A stretch of DNA of 64,000 nt from a virus. Of the stretch, positions 1 through 64,000 are shown one piece after another. The stretch lies in IMG/VR virus record IMGVR_UViG_3300030101_002520, positions 1 through 64,000 of that record; one strand, given 5' to 3'. A program made the translations under genes and the position numbers. A model generated the notes under the pieces. That model searched no databases. It had not been told where the DNA came from and saw only the letters and a program-made list of their open reading frames with translations. The stretch's first letter is position 1, and each line of letters opens with the position of its first letter.

Positions 1-2
1 GT

Positions 3-740
3 AAGACAACTACATCAGATTCTTTATGTAGTATATTTGTTTATAAGAATGCTGTTGAAGTAACAAGAGAAACAAAGGATGGATTAGAAACATTTATAGA
101 AGGAGATAAAATAGTTGCATCATGGTGCGGTAGATATGATGATATAAATAAAACACATGAACAATTAGAAATTATTATTGAATGGTATAATGCTTGGACT
201 ATTGTTGAAAATAATATATCATTATTTATACAACATATGATAGCAAAGAAAAAACAAAAATATTTAGTACCAAAGCAACAAATAGTATTCTTAAAAGATC
301 TTGGATCTAATAGTACAGTTTATCAAGAGTATGGTTGGAAGAATACCGGTACATTATTTAAAAGTCATTTGATATCTTATGCTATAGAATTTCTTAGAGA
401 AGAGATTAGTCAAGATACAGATGAACATGGTAATATAATTAAAACAACACTTGGTGTAGAAAGAATACCAGACAAAATGTTATTAACAGAAATGATGCAA
501 TATTACCCTGGATTAAATGTGGATAGACTTGTAGCATTTTCCGCTCTAATTGCATTTGTAAAGCTTCAACAGTCTAATAGAGGTTATATTAGACGTAAAG
601 AGAGTGATAAGTCTAAGGATAACTTGGAAAAATCACAAAATTTGTATAAATTATCTAGTAGACCTTTTAAAAATTTAGGTAGATCTAGAATAGCAAATAA
701 ATCAAAATTTAAAAAATCTGCATTTAAAAATTTAAGATAA
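3..740 (+). CDS. terL: Terminase large subunit, C-terminal nuclease domain (5' truncated by window)
   Basis: The frame is open from nt 3 (KTTTSDSLCSIFVYKN...VASWCGRYDD...WYNAWTIVENN), upstream of the listed 237 start. The ENN, YGW and NVDRLVAF motifs are typical of crAss-like TerL, and the gene lies directly upstream of the portal. Confidence 0.88.
   Translation, partial: KTTTSDSLCSIFVYKNAVEVTRETKDGLETFIEGDKIVASWCGRYDDINKTHEQLEIIIEWYNAWTIVENNISLFIQHMIAKKKQKYLVPKQQIVFLKDLGSNSTVYQEYGWKNTGTLFKSHLISYAIEFLREEISQDTDEHGNIIKTTLGVERIPDKMLLTEMMQYYPGLNVDRLVAFSALIAFVKLQQSNRGYIRRKESDKSKDNLEKSQNLYKLSSRPFKNLGRSRIANKSKFKKSAFKNLR
624..654 (+). promoter_or_regulatory. Putative promoter TTG-N20-TAAATTAT inside the 3' end of terL, upstream of the portal
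   Basis: Same AACTTG...N20...TAwATTAT geometry as the intergenic copy at 13262-13292. Confidence 0.4.
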
Positions 741-841
741 TGAAAAAATATTGGACAACTACTTCTACAGGTTACTCATCTAATTGGAAAACTAATTCTA
801 CCTATGGTAAAGTATATATTACTTATACGCTAAAAAAATAA
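740..841 (+). CDS. Unannotated 33-aa ORF MKKYWTTTSTGYSSNWKTNSTYGKVYITYTLKK
   Basis: ATG overlaps the terL stop (TAATG coupling) and its stop lies 3 nt before the portal ATG, so it fills the gap exactly. Confidence 0.55.
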   Translation: MKKYWTTTSTGYSSNWKTNSTYGKVYITYTLKK

Positions 842-844
842 TTT

Positions 845-3595
845 ATGAGAATTTTAAATGCTTTACAATTAAAGAATGGTGCAAAAGCAGATAGTAAAGA
901 TTATCCATCTTCTGCTGCACTTACGCAACCTACGCAATTTTTACCAGCTAAAAAGAAAACAGATGATTGGGCATCATGGAATTTAGATTGGTTAGAGACA
1001 GAAGGTTTAGAGTATCTAAGAAAGACATCTAGAAAACTTCTTAAGAATTATAAGTTAGCAAAAGGTATTATTGATAAAACAGATTACATTATTGAAGAAG
1101 ATAATGAATATAAAGATTTAATGGATGTACTAACTAAGTCAGATGATTCTGCTTTAGAATTAAAATTTTATCCTATAATACCAAATGTTATAAATGTATT
1201 AACTGGTGAATTTTCTAAAAGATTTTCTAAAGTTCAATTTAGAGCTGTTGATGATCAATCATATAATGAAATGTTAGAGAATAAAAGAAAGCTAGTAGAA
1301 GAAAATTTATTAGCTGATGCAAAAGCTAATATATTATATGAAATGATAAAGATGGGTTTAGATCCACAATCAGATGAAGCTAAAGAAAAATTAGATGTAG
1401 AAAATGTAAAAACACTTCCTGAAATAGAAGATTTTTTTTCTAAAGACTATAGAAGTTTAGTTGAAGAGTGGGCTAGTCATCAACTAATAGTAGATGAGGA
1501 AAGATTTAAAATGCATGAACTTGAGGAGAGAGCGTTTAGGGATATGCTTATTACAGATAGAGAATTTTGGCATTTTAAAATGATGGAAGATGATTATGAA
1601 GTTGAATTATGGAATCCTGTACTAACGTTTTATCAAAAATCTCCAGATACTAGATATATATCAGATTCTAATTATGTAGGTAAATGTGATATGATGACAC
1701 CAGCAGATGTTATAGATACTTATGGTTATCTCATGAGTGAGTCACAATTAAAGTCATTAGAAAAAATATACCCTACTAAAAATTCAAAATATCCTATACA
1801 AGGTTATCAAAATGATGGAACATTTTATGATCCAACAAAGTCATATGAGTGGAATACTAATATGCCTTCATTAGGATATAGACAATTTGTAAGCAATATG
1901 CATAATTCTACTGGTAGAGCAAATGATGTTGTTAAAATGATTTTAAATGAGGGAGAGGATATTAATACTTGGGGTGAAAGAAATATGCTTAGAGTTACAA
2001 CAGTGTATTGGAAAACACAAAGAAAAGTAGGACATCTTACACGAGTATTAGAAAATGGCACTGTTGTTTCTAAAGTTGTTGATGAAAATTTTAAATTAAC
2101 AGAGACACCTGTATATAATACAAAATTATTTAAAGAAAAAACAAGAGATAATTTATTGTATGGAGAGCATGTAGATTATATATGGATTAATGAAGTATGG
2201 GGTGGTGTTAAGATTGGACCTAACTTACCATCAACATGGAAACAAACTTCTACAGAATTAAATCCTATATACATTGGCATAAATCAAACTAAACCAGGAA
2301 GAGTACCATTTCAGTTTAAAGGTGATAGTAATCTTTATGGTTGTAAGTTACCTGTAGAGGGCAGGGTATTTTCTGATAGAAATACAAGATCTACCTCTTT
2401 AGTTGATCTTATGAAAGCATTTCAAGTTGGTTATAATATGGTTAATAATCAAATAGCTGATATACTTGTTGATGAACTTGGCACTGTAATTATGTTTGAT
2501 CAAAATGCATTACCACGTCATTCAATGGGTGAAGACTGGGGTAAAAATAATATGGCTAAAGCATATGTAGCTATGAAGGATTTTGGTATGCTACCATTAG
2601 ATACTTCTATTACAAATACAGAAAATGCTACAAACTTTAATCATTATCAGACATTAAACATGGAGCAGACAAATAGATTAATGTCTAGAATACAATTAGC
2701 AAATTATTTTAAAGGTCAAGCATTTGAAGCTATTGGTATAAATCCTCAAAGATTAGGTCAAGAAATTTCAAGACAAACAGCAACTGGTGTACAACAAGCT
2801 GTACAATCTTCTTTTGCACAAACAGAAATGTATTTTATACAGCACTCAGATAACCTTATGCCTAGGGTGCATCAAATGAGAACTGATCTTTCACAATACT
2901 ATCATAGTAATACACCTAGTGTAAGATTAAATTATATATCAAGTGAAGCAGAAAAAGTTAATTTTCAGATAAATGGAACTGAGTTATTGATGAGAGATTT
3001 CAATATTTTTTGTACTACTAAAACAAATCATAGAGCAATATTAGATCAATTAAAACAATTAGCTATACAAAATAATACAAGTGGTGCTAGTATATTTGAT
3101 TTAGGTAGTGTTATAAAAGCTGAGTCTATTGCTGAAGTTACAGATATATTAAAAGATTCTGAAAAGAAATCAAAAGAAGAAAGACAGGCTCAATTGAAAC
3201 AACAACAAGAAATGCAACAGCAACAATTACAAGCACAAGCTCAAGAAAAAGCAGCTGAACGTGAGTTTAAGAAAGCTGAAAATGAGGCTGAGCGTAAAAA
3301 AGATATTACTGTTGCAGAAATAAGATCTGCTAGTTATGGATCACAAGCAGATATTAATCAAAATATGCAGAGTGATTTTCAAGATGCTATGGAAAATATA
3401 CGTAAAAGAGATGAGTATAGAGAGCAAATGAACTTTAAAAGAGAAGAATCTGCTGTAAGAAATTCAAATGATCAAGCTAAGATGGGAATAGATAGAGAAA
3501 AACTTGCAACTCAAAGGGAAATAGCTAATAAAAATTTAGAAATTGCACGTGAAAATAAAAACAAATATGATGTGCAAGGTGGAGAAAAAAGTTAA
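845..3595 (+). CDS. Portal protein
   Basis: 916 aa following TerL. FYPIIPNVINVLTGE motif and a C-terminal Q/E-rich coiled-coil barrel typical of crAss-like portals. Confidence 0.88.
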   Translation: MRILNALQLKNGAKADSKDYPSSAALTQPTQFLPAKKKTDDWASWNLDWLETEGLEYLRKTSRKLLKNYKLAKGIIDKTDYIIEEDNEYKDLMDVLTKSDDSALELKFYPIIPNVINVLTGEFSKRFSKVQFRAVDDQSYNEMLENKRKLVEENLLADAKANILYEMIKMGLDPQSDEAKEKLDVENVKTLPEIEDFFSKDYRSLVEEWASHQLIVDEERFKMHELEERAFRDMLITDREFWHFKMMEDDYEVELWNPVLTFYQKSPDTRYISDSNYVGKCDMMTPADVIDTYGYLMSESQLKSLEKIYPTKNSKYPIQGYQNDGTFYDPTKSYEWNTNMPSLGYRQFVSNMHNSTGRANDVVKMILNEGEDINTWGERNMLRVTTVYWKTQRKVGHLTRVLENGTVVSKVVDENFKLTETPVYNTKLFKEKTRDNLLYGEHVDYIWINEVWGGVKIGPNLPSTWKQTSTELNPIYIGINQTKPGRVPFQFKGDSNLYGCKLPVEGRVFSDRNTRSTSLVDLMKAFQVGYNMVNNQIADILVDELGTVIMFDQNALPRHSMGEDWGKNNMAKAYVAMKDFGMLPLDTSITNTENATNFNHYQTLNMEQTNRLMSRIQLANYFKGQAFEAIGINPQRLGQEISRQTATGVQQAVQSSFAQTEMYFIQHSDNLMPRVHQMRTDLSQYYHSNTPSVRLNYISSEAEKVNFQINGTELLMRDFNIFCTTKTNHRAILDQLKQLAIQNNTSGASIFDLGSVIKAESIAEVTDILKDSEKKSKEERQAQLKQQQEMQQQQLQAQAQEKAAEREFKKAENEAERKKDITVAEIRSASYGSQADINQNMQSDFQDAMENIRKRDEYREQMNFKREESAVRNSNDQAKMGIDREKLATQREIANKNLEIARENKNKYDVQGGEKS

Positions 3596-3680
3596 TAAAA
3601 TAGTAAAAATTAAATGATAGCTATATACTGTCACAAATTTTAAATTTAAAAAAAATTTTTAAGGTTTATCATAAAAAGAT

Positions 3681-3701
3681 TTACTATATTATATATATAA
3701 A
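3681..3701 (+). promoter_or_regulatory. Putative late promoter (TATATTATATATATAAA) for the scaffold-MCP operon
   Basis: 17 nt identical to 9587-9603; the TAwATTAT box recurs in most intergenic gaps. Confidence 0.6.
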
Positions 3702-3721
3702 CGTTATAAAACCAAATAATT

Positions 3722-5026
3722 ATGGCTGAAAAAGAAACCAAAACAGTTGATACAAAGGTTGAACAAGTTGATGTTAATCTTGATGACATTTTTAATGCAG
3801 CACCAGGAGGAGAATCAATTACACTACCAGAAGAAAGTGAAAAAAAACCTAGTGTATTTAGTAGAAAAAAGCCTGTAGATACAAGCTTTTTATATGAAAA
3901 TAAAAAACAAGAAAAGAAGGAAGAAGTTGTAGAAGAAAAAGTAGAAGAGAAAGTAGAAGCAAAAGAAGAAGTAGTAGAAGAGAAGAAAGAAGAAAAACCT
4001 AAACAGGAAAGTAAAGAAAGTATAGATGAGGTCTTAGGTTTAAATGAAGAAGTAGAAGAAGAAGTAGTTGAGACACCTAAGAAAGGAAGGAAAAGAATAG
4101 AAGGTATAACTGATGTTTTTTCAAAACTTATTAAAGATGAAAAAATTATACCTTTTGATGATGATAAGGAGCTTGATGATTATTCAGCAAAAGACTGGGA
4201 AGAATTGATTCAAGCTAACTTGGATGAAAAAGTTAATCAGGTAAGAAAAGAAACACCTAAGCAGTTTTTTAATAGTTTACCTGAAGAATTACAGATAGCT
4301 GCTAAGTATGTAGCAGATGGTGGTAAAGATCTAAAAACTTTATTTGGAGCTTTATCAAAAGTAGAAGAAACAAGAGAGCTAGATGTAAAAAATGAAAATG
4401 ACCAGGAGCAAATAATAAGAGAATATTTAGGTGCAACTGGTTATGGAACAGCAGAAGAGATAAAAGAAGAGATTGATATTTGGAAAGATCTTGGCAAGCT
4501 TGAACAGCAAGCTAATAAGTTCAAACCAAAATTAGATAAGATGCAAGAAAAAGTTGTTGCTAAAAGATTGCAAGAGCAAGAAATGAGAAAGAAGAAACAG
4601 CAACAAGCTTCTGAAACATATATGAATAGTGTATATGAGACTTTAAAAGGTGGTGAGATTAATGAAATAAAGCTAGATAGAAAGACTCAATCCTTGTTAT
4701 ATAATGGATTAGTAGAACCTGCTTATCCATCTATATCAGGAAAAAATACAAATTTGTTAGGACATCTTTTGGAGAAGTACCAGTTTGTTGAACCAAACTA
4801 TCCATTAATAACTGAAGCATTATGGTTATTAGCAGATCCAAAAGGTTACAAAGCTAAATTGATGGAGAAAGGAGAAAGTGTAGCTACAGAAAAAACAGTG
4901 AGAAAGTTAAAGACAGCTCAATCACAAAAAGCAAGTTCTGCAGCGTCTGTAACAGAAAATAAAAATACTAGAAGAAGTGGCTCAAGAAAGCTACCTAGAA
5001 ATAAAAATATATTTAAAAGGTTTTAA
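3722..5026 (+). CDS. Acidic head-assembly/scaffold-like protein (conserved gene between portal and MCP)
   Basis: E/K-rich disordered N-terminus, helical C-terminus, position between portal and MCP. Confidence 0.65.
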   Translation: MAEKETKTVDTKVEQVDVNLDDIFNAAPGGESITLPEESEKKPSVFSRKKPVDTSFLYENKKQEKKEEVVEEKVEEKVEAKEEVVEEKKEEKPKQESKESIDEVLGLNEEVEEEVVETPKKGRKRIEGITDVFSKLIKDEKIIPFDDDKELDDYSAKDWEELIQANLDEKVNQVRKETPKQFFNSLPEELQIAAKYVADGGKDLKTLFGALSKVEETRELDVKNENDQEQIIREYLGATGYGTAEEIKEEIDIWKDLGKLEQQANKFKPKLDKMQEKVVAKRLQEQEMRKKKQQQASETYMNSVYETLKGGEINEIKLDRKTQSLLYNGLVEPAYPSISGKNTNLLGHLLEKYQFVEPNYPLITEALWLLADPKGYKAKLMEKGESVATEKTVRKLKTAQSQKASSAASVTENKNTRRSGSRKLPRNKNIFKRF

Positions 5027-5067
5027 TATATTAATTAATGTTTAACAATTAAAAATAAATTTCAATT

Positions 5068-6711
5068 ATGGCAACTCCAGTTTTAAATAATGGGATTTTC
5101 CTAAGAGATACTAACTATAAAGCAAGTTCTCATGTTGATTCTTATCACTTAACAAACATGCTCGGGGACACAGAACCTATGGATATGGGTCCTATTGACA
5201 TGTGGGCAATGATGCAAAAGGTAGAGATGCCATTGTATCAAATGGCTTCATTTGGTGGTGCGAATACAATACAAGTAGATAATGCTAGAGGTGAGTATAA
5301 ATGGCAAACTCCCGTTGCTCAAGACCTACCATATATCGTTAAAGATATAGAGGCAGGTGGTGACCACTTTGGTCAGGACGGAACTACATTCAAAATTATG
5401 CTTAATAAAAGAGCATTTGGTCATGGTGACATTATTACTTATGATAAGTATAATGGTGCTGAACTTTACATCACGGCTGATGACATTTATGAAGCAGGTG
5501 AAGGTGTGGTTTATACTGTTCAAATGGTAAATAATTCAACCTCAGCAACTTTTGATAGAGCAAAGTATCTAAAAGCAGGTACAAAATACTTTAGAAAAGG
5601 TTCTGCAAGAGGTGAGTATGGTGAAAGATTTTCAGATATTACAACTTCAAATGGTTTCCGTGAATTCTATAACTTTGTAGGAGGAGCAGAAGCACATGTA
5701 CATTATTCAGTATCATCTAGAGCTGATCTTATGATCAAAGGTGGTATGAATGCTGATGGTACTGTTCCAGTTACGGAAATTTGGAGATCTTTTGACAAAG
5801 GTTTAGATCCATCAATTTCTTCATTAGAATCAATGGTAGAGATTATGGGTGCTGACTATGTTAGAAGAGCTTTTGATAATGGAGATCTATCAAGAACTTT
5901 CCTTACTAATTTAGAAGCAGCTCATCTTTCTAAAATTGCAACAGATATTGAAACGTACCTAATGTGGGGACGTGGAGGTAGAGTTAAGCAAGACGGACCA
6001 GATGACATTAGACTATCAGTAGGTCTTTGGAGACAATTAGACAACTCATTTAAAAGAGTTTATAATAAAGCTTCATTTAACTTAGATATGTTTAAGTCTG
6101 AGCTTTACAACTTCTATCAAGGTAAAGTTGATCTAGATGGACCAGATCCACAAAGATCTTTAATTGTACAAACAGGTATTGGTGGTATGCAGTTAATCAA
6201 TAAAGCTATCAAAGATGATGTTAGCATGATTAACCAAGGTAACAATGGACAAGCTCCTTTTGTTATTAATGCTGATAGCGTTGGTGCAGTTACAGGTCAA
6301 GGAATGGATATGGGTTATGGATATGCATTTACATCATTTGTAATTCCATTCTTAGCAAACGTTAAGTTTGTTCTGAATCCTGCATTTGACAACTTACATA
6401 CTAATGATATTGAGAATCCGCTTATTGACGGAAGACCTTTAAGTTCTTATTCATTTATAATCTTTGATGTAACTGATCAAGGAAATGATAATATTCACTT
6501 ATTGAAATTATCATGGGATAATCAGTTAAAGTGGTTCTATCAAAATGGAACTATGGATTATATGGGAAGAACTCAAGGATTCCAGTCTAATGGACAATTT
6601 AATGGCTATAGAGTTTATATGACTCAAACAATGCCTGGTATTTGGGTTAAAGATCCAACCAAAGTATTGAAGATAGTTATGAAGAATCCTACTACAGGTG
6701 GTTCATTCTAA
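5068..6711 (+). CDS. Major capsid protein
   Basis: 547 aa in the canonical position, followed by a strong terminator. LMWGRGG, GLWRQL, QTGIGG and IWVKDPTK motifs are crAss-like MCP features. Confidence 0.88.
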   Translation: MATPVLNNGIFLRDTNYKASSHVDSYHLTNMLGDTEPMDMGPIDMWAMMQKVEMPLYQMASFGGANTIQVDNARGEYKWQTPVAQDLPYIVKDIEAGGDHFGQDGTTFKIMLNKRAFGHGDIITYDKYNGAELYITADDIYEAGEGVVYTVQMVNNSTSATFDRAKYLKAGTKYFRKGSARGEYGERFSDITTSNGFREFYNFVGGAEAHVHYSVSSRADLMIKGGMNADGTVPVTEIWRSFDKGLDPSISSLESMVEIMGADYVRRAFDNGDLSRTFLTNLEAAHLSKIATDIETYLMWGRGGRVKQDGPDDIRLSVGLWRQLDNSFKRVYNKASFNLDMFKSELYNFYQGKVDLDGPDPQRSLIVQTGIGGMQLINKAIKDDVSMINQGNNGQAPFVINADSVGAVTGQGMDMGYGYAFTSFVIPFLANVKFVLNPAFDNLHTNDIENPLIDGRPLSSYSFIIFDVTDQGNDNIHLLKLSWDNQLKWFYQNGTMDYMGRTQGFQSNGQFNGYRVYMTQTMPGIWVKDPTKVLKIVMKNPTTGGSF

Positions 6712-6726
6712 TATGTTCTTATTTAG

Positions 6727-6753
6727 AAGAGGGATCTAATGGTCCCTCTTTTA
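6727..6753 (+). terminator. Rho-independent terminator after MCP
   Basis: AAGAGGGATC-TAAT-GGTCCCTCTT stem followed by T-rich sequence. Confidence 0.8.
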
Positions 6754-6787
6754 AATTTTATTTAATAATTTAAAAAACCTTTTAAAA

Positions 6788-7888
6788 ATGGCTAAGAAAA
6801 AAACAACTAAAAAAGAAGTAGTAGTAAATGATATTGATACAATGGAAACTACTATAGATACTTTACAACCTGAAGTTTCAATGGAAGACTTCACAATGAT
6901 TGAAAAATATCAACAAGGAAAAAATCAAACTATTGCTATACGTCCTTATGTTACAAATGATGAAAACATGGGATTAGAAAATTATAATATGTCTTTATAT
7001 GATAATGTATATCATGAAGAACAATTAACATGTTTAGATATAAATGGTGTTAGAAGATATATTACTGGTTTAAATGAGTTTGCTCCAGAAATAAAACAAT
7101 TAGAACCTTCAAAAAGAAAAGCTAAAGTAAAACAGATAAGAACAGCTGTAGCTGAATTAGAAAAAGAATTAGCACAAAATGTTATATCTGTAGATGATCC
7201 AGAGTTTTGGAATAAAGTAAAATTACTTAGACCTAATAATGATGAGTTTTGGTCTAAGATAAGTGTAAGAGCTGGTAATGATCCTTTATATTTAGATCCA
7301 AAAAAGGATGCATATGATTTAATAAAAATCTTTGCAATAGAAGCAGGAGGATTTTCTATAGTTGCAAAAAGTTTAGAAGAAGCTAAAAGAAAAGGACCTA
7401 GTTGTAAATTTTATTTAGATAATGTAAAAGATACAGTTAATACTAGAACTAAGACTTCTAAAGTTAGAAATAGAGCACTTGCTGCATTACAAAACTTGTA
7501 TGATACTAATCCTACAAAATTAAAATATGTTGGTATGGTTGTTGATCAATATCAAGCATATAATAATTCAACACCAAATGATGTAATATATGAAGATATG
7601 GATAATTACATTAATGGTTTTGGTAGAGAGTCAAATAAAAGTAATGCTGCAAAACAGTTTTTAGATACTGCTAATTTAAGTTTAGATGAATTAAAACTAA
7701 CAGCTGTTATTAAATGTGCAAGATATTATAAATTTTTAATGGATAAATCTGATGGATTTATTTATACAGATAATAATGTAAGACTTGGAAGAACTTTAGA
7801 CGATGCTCTATCTTTCTTGAGCAGTCCTTTAAATGATGAAGTCTTAATGTACGTTTTAAAGAAAGTAGAACATGAATGGTCATTATAG
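6788..7888 (+). CDS. Conserved crAss-like protein downstream of MCP (gene-75-like), function unknown
   Basis: Position; RYITGLNEFAPE motif; helical composition. Confidence 0.6.
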   Translation: MAKKKTTKKEVVVNDIDTMETTIDTLQPEVSMEDFTMIEKYQQGKNQTIAIRPYVTNDENMGLENYNMSLYDNVYHEEQLTCLDINGVRRYITGLNEFAPEIKQLEPSKRKAKVKQIRTAVAELEKELAQNVISVDDPEFWNKVKLLRPNNDEFWSKISVRAGNDPLYLDPKKDAYDLIKIFAIEAGGFSIVAKSLEEAKRKGPSCKFYLDNVKDTVNTRTKTSKVRNRALAALQNLYDTNPTKLKYVGMVVDQYQAYNNSTPNDVIYEDMDNYINGFGRESNKSNAAKQFLDTANLSLDELKLTAVIKCARYYKFLMDKSDGFIYTDNNVRLGRTLDDALSFLSSPLNDEVLMYVLKKVEHEWSL

Positions 7889-9559
7889 ATGAATAATACA
7901 ACCCTACAAGTTAAGATAAAGCAAAGAATGAACAAGATTGATAGTCAGGACTATGACAATATCAAATCTTGGGAAATTGCTGAAGCTTTTAATAAAGCAC
8001 AATTAGAATGGTGTAGAAGGCAGTTAGCAGGTACAAATATACGTAAAGAGGGAGATGAAATGTCCAAAAGACGTATAGATGATTTAAGTATTCTATTAAC
8101 TAGAAAAAAACTTGTAGGAGTTGATATTCAATATAATGATACATATGGATATTTTCAAAGTAGTAATTTTGGATCTATATATGATCCACAACAAGGTGGT
8201 GATTATTTAGAGTTTAAAAAGATTGAGTGTAATTCACAACAATGTTTTCCTTTTACTAATGCTACAACTACAACAGGTATAGTAGAGAATGAAAGCACTA
8301 TACCAGGGTATTGGCAAACAAATTATGAAACAGTTGTTACAAATACTCCTGGCAGCACTGAGGAAATTACAACTAGTATACAGAATGTTCCTATATTTGG
8401 TTTTTATACACATGGCAGCCCTTCTGGAGATTTTATCCCATCACAAAATAGAATTGAAGATTGGGGAGAATATGGCGATCCTAATCAACCATTTTGGCCC
8501 GGGATTCCAGCAACACAAATAACAACAAATGAACCTTGGGTTTTTAATAATAATTTGTTTCCTCCTATAATTTTTGATAATGGAACAGGTAATGTAGTTT
8601 ATAATAATAATATTGTAATGCCTATTTTGGATTCAGCAGGACCAATAACTGGTTGTAATTATTGTGGTTTAACAGGTTCTGAAATTATTAATAATCCAAA
8701 CTTATTACAGTTTTTTGCTGAAAAAGCAAATGTAAATGTAGGATATGTTATAGGTGGACCTAACAATGAGCTTTTAGATTTTACACAATCACCAGCTGTG
8801 CTTAGCTCAATACCTGATTTAAGTGCTCAGGCAGGTGGTGTTAATGGTGTTTTAAATGAACAATATCCATATACTAATGCTCCTAATAATTGGATTAATA
8901 ATACAATACAATTATTTGATGTTCAAACTGATGCTCTTTGTGCTTCATCAGGTTGTTGGTTTGTGCCAAATAGTGTTCAATTTCAAACTTTTAGTATAAG
9001 TAATTGGGAAACAATACCTGGTAGCACAGATTTAAATATAATTGAAACAGATCCTACTTATATACCAGATCAAACAATTACTTATCAAACAGAAGAAACT
9101 ATAGATGTACCATTTCAAAAATGTTATTGTGCTCCTGGTGCTGATAAAGAAAGATTTTGTATTAAACCACGGACTATGACTGTATATCAATCTGAGGTAG
9201 CTAATGTTGATTTAATACTTAGAGATCCATTAAAAAGACCTGATTTTGATTGGTGTGAAACATTTTGCACTTTAGAATCTAATCAGGATAATAATAATAA
9301 TCCTGCTATTAGAATTTGGAGAAAAGATTTTTTTATAATGGATCCTGTATTGGTTTATTATAGAGTTCCTAGGAGAGTAGAGATATTAGGATCAGTTGAT
9401 CCTTATAACGGAGCAGATGTATTAGCAAATGTTGAATGTGAATTTAAAGATGATATAGTAGAATTATTAATAGATTATACTGCATCTATACTTGCTGGTG
9501 ATATTAGTGATGCTAATCAAATGATTAGAGGAGAACAGCAAGGTGAAAAAAATAACTAG
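7889..9559 (+). CDS. Head-tail ring/adaptor-like structural protein carrying an ~295-aa insertion
   Basis: N-terminal (NKIDSQDYDNI..WEI.EAFNKAQ) and C-terminal (P.FDWCETFCT...YYRVP...CEFKDDIVELLID) halves resemble crAss-like ring proteins; the central N/P/G/T-rich segment (~8243-9130) is compositionally distinct. Confidence 0.65.
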   Translation: MNNTTLQVKIKQRMNKIDSQDYDNIKSWEIAEAFNKAQLEWCRRQLAGTNIRKEGDEMSKRRIDDLSILLTRKKLVGVDIQYNDTYGYFQSSNFGSIYDPQQGGDYLEFKKIECNSQQCFPFTNATTTTGIVENESTIPGYWQTNYETVVTNTPGSTEEITTSIQNVPIFGFYTHGSPSGDFIPSQNRIEDWGEYGDPNQPFWPGIPATQITTNEPWVFNNNLFPPIIFDNGTGNVVYNNNIVMPILDSAGPITGCNYCGLTGSEIINNPNLLQFFAEKANVNVGYVIGGPNNELLDFTQSPAVLSSIPDLSAQAGGVNGVLNEQYPYTNAPNNWINNTIQLFDVQTDALCASSGCWFVPNSVQFQTFSISNWETIPGSTDLNIIETDPTYIPDQTITYQTEETIDVPFQKCYCAPGADKERFCIKPRTMTVYQSEVANVDLILRDPLKRPDFDWCETFCTLESNQDNNNNPAIRIWRKDFFIMDPVLVYYRVPRRVEILGSVDPYNGADVLANVECEFKDDIVELLIDYTASILAGDISDANQMIRGEQQGEKNN

Positions 9560-9580
9560 TATACAAAGACTATTGCTTAT

Positions 9581-9603
9581 TTTTTGTATATTATATATAT
9601 AAA
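9581..9603 (+). promoter_or_regulatory. Putative late promoter TTTTTG-TATATTATATATATAAA
   Basis: Recurrent motif, identical core to 3685-3701. Confidence 0.6.
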
Positions 9604-9665
9604 ACCTTCTTGTTTATTTATGGGTCTTTTATAGACCTCAAGTTTATTTTATAAAATTATTAATT

Positions 9666-10889
9666 ATGAGTTTATTTCCAAACGCGTTTAAAAAAACGTT
9701 TGTTCCAGGTGATGTACATACAGCAGCTGGAGCCGCAACAATTGATATGACCTCTCAAAAAGTAGGATTATTTGATCCTAATACAAATTTAAGTATAGCA
9801 ACAGGTTCACTAGCTGCACATAACGCTGCTGTACCTGCTTTGTTTTACTTTGCACAAGGATCTTTTTATGGTTCAGATACTGTAGGAAACAATCCTGGCA
9901 TTGGAGGATATCAAGAAACATTAAAGAGTAAAGTGTTAAATCCAAGATATACAAGTTTTGTTGGAAAAATGGATGCACAAGCTGCTACAAATGATGCAAT
10001 TACTTTAACTGCTCAACATAATTGTTTTCCATGTGGAACATTAGGTATGATAAGAGTTGATATTAAAGGATCTCCAGCATTAAGATTTATGGATAGAAAT
10101 ATGTATAAGGTATTTTCTTCTAATAATATGTGTTGTACTACAGGTGAATCTTATCAAGATCCAACTTGGGTATTAGCTAATATTGCAGATGAAATTGCTG
10201 GTGATACTTTTTGGTCACAATTTCTTACAGTAGGTTTAAATACATCTACTAATGGTGGTGGTTCATTTAGTGCAGTAACTGCTTCTTCTGGTTCATTTGT
10301 AACTGGTTATAATAGTGGTTCTCCATTATCTACAATTACTTCATCTAACCAAGGGCAGTTAACTTTAACTGCTGCATTTAGTAGTACTACATTTGGTAAC
10401 AGTTCTTTTGATCCTAGAGATTATCATGAAATGGAGCCAATTATTATTACTAGTGCTGATGTATTAGATGAGCAAGGTGATGTTTGTGTTACTTGTGGAA
10501 CTTTTGCACATACTGCAAATGGTGCACAATTAATTGGATCTGGTGAAACAGTTTTACGTGATCTTATTTTATCTGAATCTTATAGACAATTTCATTTTCC
10601 AGTGGGAAATAAAAATGCTTCTAGAATGAGAGAGATAGAACAAGGTGCTGATTTATTTACTTATGTTGATAGAACACAAAATGATTATAATTCTTATTAC
10701 ATACAACATCATGTACCAAGATTTAATAATCCTTCTGGAACATTTGATAATGATCAATACATGTTAAAATTTGTTGCTAGGGATGCTGTTGGCGCAGATG
10801 GTGATTTAGTTACTTTATTTGGAACTAATTTACCTGCATGGGCTGGTATTCCATTCACAGATCTTAATTCAGTTGATTCTCAACCATAA
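9666..10889 (+). CDS. Abundant virion structural protein (auxiliary capsid-like), monocistronic
   Basis: Has its own promoter motif and terminator; A/G/S/T-rich beta composition; HVPRFNNPSGTFDNDQY C-terminal motif; position in the conserved crAss structural block. Confidence 0.55.
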   Translation: MSLFPNAFKKTFVPGDVHTAAGAATIDMTSQKVGLFDPNTNLSIATGSLAAHNAAVPALFYFAQGSFYGSDTVGNNPGIGGYQETLKSKVLNPRYTSFVGKMDAQAATNDAITLTAQHNCFPCGTLGMIRVDIKGSPALRFMDRNMYKVFSSNNMCCTTGESYQDPTWVLANIADEIAGDTFWSQFLTVGLNTSTNGGGSFSAVTASSGSFVTGYNSGSPLSTITSSNQGQLTLTAAFSSTTFGNSSFDPRDYHEMEPIIITSADVLDEQGDVCVTCGTFAHTANGAQLIGSGETVLRDLILSESYRQFHFPVGNKNASRMREIEQGADLFTYVDRTQNDYNSYYIQHHVPRFNNPSGTFDNDQYMLKFVARDAVGADGDLVTLFGTNLPAWAGIPFTDLNSVDSQP

Positions 10890-10910
10890 TCATTACTGAT
10901 TAGATTTTAT

Positions 10911-10945
10911 AAAAGGGCGGGATTATTCCTGCCCTTTTTATTTTT
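10911..10945 (+). terminator. Rho-independent terminator
   Basis: AAAAGGGCGGGA-TTAT-TCCTGCCCTTTT followed by a T run. Confidence 0.85.
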
Positions 10946-10957
10946 ATATACTATTCA

Positions 10958-10972
10958 TTTTTTGTATATTAT
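10958..10972 (+). promoter_or_regulatory. Putative late promoter TTTTTTG-TATATTAT
   Basis: Recurrent motif immediately after the terminator and before the ORF at 11000. Confidence 0.55.
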
Positions 10973-10999
10973 TTATGAGTACTATATTAAATTAATCCT

Positions 11000-11566
11000 A
11001 TGGCAGCAAAGCATATATTAAGTCTGGAGATACCCTCCGTTACCAATTGTGATATTTTTAGTGTAAAAGATACAAGTCAGTATGCAGAAAATTTGCCTAT
11101 AGAATGTCCAGAATTATTAATTACACCTCCTGGTTTTAATGCACCATACATGGTTGAAGTTCAACCTGGATTTAATTTAAATTTAACACCATGTGCTTTA
11201 GGTTTTCAAACACATGGTTGTGATGAAAGCACAGCTCCTTTTCCTGATGGAGTTTATACAATAGGTTATAGAGTTCAGCCACATGAAAAAGTTGTTGTTC
11301 AATATCATTATTTAAGAGTTACTGAAATATTAAAAAGATATTTTGAAAAATTATGTCATTTAGACATAACACCTTGTGAGCCAACATTTGCAAAACAAAA
11401 ATTATTAAGCAATATGAGATTTGTAAGAACAATGATAGATGCTGCAAAAGCAAAGGTAGAGTATGCTAATAATATTGAAGAGGGTTTACAACTTTATAAT
11501 TTTGCTCATAAAAGATTAAATAAAATAAGTTGTGATAATTCTACTTGTGATAATTCTTCTTATTAA
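11000..11566 (+). CDS. Virion structural protein (fibre-docking/hub-like), Cys-rich
   Basis: Ig-like N-terminal part with a PDGVYTI.Y motif and helical C-terminus; typical of crAss-like structural blocks. Confidence 0.5.
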   Translation: MAAKHILSLEIPSVTNCDIFSVKDTSQYAENLPIECPELLITPPGFNAPYMVEVQPGFNLNLTPCALGFQTHGCDESTAPFPDGVYTIGYRVQPHEKVVVQYHYLRVTEILKRYFEKLCHLDITPCEPTFAKQKLLSNMRFVRTMIDAAKAKVEYANNIEEGLQLYNFAHKRLNKISCDNSTCDNSSY

Positions 11567-11568
11567 TT

Positions 11569-13260
11569 ATGGGATATACTAAAGACTATAATAATAATAA
11601 AAAAGATCAAACTCAAAGAATAAACATTGAGAAAAAGTTTGCTGACTATGTTTATAAAGAATTTAGATCACAAAGATTTGGTTTAGCTTCTTGTTGTCCT
11701 ATTGATTTATTAGATAAATTTACAATTAAGAAAGAGATTTGTGACTGGTATGATAATGAACTAGAAACATTTTCTAAAATTGAATATGAATTTAAAAATT
11801 TTTTTCCTATACCAGAAAATAATCCAGATCTATTTGATACTATTACTGAAACAATAACTACTACAACCCCTATTATAACATACACAACAACTACAATAGT
11901 TGAAGGTGAGCCTATTTATGTTGTTGATACGTGTCAAAATAACTGTGTATATCCTCCAATATTTAAACCTACTCAAGATCAATTATTTAATATAGGTAAT
12001 GCAGGTAGTACTGGTACTGAAAACCCTGGCTTATTACCAAATCAAGTTTCAGCAAATGCGGCAATTAAATTACTTCAAACAGATTTAGAGTTTATACCTA
12101 ATAATTCAGGAAATGCAGAAGTTACAATTTATGCTCCAATAGATGGACAATCAATGCTTCAATACTATTTAAATGATAGTTCTATTTCTATTGATTCTTT
12201 ATTTGTACCCGCTGTAACAGATACTCTTAACTTTCCTCCTAATTTATTTACAGATCCTCCTGAAACATATTTTGTTCCTGTATCACAATTTACTTTAATA
12301 CCAGGTATTAATGCATTTAATGGTCTACCTAGTGTTACTGTTGCATATAGATATAAAGATCCAGGTTTATCTGTAATATCAGGTGGTGGTGAAGAAATAA
12401 TAGTTAATGGAGAAACAATGTTTAAGAGTAACAATGATGGTGATATTGGTCCTACTCTTTTTGGTAATACAAAAAGTTTTCAAGCTAGTTTAGGAACATC
12501 ATCTCAATATTTTAATCTTAATGGTGGATTATTTTATGGATCACAAAATGCAAATAAACAATTAAGGGTTGTTGTTAAAGATGGTTTTGATGTTTATTAT
12601 GTAGATCCTCTTATTGGTGGACAAGGTATTAATTTAAATTTTCCTGATCCTAGTGTATATTATTATGCAAATGAAAATGTAAGTGGGAATTTTGAAGGTG
12701 ATCAAACATTATGGTTTGAATTACCATACTTTTTTGAAGAACCTACTATAAATGCTCAATTACAAAAACCAAGTTGCTCTTTTAATTTTGGTGTTGGAAC
12801 TACAACAATTGCAGATAATATAAGTTTAACAGGTAATATTGTTGAGCCAGGTGTTTTAGATAATGAATGTACTTTTATAGGTATTGAAACTACAGAAGAA
12901 GAAGTTATTACTGTTACAGAGGGAGGTGAAACTATTACTGAAACAGTTACAAAGTTTACTTGTAAAACTGATGATGAATATGTAGTATTTAAAGTTTGTG
13001 ATCAGAATGGAGATTATATAGAAGGATATGAAATAATATTAGATGGAGGTAATATAGGTAAAACAGATCAATATGGTATACTAAAAACAACTATACCTAA
13101 TGCTTCCGTTAATACAAAGCATACAGTAAATGTATGTTATTGTTTTGAAACAACAGGTGCTTGCACTCAAAAAGAAATTAAAATTACAGTTACAGATGAT
13201 GAAATAGTAGATCTTACAATTAATAAAGCTGATTGTATAGATATTTCAGAATCTGAATAA
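11569..13260 (+). CDS. Virion structural protein with a large inserted domain flanked by Thr-rich arms
   Basis: Short N-terminal core (FAD.VYK.F...RFGL..CC), inserted region ~11836-12963, C-terminal transthyretin/carboxypeptidase-regulatory-like beta domain (FKVCDQNG...GKTDQYG). Confidence 0.5.
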   Translation: MGYTKDYNNNKKDQTQRINIEKKFADYVYKEFRSQRFGLASCCPIDLLDKFTIKKEICDWYDNELETFSKIEYEFKNFFPIPENNPDLFDTITETITTTTPIITYTTTTIVEGEPIYVVDTCQNNCVYPPIFKPTQDQLFNIGNAGSTGTENPGLLPNQVSANAAIKLLQTDLEFIPNNSGNAEVTIYAPIDGQSMLQYYLNDSSISIDSLFVPAVTDTLNFPPNLFTDPPETYFVPVSQFTLIPGINAFNGLPSVTVAYRYKDPGLSVISGGGEEIIVNGETMFKSNNDGDIGPTLFGNTKSFQASLGTSSQYFNLNGGLFYGSQNANKQLRVVVKDGFDVYYVDPLIGGQGINLNFPDPSVYYYANENVSGNFEGDQTLWFELPYFFEEPTINAQLQKPSCSFNFGVGTTTIADNISLTGNIVEPGVLDNECTFIGIETTEEEVITVTEGGETITETVTKFTCKTDDEYVVFKVCDQNGDYIEGYEIILDGGNIGKTDQYGILKTTIPNASVNTKHTVNVCYCFETTGACTQKEIKITVTDDEIVDLTINKADCIDISESE

Positions 13261-13261
13261 C

Positions 13262-13300
13262 TTGGTTACTAACTAAATCTTTTGTATATTATTATATATA
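13262..13300 (+). promoter_or_regulatory. Putative promoter TTG-N20-TATATTAT
   Basis: The -33 TTG and -7-like box have the spacing of Bacteroidota primary-sigma promoters (TTG-N19-21-TAnnTTTG). Confidence 0.6.
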
Positions 13301-13333
13301 GTAATCTCAAGAGATTTTTAAAAAAATAAATTT

Positions 13334-16300
13334 ATGTTACCACTTAGTACTGGAAATACGCAAGGATGTAAACCTATATCATCTAATTGTGTTGTATGGC
13401 AAGGTCCAGATTTAAATTGTATTAATGTTTGCAATGGTGATACTATTAGTATTATTATAGCAAAAATGGCTGAATTAATTTGTACATTAATTGATACAGG
13501 TTTAGAAGCTAATTTTGATATAAGTGGTATAAATCAAAACTGTGTAATAAATAATCCACCATCTTCTGATTTACAAGGTCTTATTCAGGATATAATTAAT
13601 ACAGCATGTAATAATTTAAATAACATTACCAACCTACAAAATACAGTAAATGTATTAATTGAAGGTATTGATGATCTTGAATTAGAACAAGGTCCAACAG
13701 GACCTGCAGGGCCTCAAGGACCATCAGGAGAATCAAGTGTTATTACAAATATACAAGATAATGGTAATGGTACTTTTACTGTTACATATCAAACTGGTGA
13801 TGTTATTGTAACAGAAGATATTTCAACTATCCCTGGTATTCAAGGGCCTCCAGGTGCCCCTGGTGACCCAGGTGTTCCAGGTGCTCCAGGTAATCCAGGT
13901 AACATAAAAGTTAGACTACCTAAATGTATTATAAGTTTATTAGGTACTATAACTGATAATAATACTGGTAATATACTAGGTGAAAATGATACCATGTTTC
14001 TTCAGGTGCAAGATGCAACAGGAGTGGCAATACCAAATGCCTATACTGAAAGTTTTACTGATGGTGGAACTGGTGCTGTTACAGTTTATCAATACAGTGG
14101 TTGGGTAGATTTAGTTACACAAAAACTTTGTTGTTTATTAGACGGAAGGTGTGCAGATGCTAGTGTAATAGGTACAACAAATGGTCCTAATAGTCCTGCA
14201 GTCATGGTAAATGATAGTGCAGTTAGAAATTTACCTATTATAACCCAACTTAGAAATAGAATAATTGCTGTAGAGAGAAAGGGTGCAGCAGTATATACAC
14301 CACCTAAAATTTTAGCTAGATTTGTTACAAATAGAGTTGGTCAACGTGTAGAAATGCATGAGTTACTATCAGCTTTAGAAATAGACTATGGAAATTTAAG
14401 AAAAGCAATAGGCTCAAGTTCTGAAGTATTAAAAGCTTCTAGACAACAATGCATTAATTTATCTGCATCAACTCGTCTAAGTGGTAACGGTGTAATGTCA
14501 ACATTACCTGGATGGAATAACTCTCCATCTAATTTATCAGAAGCATTTAGTAATGCTTGGAAAACTATATGTGATATGAGAACTGCAGTGGAAACTTTAC
14601 AAAGTACTGTAACTCCTTCAGGATGTACAGGTTTTGTATATGATCCAAAAATAAGTTTATCTAAAGATGTATCAGGAAATGTAACAGGCATTAAGTTTTT
14701 ATTTACAGAAATGAAAATACCAGAAGGCTATTCAGATTCTGATAAAACAAAAGGCACTAAAATTATTATAGAAGATTCATCTCTTAATACTTTTGTAAAG
14801 TATGCTAACATTAGTAATTTACAAAATAGTGCAACAGGATTTACTATTAGTAATTTAAGTACATCAGGTTTAGATGTAACAAGCAATTTTAAAGTTAAAA
14901 TAGAATTTGCATTTACTGATGGATCTAATTTGTGTGAACGAATTATGGAGTTTACTTTAGAAAATACTTCTGCTTGTCCTACAGTTACTTTAGCAACTAC
15001 AGGTGAAACTGCTATAACATATAATATTACTGGTTTAAATACTTCATCTAAATCAACATATGAGATTATTGTAGAAGATCAATCAGGATCTATGATGTCT
15101 AAGCAAACTATTAGTCAGCCATCATCTATAACTTCATCAGGTAAAGCATCTGGTTTAATAGCAGGTACTAATTATGATATATATGTTAAAGTAACTAGTT
15201 TGGCAGGAAATGTTTCTACATGTGATAGAATAACCTTTAAAACTTCAGCTCCTACATGTACTTCATATTCTTATGTATCAACTGATTATAAGACAACTGC
15301 TGCAGATTTAGGATCTACTACTAAAACAGTTGCTACTTTTAAAAGTGGTACTATAACTACCGCATGGATAGCTGGTTTTGATGCTACAACATTATTACCT
15401 TGCGCTTATAAAGGTACTGATAGTACTGCAACAGGTGTAGATGATTCATTTGTTGTAAATACAACACCAATTAGTGATAATCCAACAACAAGTATTAGTT
15501 GTGGAAATGTTGCCTATCCAGCTACAGGAATGACTACATTAATGAATTCTAATGAAAATGGATGGCAATATTTAGATGCATTAACAAAAAGTGGTGTAAC
15601 TTATTATATATATGCGCTAGTAAATACAGCTAATAAAAGTATAGATCAAATTGTATTTTGCTGTGATTGTAAACCTTCTTATGTAAGAACTAAATATGGT
15701 AGTACTTCAACCATATCAACTTCAGAAGCGTATCTCCCTGATAGACATTCTTGGTATGCAGTTAGTGGTCAAGATTTAAGAATTCCTATTGATATAGTAG
15801 GTCATTCAAAACAATCAACTCCAATTAAATGGAGTGCATCAGCCGCATTAGGTGGATCAACAAAGTTTTTATTATCTAGTGATAAAGATTATGATTCTGC
15901 ATTAGGTGGCACTGCTCAATTAATATATACACCTTCTGCAGGTAGACCAACTGCTGGTATTGATTCAATAGATGTATATGCTGAAACAGATTGTACAATT
16001 GGTAATCCAGGAAATAGAACTATTAATACTGTTACTATTCCTATAAATGATGCTAATTTAATATCAAATATTGATACAGATATTACAGTGTTTATAGATA
16101 CAAATATAATTACACTAAGCGAAGCTGAAATAATAAAAACTGAGTTTGATAGAGTTAAAACTGTAATTCAAAGTACTTGTTCTACATGGACTGGAACTGT
16201 AAATTATGTTCCTATAACTGGTAGTAATACTGGAGATTATTTAGAACATACAAAAGCAATGGTTGATATGAAAGCTGGAGGAACAGGTAGTGTAACTGTT

Positions 16301-17341
16301 TCTAATGGGTACACAACTGTTAAAAGTTTACCAGCATATTGGACACCAGGATCATCAAGTTCAATTCCTAGTACTGTTAGTATAGTTTCTTTTATTGGTG
16401 ATGTCAATGGTAAAGGAAATTATGGTGGTGCAAGTTTAACAAATGGTTGGGGAGTTCAACCTACTGCTAAATATCAACAAAACTATGATGAATTATTAGA
16501 TATACTTTATATTAATGGAACAACTAGAACAGCTTGGGGTGCTTCAAATGGATGTACTTATAAAAAGTTTGATTTAAAACAAACCATAATTCCAGTAGTA
16601 ACAGGATCACAAGATAACAGTGCAGCAGCAGTTTTACAAGTTGCTGGGGCAGTAACAGGAACAGTTCTTTCATCAACAGGATTAAAAGGTTTTCCTACAG
16701 GTAGTGTAAAAAATCCAATTAATATAGATCAATATATAGGTCCTAAATCTTCTCAAATGGTTCCTTATAATGGTACAACTGTAGGCGGATCTAATACTAT
16801 AATTGGCTTGTATAATTATGGATTTAGAATATTACCTTTTATAGATAAAAGTTATTTAGAGACAGATTCTAATATTTATTCAGGAGGGGATCAATCAAAT
16901 TTTGTAGGTGATGCTATAAAACGTTTAATAGGTATTGATAGTTCTGGAATGGGATTATCTAAAGATTCTAAGTGTCCTACAAATACTGATAGTGTACAAC
17001 TAATGAGTGGCACATTAAATGGTAGCGTAGTTAGTACTTATGGAAATGATGCAGGTGATCCTACAAACTGTACTAAAGCTGGTAATGTTGGAACATCAGC
17101 AGCTAGTTGTGTACCATTATATAATTCAACAGGAGTAGAATTTGACCCAAGTGTTCCAGCTTATGTAACTGTATCAGGTGGTAATGTAAATGCAGTAACA
17201 GCTCAACCTGTTGATGGTGCATATTATGCGCAACAGGGTCCAGCTGCTCAAAATGCTGTAAGAAGAGCAGCTCAGTATGATAGAGATGGTGCTAGTACTG
17301 GTGCGTATTGGGTTAATGTTAAAGTTGTAGCAGCTTGTTAA
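13334..17341 (+). CDS. Tail/head fibre protein with Cys-rich N-terminal anchor, collagen repeats and FN3-like domain
   Basis: C..ISSNCVVWQGPD..C N-terminus, coiled coil, G-X-Y repeats, FN3-like SGLIAGTNYDIYVKVT, T/S/G-rich C-terminus. Confidence 0.7.
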   Translation: MLPLSTGNTQGCKPISSNCVVWQGPDLNCINVCNGDTISIIIAKMAELICTLIDTGLEANFDISGINQNCVINNPPSSDLQGLIQDIINTACNNLNNITNLQNTVNVLIEGIDDLELEQGPTGPAGPQGPSGESSVITNIQDNGNGTFTVTYQTGDVIVTEDISTIPGIQGPPGAPGDPGVPGAPGNPGNIKVRLPKCIISLLGTITDNNTGNILGENDTMFLQVQDATGVAIPNAYTESFTDGGTGAVTVYQYSGWVDLVTQKLCCLLDGRCADASVIGTTNGPNSPAVMVNDSAVRNLPIITQLRNRIIAVERKGAAVYTPPKILARFVTNRVGQRVEMHELLSALEIDYGNLRKAIGSSSEVLKASRQQCINLSASTRLSGNGVMSTLPGWNNSPSNLSEAFSNAWKTICDMRTAVETLQSTVTPSGCTGFVYDPKISLSKDVSGNVTGIKFLFTEMKIPEGYSDSDKTKGTKIIIEDSSLNTFVKYANISNLQNSATGFTISNLSTSGLDVTSNFKVKIEFAFTDGSNLCERIMEFTLENTSACPTVTLATTGETAITYNITGLNTSSKSTYEIIVEDQSGSMMSKQTISQPSSITSSGKASGLIAGTNYDIYVKVTSLAGNVSTCDRITFKTSAPTCTSYSYVSTDYKTTAADLGSTTKTVATFKSGTITTAWIAGFDATTLLPCAYKGTDSTATGVDDSFVVNTTPISDNPTTSISCGNVAYPATGMTTLMNSNENGWQYLDALTKSGVTYYIYALVNTANKSIDQIVFCCDCKPSYVRTKYGSTSTISTSEAYLPDRHSWYAVSGQDLRIPIDIVGHSKQSTPIKWSASAALGGSTKFLLSSDKDYDSALGGTAQLIYTPSAGRPTAGIDSIDVYAETDCTIGNPGNRTINTVTIPINDANLISNIDTDITVFIDTNIITLSEAEIIKTEFDRVKTVIQSTCSTWTGTVNYVPITGSNTGDYLEHTKAMVDMKAGGTGSVTVSNGYTTVKSLPAYWTPGSSSSIPSTVSIVSFIGDVNGKGNYGGASLTNGWGVQPTAKYQQNYDELLDILYINGTTRTAWGASNGCTYKKFDLKQTIIPVVTGSQDNSAAAVLQVAGAVTGTVLSSTGLKGFPTGSVKNPINIDQYIGPKSSQMVPYNGTTVGGSNTIIGLYNYGFRILPFIDKSYLETDSNIYSGGDQSNFVGDAIKRLIGIDSSGMGLSKDSKCPTNTDSVQLMSGTLNGSVVSTYGNDAGDPTNCTKAGNVGTSAASCVPLYNSTGVEFDPSVPAYVTVSGGNVNAVTAQPVDGAYYAQQGPAAQNAVRRAAQYDRDGASTGAYWVNVKVVAAC
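13691..13903 (+). repeat. Two collagen-like Gly-X-Y tracts separated by a DNGNGTFTVTY beta-hairpin module
   Basis: GPTGPAGPQGPSGES and GIQGPPGAPGDPGVPGAPGNPGN; local GC increase. Confidence 0.85.
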
Positions 17342-17359
17342 TAATTAAAAAATAAAGAA

Positions 17360-17989
17360 ATGGCTTGTCAAAAATGTGCTTCTAATCAATCTACTTCTTG
17401 TTCTTGTCAAGGAACAAGTTATACTATACCTACAAATGCTGTATATGGAGATTCAACTTGTAAGTTACCCGCAGAGCCTTGTGAAAGTGTTACATGTAGT
17501 GAGTGTGTAAGACATTGCCATCAAGAAGATAAATGGTGTGTAAAGTATCCTACTGTTACAGGGGCTGTTGAATTATGTATGAGAAGGGGAGAAAGATTAG
17601 ATCAGTTTTTACAAAAAATTGCTTTAGCTAGTTCTAATGCTGCAGTATATCCTTTTGCAGTTAAAAACTTTTTTGTAGATAATTTAACAGGAGGTGCTAA
17701 TCCTACAATTAAGTTTATATGGTTTGATTTTGAACCAGCAGTTACAGGTATAAAATTATTGTATGCTCCTGAAGGATCTGGAGATTTTCAAGCAATACCA
17801 GCATTTGCAAATATAAACCCTCTATTAAATAATACATTTACTGTTGATAGTACTATGATTCCTTTAACACCTGGAACAACATATAAATTTAAATTATCAA
17901 CAACTACATTTGGAAACACAGTTGGTGCTGAAGAAGCTGTATATGAAAGCGTAGCATCAGTAATGCTTACTGTAACTATCCCAGCATAG
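17360..17989 (+). CDS. Small Cys-rich fibre-associated protein with FN3-like C-terminus
   Basis: About 11 Cys in the N-terminal 75 aa; the GERLDQFLQKI helix parallels GDTISIIIAKM of the upstream fibre; LTPGTTYKFKL FN3 signature. Confidence 0.55.
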   Translation: MACQKCASNQSTSCSCQGTSYTIPTNAVYGDSTCKLPAEPCESVTCSECVRHCHQEDKWCVKYPTVTGAVELCMRRGERLDQFLQKIALASSNAAVYPFAVKNFFVDNLTGGANPTIKFIWFDFEPAVTGIKLLYAPEGSGDFQAIPAFANINPLLNNTFTVDSTMIPLTPGTTYKFKLSTTTFGNTVGAEEAVYESVASVMLTVTIPA

Positions 17990-18035
17990 CGAAGCGTGGA
18001 GATTTTTTTGTTGGTTTTACTCTACAAAACGCTCT

Positions 18036-18069
18036 GAACCCTAGATACTCATCTGGGGTTCTTTTTTTT
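18036..18069 (+). terminator. Rho-independent terminator
   Basis: GAACCCTAGAT-ACTC-ATCTGGGGTTC followed by T8. Confidence 0.85.
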
Positions 18070-18077
18070 ATTAACAA

Positions 18078-18095
18078 TTTTTTTATATATTAGCA
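18078..18095 (+). promoter_or_regulatory. Putative promoter -7 box TATATTAGCA
   Basis: Closer to the Bacteroidota TAnnTTTGCA consensus than the other copies; precedes the phosphoesterase gene. Confidence 0.45.
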
Positions 18096-18119
18096 ACACT
18101 AATTAACATAGCTATCCCC

Positions 18120-19328
18120 ATGAATTTAAAACAAAAGGTAAAAAATGCACTTAAGTGGAAAAAAAATACAGAATATTGCGCAGAGAGATTAGGTATAACA
18201 GAAGAAGAATTTGATAAAATAAAAAAAGAAATATATGCAGAAGAAAAAGAAAAAAGAAAAGAAGAAAGAGATATGGGATATGTCACAGATGATTGTACGT
18301 CATCATATGACATTGAAAAGGGTCAAGGAAAAATTACTGGAATCTCAAATACAGAACCTAAATCTGCTGAAGAAATTATACAAATATTAAATATTGATAC
18401 AACACAATGGAAGTTGTCACAATATTGGAATAAACAAATGTCAGATCACTGGCGTATATCAGCTTTAATTACAAAACTTAAAAATAATGATACAGCTCAC
18501 ATAGAGCAACTGCTTGAAAAATGGCAGCCTAAGAAGTTTACACCAGTTAAAAGGATTAAAAGTCAAGGTAAAAAAGATGTGTGTGCTATATTATCATTAC
18601 AAGATATTCATTTTGGTAAACAAGGAAATGAAACTATAGATAAAGATTTTGAGGAAACTATTATGGATCTTGTAGAAAGAGCACACAGTAGTCACAATCT
18701 TAAAAAAATATTTTATGTAGTGGGAGGAGATCTTATGAATATGGATACATGGGGTGGAACAACTACTAGTGGCACACCTTTAGATAATTGTTCTACAGCT
18801 ACAGATGCATATATGCAAGCATTTGACGCTTTATATTGGAGTATTAATTTTTTAAAACAGTATTGTGATGATCTTCAAGTTGTATATATACCTGGTAATC
18901 ATGATAGATTATCTTCATTTCATTTAGCACATGCATTATCAAGATCTATAGATGATCCAAATATACTTTGGGATGTTACATATCTTGAAAGAAAAGTATA
19001 TACATGGGGTGATAATTTTTTTGCATTTGAACATGGTGATGTAAATACTAAAAATTCTCTTTTACTTTATGCTACAGAGTTTTCACAACAATGGGGTATA
19101 ACTAAGAATAGAACTTTATTTACAGGTCATTTACATCATAAAAAAAAGATAGAATACATTACTACAAATGAACGCACAGGATTTTTATTAAAAATATTAC
19201 CAAGTCTTTCTAGAACAGATTATTGGCATTATCATAATAAGTTTGTTGGATCTAAACGTTCAGGTGTTATAGAATTACATGACTATAGTAAAGGTAATAT
19301 ATGTGAACTAACTTATTCTCCAGATTAA
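18120..19328 (+). CDS. Calcineurin-like metallophosphoesterase (Mre11/SbcD-like fold) with N-terminal HTH-like segment
   Basis: Complete motif set DIHFG, GGDLMN, PGNHD, HGD, GHLHH; CAERLGITEEEF helix-turn-helix. Confidence 0.85.
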   Translation: MNLKQKVKNALKWKKNTEYCAERLGITEEEFDKIKKEIYAEEKEKRKEERDMGYVTDDCTSSYDIEKGQGKITGISNTEPKSAEEIIQILNIDTTQWKLSQYWNKQMSDHWRISALITKLKNNDTAHIEQLLEKWQPKKFTPVKRIKSQGKKDVCAILSLQDIHFGKQGNETIDKDFEETIMDLVERAHSSHNLKKIFYVVGGDLMNMDTWGGTTTSGTPLDNCSTATDAYMQAFDALYWSINFLKQYCDDLQVVYIPGNHDRLSSFHLAHALSRSIDDPNILWDVTYLERKVYTWGDNFFAFEHGDVNTKNSLLLYATEFSQQWGITKNRTLFTGHLHHKKKIEYITTNERTGFLLKILPSLSRTDYWHYHNKFVGSKRSGVIELHDYSKGNICELTYSPD

Positions 19329-19360
19329 TCTATTGTGTATAAACTTTCATTAGTCCTCTT

Positions 19361-19375
19361 TTTTTTGTAAATTAT
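19361..19375 (+). promoter_or_regulatory. Putative late promoter TTTTTTG-TAAATTAT
   Basis: Recurrent motif, 10 nt upstream of ATG 19386. Confidence 0.55.
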
Positions 19376-19385
19376 ATTGTATAGT

Positions 19386-19901
19386 ATGATAAGTAATTTT
19401 AAAGCTCCGGATTTAAATGCTCCTAGATATAGGGAAAAAGTTTTAAGTCTGTTAAATGCAGACTTATTTAAAGACTTTAAAGACAAATATCCTATGTATA
19501 GTGACATAGATAATTCTAAGTTAAAAAGTATTATAAATTCATACAATAAAAAATTATGGGAAGAGGTAATTAAAAGTAGAGAGGGTGTAGAATTACCAGA
19601 CTCTTTAGGATATTTATTTATAGGAACTTGCCCTGCTGCTAAAAGTGTAAATACAAATTATTCATTATCAAAGCAATATGGTAAAGTCTTACAAAATAGG
19701 AATTTAAAAACAGATGGTAAAATTGCTAAAATATTCTATACAAATCTATCAACAAAGTATAGATTTAAAAATAGAGATTTGTGGCAATTTCAAGCTGTTA
19801 GACAATTTAAAAGAACTGTTGCTAAAACTTATCCAGATAACTGGCCTAAATACATTGTTATGGAAAGTAAAAGGAGAGTTAAGGATATGTTTATAAAATA
19901 A
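19386..19901 (+). CDS. IHF/HU-like DNA-binding protein of the crAss-like tail module
   Basis: Basic; helix-helix followed by GVELPDSLGYLFIG beta hairpin (HU/IHF-like); canonical position before the tail-tube genes. ATG 19386 is preferred over TTG 19377, which abuts the promoter box. Confidence 0.6.
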   Translation: MISNFKAPDLNAPRYREKVLSLLNADLFKDFKDKYPMYSDIDNSKLKSIINSYNKKLWEEVIKSREGVELPDSLGYLFIGTCPAAKSVNTNYSLSKQYGKVLQNRNLKTDGKIAKIFYTNLSTKYRFKNRDLWQFQAVRQFKRTVAKTYPDNWPKYIVMESKRRVKDMFIK

Positions 19902-19912
19902 AAGTTTATAAT

Positions 19913-20584
19913 ATGCAAAGAATAGGAGATATAATTTCTCGGATTAGAGGTCAAATAAAAGCTGAATCTGAGGATGCTTTTGTTACAGATAGATACTTAT
20001 ATAGTTTAATTAAAAAGTATGCACAACTTTTTATGAGAAGGCAAGACAGCACTAATAAGCTTAAGAAGTTTAATAGTGTATGGCAAAGTTTAGATTTTGT
20101 AGAGCTAGTAGAAGTTGATAAAATAGAATCTAAATGTTGTGGTATTCAAAGTGATTGTAAAATAAAACGTACTAGATTAAAACTTCCAGCATTTATGGAA
20201 GGTTATTGGGGACCTTTAATTAGAACTGTATCTTCTATTGATGGATCTATAGAATGTCAAGCTACTTCACCTGGCACATATACATCAATGACCAGATCTA
20301 CATCATTTAAATATAATAAAACAAAATATTTCTGGTGGTTAAATGACTATTTATACTTACCTAATGTAGAATGGGATGCAATTAAAGTAGAAGGTATATG
20401 GGAAAATGATATATCAAAATTTAATTGTGATCCTTCTGATGATTGTATTCCTAGATATTTACAAAGAATATATGTACCAGAATTTCTATTTGCAGAAATA
20501 GAACAACAAGTGTTACAAGAAACCTTTAATACAATGAAAGTTCCTGCAGAAAATGCGGATGATAAACAAAATATAAATAGATAA
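19913..20584 (+). CDS. Tail ring/tubular protein
   Basis: Position; KYFWWLNDYLYLPN motif; helical termini; TAATG coupling to the next gene. Confidence 0.6.
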   Translation: MQRIGDIISRIRGQIKAESEDAFVTDRYLYSLIKKYAQLFMRRQDSTNKLKKFNSVWQSLDFVELVEVDKIESKCCGIQSDCKIKRTRLKLPAFMEGYWGPLIRTVSSIDGSIECQATSPGTYTSMTRSTSFKYNKTKYFWWLNDYLYLPNVEWDAIKVEGIWENDISKFNCDPSDDCIPRYLQRIYVPEFLFAEIEQQVLQETFNTMKVPAENADDKQNINR

Positions 20585-21498
20585 TGGCAATCTCACATAA
20601 ATATAGAACGTTTAATCAATTATTAGAAGATGTAACTATAGATTTTTCTAGTCAAGCTTTAGAAGGTATGGTTGAACCTCAACAGTTAATTAGAGTTGCA
20701 ATAAGAGTTAACTATGATTTAGGTTTAAGAATTAATAGAACAAAAGAATATCTTTTAGAAGTAGAACATGGTAAAGCAAAAATGCCAGCAGATTTTAAAT
20801 ATTTAAATTATGCTTTTGTATGTGATGAATTTAAAATAGTAAATACACTTCCTTCAGGTACACATATTGACACAACACAACCTAAATATGTACCAGCTCC
20901 TGATGGTGGTGATACAGGGCCTTGTGATGATCCTACATGTAAAGATGTTTGTATTGTCCAAACTTGTCCAGATGAAAAGAATGGAGAAACTGTGTTTAAT
21001 CAATATATGGTTGTTCAGTATATGGGTGCTGAACAGTATAGAACTTCTAATAGATTTTATCCTTTAAGAATTAAAGATAGTATTGGATCTGTACAAAACG
21101 GATGTCCAAATATGAATGTAGAGGCTGTTGATATAGCTGAAATAAGGGATGGTTATCTTTTAACTAATTTTGATACTGGTAAAGTATTTATAAGTTATCA
21201 AGGAGCTATGGAGGATGAGGATGGTAATCTTTTAGTTTTAGATCATCCTTACTGTAATGAATATTATGAGTATGCTTTAAAAGAAAGAATATTAGAGAAC
21301 ATGTTATTTGATGGAGAAAATGTATCACAAAAATTAGGATATATACAAGGTAGATTAAGAGCAGCTAGAAACAATGCTTTAGGATTTATAAATACACCGA
21401 ACTTTAAAGAAATGCAAAAAATATGGGAAGTAAATAGAAAGGCACAATATAATAATTATTATAATATGTTTAAAAGCTTTCCTACAACTAGAATGTAA
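20584..21498 (+). CDS. Tail tubular/ring protein (Ttub-like)
   Basis: GYLLTNFDTGKVFISYQGAMEDEDGNLLVLDHP motif characteristic of crAss-like tail tubular proteins; precedes the muzzle. Confidence 0.7.
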   Translation: MAISHKYRTFNQLLEDVTIDFSSQALEGMVEPQQLIRVAIRVNYDLGLRINRTKEYLLEVEHGKAKMPADFKYLNYAFVCDEFKIVNTLPSGTHIDTTQPKYVPAPDGGDTGPCDDPTCKDVCIVQTCPDEKNGETVFNQYMVVQYMGAEQYRTSNRFYPLRIKDSIGSVQNGCPNMNVEAVDIAEIRDGYLLTNFDTGKVFISYQGAMEDEDGNLLVLDHPYCNEYYEYALKERILENMLFDGENVSQKLGYIQGRLRAARNNALGFINTPNFKEMQKIWEVNRKAQYNNYYNMFKSFPTTRM

Positions 21499-24400
21499 TG
21501 GCAAAAAAACAATCAAATTTTAAGCCTGTTAATACCTCAAATATAGATACAGATGTATTTATAAAAGGTATGAATAAAGACTCTCATAGAAGTTTTGTTG
21601 GAAAGGAGAGTTGGACACATTGTAGAAATTGTATAAATAATTCTGCTAAAGGAGATGCTGGTACTGTAGGTAATGAGCCAGCAACTCTTCTATGTATTAC
21701 TACTGGTTATACTATTATAGGTGCTATTTATCTATATGGAGATAAATGGATATTATATTCTACTGATGATACTAATAGTGAAATAGGTTTATTTGATGAC
21801 AGTGAATGTACTTACAATCCATTAGTAAATGACACATGTTTAAACTTTAATAGATTTAATTTAATAACAGGAGCATCAAAAGAAAATTTTGATTGTACTT
21901 GGCAAGTATATTGGGATGACGGACTTAATCCATCTAGAACAATCAACTTAGGAAATAAAGATGAAATATTAGAAAATAATTATATTCCTTATGTTCAAGT
22001 ACAAGTTGCAGGTTTAGATGTAAATGGAGATCCTTGTGTTGAGTTTGAAAATGTTCAACCATTACAATTAGATTGTGATAGAATACGTTTAGCACCTTTA
22101 ATGAAAACACCATGTGTAAAACTATCTAAAGCAGATAGTCCTGGTCAACTATTAAATGGATCATACCAAGCTTATATAGCTTATTTAATAAATGAACAAC
22201 AAATAGGTAATTATATAGGTGTTTCAAATGTGCAAGCTTTATATGATGAAGGTGGCACTGCTTCTTCTTTAGATATTAAGATAACTAATTTAGATACTAA
22301 TTTTAGTGATTATAAATTAGTATTATTAATAAATAATCAACAACAACCGCAAGCTATACAAGTGGGTATCTATAGCACACATCAAACTGAAATAAATATA
22401 GATTATGTTTCAGAAAATAAAGCTACAGCTGCACAAGTAGATATAGCAGAATTGCCATTACAAAATCCTGCATATGAAAGATCAGATCAAATGGTTCCTG
22501 TTAATGATTACTTATTAAGAATTGGACCTACAACTAATTTTGATTTTAATTATCAACCGTTAGCAAATAAAATAACTGCCAAATGGGTTTCTGTAGAATA
22601 TCCTGCTGAGTATTATAAGAATGGAGGTAGCAAACCTACATTTATGAGGGATGAGCAATACTCATTTTTTATTAGATTTATATATAATACAGGAGATAAA
22701 TCAAGTTCATATCACATACCAGGGCGTGCATACTTAACTAACAATCCTATATATGGAGATGAAAAAGGTGCACCCGGTCAACAAAATGTTTTAAATAATC
22801 AAGAGACTGAAATATGGCAAGTAAATAATACTTCATTTGTAGATGACTTTGGACCTTTTGATAATCCTAATACAGATGATGGAGGTGTAATAATTTCTAA
22901 AGGTCAAATGGGTTATTGGGAATCTACAGAGTTTTATCCTGCTGAAGATCCTTATGGAAGATGGCAAGAGCTTTGTGGTCAACCTATAAGACATCATAAA
23001 TTTCCAGATGAACAAACTGATGAAACTGTAGATAGATCTAATGCTGATAATCAAAAAATTAGAGTGCTTGGTGTAGAGTTTGATAATATAGCCTGGCCTG
23101 TAGATAATGAAGGACAAATAATAAGAAATATTGTTGGTTATGAAATACTTGTAGGTTCAAGACAAGGTAATAAATCTATCCTATCTAAAGGTATAGTTAG
23201 AAATATGAAGCAATATAGATTACCTGATGCTCCACAAACAGGTGGTAACTATGGTGCTGATAATCCATTTCTTACAGACACTGTAGGTATAATGCCTAAC
23301 TATCCTTATAATGATTTAAGAAATGACCAATTCTTAACAGCAAATGCGCCAGATGGAGGTAATTCAAATAATCCACCAATGCCAGTAAGTGGTGCTTTTC
23401 GTTGTGGAGATACTACAGATTTTAGAGGTTGTAATAATTTTTATACATTTCATTCACCAGAGACATCATTTCAAAGACCGTTTTTAAATCCTTCAGAAAT
23501 GAAAACTTACGGTTACACTAGAGGAAAGCAACAAGGGTTTTTTAGACCTTCAGAAGGTCATCCTAAAAATATATTAATAAGAGACTTTGTAGCAATAATA
23601 GCAGCATTTATTGGTGTAGGTTTTGCTATTAGTAAACATCGTGGTAAAAGAACAACTGAGTTAGAAATAGGTGGTACTGTTGGTTATCCTGTTGCAAGTG
23701 CTGCTATTGAACCTTTAGAAACAGCATTTACAGCATCTTCATTAGTTGGTCCAGGTTTGGGTGAGGTTGTTTACTTTAATGGTACATCTGGAATAATTGC
23801 AGCTAATGCTGTTCCAGCAGGTATAGTAGGGCAATTAGGGGGTAATAGAAAAATTACATTTGAAGGAACAGATGTAAAGTCATTACCTAATATACCCGCT
23901 ATAATATCTGGTTTATTTACAACAATGCACTATGCTGCTGTTGGTGGACAAGAAGTTGTAGATCTTGTTTATAATGTAGCAGGTGAACATCAGTATGCTT
24001 ACAAGTATAATTCTTATGGTTTATATTCTATAACATCACCAATACCTATTGATCAAACATTTAGGCAAAATATAACAAAGTCAAGATATGTTGGTAATAC
24101 ATTTCAAGATTTTGGATCAGATGATATTTTTACAAATGTAAGAATTAACAATTTATATAGACCAGCTACAGTAGTTGTTCAAACAAATGGAACTGCTGAC
24201 AATATTCTTAATGCATTACCTACACCTTTTAACTTTGATGTTTCAAGAAATACTATAGGTAATTTAGGTATAACAGCTTTTCCTACAGCAGACATTAGAT
24301 CTGATATTGGTGCTCATTATGTTGCAATGAAATTTGCAATGGATAATCAATATGGACAATTAGACGGTATTAAACAAGTTCCTATTCCATGTCCTCAAAG

Positions 24401-27400
24401 ATTTATTAGGCAGGGTGCAAAGCCTGATCAAGATGAAGTAGAAGTTACACCATTAGATTTATTACCTTATGTTTCAACAAATTTAAATAATTTAATTCCT
24501 GGTGAAGTATTTAAAACAGAAACTTTATTTGGTGGTGATGTATATATAAATAGATATAGTGAGAAAGTTATAATGCCTTTCTTTTGGGAATTTTTAAATG
24601 GTCAACCTGATAACTTTGGATTTGATTATAGAGACTATCAAAATGTTCCTTATCCAAGATATTATATGAGTACAAATAAATATGATATGCATAATTTATT
24701 TGCCCCATTACTTGATTTAAGTTTTAACTGGTCAACAGGTGATAGTATTCCTAGTGCTATGCGTAATATGGATAAGGAAGGTGATGGTTTATCTGGATCT
24801 TTTGGTGGTGGTGGTACTATTAATATAGGTGCAGCTTCAGGTATAGGAACAGGTGGTCAAGGTGCTGCACAAGGTAGTAGTTTATTTGTATTAAGAAGAG
24901 CATACATGTACACTCATAATAGTGGTGTAAATGATTTCTTTGTAGAGTCTGAATTAAATCTTGCATATAGAGCACAAGGTGAAGGTAGAAAAGAAAAATA
25001 TTATGACTGGTCACAGTTTACAGATCTTAATACTTTATTTCATTCTGATATTATTAAAGAAGGTAATTTTTATAAGTATGATTATTCATTAAGTAAGTCT
25101 AATTTAATAAGTCAATTAATAAGTTACAGTTTAATACAAGGTAGAGATTATGATCCAAATGTAGCAGCTACATGTTATGATCACTATACAAAAAGAGTCT
25201 TATATTCATTACAAGCATTTAAAGAAGCTAAACAAGATTTCTGGAGAGTATACCTACCAAATAACTATAAAGACTTTAAGAATGCTCCTACAACTATTAA
25301 ACCTATATCTAAAACAGGAGCAATGATTTTATTTCCACATTTAGCTCCATTATTATTTGAAGGTGTTGATACACTTACAACTGATTTAGATACTAAACTT
25401 ACTATTGGTGATGGAGGTTTATTTAGTCAACCAATGAAGCAAATTACTACTGCTGATTTGCCACATGAATATGGATCATGTGAAAATTCTAGAAGTGTGA
25501 TTAATACACCAGCTGGTATTTATTATATCTCTCAAGCTCAAGGTAAAATATTTAATGTTTCAGGTCAAGGTTTAAATAATATTGCTGATGCTGGAATGAA
25601 ACAATGGTTTAATACATATTTACCATCTAGATTATTAGCTGCTTTTCCAGAAATAGAAGGCACAGATTTTGCTGATAATCCTGTTGTAGGTATAGGATGT
25701 CAAGCTGTATATGATCCTAATTATGATATAGTTTACTTTTCTAAAAAAGATTATGAACCTTGTAATGTAGATAGTTGTATAGAGTTTGATCCTACTATTC
25801 CTGGTTTTATTAATCCTTGTGAAAACCCTCCTGTTGAAGAATGTCCTGATGGATTTATTCTAAATGAAGAAACAGGATTATGTTGTACTGAGTGTTCTCC
25901 AATTCAAATAGATAATGGAGATCAGTGTTGTACTTGGTATTTTCAAGAACCTGATTTTGAATTGCCTAGTGCTCCTTCTGATGCTAATTTTGATGCAGTA
26001 GATTTATATTTAGAAAATGGCGGATTTCAAAATGAAACTGGAACTCCTTACTGGCCAGACTGTACATTTACCTCTGATAACGATGGCAGTTGTATTGACC
26101 AAATAATGCAAAGTGGGTGGGGAAATGTTCCTAGTCCATGGGAACCTTGCATGAAAGATTGTTGTGATCCTTATTTTATAGATGCTGATGGAATAGAACA
26201 GTGTTCTCCAGTTTGCGCAGGTCTTATTCCAACGCCTGACTGTGGTGAACAAGGACATGCTCAAACTACTGATAGTCTTAATGGTGAAATTTTTAGGCAA
26301 ACTAAAACAAGAACTTGTTGTGGTTTAAAACCATTTACAGGTACTACTTATTTAGGATTAGTACATCAATGGAATGGAAATTATCCAGGAGCATGGCAAG
26401 AAGGAGCAAGTCAGGAATTAAAAGATGAAGATGGTAATCCTCAACCAATGACTACTGGTGCTATATATGAAGGAAGAGTAGTAGTAGCAGCAGATTATCA
26501 AAAAAATCTTGATGGTGAACCAGGTTCTCCTTTGGTACTTATTGCTGGTATTTTAGGTGAGGAGGCTGAGTTCCCTCCACCTGATCCAGTATATGATACT
26601 TATTACACTAATATACCGCCAGAAGAAAATCAAGCACTATATGCTGATTTTCCTTATGATATTTATCAGTCTGCTTATCAGTGGGGCGTAAAATGGGAGA
26701 TAACATATAATATATTTGAAGATGTTACTTCAGTAGTTGATCTATTCAATTGCCGTTTGAATACTGAAGTTATATTGCAATGGGATGCAGAGTCACCACT
26801 TCGTGATTTAGAATTAAATGTATATCCAGTACTAGGTGGACCTAACGAAAATGAGTGGGGTGGATATCAAGGTCAATATTATAATAGACCTGAAATACAA
26901 ATATGGGGTAGTATGGAGCCTTGTCTTAGTGAGGACGGATATTGGTGTACTGCATTTGATACAGTAACTGTACCAGGTCCTGCATACGGTGATCCTGTAA
27001 ATGTAGTTGAATATATTGGAAGCCCTGATGATGCAGAATTACTTTGGAGATCAGGAGATATTTCTCAAGGTGGAACAGTGCATCATATAAATACCGGTTG
27101 GGTACCATATACTTATACATTACAACCAACAAAACCATGGAAGTATTTTACTTATCTAGTAAACGGTTTACCTGCTATTCACTATCAATTTAGCGGTAGC
27201 ACCATGACAGGTCAATATAGGGATGTAACTTCAACTGGTGCTTACTTATGTTTAGATAGCCTTACACCTCCTAGTGTTGTAATTACACCTGGGTTTTGTT
27301 CGTGTGCTGATCCTTATACTTTAGTTTTTGATGATGGTGAATATCAAACACCTGCAACAGAAGAAGATTGTCTTAATTTTCAAATAAATGGTACTAATCC

Positions 27401-30400
27401 TGTAATATGCGCATTACAAGAGTGTACAGATAAGGTGTGTACAGAACCCACACTTGTAAACCCTCCTATAGATATAACAAATAGTGAAGACTTTAAAGAT
27501 GTTTCTTGGACTGCAAGTTATGATCCTAAAATAAAAGGATGGATATCATTTCATGATTGGCATCCAGAACTTACTATATCTAGCTTAAATCATTTTATGA
27601 CTACAAAAATTAGTAGTATAGATAATTTATATTGTCCACCTAATTATGAGTTAAATCCAATAACTGGTCAATGTGATCCAATAAATATAGAATGCCCAGA
27701 AGGTTCAGTTTTAATAGATGGTGAGTGTTGTAGTGTTGCATATGGTGAATTAAATTATAACCCTGGTGATCTTGATAGTGTAGAGTATAACATGAATGAA
27801 GGAGTTGTAAATATGTTTACTAGGGTAGATACAACTAAATCTTATACATATAGTGATAAGAATACAATTCAATTTGAAATTGATGATAAAGTATTACAAA
27901 ATATAAAAAGATTTAAACCTAAGACTTTTAAATTAAATATACCTTTTTATGAGGATGAAACAATTGAGGTTACATTAGAACATACATCTGTAAGAAAGAA
28001 AGATTTTGTTTATTTAGCTAGAACTAAAGATGGATATGAAAGAAAAAATATATATCCTAATGTTCGTACATATAAAATTAAATCAGATAATATTAGTGGT
28101 ATATTAAGTATTTCTGATAACTCAGTAATAGGAACTTTAGTGAAAGATAAAAAGATATCTGAGATACATAGGGCTAATACTAATACACATGTTTTATATA
28201 AATCTTCTGATGCTAAAGTTAAATCAACATTCACATGTCTTACAGAAAATGCAAAAGATTCAGCTATAAGAGCAGCAGGTAGAAATACACAAACACCTAG
28301 ATCTTTAAATGCTCAGTGTATTACAATGGCTTTTGATATAGACTTTCCTACAGCAAATGCGCTTGGTGGTGATCTTCCTAATTTTTTAGAAACTGTAGTA
28401 GCTGGAATGAGTGAAATTTATACCAATGAATTAAATACAGAAATTATACTTGGTAGCATGGTAGTTTCAGAAGCAGAAGGTATTATTTATAGTGAACAAT
28501 TACCTGATATAGTGGATGAAAATGGAAATGTTATTGAAGCAGGAGAGTATGTAATACAATCATCTCAAGAGATGTTAGATTTATTAATTGATACTTGGAC
28601 AAATACTCCGGAGTTAGAAGATATTGAAAGAACTACTGTTCATTTAATAACTACAAGACTTTCTACTGGTAGAGCTAAAAAGTTAGGTTTATGTAGCAAG
28701 TCACAAAGTTTTGCTGTTTGTGGTTTAGCTTCATCATTTGTTATACAAGGTCAACCGGGTAGTTTGGGTTATTCAATTGAAGATGGTTGGGTAGGAGTTG
28801 CAATTTCTTGGCCACTAAAAGTTCTTTGTCATGAGCTTGGTCATAACATTGGATCTAGTCATACTCATGCTGGATATTGGCAACCAGATCCTAATTATAA
28901 TTTTCCAGGAGGCCCTATAGATTCTTGTGATTCATTTTCTAATACTTATGATCAAACTAATTCAAATGCTAGTGGAGTTGATCCTGATACTTTAGAATGG
29001 AATAGTAATATAGAATATGGAACAATAATGAGTTATTGTCAATGGTTACCTGATGCAGATGATCTAATGACTTTTGAATTTCATCCTATTGTTAAAGATC
29101 AAATATTAATTCCAAATCTAACTCAAGATTCAACTAATGCAATTCTTTATTTTGATGTATCAAGTCAAAATGCAGTATCTAGTGATGATATAATGGCAAC
29201 TCCATGTTTATCTTGCCCAGATGTTGTTACAGACGAAACATATGGATGTACCGATGTTAATGCATCAAATTATAATCCAAATGCAACAATTGATGATAAT
29301 AGTTGTGTATATGATATACCTGGAGGCTGCACTGATCCAACAGCATTAAATTATGATGTATCAGCAGAGGTTGATAATGGTAGTTGTATTTATGATTCTA
29401 CTTTTGGCTGTACTGATCCAATAGCAATAAACTACAATGCTAATGCAACCGATGATGATGGTTCATGCATTTATCCTCCACCAACTATATTAGGTTGTAC
29501 TGATCCTGCTGCATTAAATTTTGATCCTGCAGCTAACACACCTTGTACAACAGATGCCCAGGGTATTTTTAATTTTTTAAATGCTTGTTGTGTATATCCA
29601 CCTGTATTAACTTCTTGCACCTGCCCAAGTGGTTATATAATGATACAAGCAGGATCTTTAAACTCTAGCACACTTGAATATGTTGAAGCTACTGCAGCTG
29701 ATTGTCTTAATTGTGGAGGAACTTGTGTGGAATGTATTCAGATAAACTGCACTCCTTTAGATACAGATAGTTTAGAACCATCAGCTGGATCAGGAAGTTT
29801 ATGGAAACATAATGTTCGTTGTGATTTATTTAACAACTACTATGATGTACAATATCCTTGGGAGATAGAGCTTGTAGAAAGTATAGGTCAAACAGTTAAT
29901 ACTATAAGAAGTATTGAATATCAATTAGAATCATATTTACATCAACCAAAGTTAGATGAAGATGGTTGTGTTTTAAATTATGGATGTGATGATAGATGGC
30001 ATGATCTTAGTTATAATTTTGATGAAGCTATTATTTATAATACAGAACAAGTATCTGGTTTACTAACACTTACAGAACAGACAGCAGATGTTAATGATAT
30101 TGTTAGTTATCCAATAATAGGTGTAGCAGATATAAATATTCTTTATAGTAAAATAGAACAAAAATATAGGTTTGATCAATTTTGGGATGTTACAAATGAT
30201 AGGTCTGTACCTGAACCAATATTTATTACACAACTAAATGGTTATGTAAGAGATCTTAATGAGGCTTATATGAACTATAACAAGCCACAATTAGAACGTA
30301 AGAAGTTTAGACATTATGTGAATAATTTAATTTTAAGAAAGAAAGTTTCTGTTGATGAATTAGAACAACCAATACTTCATACAAGAAAGATGATACTTAA

Positions 30401-30437
30401 ATTAGTAAATACAAAAATAAATTTATCAGTTAGATAA
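21498..30437 (+). CDS. Tail stabilisation/muzzle protein expanded by two large insertions (CBM-like domain; reprolysin-type metalloprotease plus GCTD repeats)
   Basis: FIKGMNKD...GNE N-terminus, FMRDEQYSFFIRF, FGGDVYINRY and SWTASYDP...WISFHDW core motifs of crAss-like Tstab; HELGHNIGSSH and GTIMSYC within the insert. Confidence 0.8.
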   Translation: MAKKQSNFKPVNTSNIDTDVFIKGMNKDSHRSFVGKESWTHCRNCINNSAKGDAGTVGNEPATLLCITTGYTIIGAIYLYGDKWILYSTDDTNSEIGLFDDSECTYNPLVNDTCLNFNRFNLITGASKENFDCTWQVYWDDGLNPSRTINLGNKDEILENNYIPYVQVQVAGLDVNGDPCVEFENVQPLQLDCDRIRLAPLMKTPCVKLSKADSPGQLLNGSYQAYIAYLINEQQIGNYIGVSNVQALYDEGGTASSLDIKITNLDTNFSDYKLVLLINNQQQPQAIQVGIYSTHQTEINIDYVSENKATAAQVDIAELPLQNPAYERSDQMVPVNDYLLRIGPTTNFDFNYQPLANKITAKWVSVEYPAEYYKNGGSKPTFMRDEQYSFFIRFIYNTGDKSSSYHIPGRAYLTNNPIYGDEKGAPGQQNVLNNQETEIWQVNNTSFVDDFGPFDNPNTDDGGVIISKGQMGYWESTEFYPAEDPYGRWQELCGQPIRHHKFPDEQTDETVDRSNADNQKIRVLGVEFDNIAWPVDNEGQIIRNIVGYEILVGSRQGNKSILSKGIVRNMKQYRLPDAPQTGGNYGADNPFLTDTVGIMPNYPYNDLRNDQFLTANAPDGGNSNNPPMPVSGAFRCGDTTDFRGCNNFYTFHSPETSFQRPFLNPSEMKTYGYTRGKQQGFFRPSEGHPKNILIRDFVAIIAAFIGVGFAISKHRGKRTTELEIGGTVGYPVASAAIEPLETAFTASSLVGPGLGEVVYFNGTSGIIAANAVPAGIVGQLGGNRKITFEGTDVKSLPNIPAIISGLFTTMHYAAVGGQEVVDLVYNVAGEHQYAYKYNSYGLYSITSPIPIDQTFRQNITKSRYVGNTFQDFGSDDIFTNVRINNLYRPATVVVQTNGTADNILNALPTPFNFDVSRNTIGNLGITAFPTADIRSDIGAHYVAMKFAMDNQYGQLDGIKQVPIPCPQRFIRQGAKPDQDEVEVTPLDLLPYVSTNLNNLIPGEVFKTETLFGGDVYINRYSEKVIMPFFWEFLNGQPDNFGFDYRDYQNVPYPRYYMSTNKYDMHNLFAPLLDLSFNWSTGDSIPSAMRNMDKEGDGLSGSFGGGGTINIGAASGIGTGGQGAAQGSSLFVLRRAYMYTHNSGVNDFFVESELNLAYRAQGEGRKEKYYDWSQFTDLNTLFHSDIIKEGNFYKYDYSLSKSNLISQLISYSLIQGRDYDPNVAATCYDHYTKRVLYSLQAFKEAKQDFWRVYLPNNYKDFKNAPTTIKPISKTGAMILFPHLAPLLFEGVDTLTTDLDTKLTIGDGGLFSQPMKQITTADLPHEYGSCENSRSVINTPAGIYYISQAQGKIFNVSGQGLNNIADAGMKQWFNTYLPSRLLAAFPEIEGTDFADNPVVGIGCQAVYDPNYDIVYFSKKDYEPCNVDSCIEFDPTIPGFINPCENPPVEECPDGFILNEETGLCCTECSPIQIDNGDQCCTWYFQEPDFELPSAPSDANFDAVDLYLENGGFQNETGTPYWPDCTFTSDNDGSCIDQIMQSGWGNVPSPWEPCMKDCCDPYFIDADGIEQCSPVCAGLIPTPDCGEQGHAQTTDSLNGEIFRQTKTRTCCGLKPFTGTTYLGLVHQWNGNYPGAWQEGASQELKDEDGNPQPMTTGAIYEGRVVVAADYQKNLDGEPGSPLVLIAGILGEEAEFPPPDPVYDTYYTNIPPEENQALYADFPYDIYQSAYQWGVKWEITYNIFEDVTSVVDLFNCRLNTEVILQWDAESPLRDLELNVYPVLGGPNENEWGGYQGQYYNRPEIQIWGSMEPCLSEDGYWCTAFDTVTVPGPAYGDPVNVVEYIGSPDDAELLWRSGDISQGGTVHHINTGWVPYTYTLQPTKPWKYFTYLVNGLPAIHYQFSGSTMTGQYRDVTSTGAYLCLDSLTPPSVVITPGFCSCADPYTLVFDDGEYQTPATEEDCLNFQINGTNPVICALQECTDKVCTEPTLVNPPIDITNSEDFKDVSWTASYDPKIKGWISFHDWHPELTISSLNHFMTTKISSIDNLYCPPNYELNPITGQCDPINIECPEGSVLIDGECCSVAYGELNYNPGDLDSVEYNMNEGVVNMFTRVDTTKSYTYSDKNTIQFEIDDKVLQNIKRFKPKTFKLNIPFYEDETIEVTLEHTSVRKKDFVYLARTKDGYERKNIYPNVRTYKIKSDNISGILSISDNSVIGTLVKDKKISEIHRANTNTHVLYKSSDAKVKSTFTCLTENAKDSAIRAAGRNTQTPRSLNAQCITMAFDIDFPTANALGGDLPNFLETVVAGMSEIYTNELNTEIILGSMVVSEAEGIIYSEQLPDIVDENGNVIEAGEYVIQSSQEMLDLLIDTWTNTPELEDIERTTVHLITTRLSTGRAKKLGLCSKSQSFAVCGLASSFVIQGQPGSLGYSIEDGWVGVAISWPLKVLCHELGHNIGSSHTHAGYWQPDPNYNFPGGPIDSCDSFSNTYDQTNSNASGVDPDTLEWNSNIEYGTIMSYCQWLPDADDLMTFEFHPIVKDQILIPNLTQDSTNAILYFDVSSQNAVSSDDIMATPCLSCPDVVTDETYGCTDVNASNYNPNATIDDNSCVYDIPGGCTDPTALNYDVSAEVDNGSCIYDSTFGCTDPIAINYNANATDDDGSCIYPPPTILGCTDPAALNFDPAANTPCTTDAQGIFNFLNACCVYPPVLTSCTCPSGYIMIQAGSLNSSTLEYVEATAADCLNCGGTCVECIQINCTPLDTDSLEPSAGSGSLWKHNVRCDLFNNYYDVQYPWEIELVESIGQTVNTIRSIEYQLESYLHQPKLDEDGCVLNYGCDDRWHDLSYNFDEAIIYNTEQVSGLLTLTEQTADVNDIVSYPIIGVADINILYSKIEQKYRFDQFWDVTNDRSVPEPIFITQLNGYVRDLNEAYMNYNKPQLERKKFRHYVNNLILRKKVSVDELEQPILHTRKMILKLVNTKINLSVR
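29241..29597 (+). repeat. Four GCTD-x-x-A-x-N-[YF]...SC-x-Y disulfide repeats
   Basis: YGCTDVNASNYNPNATIDDNSCVY, GGCTDPTALNYDVSAEVDNGSCIY, FGCTDPIAINYNANATDDDGSCIY, LGCTDPAALNFDPAA... Confidence 0.9.
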
Positions 30438-33169
30438 TGTATAGTAAAGACGGATATAAAAGAAATAGCAAGGATAGAAATAATCCATTTAATATAATAC
30501 CATCAGGTAATATAACTATGGAGGATGTAGACTTTCCTGTGTTTGGTATGGATAACTTAGGTAATAGTAAACTTATGATGCCGGGTGCTAACTATCAATT
30601 TCCAGGTGATGAAGTTTTTGAAATGCCTTTACCACAATACCAAAGAGCAGGTGCACTAAAAACAATTTTAAACTTTTTTAAACCTGCAGTAAAAAAAGTT
30701 GATGATGTAGTAGACATTGCAAAAGTAGATGATATTATTGATCCTCTTAATATTAGAGAGATGCCTCCAGGTTTAAACATGCCTAGACAAAAAGACTGGT
30801 TATTTAAAAGACATACTAATGTTGATGATATAATGGAACCAATGGAGTTTCCAGGTAATGTAATTCGTAGTGGAGTACCAGTTCCTACTAAAATAAGTTG
30901 GTTTACTCCATCTTCAAGAGCTTATTCAGATTATGGTTCTATGACATTTCAAGGAAATATAGTTCCTAAAAATCCTCTTTATCTTGATAGAAATAGAATA
31001 TATAGTGAAGAGTTTATGAAAGATGTTATGAATAAAGGTTATGATGCTATTATAGTTAGAGGTAGAGTTAATAATACAGGACCTCTTGTAGATGATATAA
31101 GATATGCAAAAGAAGTTATTCCTTTAAATAAAGATCTTATTAAAAATTTAGAAAGGATAAGAGAGTATGGCGGTTCATTACCAAAATTTCAAAACGCTGG
31201 TGAGTATGATGAGGATGGATATAAGACTGTGACATATGGTGCTAATAAAAAGAAATATCAAGATACAGGTGATTGGTCAGAGTATGAACCTTATGAAACA
31301 TATAGTGGTCAAACATATAGAAAAAGAACATATGAATTAAGCAGAGATGATTTAAGATATTTAGAATATAAAAAAAGTTTTCTTAAAGATGCTAATTATA
31401 GAACAGGTAAAAATAATGCTCCAAGAAATCTTACACAATTTATAAGAAATTCTAATAAAGCTTGGAGAGTACAAGAGATTATAAAAGATAATGGAGCAGT
31501 ACTATATCAATTACAATATCCAACTGAAACAGGTTTTAGAACATTTGCATCAGGTGATGCTAACTCAGGTCTTGCTAATTTAAATCCTGAGTATGTGCAA
31601 GGTTTAAAGAAAACAGGTAAAAAAGGTATTACTCAATTCAGTAGCTGGTTTGATATGGCACCACAAGAAAGAAAAGACTATGGATATAATGAGTGGTTTG
31701 ATCAAGGTTTTAAAAGAGATCTTAAAATTAATAAAGATGGAAAGACAAAAAGTGGCTGGAAATATTATGGTGAAAAAACACCTTTAACATATACATTAAG
31801 TGATGTAGAAGTACGTAAATTACCTAAATCAATAGTTCAAAAATACAATCTTGTTGGAAATGATAAAATAAAACTTAGTCCTACAACCGGAGAAATTTAT
31901 TTTATAACTGGAACTGGTAGTTTTAGAAATGTTGTTAATCAAAAGGATATGCAATGGTTTCAAAATCCAGGCAGATTAAAAGAATTAGCATATGATTCTA
32001 GATTTAATTACAAAGAAGATAATGTATTAGATTATTTAAACAATCCTGATTTCAGATATTTTGCTGATAGTCAAACAACTACTTTGGATCCTGTTAAACT
32101 AGATGGTTTACCTTCAGAAAAAAATATGTCTTTGCAAAAACCTAAACCTTATGAATCTACAGTTACTTTAGAACCTAAAACTTTAGATCAAATAGAAACA
32201 GAAAGAGAAGATGAGATAATAAAAAGAAGACCATATGAAGCTCCTGTTACTTTAGATCCAGTAGAATTTAAAGGCTTTTCTGATAAAGAAGAAAGTATAA
32301 AAAAATCTAATCCTTATGAATCTGCAATAACTTTAGATAAAAAAGAAATTGAAGAGATTCCTGTAGATGAGAGCTCTTTAATAGAAAGACGTAAGCAAGA
32401 AACACCAATTACATTAGATCCTATAAATGTAACTGGTATTGATTCAGATGGAACTATAACAACAGATGCATCAAAACAAAGGTTTGTTCCAAAGCCTGAC
32501 ATTCAAACAGATATGCCTGATATAGTTCTTACTCCTGAAATGGAAGAAAAAAGAGATAAAGCTAAAACTGTTGAAGATATTATGGGTAATCTTCAAGATG
32601 TTAGAGGTACAACAAAATATGTAAATAAATCTGCAAAGGCTATATTAGATGCAGTAAATAAAGAAGACTATACTGAAAAAGATTTATCAAGAGATTTAGG
32701 TATATTTGAAAAATATTATGGTCAAGAAAATTTAGGTTATCTAAAAGATATGTTAGATAAAACACAAGGTCCTAAAGCAAATAAAGGTATAGAAGTTTTA
32801 GAAGATGGAAAGTTTGATATAAAGATGAATAGGTTAAATTCTATTATTGATAAGTATGATGCAGATCAAGATCTTTCACCTGCTGAAATGGAATTATTAG
32901 AATCTTATGGTTTAATGTCTAAGACAGAACCAGAGGTGGAAGAAGTAAAAGAAACTGATTTAGTTATAGATAATAAGAAGTTTAGTTTAGATGATCAGAT
33001 TTATATTTATAATCAGTATTTAGATAGCGCATTTACAAGTGATGATGAAGAAAAAAGTGGTAATAAAATAGTTGATAAAATAAATAGAGTATATTATAAT
33101 CAAGCTAAGCAAAAAGATATACATGTGTATGACTTATTATTAGCTATGCAAACTGAGATGAGACAATAG
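30437..33169 (+). CDS. Putative virion cargo polyprotein: N-terminal IPSGNITM domain, ART-like domain, variable region, ~28-aa repeats
   Basis: TAATG-coupled to the muzzle; modules delimited by PQYQRAG / YGGSLPKFQNAG / PKANKG. Confidence 0.6.
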   Translation: MYSKDGYKRNSKDRNNPFNIIPSGNITMEDVDFPVFGMDNLGNSKLMMPGANYQFPGDEVFEMPLPQYQRAGALKTILNFFKPAVKKVDDVVDIAKVDDIIDPLNIREMPPGLNMPRQKDWLFKRHTNVDDIMEPMEFPGNVIRSGVPVPTKISWFTPSSRAYSDYGSMTFQGNIVPKNPLYLDRNRIYSEEFMKDVMNKGYDAIIVRGRVNNTGPLVDDIRYAKEVIPLNKDLIKNLERIREYGGSLPKFQNAGEYDEDGYKTVTYGANKKKYQDTGDWSEYEPYETYSGQTYRKRTYELSRDDLRYLEYKKSFLKDANYRTGKNNAPRNLTQFIRNSNKAWRVQEIIKDNGAVLYQLQYPTETGFRTFASGDANSGLANLNPEYVQGLKKTGKKGITQFSSWFDMAPQERKDYGYNEWFDQGFKRDLKINKDGKTKSGWKYYGEKTPLTYTLSDVEVRKLPKSIVQKYNLVGNDKIKLSPTTGEIYFITGTGSFRNVVNQKDMQWFQNPGRLKELAYDSRFNYKEDNVLDYLNNPDFRYFADSQTTTLDPVKLDGLPSEKNMSLQKPKPYESTVTLEPKTLDQIETEREDEIIKRRPYEAPVTLDPVEFKGFSDKEESIKKSNPYESAITLDKKEIEEIPVDESSLIERRKQETPITLDPINVTGIDSDGTITTDASKQRFVPKPDIQTDMPDIVLTPEMEEKRDKAKTVEDIMGNLQDVRGTTKYVNKSAKAILDAVNKEDYTEKDLSRDLGIFEKYYGQENLGYLKDMLDKTQGPKANKGIEVLEDGKFDIKMNRLNSIIDKYDADQDLSPAEMELLESYGLMSKTEPEVEEVKETDLVIDNKKFSLDDQIYIYNQYLDSAFTSDDEEKSGNKIVDKINRVYYNQAKQKDIHVYDLLLAMQTEMRQ
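32078..32440 (+). repeat. About five degenerate 27-28-aa repeats (PYE-x-x-[VI]-TL[DE]P-[VI])
   Basis: TTLDPVK, PYESTVTLEPK, PYEAPVTLDPVE, PYESAITLDKK, QETPITLDPINVTG. Confidence 0.8.
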
Positions 33170-33193
33170 CTATAATTAGATTATCTCCTTAAT

Positions 33194-33214
33194 ATTTAGT
33201 ATATTATTATATAG
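33194..33214 (+). promoter_or_regulatory. Putative late promoter TTTAG-TATATTATTATATAG
   Basis: Recurrent motif, nearly identical to 13285-13301. Confidence 0.55.
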
Positions 33215-33225
33215 ACTGTATTTTT

Positions 33226-36200
33226 ATGTATAAAAAGTTAAAAAAATATCAAAACGGCACAGGTATTATACCTACAGAGATTGATAAAACTTATGTTGCT
33301 CCTGAATATGCTTTTCCTGGTGCATATAGGGGTGTTGGTTCAGGGGAAAGATCAAAGTCTGAGATTGAACAAATGATGTATAGTATTTTTGGTCCGCCGC
33401 CTTCTACAGCAGAAGAGATGATGCAATTAACGGATGATATAGCTATGACAAACATTGATCTAAAAAGAGACATGAAAGGTGATAATAGTTTAACACGTGG
33501 TACAATTAATCTTTTAAAAGCAATAGGTAAAGGAATTGTTAGTAATCCGTTAGGTGTTTTTGTTGCAGAAAATATAGATGCAATACTTACTGATGAAGGT
33601 CCTACTGATTATCAAAAAGACTTTTTATTTCCTGGTGTATATGATGATAGAACACCAATTATTATGAACTATGGATCTGAGTTACGTAAGGCTCAAGAAG
33701 GTAATATTGAGGATGAACCTTTATATCAAAGTTTAAAAAACTATTTAGATGATCCTGAAAGAGCTAAGTTAGTTGCAGAGAATCCTTTACTACCTGCAGC
33801 TGAAGAATATATTTACGGTAATCTATTAAATCCACCACAGTTTATGGGAGATGATAGTATATCAATTGATTTAATGGCTGGAGATGATGGTGTAATTGAT
33901 GCTAATGACTTAACGCTTATAAAAAATGAATCTCAAAGAAATTTACAAAAAGCAGGTTATAATCCTGATAAGGTAAAAACTTTTAAAGAGTATGGGCAGG
34001 ATGCATTAAGATTTTTAGGCAATGTTGGTAGAGGTGCTAGAACTGCATTTGCTAGAAATCCGCTTGGTTTACTTTTAGCAAATACTGTTGGAGAAGCTTA
34101 TGATTATGCAACAACTGGTGAATTACCAGAGCCAAGTCCTTATATGCAAATGTTAACAGGTACATTTGGTCAGCCAGATGAAAATCAAATATATGCTTAT
34201 GGTGATGAGATTAGAGATCTTGTAACTCCACAAAAAAATCCTAATATACAAAATATATATGAAGGTGATGATAGATTTACTATATCTAAAATGGAAAGAG
34301 AGAAAGAGAAAACAGATAAGCTTTTTCAGGAACAACAAGAGTATTTATATGATGAGTCTGGATTTCTTAATCCAAACTTAGATTTATCTAAAAATCCATT
34401 AAGAAATAAAAAGTATACACTATACAATCCATATAGTGAAGATATGTTTTATGATCCTATGAATCCTACTAAATTATTTACTGAAACAGAGTATGGAGAG
34501 TATCAAGATGATATGACAACTACAAGAACTATAGCAGCTTTAAATCAAAGAGCTGACATGTATCCAGAATTATTTCAAAAGGTAACAGGTTTTGATCCTG
34601 AAACAAAAGAAATAACATATGCAGGAGATAAACTAGAAGGAGATTTATTTAGTGACGCAAATCCTGATTCTGCTTATTTACAATATACTACACCTGAAGG
34701 TGAAGAGTCAGGTAGTTTTACAGGTAGTTTAGTATCTGATGCAGAAGGTGATATAACAGCTCCTGTATATGATCCTTTTGATCAATATGAAAATGATGAA
34801 GGTACATATACTTTCATGGAAGCAGAGGCTAAATACGGTGGTATACCAAAATACCAAAGAGCAGGAACTATAAGGAGAATAATGAATTTTTTTAAAGGTG
34901 CAGATGATGTAGCTGATGTTGCAAAGACAGCTAATACCGGTGTTTCTAAGAATGAAATTTTACAAAAGTTTTTACAACAAGGTGATAATTTAGAGAATTA
35001 TAATGACATGATTACTAGAGGATTTAATATAGATTTAAATTCACCATTAAGTAGACAGGCTATTACAAATTATAAAACTAAGTTTCCTTTAAATTTTGGT
35101 GCATCAGATGAGCTTGCTGCAACTACCAAAGATTCTAAAGAAGTTATTGAGGCTCTTGGTTATGATGCAATAACAAAAAGAGCAAACCTTTTAGATGATT
35201 ATATTGCAAAAAATCCTGGTTACAAAACATCACCAGAAGATTTTACTTATTTAGGTAATAAGAGTGGTAGACAAATAGTATCTGTTGACACTCCTGTTGG
35301 AACACAATATTTTTATAAGTCTTCAGGTCTTGCTGGAAAAAAAGGATCAAAGGATATGTGGGTTCCATTAGAAGGATTTTTAGATGATACTTCAGGAATG
35401 GCAGTAAATAGATTGAAAGGAAATCCTGATTGGTTTATGAAAAGAGGATCAGTGGGAACATATAAAGGACAACCAATTGAAACAATAAGTTTTGCAGATA
35501 AAACTACTAAGGGTGTAAAACAACAGTTAATAGATATGGGTGTTGATCCTAATGAAGCTTTAAGATCTGGAGATCTTATATTAGATAAACCTGGCTGGGA
35601 TTTTGCATATACTACAAATCCTGATTCATTTTATAATAAATTGTCTAATCAGCTAGATAGAATAACACAAGAAAAAGGTTGGGGTGTTCTTGATAAAACA
35701 ACTAGAGCACATGGTGGACCACATACTGAAGAAGAGTGGGAAGAGTGGAGACAACAAAGAGAAAACTATCAACAAAATAATATGTCTAATGAATCCGTTG
35801 GTAATGAATTTAATTATTATGATAGTATAGCACCAGGTTCATATGATTCTAGTGTAATGGATAATATGTATTTTGCTGATCAGTTTCAAGAAAAAATAGA
35901 AGAAGACACTGATGATGAGTTTGAATTTGCTGATCCTAATAAACCAGTTATGAGTGTAAAGGATGAAGAGCGTAAACCAAGAGATTTTAACTTTAAACCA
36001 TTTGAAGCTTTAGTTACAGGATTAGGTGCAGTAAATCAAATGTTAGAAAACAGACCAAAAGATTTTTCTACTAACCAATTAGCAATGAATCAGTTTCAAG
36101 AAGACACAAGAAATAATAGAGGATTTTATGATGTTAATACTGGTATTTTAAATCCAGATAGAAATATTGTAGAAAGACAAGCTGCATATGGAGGTAGAAC

Positions 36201-36309
36201 TGATCAATTAAGAAATAGACAATATGATGATATTGATACTACAATAGAATTAGATGAAGGAACAATACAAGAACTAATAGCTGCTGGAGCAGAAATAGAT
36301 ATATTATAA
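33226..36309 (+). CDS. Putative virion cargo polyprotein with multiple GG-motif-delimited modules and a toxin-like domain
   Basis: KKYQNG, MNYGSELRKAQEG, YAYG, AKYGGIPKYQRAG, RAHGG and AAYGG motifs; C-terminal ELDEGTIQELIAAGAEIDIL. Confidence 0.55.
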   Translation: MYKKLKKYQNGTGIIPTEIDKTYVAPEYAFPGAYRGVGSGERSKSEIEQMMYSIFGPPPSTAEEMMQLTDDIAMTNIDLKRDMKGDNSLTRGTINLLKAIGKGIVSNPLGVFVAENIDAILTDEGPTDYQKDFLFPGVYDDRTPIIMNYGSELRKAQEGNIEDEPLYQSLKNYLDDPERAKLVAENPLLPAAEEYIYGNLLNPPQFMGDDSISIDLMAGDDGVIDANDLTLIKNESQRNLQKAGYNPDKVKTFKEYGQDALRFLGNVGRGARTAFARNPLGLLLANTVGEAYDYATTGELPEPSPYMQMLTGTFGQPDENQIYAYGDEIRDLVTPQKNPNIQNIYEGDDRFTISKMEREKEKTDKLFQEQQEYLYDESGFLNPNLDLSKNPLRNKKYTLYNPYSEDMFYDPMNPTKLFTETEYGEYQDDMTTTRTIAALNQRADMYPELFQKVTGFDPETKEITYAGDKLEGDLFSDANPDSAYLQYTTPEGEESGSFTGSLVSDAEGDITAPVYDPFDQYENDEGTYTFMEAEAKYGGIPKYQRAGTIRRIMNFFKGADDVADVAKTANTGVSKNEILQKFLQQGDNLENYNDMITRGFNIDLNSPLSRQAITNYKTKFPLNFGASDELAATTKDSKEVIEALGYDAITKRANLLDDYIAKNPGYKTSPEDFTYLGNKSGRQIVSVDTPVGTQYFYKSSGLAGKKGSKDMWVPLEGFLDDTSGMAVNRLKGNPDWFMKRGSVGTYKGQPIETISFADKTTKGVKQQLIDMGVDPNEALRSGDLILDKPGWDFAYTTNPDSFYNKLSNQLDRITQEKGWGVLDKTTRAHGGPHTEEEWEEWRQQRENYQQNNMSNESVGNEFNYYDSIAPGSYDSSVMDNMYFADQFQEKIEEDTDDEFEFADPNKPVMSVKDEERKPRDFNFKPFEALVTGLGAVNQMLENRPKDFSTNQLAMNQFQEDTRNNRGFYDVNTGILNPDRNIVERQAAYGGRTDQLRNRQYDDIDTTIELDEGTIQELIAAGAEIDIL

Positions 36310-36311
36310 TT

Positions 36312-38699
36312 ATGGGAAGAAAAGTAAAAATAAAAAGTTTACCAAAAGGCTTTATACTTAAAGATAATAAAATAATTAAAGAGTATGGAGGTTCTAAAAC
36401 TGGTGACCAAGTAGGATATGGTTTAACTACATTTCCTAAAACTAATGATGCTAATGGTATGGGTGATTCTACTAGCACATTTTTTCCATCTAAAAATGAG
36501 ACTAAATATACATTACAGCCAGATCCTAGAAAAGAATCTAATGTAGAAGCTGAAAAAAATGAAACAGTTCTTACAGATTTAAATTTTGATGGTGATTTTG
36601 AATTCTATAATATTGGAGGTAAAAGGCATAATCAAGGTGGTACACCTTTAAATTTACCAGAACAGTCATTTATATATTCAGATACTAGATCTATGAAGCT
36701 TACAAAAGATGAAATGTCAGAGCTTAATGTAGATTCTAAAAAAAGAATAACGCCAGCTAAAGTATCTAAAAATTTTGAGTTAAATAAATTTACTGAACTT
36801 TTAAATGATCCTTATGCTGATAAAATACAAAAGGATACAGCTGACTATATGTTAGATAAAAATAAAAATAAACTATCTCATTTAGCATTTGTACAAGAAG
36901 CAAAAAAAGATTTTGAAGAGGGTGTTCCTAAAGCAGCCTTTCCTTATTTAAAAAAGAAAGGAATTGATCCTATAAAGTATGCTGATATTATGGAAAAAAT
37001 AAATACACAACAAGAAGCACTAGCAGAAAAGATGGAGATGGGTCCTACAGATCAAGAAAAAACTCAAGTGCTTATGTCTTTTCTTCCAGGTAATGATCAA
37101 GAGTCTGCACCTCAAATGCAACAGCCTGCACCAATGCAACAAAATATGCCTATGAATAATCCTATGACTATGGCACAAGGTGGTACAGAAATAACAGACT
37201 TTGAAAAGAATTGGAATAGTTCTAAGTATGATGATTTAAAAGAAGAGTTTTATGCCCAGTATGCAGCCGTATTAGATAAAGATGAGTTAAGTGATGAAGA
37301 GAAGACAGCAATAGATAAATTGCTAATTCAAGATACTCAGATGAAAACTTTAATGCATGATAATTTTGAAAGTGATTATTTTACAGGAAAAGATTGGGAT
37401 GCAGGGGGTGACCAAAGGAATGCAAGGTATAATGCTGCTGTACAAAAGTTAATTGATGATGGACTATACGAAGGTGAAGCATTAACGGAAGATCAAATTA
37501 AAGAAGTTCAGAATGCACATATTGTTTTAAATAATATGTCTGTTATGCCTGAGTATGAGAAACTTATGACCGATACTGGTTTAAATTTATTAGGCCCTGA
37601 ACAAAAAGGTAATCTTGGTTCTAATCAAACTTTATCTAGATCTGATGGTGTTGCTGGTGATAATTTTATAAATACATTCCCTACAACTAAGACTACTATT
37701 ACACCTGATGAAAATACTCCTAAGATAAATTTACCTGTTGGTGATGAGTATGTTCAGCCAGATCCTGGCTATTGGTTGCAGGATAATATGAACTTATTAG
37801 GATCTATAATGGACAAGTTTACTATTAAGAAAAGAGGTCCTGTATTATCACAATACCAACCTGAGTATATTGATGCAATGTATCTTAGCCCTACAAGACA
37901 GTTTGCAAAGATAGGTGAGATGGCTGCTCAAGCTACAAAAGCAGCTACAACATTTGCTGGTCCTCAAAGAGCTTTAGCAGTAGCTAGTAAAGTTCAAGGA
38001 GAAGCAATGAAGCAACTTGCAAATGTACAAGCTGATACTGATAATAAAAACTTAGCAATATTTACAGATGTAGATGGTAAAAATACTGTTATAAGAAATC
38101 AGTTTGAAGAGATGAATAAAAGAGCATTATCTGATTTCTATGATAAGACACAGTTAACAGAAGAAAATTATGATACTGCTATAAGGAATGCAAATCAAGC
38201 AATTGGTAGACAATTAGTAGCAAGAGAGACTAATAGAGCTATGACTAAGAACCTTAATACTTTATATCCTGCATTTGATATTGATCCTACAAAAGGAGGA
38301 GATATAAATATTCTAGACTATAACATGTTCTTTCCAACTGATGATGCTAGTGAAACAGCATATAATACTAAAGTAAATAGGATAAAACAATTAATTGATG
38401 ATGAAGTAATAGATAAAGTAACGGGTGATAAGTTATTATTAGATTTAATTAATACGGATCTTAATGCTCCTAAAGCAAATCCTTATGAGAATACTATTTT
38501 AAATCAGATGAATTATCCTAGTTATGGTCAGTTTAATCAGTTTACAAATCCTCTTATGCAGCAACTTGCTATGTTGAATCAAATGAATCAACAAAATAGA
38601 AGAAGTCCATATGGGGAAGAAGGTATGGAAGTAGGATATGTGCCAGTTAATCCTTTTACGTTAAGAAGACCTAAGAGAAAATTGGTTGATTTGGATTAA
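36312..38699 (+). CDS. Virion cargo/ejection protein with NVEAEKNE...GGKRHNQGG...FIYSD domain and helical C-terminus
   Basis: Position among the cargo genes; KEYGG and MAQGG motifs; A/Q/N-rich coiled-coil C-terminal half. Confidence 0.55.
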   Translation: MGRKVKIKSLPKGFILKDNKIIKEYGGSKTGDQVGYGLTTFPKTNDANGMGDSTSTFFPSKNETKYTLQPDPRKESNVEAEKNETVLTDLNFDGDFEFYNIGGKRHNQGGTPLNLPEQSFIYSDTRSMKLTKDEMSELNVDSKKRITPAKVSKNFELNKFTELLNDPYADKIQKDTADYMLDKNKNKLSHLAFVQEAKKDFEEGVPKAAFPYLKKKGIDPIKYADIMEKINTQQEALAEKMEMGPTDQEKTQVLMSFLPGNDQESAPQMQQPAPMQQNMPMNNPMTMAQGGTEITDFEKNWNSSKYDDLKEEFYAQYAAVLDKDELSDEEKTAIDKLLIQDTQMKTLMHDNFESDYFTGKDWDAGGDQRNARYNAAVQKLIDDGLYEGEALTEDQIKEVQNAHIVLNNMSVMPEYEKLMTDTGLNLLGPEQKGNLGSNQTLSRSDGVAGDNFINTFPTTKTTITPDENTPKINLPVGDEYVQPDPGYWLQDNMNLLGSIMDKFTIKKRGPVLSQYQPEYIDAMYLSPTRQFAKIGEMAAQATKAATTFAGPQRALAVASKVQGEAMKQLANVQADTDNKNLAIFTDVDGKNTVIRNQFEEMNKRALSDFYDKTQLTEENYDTAIRNANQAIGRQLVARETNRAMTKNLNTLYPAFDIDPTKGGDINILDYNMFFPTDDASETAYNTKVNRIKQLIDDEVIDKVTGDKLLLDLINTDLNAPKANPYENTILNQMNYPSYGQFNQFTNPLMQQLAMLNQMNQQNRRSPYGEEGMEVGYVPVNPFTLRRPKRKLVDLD

Positions 38700-38700
38700 T

Positions 38701-38759
38701 CTACACTTTAAAAGTGTAGTTTAATTAGTTTTAAAACTTAAAAAATTTTAGTATTTTTG
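38701..38759 (+). promoter_or_regulatory. Inverted repeat CTACACTT-TAA-AAGTGTAG followed by a TATTTTTG (TAnnTTTG) box 4 nt before ATG 38764
   Basis: Perfect 8-bp inverted repeat; exact Bacteroidota -7 consensus at 38752-38759. Confidence 0.5.
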
Positions 38760-38763
38760 ATAT

Positions 38764-41700
38764 ATGGCAACTTATTTACCCGGAGTACAACCTTTTCTAC
38801 CACAGACACAAGTTTTTACTCCTGATTATAAATTTTTACAAAACGTTCTATCTGTTAGACAAGACAGGTTTGACACTAACTATAAAGAGATAAATAAGCT
38901 TTATGGGCAAGTTGTCTATGCACCTTTATCTAGAGCTGATAGCAAAGATAAAAGAGACCAATATGCTAATGCTTTAACTAACTCTTTAAAGCAAGTTGCT
39001 GGTATGGATTTATCTTTAGCACAAAACGTTAATACAGCAAAAGCATTATTTAGTCCATTCTATAAAGATCAGGATCTTGTTAGAGATATGTATGCTACAA
39101 AGACATTTCAAAATTCTCAAAAAGAAATTCAAAGATATAAAGATGCAAACAATAGAGATGTATCACGTAATTATTGGCTTGATGGTGAAAAGTTTGTAAA
39201 CTACCGTATGCAAGATTTTATAAATGCAACAGCTGATGATGCAAGAAAATTTAATGTGGGTGATTTAAAGTATGCTAAGAATCCAGATATATTTAATAGA
39301 GCTCAAGAGATATTAACTGAAGAAGGTTTAGAGGCAGAAGATTTCTTTATGCAAGGTGATTATATTTATAAAATTAAAAATGGTCCTGCTTTAACTAATC
39401 AAAAATATCAATATGTAGATGAGAATGGTAAAGTAAAACAAGGTACTAGAAATGCAGCTATGGATTTTGTTGTACAAGCTTTAGCTGATGATCCTAAGAT
39501 TCAAAGAGGTATGAATATAAAATACCAAAATAGAAGAAGAGAATATATAGACAATAATATATCAAACTTTGCTGGTGATAGAAATGCTGCAGGAACTGCA
39601 TTTGATAGAGATATATTAGAAAATACTACACAAAAAGAATTAAAAAAGTATGCTGAGTTAGAAACAGAGTTAAAAGGTGATTCAGCTGCTTTAAACAATT
39701 GGCTAGCTTATAAACAAGAGTATGGTATAATAACTGGATCTAAAGAAGATGAACAATATAAAAAGTTACAGTTTGAAGTAATGCTTAAAAGAAAAGCACA
39801 AAATAAGCTTAGTGAAAGAATACTAACACTAAAAGGACCTGCTAGCAATCAAAAGGTTTTACAAGAGAAAGCAGCTATAGCATTTATATCTGATACAATG
39901 CAAAAAGAATTTTATGACGCATCAGTAGCTTATTCAAATAAAAATTATTCAAGAGATGTTGAAGTAAATTCAGCAGCAGTAGCGGCAAAGAGACTTGCAT
40001 GGGATAAACAAAAATTTAAGATTCAAGAGATGAATAAGTTTTTGCTTGAAGAACAAAAAAAGAAAAATCAAGGTGGTGACTCTCAAACTCAATTAGATAA
40101 TATACTTAATCAAAATGACACTGAACTTAATGTAGATGCTGTAAAAGAAACACAAAATCCATTAAGAAATGTAGGTGATGGTCTTGTAGCAATTGATAAG
40201 ACACAAAGAGAAATGGAAGTTCAAGCTATAATGACGCTTTATAACTATCCAGGATTTAATAAATATTTATCTGGCGGTAGAGTGGGTATGATAAATGTTG
40301 GTACTGATGAAGAACCAAATTATTTACCAGAAGCACAAGCAGGAGATTGGTTAAGAGATCCTGATAATGCAAGTGAGTTGAATAGAATATTTAAAGATGT
40401 AACAGGTAAACTGCAAAGCACTGATTTACAAGATTTTATAGGTGTTTTTGCACCGGGAGATAGTTTTAAAATGACTAAGGATGATCTTAATGTTATACAA
40501 GCTGCTATAAATAATACAATGTTAGAAGAAAGTGGTGATCCTGGTAGTTTATCAGGAATGACACAAGAGTTTTATCATAATTTAAAAGATCAGGAAGCTT
40601 ATTATATTCAAACTAATCCTAATTCTCAATATAGTAATGCGAGAAAATCAGGTTATCCTTCTATTGTAACTTCTCAGGTGCAAGCACAGTTAGAAGAAAT
40701 GGGAGTTCCTGCATATCTTATTGATGCTGGACCTGATGCAGTATTTCCAGAAAACTCTAACAAAGCTGGTGTAAGAGTGTGGGATTATTTAGAAAAGATT
40801 TATTTAGCAAATGGTAATCCTGATGAACTAAAATTAGATGGTAATAATAATGTTATCTATAAGGGTGATAAAAACTTTTATGATTTTAGTAGAAATAGTG
40901 GTTTAGTTATAAGAAATCAAGAAGACTTAGTAAATTCTACTTTATCATCTATGAGAGGTAATAATAACAGCACTATAAAAGGATTAAATCAGTTATATCC
41001 AAATGGTCCAAATGAAGAGTTTGAAAATGATTGGAGATTTAATAAAAATTCTAATTCTGCGTTTAGAGCAAATGCTTTAAGGTGGAACGCACAAGATGGC
41101 TGGTCTATTGATGAGAGTTATGTAAGACAACAACTTATAGGTGGTGAGGGTGCTTTCTATAATAATTGGGTAAACAGTGTTAATGATACGTGGTCAAGAA
41201 CAGATTCTACAGCAGATTCAGGTATACCATATCCTACTGTAATGAGTAAAATATTAGCGCAAGACATAGATCTTGGAACTAATATGATGAATGCTTTTGT
41301 TAGTAGAACGCTTTTAACTAATGAAGCTCCTATGACTGAAGATGCTTTAGTTAACTTTAATGCTGCTTTAAAAGCACTTAATGTAGCTATTCCACAAGGA
41401 GACGGTATGATATTACAAGGTAATTATTTAGGTCAAGAAGCTGGTGATAAAACAGTAAGTGATCCTTTGGCAAAAGCATTTTTTAATGATGTAATAAGAA
41501 AAGAATTAAGAGTTGGTGACACATCTATGGGTTTAACATGGTCTCAACTTTCTCCAACAACATATGAAAATCCTCAAACAGGTGAAACAGAAAATTATTC
41601 TGCTTATGTATTTACATTACCTACTGAGTTTTTAAATAAGCATAAAGATTTTAAACCAACTGGTACAGATACAAAATTAGAAGACTCTGATATGTTTAAA

Positions 41701-42132
41701 GCTCAAACTCTTACAATATTAGTGAAAGAAGAGTTTGATAAGCAATACAATAATAAGCATATGGAAAATCAAATGCCTAGTGCTGCAGAGAGATTATTAT
41801 ATGCAAATGGATATTATAGTCCTCAACCAATAGCAGGTGGCGGCTCACATCATTATTATAGGAATGATCAAGGAATGATTACACAGGAAATCAAACCAGT
41901 TATTTGGGATAGTAATGCAAACGCATATGTACAAGATCCTATATCATATAGAACAACAACTATTGATGCTAATCAGTTACAAAATGTAATAATGTTAACA
42001 CAAGAGTCATTAATAAATAATCAAAGAACTCAATTAGATGTAAAGTCAGGAAATGTTTCAATAGAGGATAAACAAGTTTCTAGTAGTGGCATCTATCAAG
42101 CATATCCTGGAGGTCCTTTCTTACCTAATTAA
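38764..42132 (+). CDS. Virion cargo/ejection protein (first of the three large RNAP-block proteins)
   Basis: MATYLPGV...FTPDYKFL N-terminus, helical, directly upstream of the vRNAP as in crAss-like phages. Confidence 0.6.
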   Translation: MATYLPGVQPFLPQTQVFTPDYKFLQNVLSVRQDRFDTNYKEINKLYGQVVYAPLSRADSKDKRDQYANALTNSLKQVAGMDLSLAQNVNTAKALFSPFYKDQDLVRDMYATKTFQNSQKEIQRYKDANNRDVSRNYWLDGEKFVNYRMQDFINATADDARKFNVGDLKYAKNPDIFNRAQEILTEEGLEAEDFFMQGDYIYKIKNGPALTNQKYQYVDENGKVKQGTRNAAMDFVVQALADDPKIQRGMNIKYQNRRREYIDNNISNFAGDRNAAGTAFDRDILENTTQKELKKYAELETELKGDSAALNNWLAYKQEYGIITGSKEDEQYKKLQFEVMLKRKAQNKLSERILTLKGPASNQKVLQEKAAIAFISDTMQKEFYDASVAYSNKNYSRDVEVNSAAVAAKRLAWDKQKFKIQEMNKFLLEEQKKKNQGGDSQTQLDNILNQNDTELNVDAVKETQNPLRNVGDGLVAIDKTQREMEVQAIMTLYNYPGFNKYLSGGRVGMINVGTDEEPNYLPEAQAGDWLRDPDNASELNRIFKDVTGKLQSTDLQDFIGVFAPGDSFKMTKDDLNVIQAAINNTMLEESGDPGSLSGMTQEFYHNLKDQEAYYIQTNPNSQYSNARKSGYPSIVTSQVQAQLEEMGVPAYLIDAGPDAVFPENSNKAGVRVWDYLEKIYLANGNPDELKLDGNNNVIYKGDKNFYDFSRNSGLVIRNQEDLVNSTLSSMRGNNNSTIKGLNQLYPNGPNEEFENDWRFNKNSNSAFRANALRWNAQDGWSIDESYVRQQLIGGEGAFYNNWVNSVNDTWSRTDSTADSGIPYPTVMSKILAQDIDLGTNMMNAFVSRTLLTNEAPMTEDALVNFNAALKALNVAIPQGDGMILQGNYLGQEAGDKTVSDPLAKAFFNDVIRKELRVGDTSMGLTWSQLSPTTYENPQTGETENYSAYVFTLPTEFLNKHKDFKPTGTDTKLEDSDMFKAQTLTILVKEEFDKQYNNKHMENQMPSAAERLLYANGYYSPQPIAGGGSHHYYRNDQGMITQEIKPVIWDSNANAYVQDPISYRTTTIDANQLQNVIMLTQESLINNQRTQLDVKSGNVSIEDKQVSSSGIYQAYPGGPFLPN

Positions 42133-42142
42133 AAAATAAACC

Positions 42143-45100
42143 ATGGCAGAAAATCCAAATATAGGGAACAATAAATTTATAAATCAAAATTATACACCAC
42201 CGGTAGATATAAACACAGGATCCGTACCTCAAATAAGTTCACAAGAACATCAGGATATTACTGATGCATTAAGAGAATCTACTATTCAATTTGATAGATC
42301 TTCTGAAATAGATCCTATGAGTTTAAAGTTTATAGATCAACAATCTAAAATTATTAATGAGCAAGAAACATTAAACCCTAGTAGATTTACATCCCCTTAT
42401 CCTGGTAATGCAACTCCTAATAGAAATCCATTTGCTTATAATACTGGTCAAAATGATCTTTCAACACAACAGGGTAGAAGAGATTATTTTGGATCTATAT
42501 TAGAAAGAGCTAATGGTATAAGTGATACAAGACCTCATGGTGGTGCTTGGCAAAATCCTATTATATACGGTAAAAGACAAGTTAATGCAGATAGATATTT
42601 AAGTCATCCTAGCTTTGATGATTTGGGTTTCCACCCTTATAGAGATAATGAAACATTCTATAATCAAAATAGTACATGGTATGATGATTTAGGTAGAACT
42701 AGTTCTGCTTTTGTTCAAATGTTTAAACCTGCTTTTACAAGTGGTTGGAGAGCTTTAGGTGATTTTATTAGTGGAGATGGTTTATCACAAGACTATATTG
42801 GAGCTGAAGCAATGCAAGATGCAATGAGAATAGCTTCATCAACTAGAGGTGGTATTACTGGATTTACGAATGATTTATATTTAAATAGTGCATACACATT
42901 TGGTATACTAGGTAGTATATTTGCTGAGGAGGTTGCTCTAGGTTTGGGTACTGTGGCAACTAAAGGTATGAGTTCATCTATTGCTGCACAAAGAACTGCT
43001 GGTAATTTTAAAAGACTATTTGATGCGGCTGATGCAATGAAGACAGGTGCAAGAAATATAGGAAACTTTTCTTACAATGTTATGAGAGATCTTGGTGCTG
43101 TAGACAAAGCAAAAGATTTTTATAACTATGCAAAAGGCAATATGTATGGGGATGAAGTAGGTAGATTTATATCAAACTTCTTTGCTCCAGAAACTACAAG
43201 AGCTCTTCAGACAATGAACTCTACAAAAAATACTGCTAAGAATGTATCTAATCTTTCTAAATTAAATACTACATTTGGTGCATTTTACAGAGATATAAGA
43301 CAATTTAATATTGCGTGGGCAGAATCTAAAATGGAAGGAGGTTTGCGTGAGATAGAAACTTTAGAAGAAGCTTATTTAAAAGCGTTACAAGAGAATGGTG
43401 GCAACCCTCTAACAGAAGAACAATATAATCTTATACATAGTAAATCTAAATCTGCAGGATTAGGAACAGCATTATTAAACTTTCCTATAATATATTTATC
43501 TAACAAGCTTGTATTTGATGGAGCATTAAGAGGATTTAAACCTTTAGCTAGACAACTTGATAATGCTAAATCAGGATTAGGCAGACAAATAATGAGAAAT
43601 ACTAAGGATGGTGTAGTAAATTCTGGCAAAAAAGCTTATGTAAATGTGGGTAGTGGTTTAAAAAGAATGTATAGAGAGGGTGTTGTAAATGGATTAAAAG
43701 CTGCAGGTGTTGCAGGTTTAAGATATAGTACAAGAAATTTTGCAGAAGGTTTTCAAGAATTAGCTCAGGAGCTAGTTAGTGCATCAGTTGGTGATTACTA
43801 TACAGGTTTATTTGATGAAGTTTTATCTGATTCTATGAATGCTAATGCAGCGGAACTTGAAAGTAGAGTTAAAAATGCTGAAGCTAGTATGGCACAAGCA
43901 ATAAGTTCTGGTCTGAATAATGAAGCTGTAGGTTTTAAAACATTTATGTCTGGATTTTTAATGGGTGGATTAGTTCAACCATTTCAAACTGTGATGTTTG
44001 AATATGTGCCTAATACCTATACTTATGTTACTGATAGAAAAAAGTATGATGCATATGCTAAAAAGAAAGAAGATTATATAAATGAGTCTACAAAGACACT
44101 AACTGAAATGTTTGATGATCCTAGAAATCTTTTTAAACTTACCAATTTAAATACACTTACACAAAAGCAACTTAATAAATTTATGTTATTATCATCATAT
44201 AATAATGATATAATGGCATTTAAAGATTCAAAAGATGCTGCAGCATTTCACCATGTGTTAACAATGCTTAGAGTAGGTAAAGCAGAAGACTTTAAAGCTC
44301 ATTTAAATGGTATACTTCAAATGAATGATGCAGATCTTCAAAATGCCTTTAAAGATACAGAAGCATCACCAGCAGAAATTAGAAAAAGATTTACTGGATT
44401 GATTGATAAGGTTGATACCATGAGAGATAGATTCAATAGATTTGATGATAAGTATATTAATCCTTATAATCCAGATAACTTTAAACAAGGTAGTAGACCA
44501 TGGGCTCAAGAAATAATTAGACAATCTGCATTTGAACATGCTAAGATGATGTTTATGTTTACTAATGATACTTATGAAAGATCTGTTGTTAGAATGGAAT
44601 CTATATTAAGTAATTTGTCTGTAAATCCTGTTATAGATAAAATGGCTGCTAATGATATAACTGCATTAACTAGTCAAAAAGGTATGCTTGCAGAGATAAA
44701 CATGCTAAAGGATGAAACATCTGTAGCCCCAGCTAGAAATGCTTCAGTAGAGTTAAAAGAACAATACAAGAATAAACAAGAAAAGTTAAAGATCTTTCAA
44801 GAGTTTTATGATACCTTTTATGCTAAAGATAATTACAAAATACTTAGCAGAACAAAAGATAAAGTTAAGTATGGTAAACTAAAAGTAAGTGGTAAAAATA
44901 AATTAAAGAAAGTATTTATTAAATTACTTGATCATCTTTCTAAAACTACTGGTGGTAGAATACAAGATAATGATGCAATAAATACAGCTTTTGAAATGAT
45001 TATTGATCATGAGTATTTAGCTGGTAGAGCTTCTGATTATTATCAAGCAGCAAGAATACTAGATGATCCATCTATCCTTAATGATTTAGCAGATAGATCT

Positions 45101-48100
45101 GCTGAAGCTATGAATAAAGTTTGGAATGATCAAAGAAAGAAGTTTAAAGTATACGGTAAATTAAAAAATTGGGTTGATAATCAGGAAAGAGCTAAAATAA
45201 TTTCTGATCTAGCAAAGGTAGGAATTTTTGCAGAGTCAGAACAAGCTAAGAATTTTATTGAGACTGGTCAACAACCAACAGAGTTTTTTAGTGAAGAAAG
45301 TAGACTAACAGCTATAACAGCTGAAGAAAATCCTAATGCTTGGAAAACTTTAACAAACATACTGAAAGGGTATCAAAAACAAAAAGAAGCTGAAGCAAGA
45401 GCTGCTAAAGATAAAGCTGGACAAGATCTTGAGATAAATAAAGAAGAGTTTGACAAAGATTCTGATCTTAGTGCTGGTGATGAAATAAATTCAGTTCCAG
45501 AAGTAGAGGAAGAAAGGGGAGCTCAGATATCATCAAACATACAACCAAGAATATACACACTAAAGGATTATCAACAGTTTATAGATCAAGATCCTGATAC
45601 ACAAGCTATACTTAATAAAAAGTATCAAGAGTATGAATATGCTTGGAATAAATTGGGTATAAAAAAATTATCAGGTAAAGAAGGTCAGATCTTAACTAAA
45701 AGTGAATGGGTTAATTCAAAAGAGGGCGGTGGTAAAATTGTTAAAGCAAGACACAGATTGTTTAGAACATACGCAATGCAATCACCTGGTATGAAGAACA
45801 AAACAACATTTGAAGAATATTTAACTAAGAATCAAGATCAACAATTTCTTATAAATGTTGTACAAGGATATGGTCTTAGAGTGGAAGATATACTTGTAGA
45901 TACAGTTATTAATGAGAATATAGCAGTTGAACAAGGTTTAGGTAGCAGAGATACAATAGTAGATACAGATAATGATTACTCTAAAAATAAAATTAAGATA
46001 GTTAGAAGAAGAAGATTTGCAACAGAAGAAGGTGTTGCAAGTGATTTCTTTATGGTTCTAACTCTTAATAATGAAAATACAGTTGATAAGTATGCAGGTC
46101 TTCCTAATGCAAATACTAATTTATCTACAACATATAAAACAGAAGCAGAAGCTATAGCTGCAGCTGATTGGTTAAGTATGAATATACCAGCTGCAAGTAA
46201 TTTTGATTTTACAGTAGAAGGTAAAGCTGAAGATGGATTTACAAGTGGAGAGATTGTTGTTAAAGATGGAAGAAGATATAGTGTAGAAAGTAAAGAGGAA
46301 GATAATAGCATGCTTGTAAAAGATTTAGAATCAGGTCAAGAAGAAACTATAGACGCAGGCAAGTTTGCATCAGAAGGTTGGACAAGATCTAAAGATGAAA
46401 AAATTCAAATAGCTGATATAAAAACTTCAACTAAACTATTTGTTGATAGGGCTTTACAAATACTTCCATTTGATCCAAATGCAGACTCTTATAAAACAAT
46501 GAATGATCCTCAGAAGGAAAAAATATTAAGAGCTCAAGCAAGAAAAGATTTTGAAAAAACATTACAACAATTAACTATTGATGAAATAAACAAATTAAAA
46601 TTTAGTATTGTAAAAGGTGAAGACTTTGAAAAGGTTATAACAAACACAGCTCCGTCTGACAGAGATGTATTTCCAGCTAGTGTTAATTATGATGAGAATA
46701 AACAAATAAGGGTTGGTGCTGCTAAGTATAGAGTTGTAATATACAAAGGAGATGAACCTTTTGCATTATTAGCTAGTCCTTATACAGCTACTATGGTAGA
46801 TTCTAAAGGAGAGAAAATAGATCCTTTAACAATTACACAAAAGCAAGCTGAGACATTATTTATAGGTGCAATAGCTGATCCAAGTGCATATAAAAAGATT
46901 AGAGCTAATTATGCTGCTGCATATGAAATAGAAAAGATATTTGAAGATGCATTAAAAAATTCTAAAGGTGATCAAGCTTTTATGTCTTTTAAAGACCTAC
47001 AAAAGAACAATATAGATATGCAGTTTACACCTGGTTTAATTCTATATAAGTCAGAAGAAGTGGTTAATGGCAAACAAATTAATAATGAATCAAGTATTGA
47101 AGAGTTAGCAAACAATGGCTTTACAGTTGCTGAGGGTGTTGGTACTGACGGTAATCCTTTATTCTTAATAGAAGATAACCAGATTATAGATAGAAAAGAA
47201 GGGGTAAGAGAAGAAGCATCTATTATAACAAATATATCTGTAAAAGATTCAAACACTCTTGATAAACTAAGAGCTGATATTAATGCATCTATGAGGCGTC
47301 AAGGTTTTGATACAAAGACAAAGCTAGGAAGATATGTTGGTTATGTTTATTCACCTGGTCTAGGTGAGTATACTGCCTTTGAATTAAAAGCAAAACCAAA
47401 ATCATTAGAGCAAGTAAATACATTATTTACAGAGTATCTTAATAGAATGGAAGATACTGTTAAAAATAATCTAGATAAAGGTAATGTAAAAGATGAATTG
47501 TATAATAGAGCTTTTAATACAGAAAAAGAACAAGATAATTTTATAGTAGGAAAAGGTAATCAACAATTTTCTATTAGTGTAACAAGTAGAGGTGATCTTA
47601 AATTTAGATATTATAATAGTGGTGTAAGAGGTGTTGGTATAAATATATTTTTAAAAGTAAAAGATGTAAAGAATCTTTTACAGTCAGAAGCTGGTGTTAC
47701 ATCTCTTTTAAAAAATATACAGAAAAAAGTAAACAATAAAATTAAAGCAGATAAGAAGCTGAATGATCTACAAAATCTTTTAATAAATCTTAATGCAGAA
47801 AACTTTAAAGACAGTTTACCAAAAGATATTAACTCTAACAGTAATAAGTATACCATAATAAATACTAAAATGGATGCTGTTATTGGTCCTAATGTAAGAT
47901 CTAAAATTTATGGTAATATAGTATTTAATGATACTTCCGCTATAAATAGTGCAATACAAACAGCATTAGATATACAAAGAGAAGCACCAGTAAAGACTTC
48001 AACTGTTACTGAAAAACCATTATCTAATGTTAGTTTAGAAGATACTGACTATTTTAAAAAACAATCAAAAGAGAAATTTGCAAATATAGATGAGTCTATA

Positions 48101-51100
48101 TTAAAAGAGATAGCTAATAAAATTGTTAAGGATGGTAAAGAAAGTTTAACGGAAAGAGAGAAATTAGCATTACAGAACACACCTAATAGTAGAAGGGTTA
48201 GTGAGTTTATGCTTGAGATTACTAGCAGGCAAGCTAGTTATAAAGCTCAAGAAGAAGCTGAGAACTCAGAAGAACAAAAAGAAGTTGACAGTGAATTAAA
48301 ATTACAAGACCAGTTAAGGGTTTTAAAGAAAGAAAAGTATGATAAATATTATCAAGAGAGATCTGTTGAAACTATAGATGGTCAACGTAATAGTAAGTAT
48401 ATAAAGAAAGAAGGAGAAAGAAGAAGGGCAGCTTTATCAGATGTAAGTCTAGATCCTGAGATACAAGATTTAACAAATAGAATAAATTCTGCACTTAAAG
48501 TAATTGATACAGAGTTTGATGGTAGAGACATAGAAGACATAAATAAATTTGTTACTTGGTTAAAAGCTAATCTACCTGAAGATATAGTAACTATAAAAGA
48601 TATAAATGATCTTTCTGAAAGATTAAAAAACAATGGTACTACTGTAGGAGCTTTTATTATGAGATTAAAAACACTACGTGGTAAGTCTAAAACTGTTGGG
48701 GAGATCTATACATCTAAAGAATCTCCATTTAGATATCATGAAGCATTCCATGCTGCGTTTAGATTATTATTAACTGAAGATCAAATTATAGACTTTTTAA
48801 ATGTAGCAAAGAAAGCTAAAAAAGCAGAACTTAAAAAAGAAGGTAAGAGTTTAGATCAAGCTTTAAAAGAACTTGCATTGCTAAGTCCTACATATTCTGC
48901 TATGAATAAAAAGGAATTAGAAGATACCTTATATGAAGAGTATTTAGCTGATGAGTTTGAAAAGTTTAAACAAAGCCCAACTAGTACAAAGATAGCTCCT
49001 AAAGTAAAAAGTTTCTTTACTAAGTTATTAGAAATGATAACAAAGATTTTTGAAAATGCATTTAAAGTATTTTCAGGATCTGCTTTAGTTGAGCAATCTA
49101 CAGATACTCAACTAAATAAATTATTCCAAGATATTGATTCTGGTAAATTTAAATCTTCTAAAACACAAGAGAACAGGTTTACAGATGCAGTTGCAGAAAC
49201 TAGTGGTGGTGTTTCTAACCCAGTATATGCTATAGTAGCAAAACAAACTGCAATTATACCAGTCACTGTAAGAAGAGCTGGAGAACTTATTACATTAAAT
49301 AGAAAAGTTGTAATACCATTTCCTGCAGAGCAAGTAGATAGTCTTGTAAAAAGAATTGCTGCAACATATACTCAACTTAAAAGTAGATTTGTACCTGCTA
49401 GAGAGACTCCAGCTTTTAGTAAATCTAAAGGTATAAGACAAGCTACTGATATGATTATTCAAATGTATGATCCAGGTAATTCACAATATGATCAGATTAG
49501 CAGTGATATAGAAAAGTTATTTGAATTAGAAGATATATATAATGCTTTAAATAATCCTGATAATAAAAAAGCATTGGCTAATGGTGTAAGAGATTATATT
49601 AATATTGTTGAAGAAGTAGACAATGTTTTAGAAGATAATATGGACGTGGCTAAAAACGAAGAGAGAGATGCTCCATATCAAATTGATGATAAGAGGAATC
49701 AGATGGCTGGTTTTTCTAATCTAAATGAAATGATAAGAATGTTTATTCTTACTACTACAGTTGATGTTCAAGATGATAGATTTGGAAATACTTTTGTAAA
49801 TCCTGATGCAGCTGAAGCAGATAGAATACCATTACAGGAGAGTGTTAACTATATTGAGGTGTTTAATGGATTGTTAAAAGCACTTTCTGGTACTGCTAAT
49901 CCTGCTACATCTCTAAGAAAGATGTCTATATTTGCTGAATCAAATAGAGAGACACAGGCTGTAGTTAACAGATTCTTTATGGAATTTTTTGGAAACAATG
50001 GACCTAAATTAATAAAAGACTTTGTAGAAGGTAGGTCTGAAATACCTACACCACAAGGCGCAAAAGGTGCAGAGTTTTTTCAAAAAACAATGAATGCTTT
50101 TCATCAGTTTAGAGTTGACTATATTGTAGGTCTTAAAGATAAGAAAACTGGTAATACAAGTTTAATTGCTGCAAACAAGAATGATGATACACATTGGCAG
50201 TTACAAAGATGGAGCAATTCATTTGATAACAAAGATTTAAGAAAAGGTACAGTTAGTTATAATACAATAATAGATGACTTAAAGAACTTAGAAACTCTTA
50301 TGACTTCAGGAGAAGTTTTAAGTGATTTAGAAGTTAGAGCAAAAGGGGAAAGTGTTGCGGAAGCTCTTAATAGACATTTAGGTATTGATATTTCACCTAA
50401 GTTTGTAGAGTACAGTTTATTATCTAGTATGGGTTCTTCTACACCTTATCAAAATAATCTATTAAGTTTATTTGAAGAGAGACCTATAACTATAAGTGAT
50501 GAGAATCAAAACTCTGATTTAACAGAAATTATAAAATCTTTACAGAGAGGCGAACAACTATATAATGAAACTAATAAAGAAGATTCTATAGAATCTGAAA
50601 AAGAAACATCAACAAATTATTCAGAGCAAACCTCTACTAATGCTCAGGGTGTATTTTATAGATTACAGAAATGGGCTATAGCTAATGCTGCTTTTGATGA
50701 AAAGGTTGGATCTACTGTAATGTTAGATCCAAAAGGTAATTATATATATACACATCAAACTCCTACATATCATTTAGAGATAGCACAAAAACTTAATTCT
50801 CAAAATGGTATTAATGATTTAATAAGTGAAAGACCTGACTTAGTTGCAAACACACTATTGCAAGATCCTAAGTTCTTAGCTCTTTCAGATGCACGTAAGT
50901 TAAGTATTATTAGAAGTTTAGGTACAAAAACAACAACCTTTACTGTTACAAATGATGGTCAAAAAATAGAGAATAAATCTTTAGATACTAATGATGATGC
51001 AAAAACATATGGTGACTATACTCCAGCTGAATTTTTAGCTGATAGGATAAATCTATATCTTCTTAATTTTAATGATCTAAATGGTAAGGTTGCACAAGAA

Positions 51101-54100
51101 AGTTTTTTTGAAGAAGATAAAGAATCACCTACAGTATTTACATACTCTCCTGTTTTACTTAGGGTAATGAGTGATTCTAATATGGGTGATATGCAAAACA
51201 TGCCTGTAATTAAAGTTCAAAGTAAAAAGAATACATTTGCTAAAGAGTATTTACAACAATGGGCAAATCTAATAAAGGATGATTATACAATTATACAAAC
51301 TAATAGTAAAGAACTAAGAGATGTTACATTATTTCCTGTAAGGAATGTACATAAAGGGTATAATGATATAGAAGCTTCTGATATTGATTTTACAAATGGT
51401 AATTTAAATCCTAATCTTGCAGATCCTAATAAAGCTAGAGGTTTTAAAATGGGTTTAGGTACGGCAGATGTATTAACAATAAGAAAGGTTGGAGAGCAAA
51501 AAGAGTTTGATGAAAGTTTAAAGTTGCATTTAGAAAAAGTAGCAAGAAGTTTTAAACCTGATGGCAGTCAGTATACTATAGAAGAGGCATATAAATCTTT
51601 TGTTAGTACTAAAACTGATGATTCAAGTGAAAGCGCACCAAAAAGAAATGCAGGAAGATTTATACTAGATGCTTTAGAAGCACAGTATAAAAGGTTTGAA
51701 AGTGAGCTAGAGGATTTAGGAGCTGATACTTTAGTTGATAATAGAATAAAAAAAGGTTTAGCAAAAACAGGAAATACAGAATTTAAAAATAATGCAAGAT
51801 TATCTCAAGCATTATTATTTTTAGGTACAGATGAAAGATCAAATCTAAGACAAATATATTTTAATAACTGGTTGCAAACTACACGTATTAATGATGTATA
51901 TCTACCTAATCAAAGCATGTCACTAAAAGATGCAGTAGATGCTATTAAGAGAGCTAAGATGCAAAATGCTGGTGGAGCAAATACAGAATCATATATATCT
52001 GCGCCTGAATTAGGTATAAATAAACCACTTCAAGAATTACATGTACTTATTGGTACTGATCCTTTAGTTAAGAAAAAGTATGATGTAGATGGTGAAGATC
52101 AAAAACCTGGAGAGCAAACAGATGGTCAAGGTTACATGACTACTAAAACTTTTAGAGCAACATGGTTTGGTTTAGGTAAGCTTACTGAGAATCAGGCAGA
52201 TATGTTAAATAAAATAGAAAATAATCAACCAATTACAGAAGAAGAATTTTTTGGTGCTGTAGAAGAAACAGAAGCAGGTTTAAGTAGTTTAGGTTATAAG
52301 GATTATAAATCTCAAATAAACTCTAAGAAGTATGTTTATGGAGACGGTAGTTTGTACTTTAAACTATCTTATACAGTTTTAACACCTGCTTTGGATAGTT
52401 ATGCTGATGGTACACCATTAGAAAGTAGGAGAAGGTTGTATAATTTAAGAACTACTTTGGAAGCCAAAGAAAAAAGGGATGATGTGTTTATGATGTATAT
52501 ACCAGAGTCTGCTTCTAAAATGCGTAAGACAGATATACTTGATAGAGAGACAAGTGAATTATTATTTGATCAAGGTCTTACTATTGGTGAAAGACTTGAA
52601 GGTTCACAAGTTATAACAGATATGGGTAAAAAGCTTGAAGATGCTATAGAAATTGTTCCTGCTAAATATATGAGACTACAACAAATAACTCCATCAAATA
52701 AAATGGAAGTTGTTGATCCTAGACAAATACAAAATCTTATTCTTAATGAGCAGAATGATGATCAAGATATTACTTATATGGGTGAATCCTTGAAAGTAAA
52801 AGATCTTAAAAAAATGTATCAATGGTCTATATCTAATAGAAAACAAATTAACTACTTTAATAGACATAGTTTAGTTTTTGATTTACAACATGGATTACAA
52901 TACTTACAAGAAGCTATTGATGAGAATAAAGTAACACCAGATCTAGATGCATTTGTTGATTATGCACAAAACTCCTTACAAGCATCACAAGCATCTACAT
53001 TATTATTAGAATACTTTTCTAAAGCTAAGAATGGAGAGTCTAGGTATGAATTAAATAATCCGGTTACAATACAAAAGTTTACGGAACTTATTATGAGTTT
53101 CTTTAGTAAGGGTGTAATTGCAGATAGGCAACCTGGTAAGGCTGTTGTGCTTGTATCTGATTATGGAATGGATGTGTATAAAAGGGTTGATGCAGTTGAT
53201 AATAATGGTACTCCTATAGCATGGACAGTGATAACAACAGAGGGTTGGAAACAATCATCTGCTCAACAAAGAGGTGCGTTAGTAGTAGATCCTACAGTAA
53301 ATCCAAATGGAGATGTAATAGGTTTATCTGAAGATCAAGTTTATGTTGATAGGCTAAGACATGATGTAGTTGAATATAAAAGAGATACTAATGGAAAGCT
53401 TATTAGAGAGGATGGGGAGTTAGTTTCTACTGGAGAAGTGTATACAGAGTTTATGTTACCTCCACACTTTAGAGAAGAGATGCAACTAAATCCTGGTGAT
53501 CCTATACCAGATGTAATAGCTAAACAGTTTGCAGTGCGTATACCATCTCAAGATAAACACTCTGCTATTAATTTAAAATTAGTTGATCACCTTCCTGTAT
53601 TCTATGGGTCATCCGGTGTATTTGCAAGAGAGTTATTAGAGATAACAGGATCTGACTTTGATATTGATAAATTTTATGTACATCATAAAGAGTTTTATGA
53701 AAATGAAAATGGTGAACTTGTAGAATATGGTAAAGGCAGAACTGCAGAAGAAAGGTATCAAGAATATCTAATGGCATCAGAGAAGGATATGTCAAAATCA
53801 GGAACAAATATTTTCTATGCATACAAGAAGTGGAGAGAAAGAAAAAGAACAGCTGATAAAGAAAAATACACAGATGTACAAGAAAAAATAAATAAAGAGT
53901 TTAATGAGTTTATACTTACTAGTGAAACAGGATTATTACTTAGTGGTCAAGATCCTAAAACATTAAAAGAAGCTTTTGCAAAAGAAAGAGGATATGATTA
54001 TGATTCAAAAGCTGATGAGTTTTATTTATCTCCTAACGAAGAAATTGGTGTTGAAGAACCAAATAAACAAGCAGCACTATTAGGATCTTTAAAGATTTTA

Positions 54101-57082
54101 AATCTACCGGTTACTATAGAGCAGTATGAACAGTTTAGAGAAGAGAATAAGTTTGTAACAGAAAGTGGTGCTACACTATTTAGAGAACCTTATGCACAAG
54201 CATATAGTAATAATATATTAGATTTTAAAATGTTATTGTTGGGTAATGACTCTATGTCAAAAGCTCAAGGTGGACGTTTACATGCTATAAAGAATGAGCC
54301 TGCTGTAGATAAACCTTTTGTAAATATATGGAATAGTTGGAAAGATAAACTACCAAACTACTATGAAAACAATAGAGTAGACTTAAACTTTAGTGTAAAT
54401 AATATTAATGGTCAAACTAAATATTATAAAGATAGTAAAGAAGGTGCAAGAAATATTGGAGCTGTAGTTCAACCTAATACATACTTAGGATGGCATAAAA
54501 TATTTAAAACAAAACTAAGAGATGGTCAACCAAATGAGAGTGGTATATATATAGGTCCTCCAACACTTAATGGACATACTTATAAAGACTATAATATAAA
54601 CTACTTTATTGATCCTAGTAATGGAAAACAGCTAAAGGATGGTGAAAGAATTCAATATGCTATGTCTGCATTAGTTTCTATTATGGTTGATAATGGAAAA
54701 AATCCATATGCAGCAAAGTTAGGTTTGAATAAACAACTTGTTGTAATGGTTGCAAATGCAATTGCATTAGGTATTAATCTTGAGACAGCATTATTACTTG
54801 TTAATCAACCTATTGTTCAGGATGCATTTAAACAATCTAATATAACAGGTACTAATGCAATCTCAACTCTTCGGTCAGCTTACAATGGATTTATAAAAGG
54901 TGAAAAACCATTAAATACTGTATCTATGGGTACAGAGGTTACAGATGAATTTTTGGAAGATTTAATACGTAAGGCTAAAAGACCTTTAGATAAAGGAACA
55001 AAAAGAAGTGTAGAGAAAGAAATGGCAGGTCTTAGAGAGTTTTTAAATCTTAGTTATATTACTCAAGCAAATAATAACCTAGGAGCTATAGCTGCATTAG
55101 CAGAAAGTATGGGTAGAGATCTAGATGCTGTTGCTAATACTAATAAAAATTTAAATGATTTAGGTTTGTTTTTAGACAAAGAAGATTATTTAGATGCTAG
55201 AGTAATGGGTAATCCAATACCTTTTGAGTATAATTTTGTTAAAGGAATAACAAATATAAATAGTATACCTGGTGTTAACACTAACCTATTTAAACACTTT
55301 ACAGATCTTAGTGTACCGTATTTATTAACTCCAGCAACTGAAGTTTTCATTGGATTAGAAAACTTTTTGACTAGAGGTCTTAAAGGTATGACTCCTAAAA
55401 GAACAGCTGATGCTACATCTAAAATTAGAAAAGATTTATTAAGTTATTTGACAATAAAATCTTATATGCATAATCTTAATCTATTAGGTGAGTCTGGTCA
55501 AGAATCATTAGCTTCATTGAATAACGCATTGATATATAATGAAATGGAGGGCTCTATAAGGATTGACAAAGAAATTGAAAAAGTAAGAGACTTTTTAAAA
55601 GCCACTGATCAAAAGAATGAGTTTATTAATTTATTTATTAGAAATGATAGAACTGGAACTAAAAAGAATAAGACTGGTATTAATAGAGTAAGGACGCAAA
55701 ATCTTGTTAAACTTAGTAACAATAAAGCTAATAGAATTCAAACATCCCTTATATCATTATTAAAAGATAAAACAACTAGAGCTGCTGTAACACACTTGAT
55801 ACACTATGAAATGGTTAAGAATGGATTTCAACAAAAAGCAGGATCATTTTTACAAGTTATAGCACCTGCATTACCAGATATTCAAATGTATTTAGGAGAA
55901 GCTAAAAGAGTTAAAGATCTTTTGTCAACTAAGTTTAAAAATTTAGAAGAGGTAGATGAAGGATTTAAAAATACATTTGGTTTAACACTTGATGAAACAT
56001 TACAAGATTTAAGTCAATGGTTTAGATCATCTAAAGATTCTTATTATATTCCACGAATTGGAAAGGGTGTACAATTTAATACATCAAAAGGAGTGAGATC
56101 ACCAATGTATATAAAAGATAATAAATTTATTGTAGATTACCATCAAGGTACAACTGAGATTACAAAGTATAAATCTAAAGATCCAAATGATAAAAGAATA
56201 AAAATACCAAAACTAGAAATAGATATTGAAAAGAAGTCATATGAAATATTAACAGGAGCAGGTTTTAGACCAAGTGGGTTAGGGTTTATATTTCCACAAG
56301 TTACATCAGTTTCCCAAACTTTAGCAGATGGCACCTCAACAGTAAAATATTATTATTTAAATAGATTATTTTCTCCATATACAAAAGGTAAGACAAATAC
56401 TAATTTATATGCTGCTGAGAAAGTTTCTAATGCTTTAGTTGGTACAACAGCTGAATATATAGAGTTTGATTTATTAGGTAGTAAAGATCAGTGGAAAATG
56501 GGTTTCATGTTTAATATTGCAAAGATTAATGGTAAAACTCAGTTACAACCCACACTTAAAGAGATAGCACAAAAAGAAAGTATGAATCAAACTGATGGAG
56601 CACCAATTCCTCCAAGTGATTATGCAGATCAGTCTTATACTATTCCAGCTAATGTTGAACCTAGGAATACTGTAAATGATACCAACATTAATAGTATAGA
56701 AGCAAACAATGATAAAATAGAATTTAAAAAAGATGATAACGTTGTTGGCTCAACTGAAAATCAAGATCCTCAAACTATTATAAATGCTAATGTTATTGTG
56801 GATAAAAAGAAGGCAGCTCCAGCATCTGCATTTAGTAAAGCTGAAGGAGTGGGTGCAAAGTTTTCTAAAGATAAGTTAGGGCCACAAACAAAAAAAGATA
56901 ATAATTATGTTGATGTAATTAGAGAGTGGTTTCAATCAACACCTGTTGGAGAACTTAATAAAGCTGCAGAAGCTAATTTGCTTACTGGTGCTAGATTAAA
57001 AGACTTTGTAACATATTATGAAAAGAATAGAAATGTTACTAACTTAGATGACTTCATGTATAGACTTAAAAACTGTAAATAA
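42143..57082 (+). CDS. Giant virion-packaged DNA-dependent RNA polymerase polyprotein with zincin-like domain
   Basis: Catalytic GSDFDIDK (53648-53671) preceded by RIPSQDKHS; TDGQGY motif; HEAFH...EEYLADEF zincin motif (48737-48751); hydrophobic N-terminal segments. Confidence 0.88.
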   Translation: MAENPNIGNNKFINQNYTPPVDINTGSVPQISSQEHQDITDALRESTIQFDRSSEIDPMSLKFIDQQSKIINEQETLNPSRFTSPYPGNATPNRNPFAYNTGQNDLSTQQGRRDYFGSILERANGISDTRPHGGAWQNPIIYGKRQVNADRYLSHPSFDDLGFHPYRDNETFYNQNSTWYDDLGRTSSAFVQMFKPAFTSGWRALGDFISGDGLSQDYIGAEAMQDAMRIASSTRGGITGFTNDLYLNSAYTFGILGSIFAEEVALGLGTVATKGMSSSIAAQRTAGNFKRLFDAADAMKTGARNIGNFSYNVMRDLGAVDKAKDFYNYAKGNMYGDEVGRFISNFFAPETTRALQTMNSTKNTAKNVSNLSKLNTTFGAFYRDIRQFNIAWAESKMEGGLREIETLEEAYLKALQENGGNPLTEEQYNLIHSKSKSAGLGTALLNFPIIYLSNKLVFDGALRGFKPLARQLDNAKSGLGRQIMRNTKDGVVNSGKKAYVNVGSGLKRMYREGVVNGLKAAGVAGLRYSTRNFAEGFQELAQELVSASVGDYYTGLFDEVLSDSMNANAAELESRVKNAEASMAQAISSGLNNEAVGFKTFMSGFLMGGLVQPFQTVMFEYVPNTYTYVTDRKKYDAYAKKKEDYINESTKTLTEMFDDPRNLFKLTNLNTLTQKQLNKFMLLSSYNNDIMAFKDSKDAAAFHHVLTMLRVGKAEDFKAHLNGILQMNDADLQNAFKDTEASPAEIRKRFTGLIDKVDTMRDRFNRFDDKYINPYNPDNFKQGSRPWAQEIIRQSAFEHAKMMFMFTNDTYERSVVRMESILSNLSVNPVIDKMAANDITALTSQKGMLAEINMLKDETSVAPARNASVELKEQYKNKQEKLKIFQEFYDTFYAKDNYKILSRTKDKVKYGKLKVSGKNKLKKVFIKLLDHLSKTTGGRIQDNDAINTAFEMIIDHEYLAGRASDYYQAARILDDPSILNDLADRSAEAMNKVWNDQRKKFKVYGKLKNWVDNQERAKIISDLAKVGIFAESEQAKNFIETGQQPTEFFSEESRLTAITAEENPNAWKTLTNILKGYQKQKEAEARAAKDKAGQDLEINKEEFDKDSDLSAGDEINSVPEVEEERGAQISSNIQPRIYTLKDYQQFIDQDPDTQAILNKKYQEYEYAWNKLGIKKLSGKEGQILTKSEWVNSKEGGGKIVKARHRLFRTYAMQSPGMKNKTTFEEYLTKNQDQQFLINVVQGYGLRVEDILVDTVINENIAVEQGLGSRDTIVDTDNDYSKNKIKIVRRRRFATEEGVASDFFMVLTLNNENTVDKYAGLPNANTNLSTTYKTEAEAIAAADWLSMNIPAASNFDFTVEGKAEDGFTSGEIVVKDGRRYSVESKEEDNSMLVKDLESGQEETIDAGKFASEGWTRSKDEKIQIADIKTSTKLFVDRALQILPFDPNADSYKTMNDPQKEKILRAQARKDFEKTLQQLTIDEINKLKFSIVKGEDFEKVITNTAPSDRDVFPASVNYDENKQIRVGAAKYRVVIYKGDEPFALLASPYTATMVDSKGEKIDPLTITQKQAETLFIGAIADPSAYKKIRANYAAAYEIEKIFEDALKNSKGDQAFMSFKDLQKNNIDMQFTPGLILYKSEEVVNGKQINNESSIEELANNGFTVAEGVGTDGNPLFLIEDNQIIDRKEGVREEASIITNISVKDSNTLDKLRADINASMRRQGFDTKTKLGRYVGYVYSPGLGEYTAFELKAKPKSLEQVNTLFTEYLNRMEDTVKNNLDKGNVKDELYNRAFNTEKEQDNFIVGKGNQQFSISVTSRGDLKFRYYNSGVRGVGINIFLKVKDVKNLLQSEAGVTSLLKNIQKKVNNKIKADKKLNDLQNLLINLNAENFKDSLPKDINSNSNKYTIINTKMDAVIGPNVRSKIYGNIVFNDTSAINSAIQTALDIQREAPVKTSTVTEKPLSNVSLEDTDYFKKQSKEKFANIDESILKEIANKIVKDGKESLTEREKLALQNTPNSRRVSEFMLEITSRQASYKAQEEAENSEEQKEVDSELKLQDQLRVLKKEKYDKYYQERSVETIDGQRNSKYIKKEGERRRAALSDVSLDPEIQDLTNRINSALKVIDTEFDGRDIEDINKFVTWLKANLPEDIVTIKDINDLSERLKNNGTTVGAFIMRLKTLRGKSKTVGEIYTSKESPFRYHEAFHAAFRLLLTEDQIIDFLNVAKKAKKAELKKEGKSLDQALKELALLSPTYSAMNKKELEDTLYEEYLADEFEKFKQSPTSTKIAPKVKSFFTKLLEMITKIFENAFKVFSGSALVEQSTDTQLNKLFQDIDSGKFKSSKTQENRFTDAVAETSGGVSNPVYAIVAKQTAIIPVTVRRAGELITLNRKVVIPFPAEQVDSLVKRIAATYTQLKSRFVPARETPAFSKSKGIRQATDMIIQMYDPGNSQYDQISSDIEKLFELEDIYNALNNPDNKKALANGVRDYINIVEEVDNVLEDNMDVAKNEERDAPYQIDDKRNQMAGFSNLNEMIRMFILTTTVDVQDDRFGNTFVNPDAAEADRIPLQESVNYIEVFNGLLKALSGTANPATSLRKMSIFAESNRETQAVVNRFFMEFFGNNGPKLIKDFVEGRSEIPTPQGAKGAEFFQKTMNAFHQFRVDYIVGLKDKKTGNTSLIAANKNDDTHWQLQRWSNSFDNKDLRKGTVSYNTIIDDLKNLETLMTSGEVLSDLEVRAKGESVAEALNRHLGIDISPKFVEYSLLSSMGSSTPYQNNLLSLFEERPITISDENQNSDLTEIIKSLQRGEQLYNETNKEDSIESEKETSTNYSEQTSTNAQGVFYRLQKWAIANAAFDEKVGSTVMLDPKGNYIYTHQTPTYHLEIAQKLNSQNGINDLISERPDLVANTLLQDPKFLALSDARKLSIIRSLGTKTTTFTVTNDGQKIENKSLDTNDDAKTYGDYTPAEFLADRINLYLLNFNDLNGKVAQESFFEEDKESPTVFTYSPVLLRVMSDSNMGDMQNMPVIKVQSKKNTFAKEYLQQWANLIKDDYTIIQTNSKELRDVTLFPVRNVHKGYNDIEASDIDFTNGNLNPNLADPNKARGFKMGLGTADVLTIRKVGEQKEFDESLKLHLEKVARSFKPDGSQYTIEEAYKSFVSTKTDDSSESAPKRNAGRFILDALEAQYKRFESELEDLGADTLVDNRIKKGLAKTGNTEFKNNARLSQALLFLGTDERSNLRQIYFNNWLQTTRINDVYLPNQSMSLKDAVDAIKRAKMQNAGGANTESYISAPELGINKPLQELHVLIGTDPLVKKKYDVDGEDQKPGEQTDGQGYMTTKTFRATWFGLGKLTENQADMLNKIENNQPITEEEFFGAVEETEAGLSSLGYKDYKSQINSKKYVYGDGSLYFKLSYTVLTPALDSYADGTPLESRRRLYNLRTTLEAKEKRDDVFMMYIPESASKMRKTDILDRETSELLFDQGLTIGERLEGSQVITDMGKKLEDAIEIVPAKYMRLQQITPSNKMEVVDPRQIQNLILNEQNDDQDITYMGESLKVKDLKKMYQWSISNRKQINYFNRHSLVFDLQHGLQYLQEAIDENKVTPDLDAFVDYAQNSLQASQASTLLLEYFSKAKNGESRYELNNPVTIQKFTELIMSFFSKGVIADRQPGKAVVLVSDYGMDVYKRVDAVDNNGTPIAWTVITTEGWKQSSAQQRGALVVDPTVNPNGDVIGLSEDQVYVDRLRHDVVEYKRDTNGKLIREDGELVSTGEVYTEFMLPPHFREEMQLNPGDPIPDVIAKQFAVRIPSQDKHSAINLKLVDHLPVFYGSSGVFARELLEITGSDFDIDKFYVHHKEFYENENGELVEYGKGRTAEERYQEYLMASEKDMSKSGTNIFYAYKKWRERKRTADKEKYTDVQEKINKEFNEFILTSETGLLLSGQDPKTLKEAFAKERGYDYDSKADEFYLSPNEEIGVEEPNKQAALLGSLKILNLPVTIEQYEQFREENKFVTESGATLFREPYAQAYSNNILDFKMLLLGNDSMSKAQGGRLHAIKNEPAVDKPFVNIWNSWKDKLPNYYENNRVDLNFSVNNINGQTKYYKDSKEGARNIGAVVQPNTYLGWHKIFKTKLRDGQPNESGIYIGPPTLNGHTYKDYNINYFIDPSNGKQLKDGERIQYAMSALVSIMVDNGKNPYAAKLGLNKQLVVMVANAIALGINLETALLLVNQPIVQDAFKQSNITGTNAISTLRSAYNGFIKGEKPLNTVSMGTEVTDEFLEDLIRKAKRPLDKGTKRSVEKEMAGLREFLNLSYITQANNNLGAIAALAESMGRDLDAVANTNKNLNDLGLFLDKEDYLDARVMGNPIPFEYNFVKGITNINSIPGVNTNLFKHFTDLSVPYLLTPATEVFIGLENFLTRGLKGMTPKRTADATSKIRKDLLSYLTIKSYMHNLNLLGESGQESLASLNNALIYNEMEGSIRIDKEIEKVRDFLKATDQKNEFINLFIRNDRTGTKKNKTGINRVRTQNLVKLSNNKANRIQTSLISLLKDKTTRAAVTHLIHYEMVKNGFQQKAGSFLQVIAPALPDIQMYLGEAKRVKDLLSTKFKNLEEVDEGFKNTFGLTLDETLQDLSQWFRSSKDSYYIPRIGKGVQFNTSKGVRSPMYIKDNKFIVDYHQGTTEITKYKSKDPNDKRIKIPKLEIDIEKKSYEILTGAGFRPSGLGFIFPQVTSVSQTLADGTSTVKYYYLNRLFSPYTKGKTNTNLYAAEKVSNALVGTTAEYIEFDLLGSKDQWKMGFMFNIAKINGKTQLQPTLKEIAQKESMNQTDGAPIPPSDYADQSYTIPANVEPRNTVNDTNINSIEANNDKIEFKKDDNVVGSTENQDPQTIINANVIVDKKKAAPASAFSKAEGVGAKFSKDKLGPQTKKDNNYVDVIREWFQSTPVGELNKAAEANLLTGARLKDFVTYYEKNRNVTNLDDFMYRLKNCK

Positions 57083-60000
57083 TGGCAACTTGTTTTAATA
57101 GAAATTTACCTGCATATCAAACACTTTTAGAGAAGTATGATTCTCCTATGTTTGTAGATGGAGTTATTAATGGATGGCAAAAAGTAAATAGATCTGAACT
57201 TATGCCTACTGTACTTGAAGCAGAAGATTTTTTAAAAGATCAAAAAGAAGTTGGTGTTTTAGATAAACAAAATTTAAAACAATCTATTCTTACAAACTTG
57301 GGTGTAAAAGGTAAAGGGTTAATTAGCAGATTTGGTGAATCATATTATATAAATAATACTAATAAAGAAGTAAGAGCAATTAAAGGTGATGTACAAACAT
57401 TAGAAAGAAATAAGAATAGTGTAGAAAGATTATTAGATTGGTGGCAAGTAACACCAGAGGCTGTAACAATAACAAAGACAGACAATTCTTATAGGTTAGA
57501 TATAAATGCTAATCTACTAAATATGCAAGATGTTATAACAGAAACGTCAGATGTAACACATTTGCAAGATATACTTCAACATCTAACAAGATTATTTCCT
57601 GATGTACAAATTCAAGTGATGAGTGAAACTGATGCAAAAAGAATGTATAATTCATTACCTCAATTTACATCAGAGTTTCAAAAGCCCATAGATTTTAAAG
57701 ATATAAAAAGTTTTTATGTAGATGGTCAAGCCATATTAGTTGAAGGTAGAGTAACATCAGAAACAGCAATAGAAGAAGTATTACATCCATTTGTTAATGC
57801 TTTATATGCAGATAAATCAGAGTTGTTTAGAAGATTAAAAACAGAATCAGAACGTTCTTTTCCTAAACTAGCTCAAGAGATAGCTGGTGCATATACAAAG
57901 ACTAAAGGTTTTGATAATATAGATAGAGATAAAGAGTTGGTTACACAAGCAATGGCTAGACACTTTAAGAGAGAGTATGAGCAAAATCCTACAGAAAGTT
58001 TTAGATCTAAGATTAGAGAGTTTATGAGATGGCTGATGGATGTATTTAGAGATCTTAGTAAGTGGGTTGTAGGTAAAGATTTAGTATTAGCACCGGGTAT
58101 GATAGACAATGCTAATAACTTAACAAGTCTTTCTAAAATTTTGAATACAGGTGATTTAAAATTTGGTCTTGATAGAGCTATAAGACAAGATAGGAAAGTT
58201 AGATTTAGTTTAACACCTAAATTTCAAAAGATATACAATAAAGTAAAAGGTAAAGCCACTTCACAAAAACAAATTACTAGGCTTGATGATCTTTATAATG
58301 TAAGCATTAATAGTCAAAAGCCTATAGATGACTTTACTGTTTCTATGTCAAAAAAGAAAAATCATCCTCTAGTAATATTAAATAAAAAAACACACAAATA
58401 CATTAGTGTAGAAAACATTAATGACCCCTTTACAAGTGTAACTACAAAGATAGGAGGTTTTAGTTCTAAAAGCTATTCTATTAAAAAGGGTGATACTATA
58501 GCAAGCATTGCTAAAAGTTTAGGAACAACTATAAAAAAGATTAAAGAGTTAAATCCAATAGGTGATAATTTAAATACGCTTACTAAAGCAAATGGTCAAC
58601 CTATAAAACAATTATATGTGCCACAAGAAGATTTTCAAATCAATATGGATATTGGTAATGATTTTGATTCTATAGTAAGTGCTATTGTATTAGATGAAGG
58701 TATAGACAGTGTAGACTTAAAAGTTGTTAGTAAAGAAGTTGCAGAAGATTTTTATAAAAAGATGAAGAAAGATCTTGCAGTATTAACAAGAAATGGTGGA
58801 ATACTAATACCACAAGTTGTAGTATCAGATAAGCTTAATCAAATAGCTGGTACTATAGATCTTTTATTTATGGATGAGAATGGAGCTTTAGAGATTATAG
58901 ATATTAAAACAAGCAAGGATAGTTTAAATGCTCTTGTCAATGGTAAATTAAAATATGAAGAAACTTATTTTCCTGTTACCTATGGTAGTATTTTTTATGA
59001 TCCTGCTAAGTCTCATGCAGATCAGCAAAAGTTTACTAAAGAGCAAATGCAAGCATTGCAGGTAAATTCTTATGCTCAGATATTAAGAAATCAAGACTAT
59101 GATATTGATTCTACTTTTACCTATCATGTGCATACACCCACAACAGGGAAAGGTATTAATCAAAAATATACACAGAAATTTGTTATTGAGGGTATTAGAA
59201 CACAATCAGAGACTGCTGATGTGCTTATTGGTGATCCAGGTAATAATAACTTTGCTTCTGAAATGATGGTAAAAGATTTTTCAGATCCTACAGCAAATGA
59301 TAAATTATTTACTTTAGATAAAAAAACAGGAGAGAATGAGATAGAGGTAGATGAGTCTGAGATAGATGCAATAGCAGAGAATGTAACTTCTAAGATGATG
59401 TCAACAGAATCTGTACTTGAACAAATAACAGATTTTAGAGTTGCAATGAGTACAAGAAAAGAAAACTATCAAAGAGTAAAAAATCAAATTGCTTTTTTTA
59501 AAGATGGTAAAGATGTTGTTCAAGAGATTGATAGAACGTTAGCAATTATAGATGCTGGTGTTGAAGATGGCAATGTAATTCCATTATTTGAAGAGATTGT
59601 AAAACAATCAATAAAAGAATTAGATGACTTTATTGAATATGTTAACAACCCAGATAGCTATTTACTGGATGATAAATATATATCTAAAGTGTTAAACTAT
59701 TCAAAAATGGTGAGCACATATGAAAGTTTATCAGAAGTAGAAAAAGCAAAAGGTTTAACAAAGGCACAACTACAATTACTAGAAGAGTTAAGGGGAAAAA
59801 TATATACAATTAACGGTAAAAGAGATGGTTTAGGAAATATAATAGAGGGTAAAGAAGGTTTGATTAATACTGCTATAGATAATTTTGCTAAACAATTTAT
59901 AAAAGATAATTCTAAAAGAGATTTTACACAAGAAGATTTAGAGGACATATTAAGGTGGGGTTCAGATATGGGTATGATAGAGTATCAAACAGGCACACTT

Positions 60001-62898
60001 GCCACATCAAGTGATACTATTCTAGCTTTAATGGATAAAATATTTAAAAGAAAAAGACAAGAAATATTAGATAGAGTAGAAGAAAGAAATTCAGAAGTAA
60101 GAAAGCTAGCTTCTAAAATAGAAAAACTATCTCCGGGTAGAAAAGCTAATTTTGATTTTATGATTGTGCTTGGTGATGATGGTCAACCAACTGGAACTTA
60201 TGTTAGAAAAATAGGTGACCAGTATTATAAAATGAAAAGACAAAGAACTGACAAACTTAAAAATGCTGATGGTGATCCTTTAGAATATGTAATTAAAGAT
60301 AAACTTACACCTGAAGAAATTGCTTATAATAAAAAGTTATATAAAGATAGACAGGAGTATAGAGATTTTATGAAAGCAGAAAGAGTTATAGATAATAAAT
60401 TAGAGGAAGGGAAGTATCATAAGTATAGTGATGTGTTTAAAAAAGAAAGATTGAAGTTTATGTTTTTTGATGGTCAACAATGGCAAAAAAGAGACAGAGT
60501 ACCATTAAATGAATATCTAGAGTTTAGAACTAAGTATTATAATCCATCTAGTTTTTTTAGACCAGAGTTTGATAAAGATGGATTTTCAGGTTATTTAAAA
60601 GAAAAGAAACAGGGATGGTTTGTTAAGTCTGAATATGTTGAAATTAAAGATGAGAGTTCAGAAGATTCAGGATCAGTAAATCTTTTAGACTCAAAGTATC
60701 AAAAGATTATGAATCCTACAGATGCATTGGGTAGAGCACAAAAAGAGTTCTATGAAATGTATGTTAAGTATTTTGAAGAAGATCTTCTTACAAAACTTCC
60801 TATGCGTGTTGTGCAACAAATGCACGGTAGATTACCATTAATTAAAGATACACAATATCAACAACTTAAAAATGCTCCTAATATGATGTCTGAGTTATGG
60901 GCTAAAGTTAAAGGTGTTCCGCGTGGTATATATGATTTCTTTGCAACTAAAACTCAAAAGTCAAGAGTAGTTTTAACTGATGAGTATGGTAATTTTACAA
61001 GCACACTTCCAATATTCTATACAGGTAGTATTCAAACTCAGCAAGATCTTCAAGAAATATCTGATAAGATAAGAGCTAAAGAGGATGAAATAATTAGAGC
61101 TAATGGTGATACAAGAACAACACAAACTAAAATTGATAAATTAAAACAGCAGCTTGAAGACCTAAAGGGTAAAAAAAGAAGAATGCAAAATAGACCTGAA
61201 GCAAGAGAATTAAGTAGAGATCTTGCTGATAGTTTGATAAGATTTAGTGCAATGGCTGAAAACTATGAGATTATGTCAGGTGTAGAAGATACTCTTAGTT
61301 CATTAATAAAAGTATTGGAAAGAAGAACCTATGATCCAGCAACTGGTGATGATCTTAAAACTTTTAAAGATGGTGTAATGCAAAAGGCTGGTTTGAAAGG
61401 AAACTCAGGTTTAGAAACACCGTTAATTGTTAGGAGAGCAAAGAAGTGGATGAAGATGGTTTTTTATGATGATGATCAGAAAACAGAGAATGTATTTGAA
61501 AAAATATCTAGAGGTTTAATTAGTTATACATCCTTAACATATGTTGGTCTTAACCCTTGGGGTAATTTGAATAACTATGCTATAGGTAGATTAAATAATT
61601 TAGTAGAGACAGCTGGTGGTAGATGGTTTGATAGAAAAGCTGCTGTAAGAGCAACAAAAGAATTTAATCAAAGAATGATACCAGACTTTATGAAAAGAAT
61701 GGGTGGTAGAACTTTTCTTAATGATGCTATAGGTGTAAGTCCAAGTCAATATGAAAAGTATAAACCAGGTAGTAAGTATGAGGCTCTTGTAGAATTATTT
61801 AGAATGATGGATGATAAAGCAGATATACGAGAGCAAAATAAAACTGCTGGTAAAGAAAGTCCATTAAGAAAAGCTATGAGTTGGGGTTATATGTTGCAAG
61901 ATGCTGCTGAGTATAATGTACAAACCAAGCTAGGTATGGCAATACTAATGTCTACTAAAATATTTAAGAGTGCTGACCCAGATGGAAGTAAAAGTGCTAT
62001 ATCTTTATTTGATGCTTATGAGTACAACCAAGAAACAGGCAAACTATCTCTACAAGAAGGGTATGATACAGTTATAGATTTTCAAACAGGCAAGCAACAA
62101 AAGATGTCTGATAAAGCAAGATATGATATTAGACAATACATACGTGAGGTTAACATACATGTACATGGTAACTATGCCTATGAGGATAGAATGGTATTAC
62201 AGTCTAGCGCATTAGGACAACTAGCTGCACAGTTTCATAAATGGATTGCGCCAGCTGTTAAGGCAAGATATAGATCAGAATATTTTGATGAAAATCTAGG
62301 TTGGATAGAAGGTAGGTATAGAACCTTTTGGAATTTTATGTCTTATACGGCTAAGAATATGACAGATATTAGAACAGCAGCTAAAGACTGGAAAGAGTTG
62401 CAGGGAGAGAAAGCAGAAATGAAAGTTAAAAATCTTCATAGAGTTGCAGGTGAGTTAATGTTATTTATGATGACAGTAATGTTAAGACAGATGTTTGCTG
62501 CAATGTGGGATGATACAGATGAAGATAAAAAAGGAACAATGAAAAGATTTCAAAATGCTTTTATGTATCAAATGGATAGACAAAGAAGAGAACTTATTCA
62601 GTTTGTAAATCCTGTAGATGCATTTATGTTAATGAAGTCTCCAATTAGTTCTGTAAGAATGATGAAAGAGATGTCTGAAGCATTAATGACTGGTGTACAA
62701 ACACCTTTTGTTATTGGATCATATAAACTACGTGGTGAAGGAGATGTAGAATTAGATAAAAGAATATATTATCAAAGAGGTGCTAAGAAAGGAGATCTTA
62801 AACTTTACAAAGAATTTTATGACGCATTCCCAGGTCTCTACGCATTAAACAGATGGATGTCATATGACAATGTAAAAAACTTCTGGGTAGGAGAATAA
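57082..62898 (+). CDS. Large virion cargo protein with degenerate zincin, LysM and PD-(D/E)XK nuclease-like domains
   Basis: EEVLH (57772-57786); YSIKKGDTIASIAK...IKELN LysM (58471-58623); IAGTIDLL...IIDIKTSK...QVNSY nuclease motifs; TAATG coupling to the vRNAP. Confidence 0.72.
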   Translation: MATCFNRNLPAYQTLLEKYDSPMFVDGVINGWQKVNRSELMPTVLEAEDFLKDQKEVGVLDKQNLKQSILTNLGVKGKGLISRFGESYYINNTNKEVRAIKGDVQTLERNKNSVERLLDWWQVTPEAVTITKTDNSYRLDINANLLNMQDVITETSDVTHLQDILQHLTRLFPDVQIQVMSETDAKRMYNSLPQFTSEFQKPIDFKDIKSFYVDGQAILVEGRVTSETAIEEVLHPFVNALYADKSELFRRLKTESERSFPKLAQEIAGAYTKTKGFDNIDRDKELVTQAMARHFKREYEQNPTESFRSKIREFMRWLMDVFRDLSKWVVGKDLVLAPGMIDNANNLTSLSKILNTGDLKFGLDRAIRQDRKVRFSLTPKFQKIYNKVKGKATSQKQITRLDDLYNVSINSQKPIDDFTVSMSKKKNHPLVILNKKTHKYISVENINDPFTSVTTKIGGFSSKSYSIKKGDTIASIAKSLGTTIKKIKELNPIGDNLNTLTKANGQPIKQLYVPQEDFQINMDIGNDFDSIVSAIVLDEGIDSVDLKVVSKEVAEDFYKKMKKDLAVLTRNGGILIPQVVVSDKLNQIAGTIDLLFMDENGALEIIDIKTSKDSLNALVNGKLKYEETYFPVTYGSIFYDPAKSHADQQKFTKEQMQALQVNSYAQILRNQDYDIDSTFTYHVHTPTTGKGINQKYTQKFVIEGIRTQSETADVLIGDPGNNNFASEMMVKDFSDPTANDKLFTLDKKTGENEIEVDESEIDAIAENVTSKMMSTESVLEQITDFRVAMSTRKENYQRVKNQIAFFKDGKDVVQEIDRTLAIIDAGVEDGNVIPLFEEIVKQSIKELDDFIEYVNNPDSYLLDDKYISKVLNYSKMVSTYESLSEVEKAKGLTKAQLQLLEELRGKIYTINGKRDGLGNIIEGKEGLINTAIDNFAKQFIKDNSKRDFTQEDLEDILRWGSDMGMIEYQTGTLATSSDTILALMDKIFKRKRQEILDRVEERNSEVRKLASKIEKLSPGRKANFDFMIVLGDDGQPTGTYVRKIGDQYYKMKRQRTDKLKNADGDPLEYVIKDKLTPEEIAYNKKLYKDRQEYRDFMKAERVIDNKLEEGKYHKYSDVFKKERLKFMFFDGQQWQKRDRVPLNEYLEFRTKYYNPSSFFRPEFDKDGFSGYLKEKKQGWFVKSEYVEIKDESSEDSGSVNLLDSKYQKIMNPTDALGRAQKEFYEMYVKYFEEDLLTKLPMRVVQQMHGRLPLIKDTQYQQLKNAPNMMSELWAKVKGVPRGIYDFFATKTQKSRVVLTDEYGNFTSTLPIFYTGSIQTQQDLQEISDKIRAKEDEIIRANGDTRTTQTKIDKLKQQLEDLKGKKRRMQNRPEARELSRDLADSLIRFSAMAENYEIMSGVEDTLSSLIKVLERRTYDPATGDDLKTFKDGVMQKAGLKGNSGLETPLIVRRAKKWMKMVFYDDDQKTENVFEKISRGLISYTSLTYVGLNPWGNLNNYAIGRLNNLVETAGGRWFDRKAAVRATKEFNQRMIPDFMKRMGGRTFLNDAIGVSPSQYEKYKPGSKYEALVELFRMMDDKADIREQNKTAGKESPLRKAMSWGYMLQDAAEYNVQTKLGMAILMSTKIFKSADPDGSKSAISLFDAYEYNQETGKLSLQEGYDTVIDFQTGKQQKMSDKARYDIRQYIREVNIHVHGNYAYEDRMVLQSSALGQLAAQFHKWIAPAVKARYRSEYFDENLGWIEGRYRTFWNFMSYTAKNMTDIRTAAKDWKELQGEKAEMKVKNLHRVAGELMLFMMTVMLRQMFAAMWDDTDEDKKGTMKRFQNAFMYQMDRQRRELIQFVNPVDAFMLMKSPISSVRMMKEMSEALMTGVQTPFVIGSYKLRGEGDVELDKRIYYQRGAKKGDLKLYKEFYDAFPGLYALNRWMSYDNVKNFWVGE

Positions 62899-62954
62899 TT
62901 AATATTTCCTTAACAGTTACTTAATATTTACTTAATATTAGAGTTGTATATTAT
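62899..62954 (+). promoter_or_regulatory. Four 11-bp-phased direct repeats (TTAAtatttcc/TTAAcagttac/TTAAtatttac/TTAAtattaga) abutting a TTG-TATATTAT promoter box
   Basis: TTAA at 62899, 62910, 62921 and 62932; TATATTAT at 62947-62954. Confidence 0.6.
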
Positions 62955-62958
62955 TAGT

Positions 62959-63033
62959 ATGAGAATAAACGTTACTAATTATATATATATAGCAATAATG
63001 ATCACTGCTTTTGCTTTTGGTCTTTTGTTTTAA
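62959..63033 (+). CDS. Unannotated 24-aa single-pass membrane peptide MRINVTNYIYIAIMITAFAFGLLF
   Basis: ATG 4 nt after the recurrent promoter box; 17-residue uninterrupted hydrophobic stretch. Confidence 0.5.
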   Translation: MRINVTNYIYIAIMITAFAFGLLF

Positions 63034-63154
63034 AAGGACAATGCTTACAACCACTGTTACAACAGTATCCTCTTTCTAAATGGTATGCTGCAGTCATGAC
63101 TGTATTACCATCTTTATCTTTGTAAAAGTATGGACTAAACTCAGTTGACTTCAC
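63002..63154 (-). CDS. Unannotated 50-aa Cys-rich protein (DUF5522-like): MKSTEFSPYFYKDKDGNTVMTAAYHLERGYCCNSGCKHCPFKTKDQKQKQ
   Basis: The GTG start overlaps the end of nrdJ; the Y..DG..VMT..YHL.RGYCC.SGC.HCP signature is recognisable as DUF5522-like. Confidence 0.75.
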   Translation of the reverse strand: MKSTEFSPYFYKDKDGNTVMTAAYHLERGYCCNSGCKHCPFKTKDQKQKQ

Positions 63155-63998
63155 AAGCACCACCAGCACACGCCAGCTCTCCCATTAAATTAGTTTCATC
63201 ATCATCTTCTATAACCTTAGAAAGATCTATATCCATTATTGATGTAACCATTGTATTAAACTTATGCTCATCTATATCTTCAAATGGAGCTTGAGTATAA
63301 GTACCACCATCATAAGGTAGTACAGCTAGTCCATTGTAGTGATCTCTATTATTCCACATCCATTCACCTGCATCATTCCAGTCTTCATCCTTTAAACTAA
63401 TAGTAGCAGAAACATTATGACTGTTAGATCCTGTTCTATGTCCAGGTTTTACCCATTCAGTTGCAACTTTTTTTACTCTTTCTAATAATTGAAAAGCAGA
63501 TTCAGTTCTTAATATAGATCCTCCTGGTGCTTTTTGTGGTATACTTATTACAGCAGTATCATGACCACGGAACACACAGTCTTCTACAAGATCAGGGTGG
63601 TTCTTAGCAAGATATCCATATATAGATTCATTTTTACCAACACGTATTCTTCTTACATAATAATCATTATGCCATGCATGAATCCCGGAACTAGTTCCTA
63701 ATGTTAATGATGTTGTACCAGCAGGTTTTACTGTTGTTGTTCTAGCAGCCTTTCTGATACCAATTAAGTTAGCAACACGTGCATTTTCTTTATTTACAAT
63801 TTTTGCTGCAGCTGTCATGTCTATATAGTCAGCAAGAACTTTTTTAGATCCTATACCTGTCATAGATACACCAATTAGTGCATCTTTTTCTGTAGTCTCT
63901 TGCCATACTGGTCTGAGATAGTGGAAGTTAGTATATCCTGCTTGAAGTGTTCCTATAAATGCAGCAGCTTTAACTCTTGCTTCTAAATCTTCTTGAGC
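63141..63998 (-). CDS. nrdJ: Class II (adenosylcobalamin-dependent) ribonucleotide reductase, C-terminal part (5' end outside window)
   Basis: The frame is open to the window end (AAAFIGTLQAGYTNFHYLR...LIGVSMTGI). TTVKPAGTTSL, HNVSATIS, YTQAPFE and C-terminal CAGGAC redox pair of monomeric RTPR-type NrdJ. Confidence 0.9.
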   Translation of the reverse strand, partial: AQEDLEARVKAAAFIGTLQAGYTNFHYLRPVWQETTEKDALIGVSMTGIGSKKVLADYIDMTAAAKIVNKENARVANLIGIRKAARTTTVKPAGTTSLTLGTSSGIHAWHNDYYVRRIRVGKNESIYGYLAKNHPDLVEDCVFRGHDTAVISIPQKAPGGSILRTESAFQLLERVKKVATEWVKPGHRTGSNSHNVSATISLKDEDWNDAGEWMWNNRDHYNGLAVLPYDGGTYTQAPFEDIDEHKFNTMVTSIMDIDLSKVIEDDDETNLMGELACAGGACEVN

Positions 63999-64000
63999 TT

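What the first reader, a model, noticed from the sequence alone, without database searches (positions are those of the whole stretch)
30437..38699. Candidate undescribed system: injected 'cassette polyproteins' whose modules are delimited by a recurrent [YFA]-[QAE]-x-G-G / P-K-[YF]-Q-x-A-G motif
Seen: three consecutive cargo genes between the muzzle and the vRNAP block carry about a dozen copies of one short motif, apparently at boundaries between compositionally unrelated segments. Copies: LPQYQRAG (30629), REYGGSLPKFQNAG (31160), PKANKG (32771), KKYQNG (33241), MNYGSELRKAQEG (33664), YAYG (34192), AKYGGIPKYQRAG (34828), RAHGG (35704), AAYGG (36181), KEYGG (36378), MAQGG (37170), YGEEG (~38610). 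Several are tandem doublets (YGG closing one module, PKYQxAG opening the next). Known: genes at this position in crAss-like phages encode packaged, ejected proteins, and from memory similar [FY]AxGG motifs occur near the processed C-termini of lambda-like tape-measure proteins. Inference: the motif is a maturation-cleavage or capsid-loading tag, so each gene is a polyprotein delivering a variable set of effectors (anti-defence or host takeover) at injection.
Basis: partly seen in the sequence, partly recalled or inferred. Interest (0 to 1): 0.88.

Follow-up and report, generated by a model that had tools for sequence, protein, structure and literature searches.

The report
Joint motif in crassvirus cargo proteins
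Three injected "cargo" proteins of a marine crAss-like phage are built from swappable modules joined by a short, conserved Gly-Gly motif. The same motif occurs in the cargo protein C1 of the model gut phage ΦcrAss001. Whether it is a cutting site, a hinge or a docking tag is still untested.

Summary
All 12 strings sit at the stated coordinates. A matrix trained only on other genomes supports 7 of them strongly. Four or five more are degenerate copies at positions where relatives carry canonical ones. One (PKANKG) is noise.

The motif is about 10-fold enriched in the three genes after the muzzle gene. It is at background in the muzzle, gene D and the giant protein. This holds in 13 independent related loci and in ΦcrAss001 gp45.

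The motif marks module joints. Most of 119 homologues of gene A lose similarity at or just after residues 64-68. Two cassettes (A 73-241, B 548-826) are replaced or absent between motif copies. The empty site reads as a start-cap fused to an end-cap.

Passenger modules in homologues include SLT, LysM, YkuD, GH24, ART-PolyVal, zincin and kinase-like domains.

Cleavage is not shown. No maturation protease was found, and one ΦcrAss001 copy is modelled uncut. My best reading is an uncut structural joint (0.4); a protease site is at 0.3.

The scan noted the same motif on another genome (e1-5849112, e1-5849102).

The parts
30437..33169 (+). Gene A (910 aa): cargo protein with a conserved N-terminal handle, exchangeable cassettes and a conserved C-terminal part
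   Evidence: ORF. There are 182 word-search homologues and 2,385 cluster representatives for the N-handle. No Pfam or PHROG hit.
30437..30628 (+). A N-handle (aa 1-64), about 70% identical in otherwise unrelated proteins
   Evidence: The N-terminal HSPs of 68 of 119 homologues end at query residues 64-68.
30629..30652 (+). Motif copy LPQYQRAG (A 65-72), start-cap
   Evidence: Posterior 0.98. In 121 of 166 distinct junctions the handle is followed by P-[ML]-A-[QK]-x-G.
30653..31159 (+). Cassette A1 (aa 73-241), fold unknown
   Evidence: Replaced by other modules in P0021-P0024 and kept, with added sequence before it, in P0020. Found at other positions in P0025-P0029. The Atlas gives only a lead to ART-PolyVal (0.86). 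No Pfam hit.
31160..31201 (+). Motif doublet REYGG-SLPKFQNAG (A 242-255): end-cap plus start-cap
   Evidence: Posteriors 1.00 and 1.00. P0020-P0024 have the same junction after different cassettes.
31247..31270 (+).
   Evidence: Posterior 0.54.
32771..32788 (+). PKANKG (A 779-784): listed copy without support
   Evidence: Not among the scored sites.
33226..36309 (+). Gene B (1027 aa): short N-leader, mosaic body, conserved C-terminal module and tail
33241..33258 (+). KKYQNG (B 6-11): degenerate start-cap behind a basic leader
   Evidence: Conserved as KKYQNAG or NKYQNG in homologues. B-family N-termini in other loci read K-[AY]-Q-x-G-G.
33664..33702 (+). MNYGSELRKAQEG (B 147-159): degenerate doublet
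   Evidence: Conserved in the family consensus. A cluster of 6 HSP ends lies at residue 160.
34192..34203 (+). YAYG (B 323-326): relic copy
   Evidence: P0008 has FEEGG-SLANYGEE at the same junction. HSPs start at residues 314-325.
34828..34866 (+). Doublet AKYGG-IPKYQRAG (B 535-547)
   Evidence: Posteriors 0.28 and 0.97. G538, P541 and Q544 are invariant in 13 homologues.
34867..35703 (+). Cassette B1 (aa 548-826), fold unknown
   Evidence: Absent from P0008-P0010, whose empty site reads AKYGG-IPEAQRAHGG. The same module sits in gene A of L007 and L012.
35704..35718 (+). RAHGG (B 827-831): end-cap of cassette B1
   Evidence: Posterior 0.96.
36181..36195 (+). AAYGG (B 986-990): copy before the C-terminal tail
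   Evidence: Posterior 0.80. Most of the 22 loci have x-G-G followed by a tail of about 20-40 aa (37 aa here) ending LIAAGA[DE]IE.
36196..36306 (+). B C-terminal tail (aa 991-1027), the C-handle
   Evidence: It is combined with an A-type N-handle in the 186-aa protein P0317.
36312..38699 (+). Gene C (795 aa): likely counterpart of crassvirus cargo protein C1
   Evidence: 695 homologues of residues 1-240; alignment.
36378..36392 (+). KEYGG (C 23-27)
   Evidence: Posterior 1.00. In the AF2 model it lies between a β-hairpin (aa 14-23) and a 37-aa stretch with pLDDT below 50.
36495..37001 (+). C domain (aa 62-230), resembling the portal-binding domain of ΦcrAss001 gp45
   Evidence: AF2 pLDDT is mostly above 90. 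VIA-align ranks 7qog_M second of 48,161 chains: Z 6.0, rmsd 4.8, 96 of 126 residues aligned, 19% identity.
37170..37184 (+). MAQGG (C 287-291): degenerate copy after a P/Q/M-rich linker
   Evidence: Relatives carry LPKAQxG or ARYGG at this place.
38610..38624 (+). YGEEG (C 767-771): degenerate copy about 25 aa before the C-terminus
   Evidence: Relatives have K-x-G-G-E here.
21498..30437 (+). Muzzle protein (2979 aa) with a reprolysin-like zincin insert (aa 2275-2467, nt 28320-28898)
   Evidence: PF25731 at 4e-17 and PF13688 at 7e-9. Among related loci only L003 shares the HExxH.

Best explanation
The three genes encode cargo (ejection) proteins of a marine crAss-like phage.

Architecture. Each protein has conserved terminal handles:
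- A has a 64-aa N-domain.
- B has a short basic leader and a C-terminal module ending in an acidic tail.
- C has an N-terminal hairpin, a C1-like portal-binding domain and a conserved C-domain.
Between the handles sit exchangeable passenger cassettes. Each cassette carries a start-cap, (L/I)P-K-[YAF]-Q-x-[GA]-G, and an end-cap, [KR]-x-Φ-G-G. Where two modules meet this gives the doublet Φ-G-G-x-LPK-Φ-Q-x-G.

Shown: the motif is specific to these proteins, lies at joints and near protein termini, and brackets cassettes that are swapped, deleted or moved between genes A, B and C of related phages.

Inferred: the caps are protein-level structural joints, a tight Gly-Gly turn braced by an aromatic and basic residues. 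They let neighbouring modules unfold and refold independently while one uncut chain is stored in the virion and threaded N-to-C through portal and tail. Because all cassettes share the caps, any cap-to-cap recombination yields an in-frame working chimera. This would explain the rapid turnover of passengers (cell-wall hydrolases, ART-like, zincin and kinase-like modules).
For: Specificity:
- Window: 10 strict copies against 1.3±1.1 in shuffles; 4 in 17,642 control aa.
- Held-out matrix: 2.9 sites per kaa in A-C against 0.28 in the rest of the window and 0.32 in muzzle, D and giant proteins of other loci.
- 13 independent loci: the PKxQ form occurs 28 times against 2.7±1.4 expected.
- ΦcrAss001: 5 matrix hits in gp45; 2 in about 8,800 aa of seven other proteins.

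Joints:
- A N-handle HSPs end at residues 64-68 in 68 of 119 homologues.
- 121 of 166 distinct junctions read P-x-x-[QK]-x-G.
- Cassette B 548-826 is absent from P0008-P0010, leaving AKYGG-IPEAQRAHGG.
- Cassette A 73-241 is replaced by other modules before the same ...PKFQNAG-EYDEDGYK junction.
- Modules are shared across genes A, B and C.
- HSP ends lie near the motif 96 times against 59.8±7.2 expected.
- 7 of 19 well-supported window breakpoints lie within 15 aa of a listed copy (p=0.01).
- None of about 22 sites falls inside a Pfam domain in 7 homologues.
- Gaps between sites are bimodal: 7-12 aa and 160-640 aa.
- Sites are enriched near termini: 60 against 18.6±4.0 near the N-terminus, 72 against 30.9±4.7 near the C-terminus.
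- A gene split in L019 falls between the two halves of a doublet.

Uncut chain:
- The ΦcrAss001 C1 model (resolved residues 425-552 per PMC10172136; 126 residues in chain 7qog_M) runs from the AFGG copy (residues 425-428) straight on into the domain.
- No maturation protease was detected.
- Motif copies 8 aa apart in L019 B would give useless fragments if cut.
Against: - The hinge or insulator role is pure inference; no structure of a joint was obtained. AF2 of full-length B failed (pLDDT 33).
- A passive joint does not obviously need a conserved aromatic-Q-x-G-G sequence from marine phages to a gut phage.
- Short leaders and tails flanking motif copies at both protein termini resemble propeptides.
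- Zincin modules are frequent in this gene block: HExxH occurs 9 times in A/B of 4 related loci, with well under 1 by my rough estimate expected by chance, plus the muzzle insert here.
- In ΦcrAss001 two ordered C1 segments sit in different compartments, which cutting would explain simply.
Confidence: 0.4

Rival explanations
1. The motif is a proteolytic processing site. A virion-borne zincin (in the muzzle here, in the cargo in relatives) or a host protease cuts at or next to G-G or A-G. This would remove the short leaders and tails and release the passenger modules as separate proteins during maturation or after ejection, making these true polyproteins.
For: - The G-G or A-G ending with upstream specificity residues resembles many protease sites (established knowledge of double-glycine, adenain, ASFV and poxvirus sites).
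- Short leaders and tails flank copies near termini.
- Zincin modules are enriched in this block.
- Polyvalent proteins are predicted to be processed, and P1 DdrB is processed (PMC5512222).
- Cell-wall hydrolases and ART-type effectors share single chains.
- ΦcrAss001 C1 segments lie in the tail and in the capsid.
Against: - No prohead, ClpP, S49 or cysteine protease was found. The only peptidase-like hits are a reprolysin insert and a DUF2201_N domain.
- HExxH is present in only 6 of the 12 genomes whose muzzle protein was read (the window and 5 loci) and in none of the window's A-C.
- Cargo proteins contain no Cys.
- In ΦcrAss001 C1 the AFGG copy (residues 425-428) is modelled in one chain with the domain that follows.
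- ΦcrAss001 virion gels have bands at 85 and 100 kDa, compatible with intact 90.8-kDa gp45, though band assignments were not retrievable.
- The residue after G-G is only weakly constrained (E at 33%).
Confidence: 0.3
2. The motif is a loading or docking tag: a short linear motif bound by a common virion partner (portal, tail-barrel rings, muzzle or a scaffold). It would position each module in the capsid or tail cargo zones, or order their exit.
For: - In ΦcrAss001 both resolved C1 segments (214-245 on the tail barrel, 425-552 on the portal) start at or just after a copy and are followed by another.
- The motif is restricted to cargo proteins.
- It is enriched behind N-terminal leaders.
- Basic residues precede it.
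Against: - Except for AFGG, the copies are not among the ordered residues of ΦcrAss001 C1.
- Proteins with 10-16 copies (L019 B, L022 B) would need many binding sites.
- No partner was tested.
Confidence: 0.2
3. The motif has no function of its own. It is the most conserved part of a mobile leader or linker that spread by descent with the cassettes, and junctions survive there only because linkers tolerate recombination.
For: - A 30-aa leader (motif plus an amphipathic helix plus FFKG-x-DDV) is shared by A 65-97 and B 540-568 (55% aa identity; 72% nt identity) and recurs in L007 A.
- Only 13% of all HSP ends lie near a motif.
Against: - The motif is conserved at the protein level between unrelated flanks, in thousands of cluster representatives and in ΦcrAss001.
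- The copies have diverse codons and residues, which argues for selection on a pattern rather than common descent of one DNA segment.
Confidence: 0.08

Closest known systems
ΦcrAss001 cargo protein C1 (gp45; PDB 7QOG and related entries; PMC10172136)
   Same: - It is encoded right after the muzzle gene.
- The gene C domain (aa 62-230) aligns with its portal-binding domain: rank 2 of 48,161 chains, Z 6.0, 96 of 126 residues.
- gp45 carries the same motif: SAYGG, AFAEGG, KAFGG, NAFGG, FAYGG. It has 5 matrix hits, against 2 in seven other ΦcrAss001 proteins.
- The copies bracket its two resolved segments.
   Different: - No sequence homology is detectable by BLASTP, HMM or hhalign.
- The portal-binding domain is central in gp45 and N-terminal in gene C.
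- Genes A and B have no counterpart in ΦcrAss001.
- The paper I read (PMC10172136) does not mention proteolysis or cleavage, and I found no description of the motif in the papers I searched.
Polyvalent proteins of phages and conjugative elements (Iyer et al. 2017, PMC5512222)
   Same: - Large multidomain proteins predicted to be packaged and injected.
- Variable architectures with ART-PolyVal, zincin peptidases and lytic enzymes.
- Homologues of gene A carry PF18760, M91-like, SLT, LysM, YkuD, GH24 and kinase-like domains.
   Different: - Here there are fixed N- and C-terminal handles, a fixed genomic slot between the muzzle and the polymerase genes, and a short conserved joint motif. The word 'linker' does not occur in that paper.
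- The window's own three proteins have no recognisable Pfam domain and no zincin.
Junction motifs of polymorphic toxins (VENN in CdiA, DPxGL in Rhs; PMC3482391)
   Same: A short conserved motif separates a constant part from exchangeable modules. It is thought to aid recombination and, in some systems, processing (established knowledge).
   Different: - Here there are many internal copies and conserved C-terminal handles.
- The cassettes are internal, there are no immunity genes, and the sequences are unrelated.
T4 internal proteins and Alt, with an N-terminal capsid-targeting sequence cut by the prohead protease
   Same: Packaged, injected accessory proteins with a short N-terminal leader (established knowledge).
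   Different: T4 sites are L/I-x-E and need the prohead protease gp21. No such protease was found here.

Membership tests
Crassvirus cargo protein C1 (gp45-like) | Gene in the virion block just downstream of the muzzle gene | tested here: met
   The muzzle is PF25731 at 4e-17. The order muzzle-A-B-C-D-giant is conserved in 22 loci.
Crassvirus cargo protein C1 (gp45-like) | Portal-binding domain fold | tested here: inconclusive
   7qog_M ranks 2 of 48,161 chains, with Z 6.0, rmsd 4.8, 96 of 126 residues and 19% identity. It covers more of the domain than the other rows, but its Z does not stand above them. Foldseek gave nothing.
Crassvirus cargo protein C1 (gp45-like) | Detectable sequence homology to gp45 | tested here: not met
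   BLASTP E=0.35. A profile against PDB sequences gave no gp45 hit. hhalign gave probability 0.3.
Crassvirus cargo protein C1 (gp45-like) | Present in virions and ejected | not testable with these tools
   Needs virion proteomics; the phage is uncultured and known only from metagenomes.
Polyvalent proteins (Iyer et al. 2017) | Several unrelated enzymatic or effector domains in one polypeptide | tested here: inconclusive
   The window proteins have no Pfam or PHROG hit; the Atlas gives a lead to ART-PolyVal at 0.86. Homologues with the same handle do meet this feature.
Polyvalent proteins (Iyer et al. 2017) | Embedded zincin-like peptidase | tested here: not met
   There is no HExxH in A, B or C. 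A zincin is present in the muzzle and in A/B of L007, L008, L019 and L022.
Protease-processed viral polyprotein | A dedicated protease is encoded | tested here: inconclusive
   Only a reprolysin insert and a DUF2201_N domain were found among the three large ORFs flanking the cargo block (muzzle, 4979-aa, 1938-aa), genes A-D and 39 ORFs of the other genome half. Small ORFs and several virion ORFs remain unassigned or were not run against Pfam.
Protease-processed viral polyprotein | Mature products begin or end at the motif | not testable with these tools
   The only indirect datum is that the ΦcrAss001 C1 model (resolved residues 425-552 per PMC10172136) includes the AFGG copy at 425-428 in one chain with the domain that follows.
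Polymorphic toxin systems | Variable domain at the C-terminus, followed by an immunity gene | tested here: not met
   The cassettes are internal and the C-termini are conserved. No small ORF lies between the genes.
   In Bacteroides phage B40-8 the three largest tail-region proteins have no matrix hit. One hit (EKYQNGG) lies at the N-terminus of a 307-aa protein. Only one phage was tested.

The most novel reading that the evidence does not exclude
Crassviruses package true polyproteins. The Φ-G-G / LPK-Φ-Q-x-G joints would be cleavage sites for a virion-borne zincin or a host protease, so one gene delivers a recombinable set of separate effectors. ΦcrAss001 C1 would then be cut into a tail-barrel peptide and a portal-bound domain.
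Probability: 0.3. Interest if true: 0.85.

Novelty: new variant of a known kind. Interest (0 to 1): 0.62.

Why it matters
- The motif gives a simple sequence grammar for cutting the large, unannotated cargo proteins of crassviruses into modules. Crassviruses are among the most abundant phages in the gut and the ocean. The two handle families alone have thousands of cluster representatives.
- That would let ejected effectors be catalogued and tested one by one.
- It points to a concrete experiment on ΦcrAss001 gp45: is the chain cut at the motif?
- It suggests natural insertion points for foreign passengers in phage-delivered proteins.

Tried and rejected
- Phage collection: no match for the 8.3-kb stretch by megablast, nor for gene B, gene C or gene D by tblastn.
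- IMG/VR scans with gene B and with P0008 found nothing.
- AF2 of full-length B was unusable (pLDDT 33).
- Foldseek of the gene C domain against the PDB gave nothing below E=0.1.
- Gene D against ΦcrAss001 gp46 by hhalign: no relation detected (probability 0.5%).
- Pfam on the two cassettes alone at E up to 10: nothing.
- The Atlas gave no lead for cassette B1.
- Hydropathy and disorder-type composition around sites do not differ from other glycines.
Identity is 72% over 78 nt; only the 23 nt encoding PxYQRAG are 22/23 identical, as expected from A/T-rich codon bias.
- The muzzle zincin cannot be the general processing enzyme: it occurs in only 2 of 12 muzzle proteins, the window's own and 1 of 11 from related loci.
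- The E-x-E...H-x-x-GG...YSD segment as a processing enzyme: rejected in favour of a C1-like portal-binding domain.
- ΦcrAss001 gel-band assignments could not be retrieved from the text or supplements.
- Four literature searches found no description of the motif. The library is limited.
Full report
**Context**

The window is the virion half of a 115-kb crAss-like phage genome, about 30% G+C, with all large genes on the + strand.
- The portal and major capsid protein are recognised by PHROGs.
- The 2979-aa ORF ending at 30437 is a crassvirus muzzle protein (PF25731, 4e-17) with a reprolysin-like zincin insert.
- Three genes follow. I call them A (30437-33169, 910 aa), B (33226-36309, 1027 aa) and C (36312-38699, 795 aa).
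- After them come D (1122 aa), a 4979-aa protein and a 1938-aa protein.
- A, B and C have no Pfam or PHROG family and no relative among cultured phages.
- A metagenome scan gave 22 related loci, marine and freshwater. They share the order muzzle-A-B-C-D-giant, with very variable lengths for A and B.

**The observation**

The literal consensus is poor: [YFA][QAE]xGG matches once in these proteins. The underlying signal is strong:
- [YF]Q.[AG]G occurs 3 times in A and B and nowhere in the other ~17,600 aa of window ORFs scanned.
- The union of strict forms occurs 10 times against 1.3±1.1 in shuffles, and 4 times in 17,642 control residues.

To avoid circularity I counted the same patterns in A/B/C proteins of 13 non-redundant other loci:
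- The PKxQ form occurs 28 times against 2.7±1.4 expected.
- [YF]Q.[AG]G occurs 17 times against 2.0±1.4 expected.
- Muzzle, D and giant proteins sit at expectation.

An EM-derived matrix from 164 non-redundant cargo proteins, with the window held out, gives the consensus (E)-L-P-K-[KYAMF]-[QK]-x-G-G-[ES]-[LV]-(P)-(K)-x-(Q).
- It finds 8 sites in A-C (2.9 per kaa) against 0.28 per kaa in the rest of the window and 0.32 in control proteins of other loci.
- AKYGG, KKYQNG, NYGSELRKAQEG, YAYG, MAQGG and YGEEG are weak here. They occupy positions where relatives have canonical copies.
- PKANKG is noise.

**The motif marks joints**

Gene A:
- Its first 64 residues form a handle conserved at about 70% identity: 182 word-search homologues and 2,385 cluster representatives (754 at E≤1e-10).
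- The handle is followed by P-[ML]-A-[QK]-x-G in 121 of 166 distinct junctions.
- After this point the proteins become unrelated. 68 of 119 N-terminal HSPs end at residues 64-68.
- Close homologues P0021-P0024 replace residues 73-241 with other modules, including SLT-containing and kinase-like ones; P0020 keeps most of the cassette and adds other sequence before it. All rejoin at the same GG-SLPKFQNAG / EYDEDGYK junction.
- The window's cassette itself recurs at other positions in P0025-P0029, each time closed by [RK]-K-Y-G-G-x-D-L-P-x-A-Q.

Gene B:
- P0008-P0010 lack residues 547-815.
- Their empty site reads AKYGG-IPEAQRAHGG, which is a start-cap fused directly to an end-cap.
- The missing cassette sits in gene A of L007 and L012, again flanked by the motif and by the same 30-aa leader.

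Across all proteins:
- HSP ends fall within 15 aa of a motif 96 times against 59.8±7.2 expected. Most ends are not at motifs, as expected for fuzzy BLAST ends and for divergence inside modules.
- Gaps between sites are bimodal, at 7-12 aa (doublets) and at 160-640 aa (domain-sized).
- Sites are about three-fold enriched within 35 aa of N-termini and within 60 aa of C-termini.
- None of about 22 sites falls inside a Pfam domain in seven annotated homologues.
- In L019 a split of gene A into two genes falls between the two halves of a doublet...FSKGG plus 10 aa and a stop, then M-KLKKF-LPTYQTRG.

**The genes**

Passengers in A-handle proteins include SLT, GH24 lysozyme, YkuD, LysM, PG_binding_1, ART-PolyVal, an M91-like zincin and RIO/Kdo-like kinase domains. 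This is the repertoire of 'polyvalent proteins', which are predicted to be packaged and injected (PMC5512222).

The window's own cassettes remain unassigned. There is no Pfam hit even at E=10. A language-model lead to ART-PolyVal for A 73-243 scores only 0.86.

B ends in x-G-G plus a conserved acidic tail (here 37 aa, about 20-25 aa in many loci)...LIAAGA[DE]IE[IL]L, found in all 22 loci. P0317 (186 aa) joins an A-type handle to this tail, which shows that the two handles can act on one chain.

Gene C has a conserved leader (M-x-K-x-K-I-N-K-L-P-x-G-F...G-G), a conserved domain, a P/Q/M-rich linker ending in the motif, a variable middle and a conserved C-domain.
- AF2 with 72 sequences gave pLDDT above 90 for residues 62-240.
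- It also gave a β-hairpin at residues 14-23 and disorder from residue 25, directly at KEYGG.
- An exhaustive structural scan put the ΦcrAss001 C1 portal-binding domain (7qog_M) at rank 2 of 48,161 chains, aligning 96 of its 126 residues. Z is 6.0, which is middling. Sequence methods see nothing.

ΦcrAss001 gp45 has the motif too: 5 matrix hits and 8 pattern hits in 842 aa, against 2 in about 8,800 aa of seven other ΦcrAss001 proteins. Its two resolved segments, 214-245 (tail barrel) and 425-552 (portal), are bracketed by SAYGG/AFAEGG and NAFGG/FAYGG.

**Mechanism**

Nothing computable here decides what the motif does.

Against cleavage:
- No prohead, ClpP-type or cysteine protease was found. 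The only peptidase-like hits are the muzzle reprolysin insert and a DUF2201_N/VWA protein.
- The muzzle zincin is shared by only one related locus.
- A-D contain no Cys.
- The AFGG copy of ΦcrAss001 C1 is modelled continuous with the following domain.
- Some proteins carry copies 8 aa apart.

For cleavage:
- The sites end in G-G or A-G.
- Propeptide-like leaders and tails flank copies at both protein termini.
- HExxH modules occur in A/B of four related loci (9 seen; by my rough estimate well under 1 expected by chance).
- There is the precedent of processed polyvalent proteins.
- ΦcrAss001 C1 has pieces in two compartments.

My weights are: uncut structural joint that also makes cassettes interchangeable, 0.4; protease site, 0.3; docking or loading tag, 0.2; functionless relic, 0.08.

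**Novelty**

Crassvirus cargo proteins and polyvalent proteins are known. The cap-delimited cassette grammar, the two handle families and the presence of the motif in ΦcrAss001 C1 were not found in the papers I could search. The same motif was noted by first readers on a related genome; its strings match locus L003.

Noticed in passing
window 32136-32440 (gene A, aa ~565-665): Three to four tandem units of 27-28 aa with the core P-Y-E-x-x-[VI]-T-L-[DE]-P sit inside gene A. They are unrelated to the joint motif.
   Followed up: partly
window 28320-28898 (muzzle, aa 2275-2467): A reprolysin/M12-like zincin (HELGHNIGSSH at aa 2445) is inserted in the muzzle protein. Among 11 related muzzle proteins only L003 has an HExxH.
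   Followed up: partly
window 30437-57082: Proteins A, B, C and D contain no cysteine, and the 4979-aa protein has one. The muzzle has 79.
   Followed up: yes
G000 64001-115139 (loci L024-L026): One ORF of the other genome half carries a T9SS C-terminal sorting domain (Por_Secre_tail, 6e-11), which points to a Bacteroidota host. Another carries DUF2201_N metallopeptidase plus VWA domains. The alignment-mode scan does not say which ORFs these are.
   Followed up: no
window 57082-62898: The 1938-aa protein after the giant ORF has a LysM domain at aa 465-491.
   Followed up: no
P0317 (186 aa, metagenomic): This minimal protein joins the A-type N-handle, two motif copies and a B-type C-terminal tail.
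   Followed up: partly
P0259 (4767 aa): An adhesin-like protein of about 100-aa tandem repeats matched residues 28-74 of the A handle in 33 stretches. The handle may share a small β-fold with these repeats, or the score may be a repeat artefact.
   Followed up: no
L027 26651-27574 (Bacteroides phage B40-8, ORF 24): This 307-aa hypothetical protein of a siphophage starts with a leader ending in EKYQNGG. It is the only matrix hit in that genome.
   Followed up: no
L007, L008, L019, L022 (genes A/B): HExxH zincin-like motifs occur 9 times in cargo proteins of four related loci; by my rough estimate well under one is expected by chance.
   Followed up: partly

Follow-up and report, generated by a model that had tools for sequence, protein, structure and literature searches.

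The window analyzed here, the first 64,000 nt of a 115,139-bp virus record, belongs, by its gene content, to a marine crAss-like phage. Pfam searches identified the crassvirus major capsid protein (Crass_capsid, 5068-6711), CrAss_Ring_2 (R2, 19913-20584) and CrAss_Ring_1 (R1, 20584-21498) upstream of a gene (21498..30437, + strand) whose 2979 aa product matches PF25731 crAss_MUZ (E 4e-17) and a PHROG annotated as virion structural protein, and which is accordingly annotated as the muzzle protein; a reprolysin-like M12 insert is located within this protein at residues 2275-2467 (Pfam). The identification of the muzzle gene marks the genes downstream of it as the cargo, or ejected-protein, block. 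Two large genes of the + strand occupy this position in the ORF list: gene A (30437..33169, 910 aa), which starts at the muzzle gene stop codon, and gene B (33226..36309, 1027 aa), separated from gene A by 56 nt and from gene C by 2 nt. No + strand ORF of 40 aa or more that might represent an immunity gene is found between A, B and C in the ORF list. Genes A and B hold the positions of the PhicrAss001 cargo genes C1 (gp45) and C2 (gp46), which also directly follow the muzzle gene in a similar gene order (Bayfield et al. 2023, PMC10172136), and their products are probably virion cargo, packed in the particle and injected. Pairwise BLASTP of proteins A-D against gp45 and gp46 returned nothing below E 0.3, so the cargo label rests on gene position and on the domain content of the family; Pfam and PHROGs searches of proteins A-D gave no match. 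The N-terminal region of protein C was also considered as a counterpart of the gp45 portal-binding domain, and this assignment was rejected after BLASTP and a PDB sequence search gave no match.

Proteins A and B share a short internal peptide. Residues 65-97 of A align to residues 540-568 of B with 18/33 identities and one 4-residue gap (BLASTP E 5e-7), which confirms the pair of homologous peptides reported in the earlier note, and only these two copies are present in the whole virus record (E 5.4e-7 for the A copy). The peptides are encoded at 30632-30724, in ORF 30437-33169, and at 34846-34926, in ORF 33226-36309. Taken together with its junction, copy 1 (30629..30727, + strand; A residues 65-97) consists of LPQYQRAG, ALKTILNFFKPAVKK and VDDVVDIAKV, and copy 2 (34831..34929, + strand; B residues 536-568) of KYGGIPKYQRAG, TIRRIMNFFKGA and DDVADVAKT. 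The peptide opens with the seam [LI]P-x-[YA]-Q-x-[AG]G, which in most cases has an aromatic-Gly-Gly before it; the second part is a basic, strongly amphipathic stretch of 12-16 residues, and the third an acidic DD-rich tail, DDV-x-D. The helical hydrophobic moments of leaders 1 and 2 lie at the 98.7th and 99.1th percentiles, respectively, within their own proteins; in an AlphaFold2 model of A 66-251, residues 66-108 have a pLDDT of <50 and the amphipathic stretch forms no confident helix. The term "leader" fits the segment loosely: the A copy follows a 64-residue N-terminal module, and the B copy, starting at residue 540 of 1027, is mid-protein and no true leader.

At the DNA level, the 22-mer TACCACAATACCAAAGAGCAGG at 30630-30651 recurs with a single mismatch at 34844-34865, a match that appeared in none of 100 shuffled controls; the shuffles, the BLASTP E value and the genome-wide search rule out chance similarity of the two copies. 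The earlier note had read this conserved DNA as an anchor for recombination between A and B, a role that the codon counts do not bear out. Among 29 aligned codons, 18 encode identical residues, and 13 of these share their codon where the codon usage of the window predicts 11.8; identity over 78 nt of peptide DNA is 72%. The 21/22-nt match thus follows from amino acid identity and codon bias, with no excess identity, although the rare Tyr codon TAC (10% usage) appears in each copy. Because the YQ[RK]AG...FFK leader type recurs in A and B orthologues from several diverged phages, the similarity of A and B must be old. Read from these comparisons, the likeness of the two copies goes back to an ancient shared origin of a single leader subtype, and a recent exchange is without support.

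Gene A is composed of an N-terminal module, one cassette and a conserved C-terminal body. The N-module (30437..30628, + strand; residues 1-64) is the truly constant head of the family, as residues 1-67 are kept at 65-88% identity in >100 proteins and 19 IMG/VR loci, whatever comes next. More than 180 homologues have residues 1-67 and many of them also 848-904, with variable Pfam domains between; PF18760 ART-PolyVal, Peptidase_M91, SLT, LysM, YkuD and GH24 are found in A relatives, with Peptidase_M91, ART-PolyVal and an A-type domain together in P0009, a kinase-like domain in P0004 and SLT in P0005. Other queries returned few hits: tblastn of A 1-110 against 50,697 GenBank phage records gave no match, a word-based search with A 66-255 recovered A and P0002 only, whole A or B searched in IMG/VR retrieved one locus or none, and the metagenome scan one locus. 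The A cassette closes with a second seam (31166..31201, + strand; residues 244-255, YGGSLPKFQNAG) of an acidic type with no basic leader after it, and in L001, L002 and P0002-P0005 the C-body likewise begins with this conserved seam. Between the same N-module and C-body there is one cassette in the window, two in L001 and P0002, and three in L002. A GG-x-LP-x-AQ-x-G seam and a basic stretch precede 11/11 A-type domains in relatives, and the 27 basic leaders among the collected proteins, which are quite variable in sequence, are followed by at least ~10 unrelated downstream clusters. The peptide marks domain borders and precedes unrelated domains. The interchangeable domains proposed previously are thus upheld, but the constant leader proposed with them is internal in B, and in A the constant head is the N-module.

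The A passenger domain (30728..31165, + strand; residues 98-243) was modeled with a pLDDT of about 75-95 over residues 109-243. Its top Foldseek matches are all ADP-ribosyltransferase domains (PARP4, the RhsP2 toxin and PARP1-3; probability 0.95-1.0, E 5e-3 to 3e-2, TM 0.3-0.42), and VIA-align scores of Z 6.0-6.6 over 125-140 residues fall below the level the tool calls clear, giving moderate support to a predicted ADP-ribosyltransferase-like fold. No Pfam family, PF18760 ART-PolyVal included, matched A 98-251 at E up to 1, an A-type alignment gave an hhalign probability of 0.7% against ART-PolyVal segments, and the A-type and PF18760 domains are separate regions in P0007 and P0009. Residues F123-x-R125, F156-x-P158 and G201-x-D203-A204-I205 are invariant in A-type domains; E226, the candidate Glu of a putative H-Y-E or R-S-E triad, is a Gln in 5/11 members.

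The backbone of gene B is kept in P0121-P0128 and L002. Its cassette (34864..35709, + strand; residues 547-828, 282 aa) is an insertion relative to P0126-P0128 and L002, which lack it although they are otherwise ~85-90% identical (82-90% in the flanks). The sequence is AKYGGIPEAQRAHGGPHTEEEW at the empty site and, at the filled site, ...IPKYQRA/G...TTRA/HGG, with slashes at the cassette edges; AGAGCA is present at both DNA edges (34858-34863 and 35704-35709) and is all that the edges share. Within the B cassette, all four combinations of leader type and internal block occur. The core passenger domain (35140..35670, + strand; residues 639-815) represents a conserved family of ~170 residues with 22 relatives in 1.84 billion representatives; its invariant residues include the motifs FYKSSG-x-GGK-x-GS and W-x-P-x-EG. 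It had no Pfam match, and an ESM Atlas search of the B cassette gave no usable match; the AlphaFold2 model has a mean pLDDT of 81 and no fold match (best Foldseek E 0.23, best VIA-wide Z 3.4). The window's A and B contain one recognizable passenger domain each, and the two are unrelated (hhalign probability 0.16%), in agreement with the earlier statement that the downstream domains are unrelated. The description of both as toxin-like finds moderate support for A, through the predicted fold, and none for B.

Junctions were studied at the DNA level in L001/L006, L002 and metagenome contigs. Leader 1 of the window contains a sharp switch at codons K82-P83-A84 (30680..30688, + strand): upstream of this crossover 108/126 nt agree with L001 leader 1, whereas on the downstream side 106/108 nt agree with L001 leader 2. 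The window's A leader thus reads as a DNA chimera of the two leaders of L001, with the parents inferred from an 85%-identical relative and the direction compatible with deletion or insertion alike. The alternative joint at the chimera's codon (30682-30687) is present in contigs of other marine samples: a contig from run X8, of another study, carries an additional 936 nt between 30687 and 30682, while one from run X4 diverges at 30682 into the other cassette. Microhomology at the A crossover amounts to ~4-6 shared bases only. Run X5 was not counted as empty-site evidence, as no contig joins across its uncovered regions (30708-31115 and most of 34788-36215), and the 2157-nt joint and other contig joints were set aside because their sides were short or their content unknown. 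Between related phages, entire cassettes are gained or lost in frame, and the breaks fall within the peptide. Cassette exchange at the peptide is supported by these sequences; the exchange proposed earlier stands as domain gain and loss at the empty B site and the chimeric A leader, but a recent transfer from A to B is without support.

The peptide is therefore likely to form the junction at which a passenger-domain cassette opens in each of two cargo (ejected) proteins from a marine crAss-like phage. The carrier parts, i.e., the N-module and C-body of A and the whole backbone of B, are constant, and independently folding domains would be spliced in at the seams. Because each cassette opens with a similar peptide, in-frame joins from peptide to peptide should give a working protein, and this would make the peptide the place where domain swaps survive. 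The peptide is probably a flexible linker that stays uncut, allowing the passenger domains to fold, unfold and pass through the tail independently of one another, and its amphipathic part may act as a handle against the inner wall of the particle or a membrane. Given the few shared bases at the A crossover and the AGAGCA at the B edges, the breaks could be ordinary illegitimate in-frame indels kept by selection, instead of events promoted by the peptide DNA. The locus presents cargo proteins as putative carriers with enzyme-like domains spliced at a recognizable junction peptide, and domain turnover at this peptide is indicated by three DNA-level lines, namely the empty site, the chimeric leader and the alternative joints in other samples. 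With the peptide as a guide, these giant proteins, which lack annotation, can easily be divided into domains for testing, and the peptide might suggest a defined insertion place for foreign domains to be delivered by the virion.

Several other functions of the peptide were weighed. It could be a docking or packaging handle, in which the amphipathic stretch after each seam attaches to a component of the virion (the inside of the tail barrel rings, the muzzle, the portal or a scaffold). Each passenger domain would then be kept in the cargo zone until its ordered release, in the manner of the capsid targeting sequence on T4 internal proteins. Recurrence of the peptide before unrelated domains, like a portable tag, and the high hydrophobic moments of both leaders agree with such a handle, as do two observations in PhicrAss001, where the alpha-helical segment 214-245 of gp45, starting just past an AYGG, is bound to R1/R2 and the muzzle holds another helix, of 14 residues and unassigned (PMC10172136). 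The peptide has no sequence similarity to gp45 214-245, however, and leaders this variable would fit a fixed binding groove poorly; the constant N- and C-terminal parts could load the carriers, so that there is no obvious need for one handle per cassette. A docking function is consequently regarded as doubtful.

Alternatively, the seam (aromatic-GG ... P-x-A-Q-x-G) might be a processing site cut by a phage or host protease, making A and B polyproteins that free their effector domains before packaging or after injection. The peptide is short, strongly conserved and positioned exactly at domain borders, and the muzzle protein has the M12 metalloprotease-like domain. Gly-Gly and Gln-Gly sites are cut by several viral proteases, which also counts in favor of cleavage. 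Autoprocessing has been proposed for polyvalent proteins in some phages (PMC5512222). On the other side, a protease of such specificity was not identified in the window, and no A-B fusions and no cassettes encoded as separate genes were found among relatives. Peptides of virion gp45 were detected from both sides of such motifs, and one chain was modeled across tail and capsid (PMC10172136). Processing at the seam is accordingly considered unlikely. Still lower is the standing of a membrane-active segment, in which the basic amphipathic stretch would sit on or in the host membrane after ejection and position the passenger domain. The high hydrophobic moment, the net positive charge and the trans-envelope channel proposed to be formed by the PhicrAss001 cargo proteins (PMC10172136) are compatible with such a role, but a stretch of 12-16 residues followed by an acidic run and lacking a transmembrane segment, upstream of domains some of which (ADP-ribosyltransferase-like, kinase-like) are expected to be cytoplasmic, makes it quite improbable. 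That the 22 nt currently allow A and B to swap warheads, as at polymorphic toxin loci, is hardly credible: the DNA match, far above chance for random DNA, and the shared TAC codon are outweighed by a same-codon count at expectation, the drop to 72% identity, the age of the shared leader subtype, and the finding of neither A's domain in B nor B's domain in A in any relative and of no 306xx-to-348xx joins in metagenome contigs.

An extension of the junction reading is that the seam and basic leader together constitute a portable loading code, whereby any domain carrying them could be spliced into a carrier protein, held via the amphipathic handle in the cargo zone of the crassvirus tail or capsid, or released there by cleavage at the seam, and injected; this is a speculative proposal that we hold to be rather unlikely. 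If true, these phages would possess a general plug-in system by which effector domains of any kind could be shot into hosts of the Bacteroidota. Phages of the crAss-like group are among the most abundant viruses of the gut and the ocean, and to our knowledge little has been established about their injected content beyond RNA polymerase.

The arrangement invites comparison with several known systems. In polymorphic toxins such as Rhs and CDI, studied by Zhang, Aravind and colleagues, a constant part is joined to a variable enzymatic domain that is replaced by recombination, and the ADP-ribosyltransferase toxin tip of RhsP2 is one of the top Foldseek matches of the A domain. Here, in contrast, both cassettes lie within their proteins (A 98-243 of 910, B 547-828 of 1027) and the C-terminal parts are conserved, no immunity gene or orphan cassette array is present, and delivery would be by the phage particle and not by a secretion system. 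The A/B system is not a polymorphic toxin, and the architecture suggested in the earlier note is set aside. In phage T4, the internal proteins and Alt share a short N-terminal peptide before unrelated injected proteins, one of them an ADP-ribosyltransferase. This capsid targeting sequence forms the true N terminus of small, individually encoded proteins and is cleaved off by the prohead protease, whereas the A/B peptide is internal and any targeting or cleavage role is putative.

Polyvalent proteins are mosaic, multi-domain proteins of phages and conjugative elements that are delivered with the DNA and join ADP-ribosyltransferase, peptidase and kinase domains with domains that cut peptidoglycan (Iyer, Burroughs, Anand, de Souza and Aravind 2017, PMC5512222), and relatives of A, e.g., P0009, likewise combine at least two unrelated effector domains. 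They differ from the present case in that cassettes here are found inside a conserved carrier, and the window's A has a single domain with no PF18760 match; the word "linker" is absent from PMC5512222, and thus no conserved junction peptide is described there. The PhicrAss001 proteins gp45 and gp46 are large, partly unstructured and stored in the tail and capsid (PMC10172136). Unlike A and B, gp45 is without enzyme-like passenger domains, and it shows no evident LP-x-AQ-x-G seam followed by a basic leader. The aromatic-Gly-Gly motifs of gp45, which are not discussed in PMC10172136, are AYGG at 207, AFGG at 425 and AYGG at 558, and they bracket the two segments resolved by cryo-EM (214-245 and 425-552), much as the seams bracket cassettes in the proteins described here.

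The virus record holding the window comprises 115,139 bp and is rated 98% complete. Pfam searches identified a crassvirus major capsid protein (5068-6711), tail ring proteins 2 (19913-20584) and 1 (20584-21498), and a muzzle protein of 2979 residues (21498-30437) with a reprolysin-like M12 zinc-metalloprotease domain (28320-28900, muzzle residues 2275-2467; PF13688, E 7e-9). Four ~27-residue GCTD-type repeats lie C-terminal to this domain, at 29243-29525. Gene A (30437-33169, 910 aa) starts at the stop codon of the muzzle gene and is followed by B (33226-36309, 1027 aa), then by C and D, and then by genes for two giant proteins, the first of 4979 aa and the second of 1938 aa; the second (57082-62898) bears a LysM domain in residues 465-491 (E 5e-7). 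Together, A to D and the giants occupy the position of the gp45 and gp46 cargo and virion RNA polymerase proteins in PhicrAss001 (PMC10172136). BLASTP found no sequence similarity between A or B and gp45 or gp46; from gene position and the domain content of relatives, A and B would be packaged and injected.

A and B share a short peptide, the leader, which opens a passenger-domain cassette. This peptide is a domain-border element that occurs with unrelated passenger domains, and in-frame gains or losses of whole cassettes break inside it. Both copies lie where the earlier note had placed them (30632-30724 and 34846-34926). In BLASTP, residues 65-97 of A and 540-568 of B align at 18/33 identities (E 5e-7), no further region being shared by the two proteins, and when the B copy was used as query against all six frames of the phage record the A copy was the sole match (E 5.4e-7). 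The downstream domains are unrelated, as had been proposed (hhalign 0.16%), and the 22-nt DNA match of the two copies was reproduced at 21/22, with 0 of 100 shuffles matching. The leader position attributed to both copies is false for B, where the segment is mid-protein, and the near-identical DNA adds nothing to the protein match: 13 of the 18 residues in common also share their codon, where the strongly biased codon usage of the window predicts 11.8. Over 78 nt the segments are 72% identical, the single oddity being that both copies encode Tyr by TAC, a rare codon (10% usage). TAC-CAA encodes 5 of the 53 Tyr-Gln(CAA) pairs in ORFs of the window, three of them being the YQ of leader A (30638-30643), the YQ of leader B (34852-34857) and LSQYQ of protein C (37854-37859).

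The peptide consists of a seam, [LI]P-[QK]-Y-Q-R-A-G (preceded by KYGG in B), a basic stretch and an acidic tail; the latter two read ALKTILNFFKPAVKK and VDDVVDIAK in A, and TIRRIMNFFKGA and DDVADVAK in B. In helical hydrophobic moment, the basic stretches rank at the 98.7th and 99.1th percentiles of their own proteins. In the AlphaFold2 model, residues 66-108 of A have pLDDT <50 but 109-243 are folded confidently, and the segment is thus predicted to behave like an inter-domain connector, outside the downstream fold.

Among 5.8 billion proteins searched, A has more than 180 relatives. Residues 1-67 are the only part shared by nearly all of them (65-88% identity), and the N-module (residues 1-64) is therefore the constant head of the A family, ending in the seam. 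Many relatives also share residues 848-904, and between the conserved ends lie SLT, LysM, YkuD, GH24, ART-PolyVal, Peptidase_M91, kinase-like or unannotated regions. Across these proteins and 19 IMG/VR loci, the first 67 residues (30437-30640) and, less so, 848-904 (32978-33148) are the sole conserved parts. The N-module keeps 65-88% identity even where all other regions differ, suggesting that it contacts a conserved component of the virion. The conserved C-terminal body of A contains three tandem ~27-residue repeats (PYE[SA]-x-[VI]-TL-[ED]...) at 32136-32350. In the collected proteins the seam, generalized as P-x-[AYF]-Q-x-[GA] and often with GG ahead, occurs 201 times; in 89 cases an acidic domain start follows it, in 85 a mixed segment, and in 27 an amphipathic basic leader like that of A and B. 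These 27 leaders are mutually alignable, and the ~10 downstream clusters after them are unrelated. Relatives contain 11 copies of the A-type domain, at positions from residue 100 to 557, and each copy is preceded by a seam and a basic stretch.

An empty site for the B cassette is found in relatives P0126-P0128 and in the Tara contig L002, which lack residues 547-828 and are 82-90% identical to B on both flanks. The empty site reads AKYGGIPEAQRAHGGPHTEEEW and is itself a seam; the filled site reads AKYGGIPKYQRA, then the cassette (G-leader-domain-TTRA), then HGGPHTEEEW, with the hexamer AGAGCA at both DNA edges. Across six sequences, two leader types of this cassette (YQRAG..NFFK and KAQLGLGKLGSKFLKWLK) and two internal-block versions are combined in all four possible ways, which requires recombination. 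Relatives also have two alternative, largely unrelated versions of the N-terminal third of B (residues 1-325, 33226-34200), both opening with MYKKL[KN]KYQN[GA].G, which resembles a seam and stands at the extreme N-terminus.

A-type genes with the same N-module and a C-terminal body 80-85% identical hold one cassette in the window, two in the relatives L001/P0002 (ART-PolyVal-type, then A-type) and three in L002. The L002 gene (L002:2879-8776) encodes 1965 aa; its three cassettes, each headed by a leader, begin at residues 66, 593 and 934 and lack Pfam matches. The window A leader is a combination of both L001 leaders, switching between codons 82 and 83: through codon 82 it agrees with leader 1 at 108/126 nt, and from there on with leader 2 at 106/108 nt; the reciprocal comparisons give 45-55%. 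Alternative joints, which the earlier note had proposed to look for, occur in other marine metagenomes. A 4311-nt contig from run X8, of a different study, covers 30300-30687 and 30682-33287 with 936 extra nt between, and a contig from run X4 departs from the window at 30682 and continues into the ART-PolyVal-type cassette. The chimeric leader and these joints place the A break point at K82-P83-A84, within the leader, in independent data. Few bases are shared at the crossover, where deletion and insertion are not distinguishable.

The polymorphic-toxin model fails, its defining features being absent: the variable domains lie inside the proteins, and no immunity gene is present. Nor did exchange between A and B find support, as the domain of one gene does not occur in the backbone of the other in any relative, and the two leaders are not joined in any contig. 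The YQ[RK]AG...[FW]F[KR] subtype occurs in orthologues of both genes in phages diverged down to 68% identity, so by sequence comparison the likeness of the two peptides is old. Joining two such peptides would rebuild a working connector, so that swaps there would survive and the peptide would be an effective exchange point of cassettes. The seam probably stays uncut and serves as a flexible joint, which would allow separate folding and unfolding of each domain during storage and tail passage.

In gp45 of PhicrAss001, segments 214-245 (on ring proteins) and 425-552 (on the portal) were resolved by cryo-EM (PMC10172136). They are bracketed by AYGG 207, AFGG 425 and AYGG 558, a feature not discussed in that paper, and this parallel supports, by analogy, the border role of the peptide. 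Aromatic-Gly-Gly motifs of gp45 (L003:3988-6513) lie at residues 207, 331, 425 and 558, and FAEGGG at 260. Comparison with gp45 214-245 also suggests that the amphipathic stretch could be a docking handle; it may instead be a cleavage determinant or a membrane-binding segment. The closest known kinds of protein are crassvirus cargo proteins and the polyvalent proteins of Iyer et al. (PMC5512222), a paper in which the word "linker" is absent; a full-text literature search for modular or linker features of Crassvirales cargo proteins gave no match. This locus contributes a basic-leader form that two genes have in common, a clean example of an empty site, and a crossover within the leader that other samples confirm.

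The passenger domain of A (residues 98-243) has no Pfam match and, at profile level, does not resemble the ART-PolyVal segments of relatives (hhalign 0.7%). The top Foldseek matches of its model are ADP-ribosyltransferase domains only (PARP4, the RhsP2 toxin tip and PARP1-3; probability 0.95-1.0, E 5e-3 to 3e-2), and VIA-align gave Z 6.0-6.6 across 125-140 residues, lending moderate support to a predicted ADP-ribosyltransferase-like fold. The candidate catalytic Glu is Gln in 5 of 11 members, and the triad is not affirmed.

The core of the B domain (residues 639-815) had no Pfam match, and its model (pLDDT 81) had no structural match (best Foldseek E 0.23, best VIA-wide Z 3.4). By sequence it is a genuine conserved family, with 22 relatives among 1.84 billion representatives, mostly C-terminal in proteins of 200-480 residues, and the invariant motifs FYKSSG-x-GGK-x-GS, W-x-P-x-EG and WF-x-K. 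Most of the distant relatives (P0129-P0139) are proteins of 200-480 residues that start with MKTSPFK, MAFKMRQSP or MS.K.KF.SKSP; they may be small virion proteins or internal proteins from other groups of marine phages.
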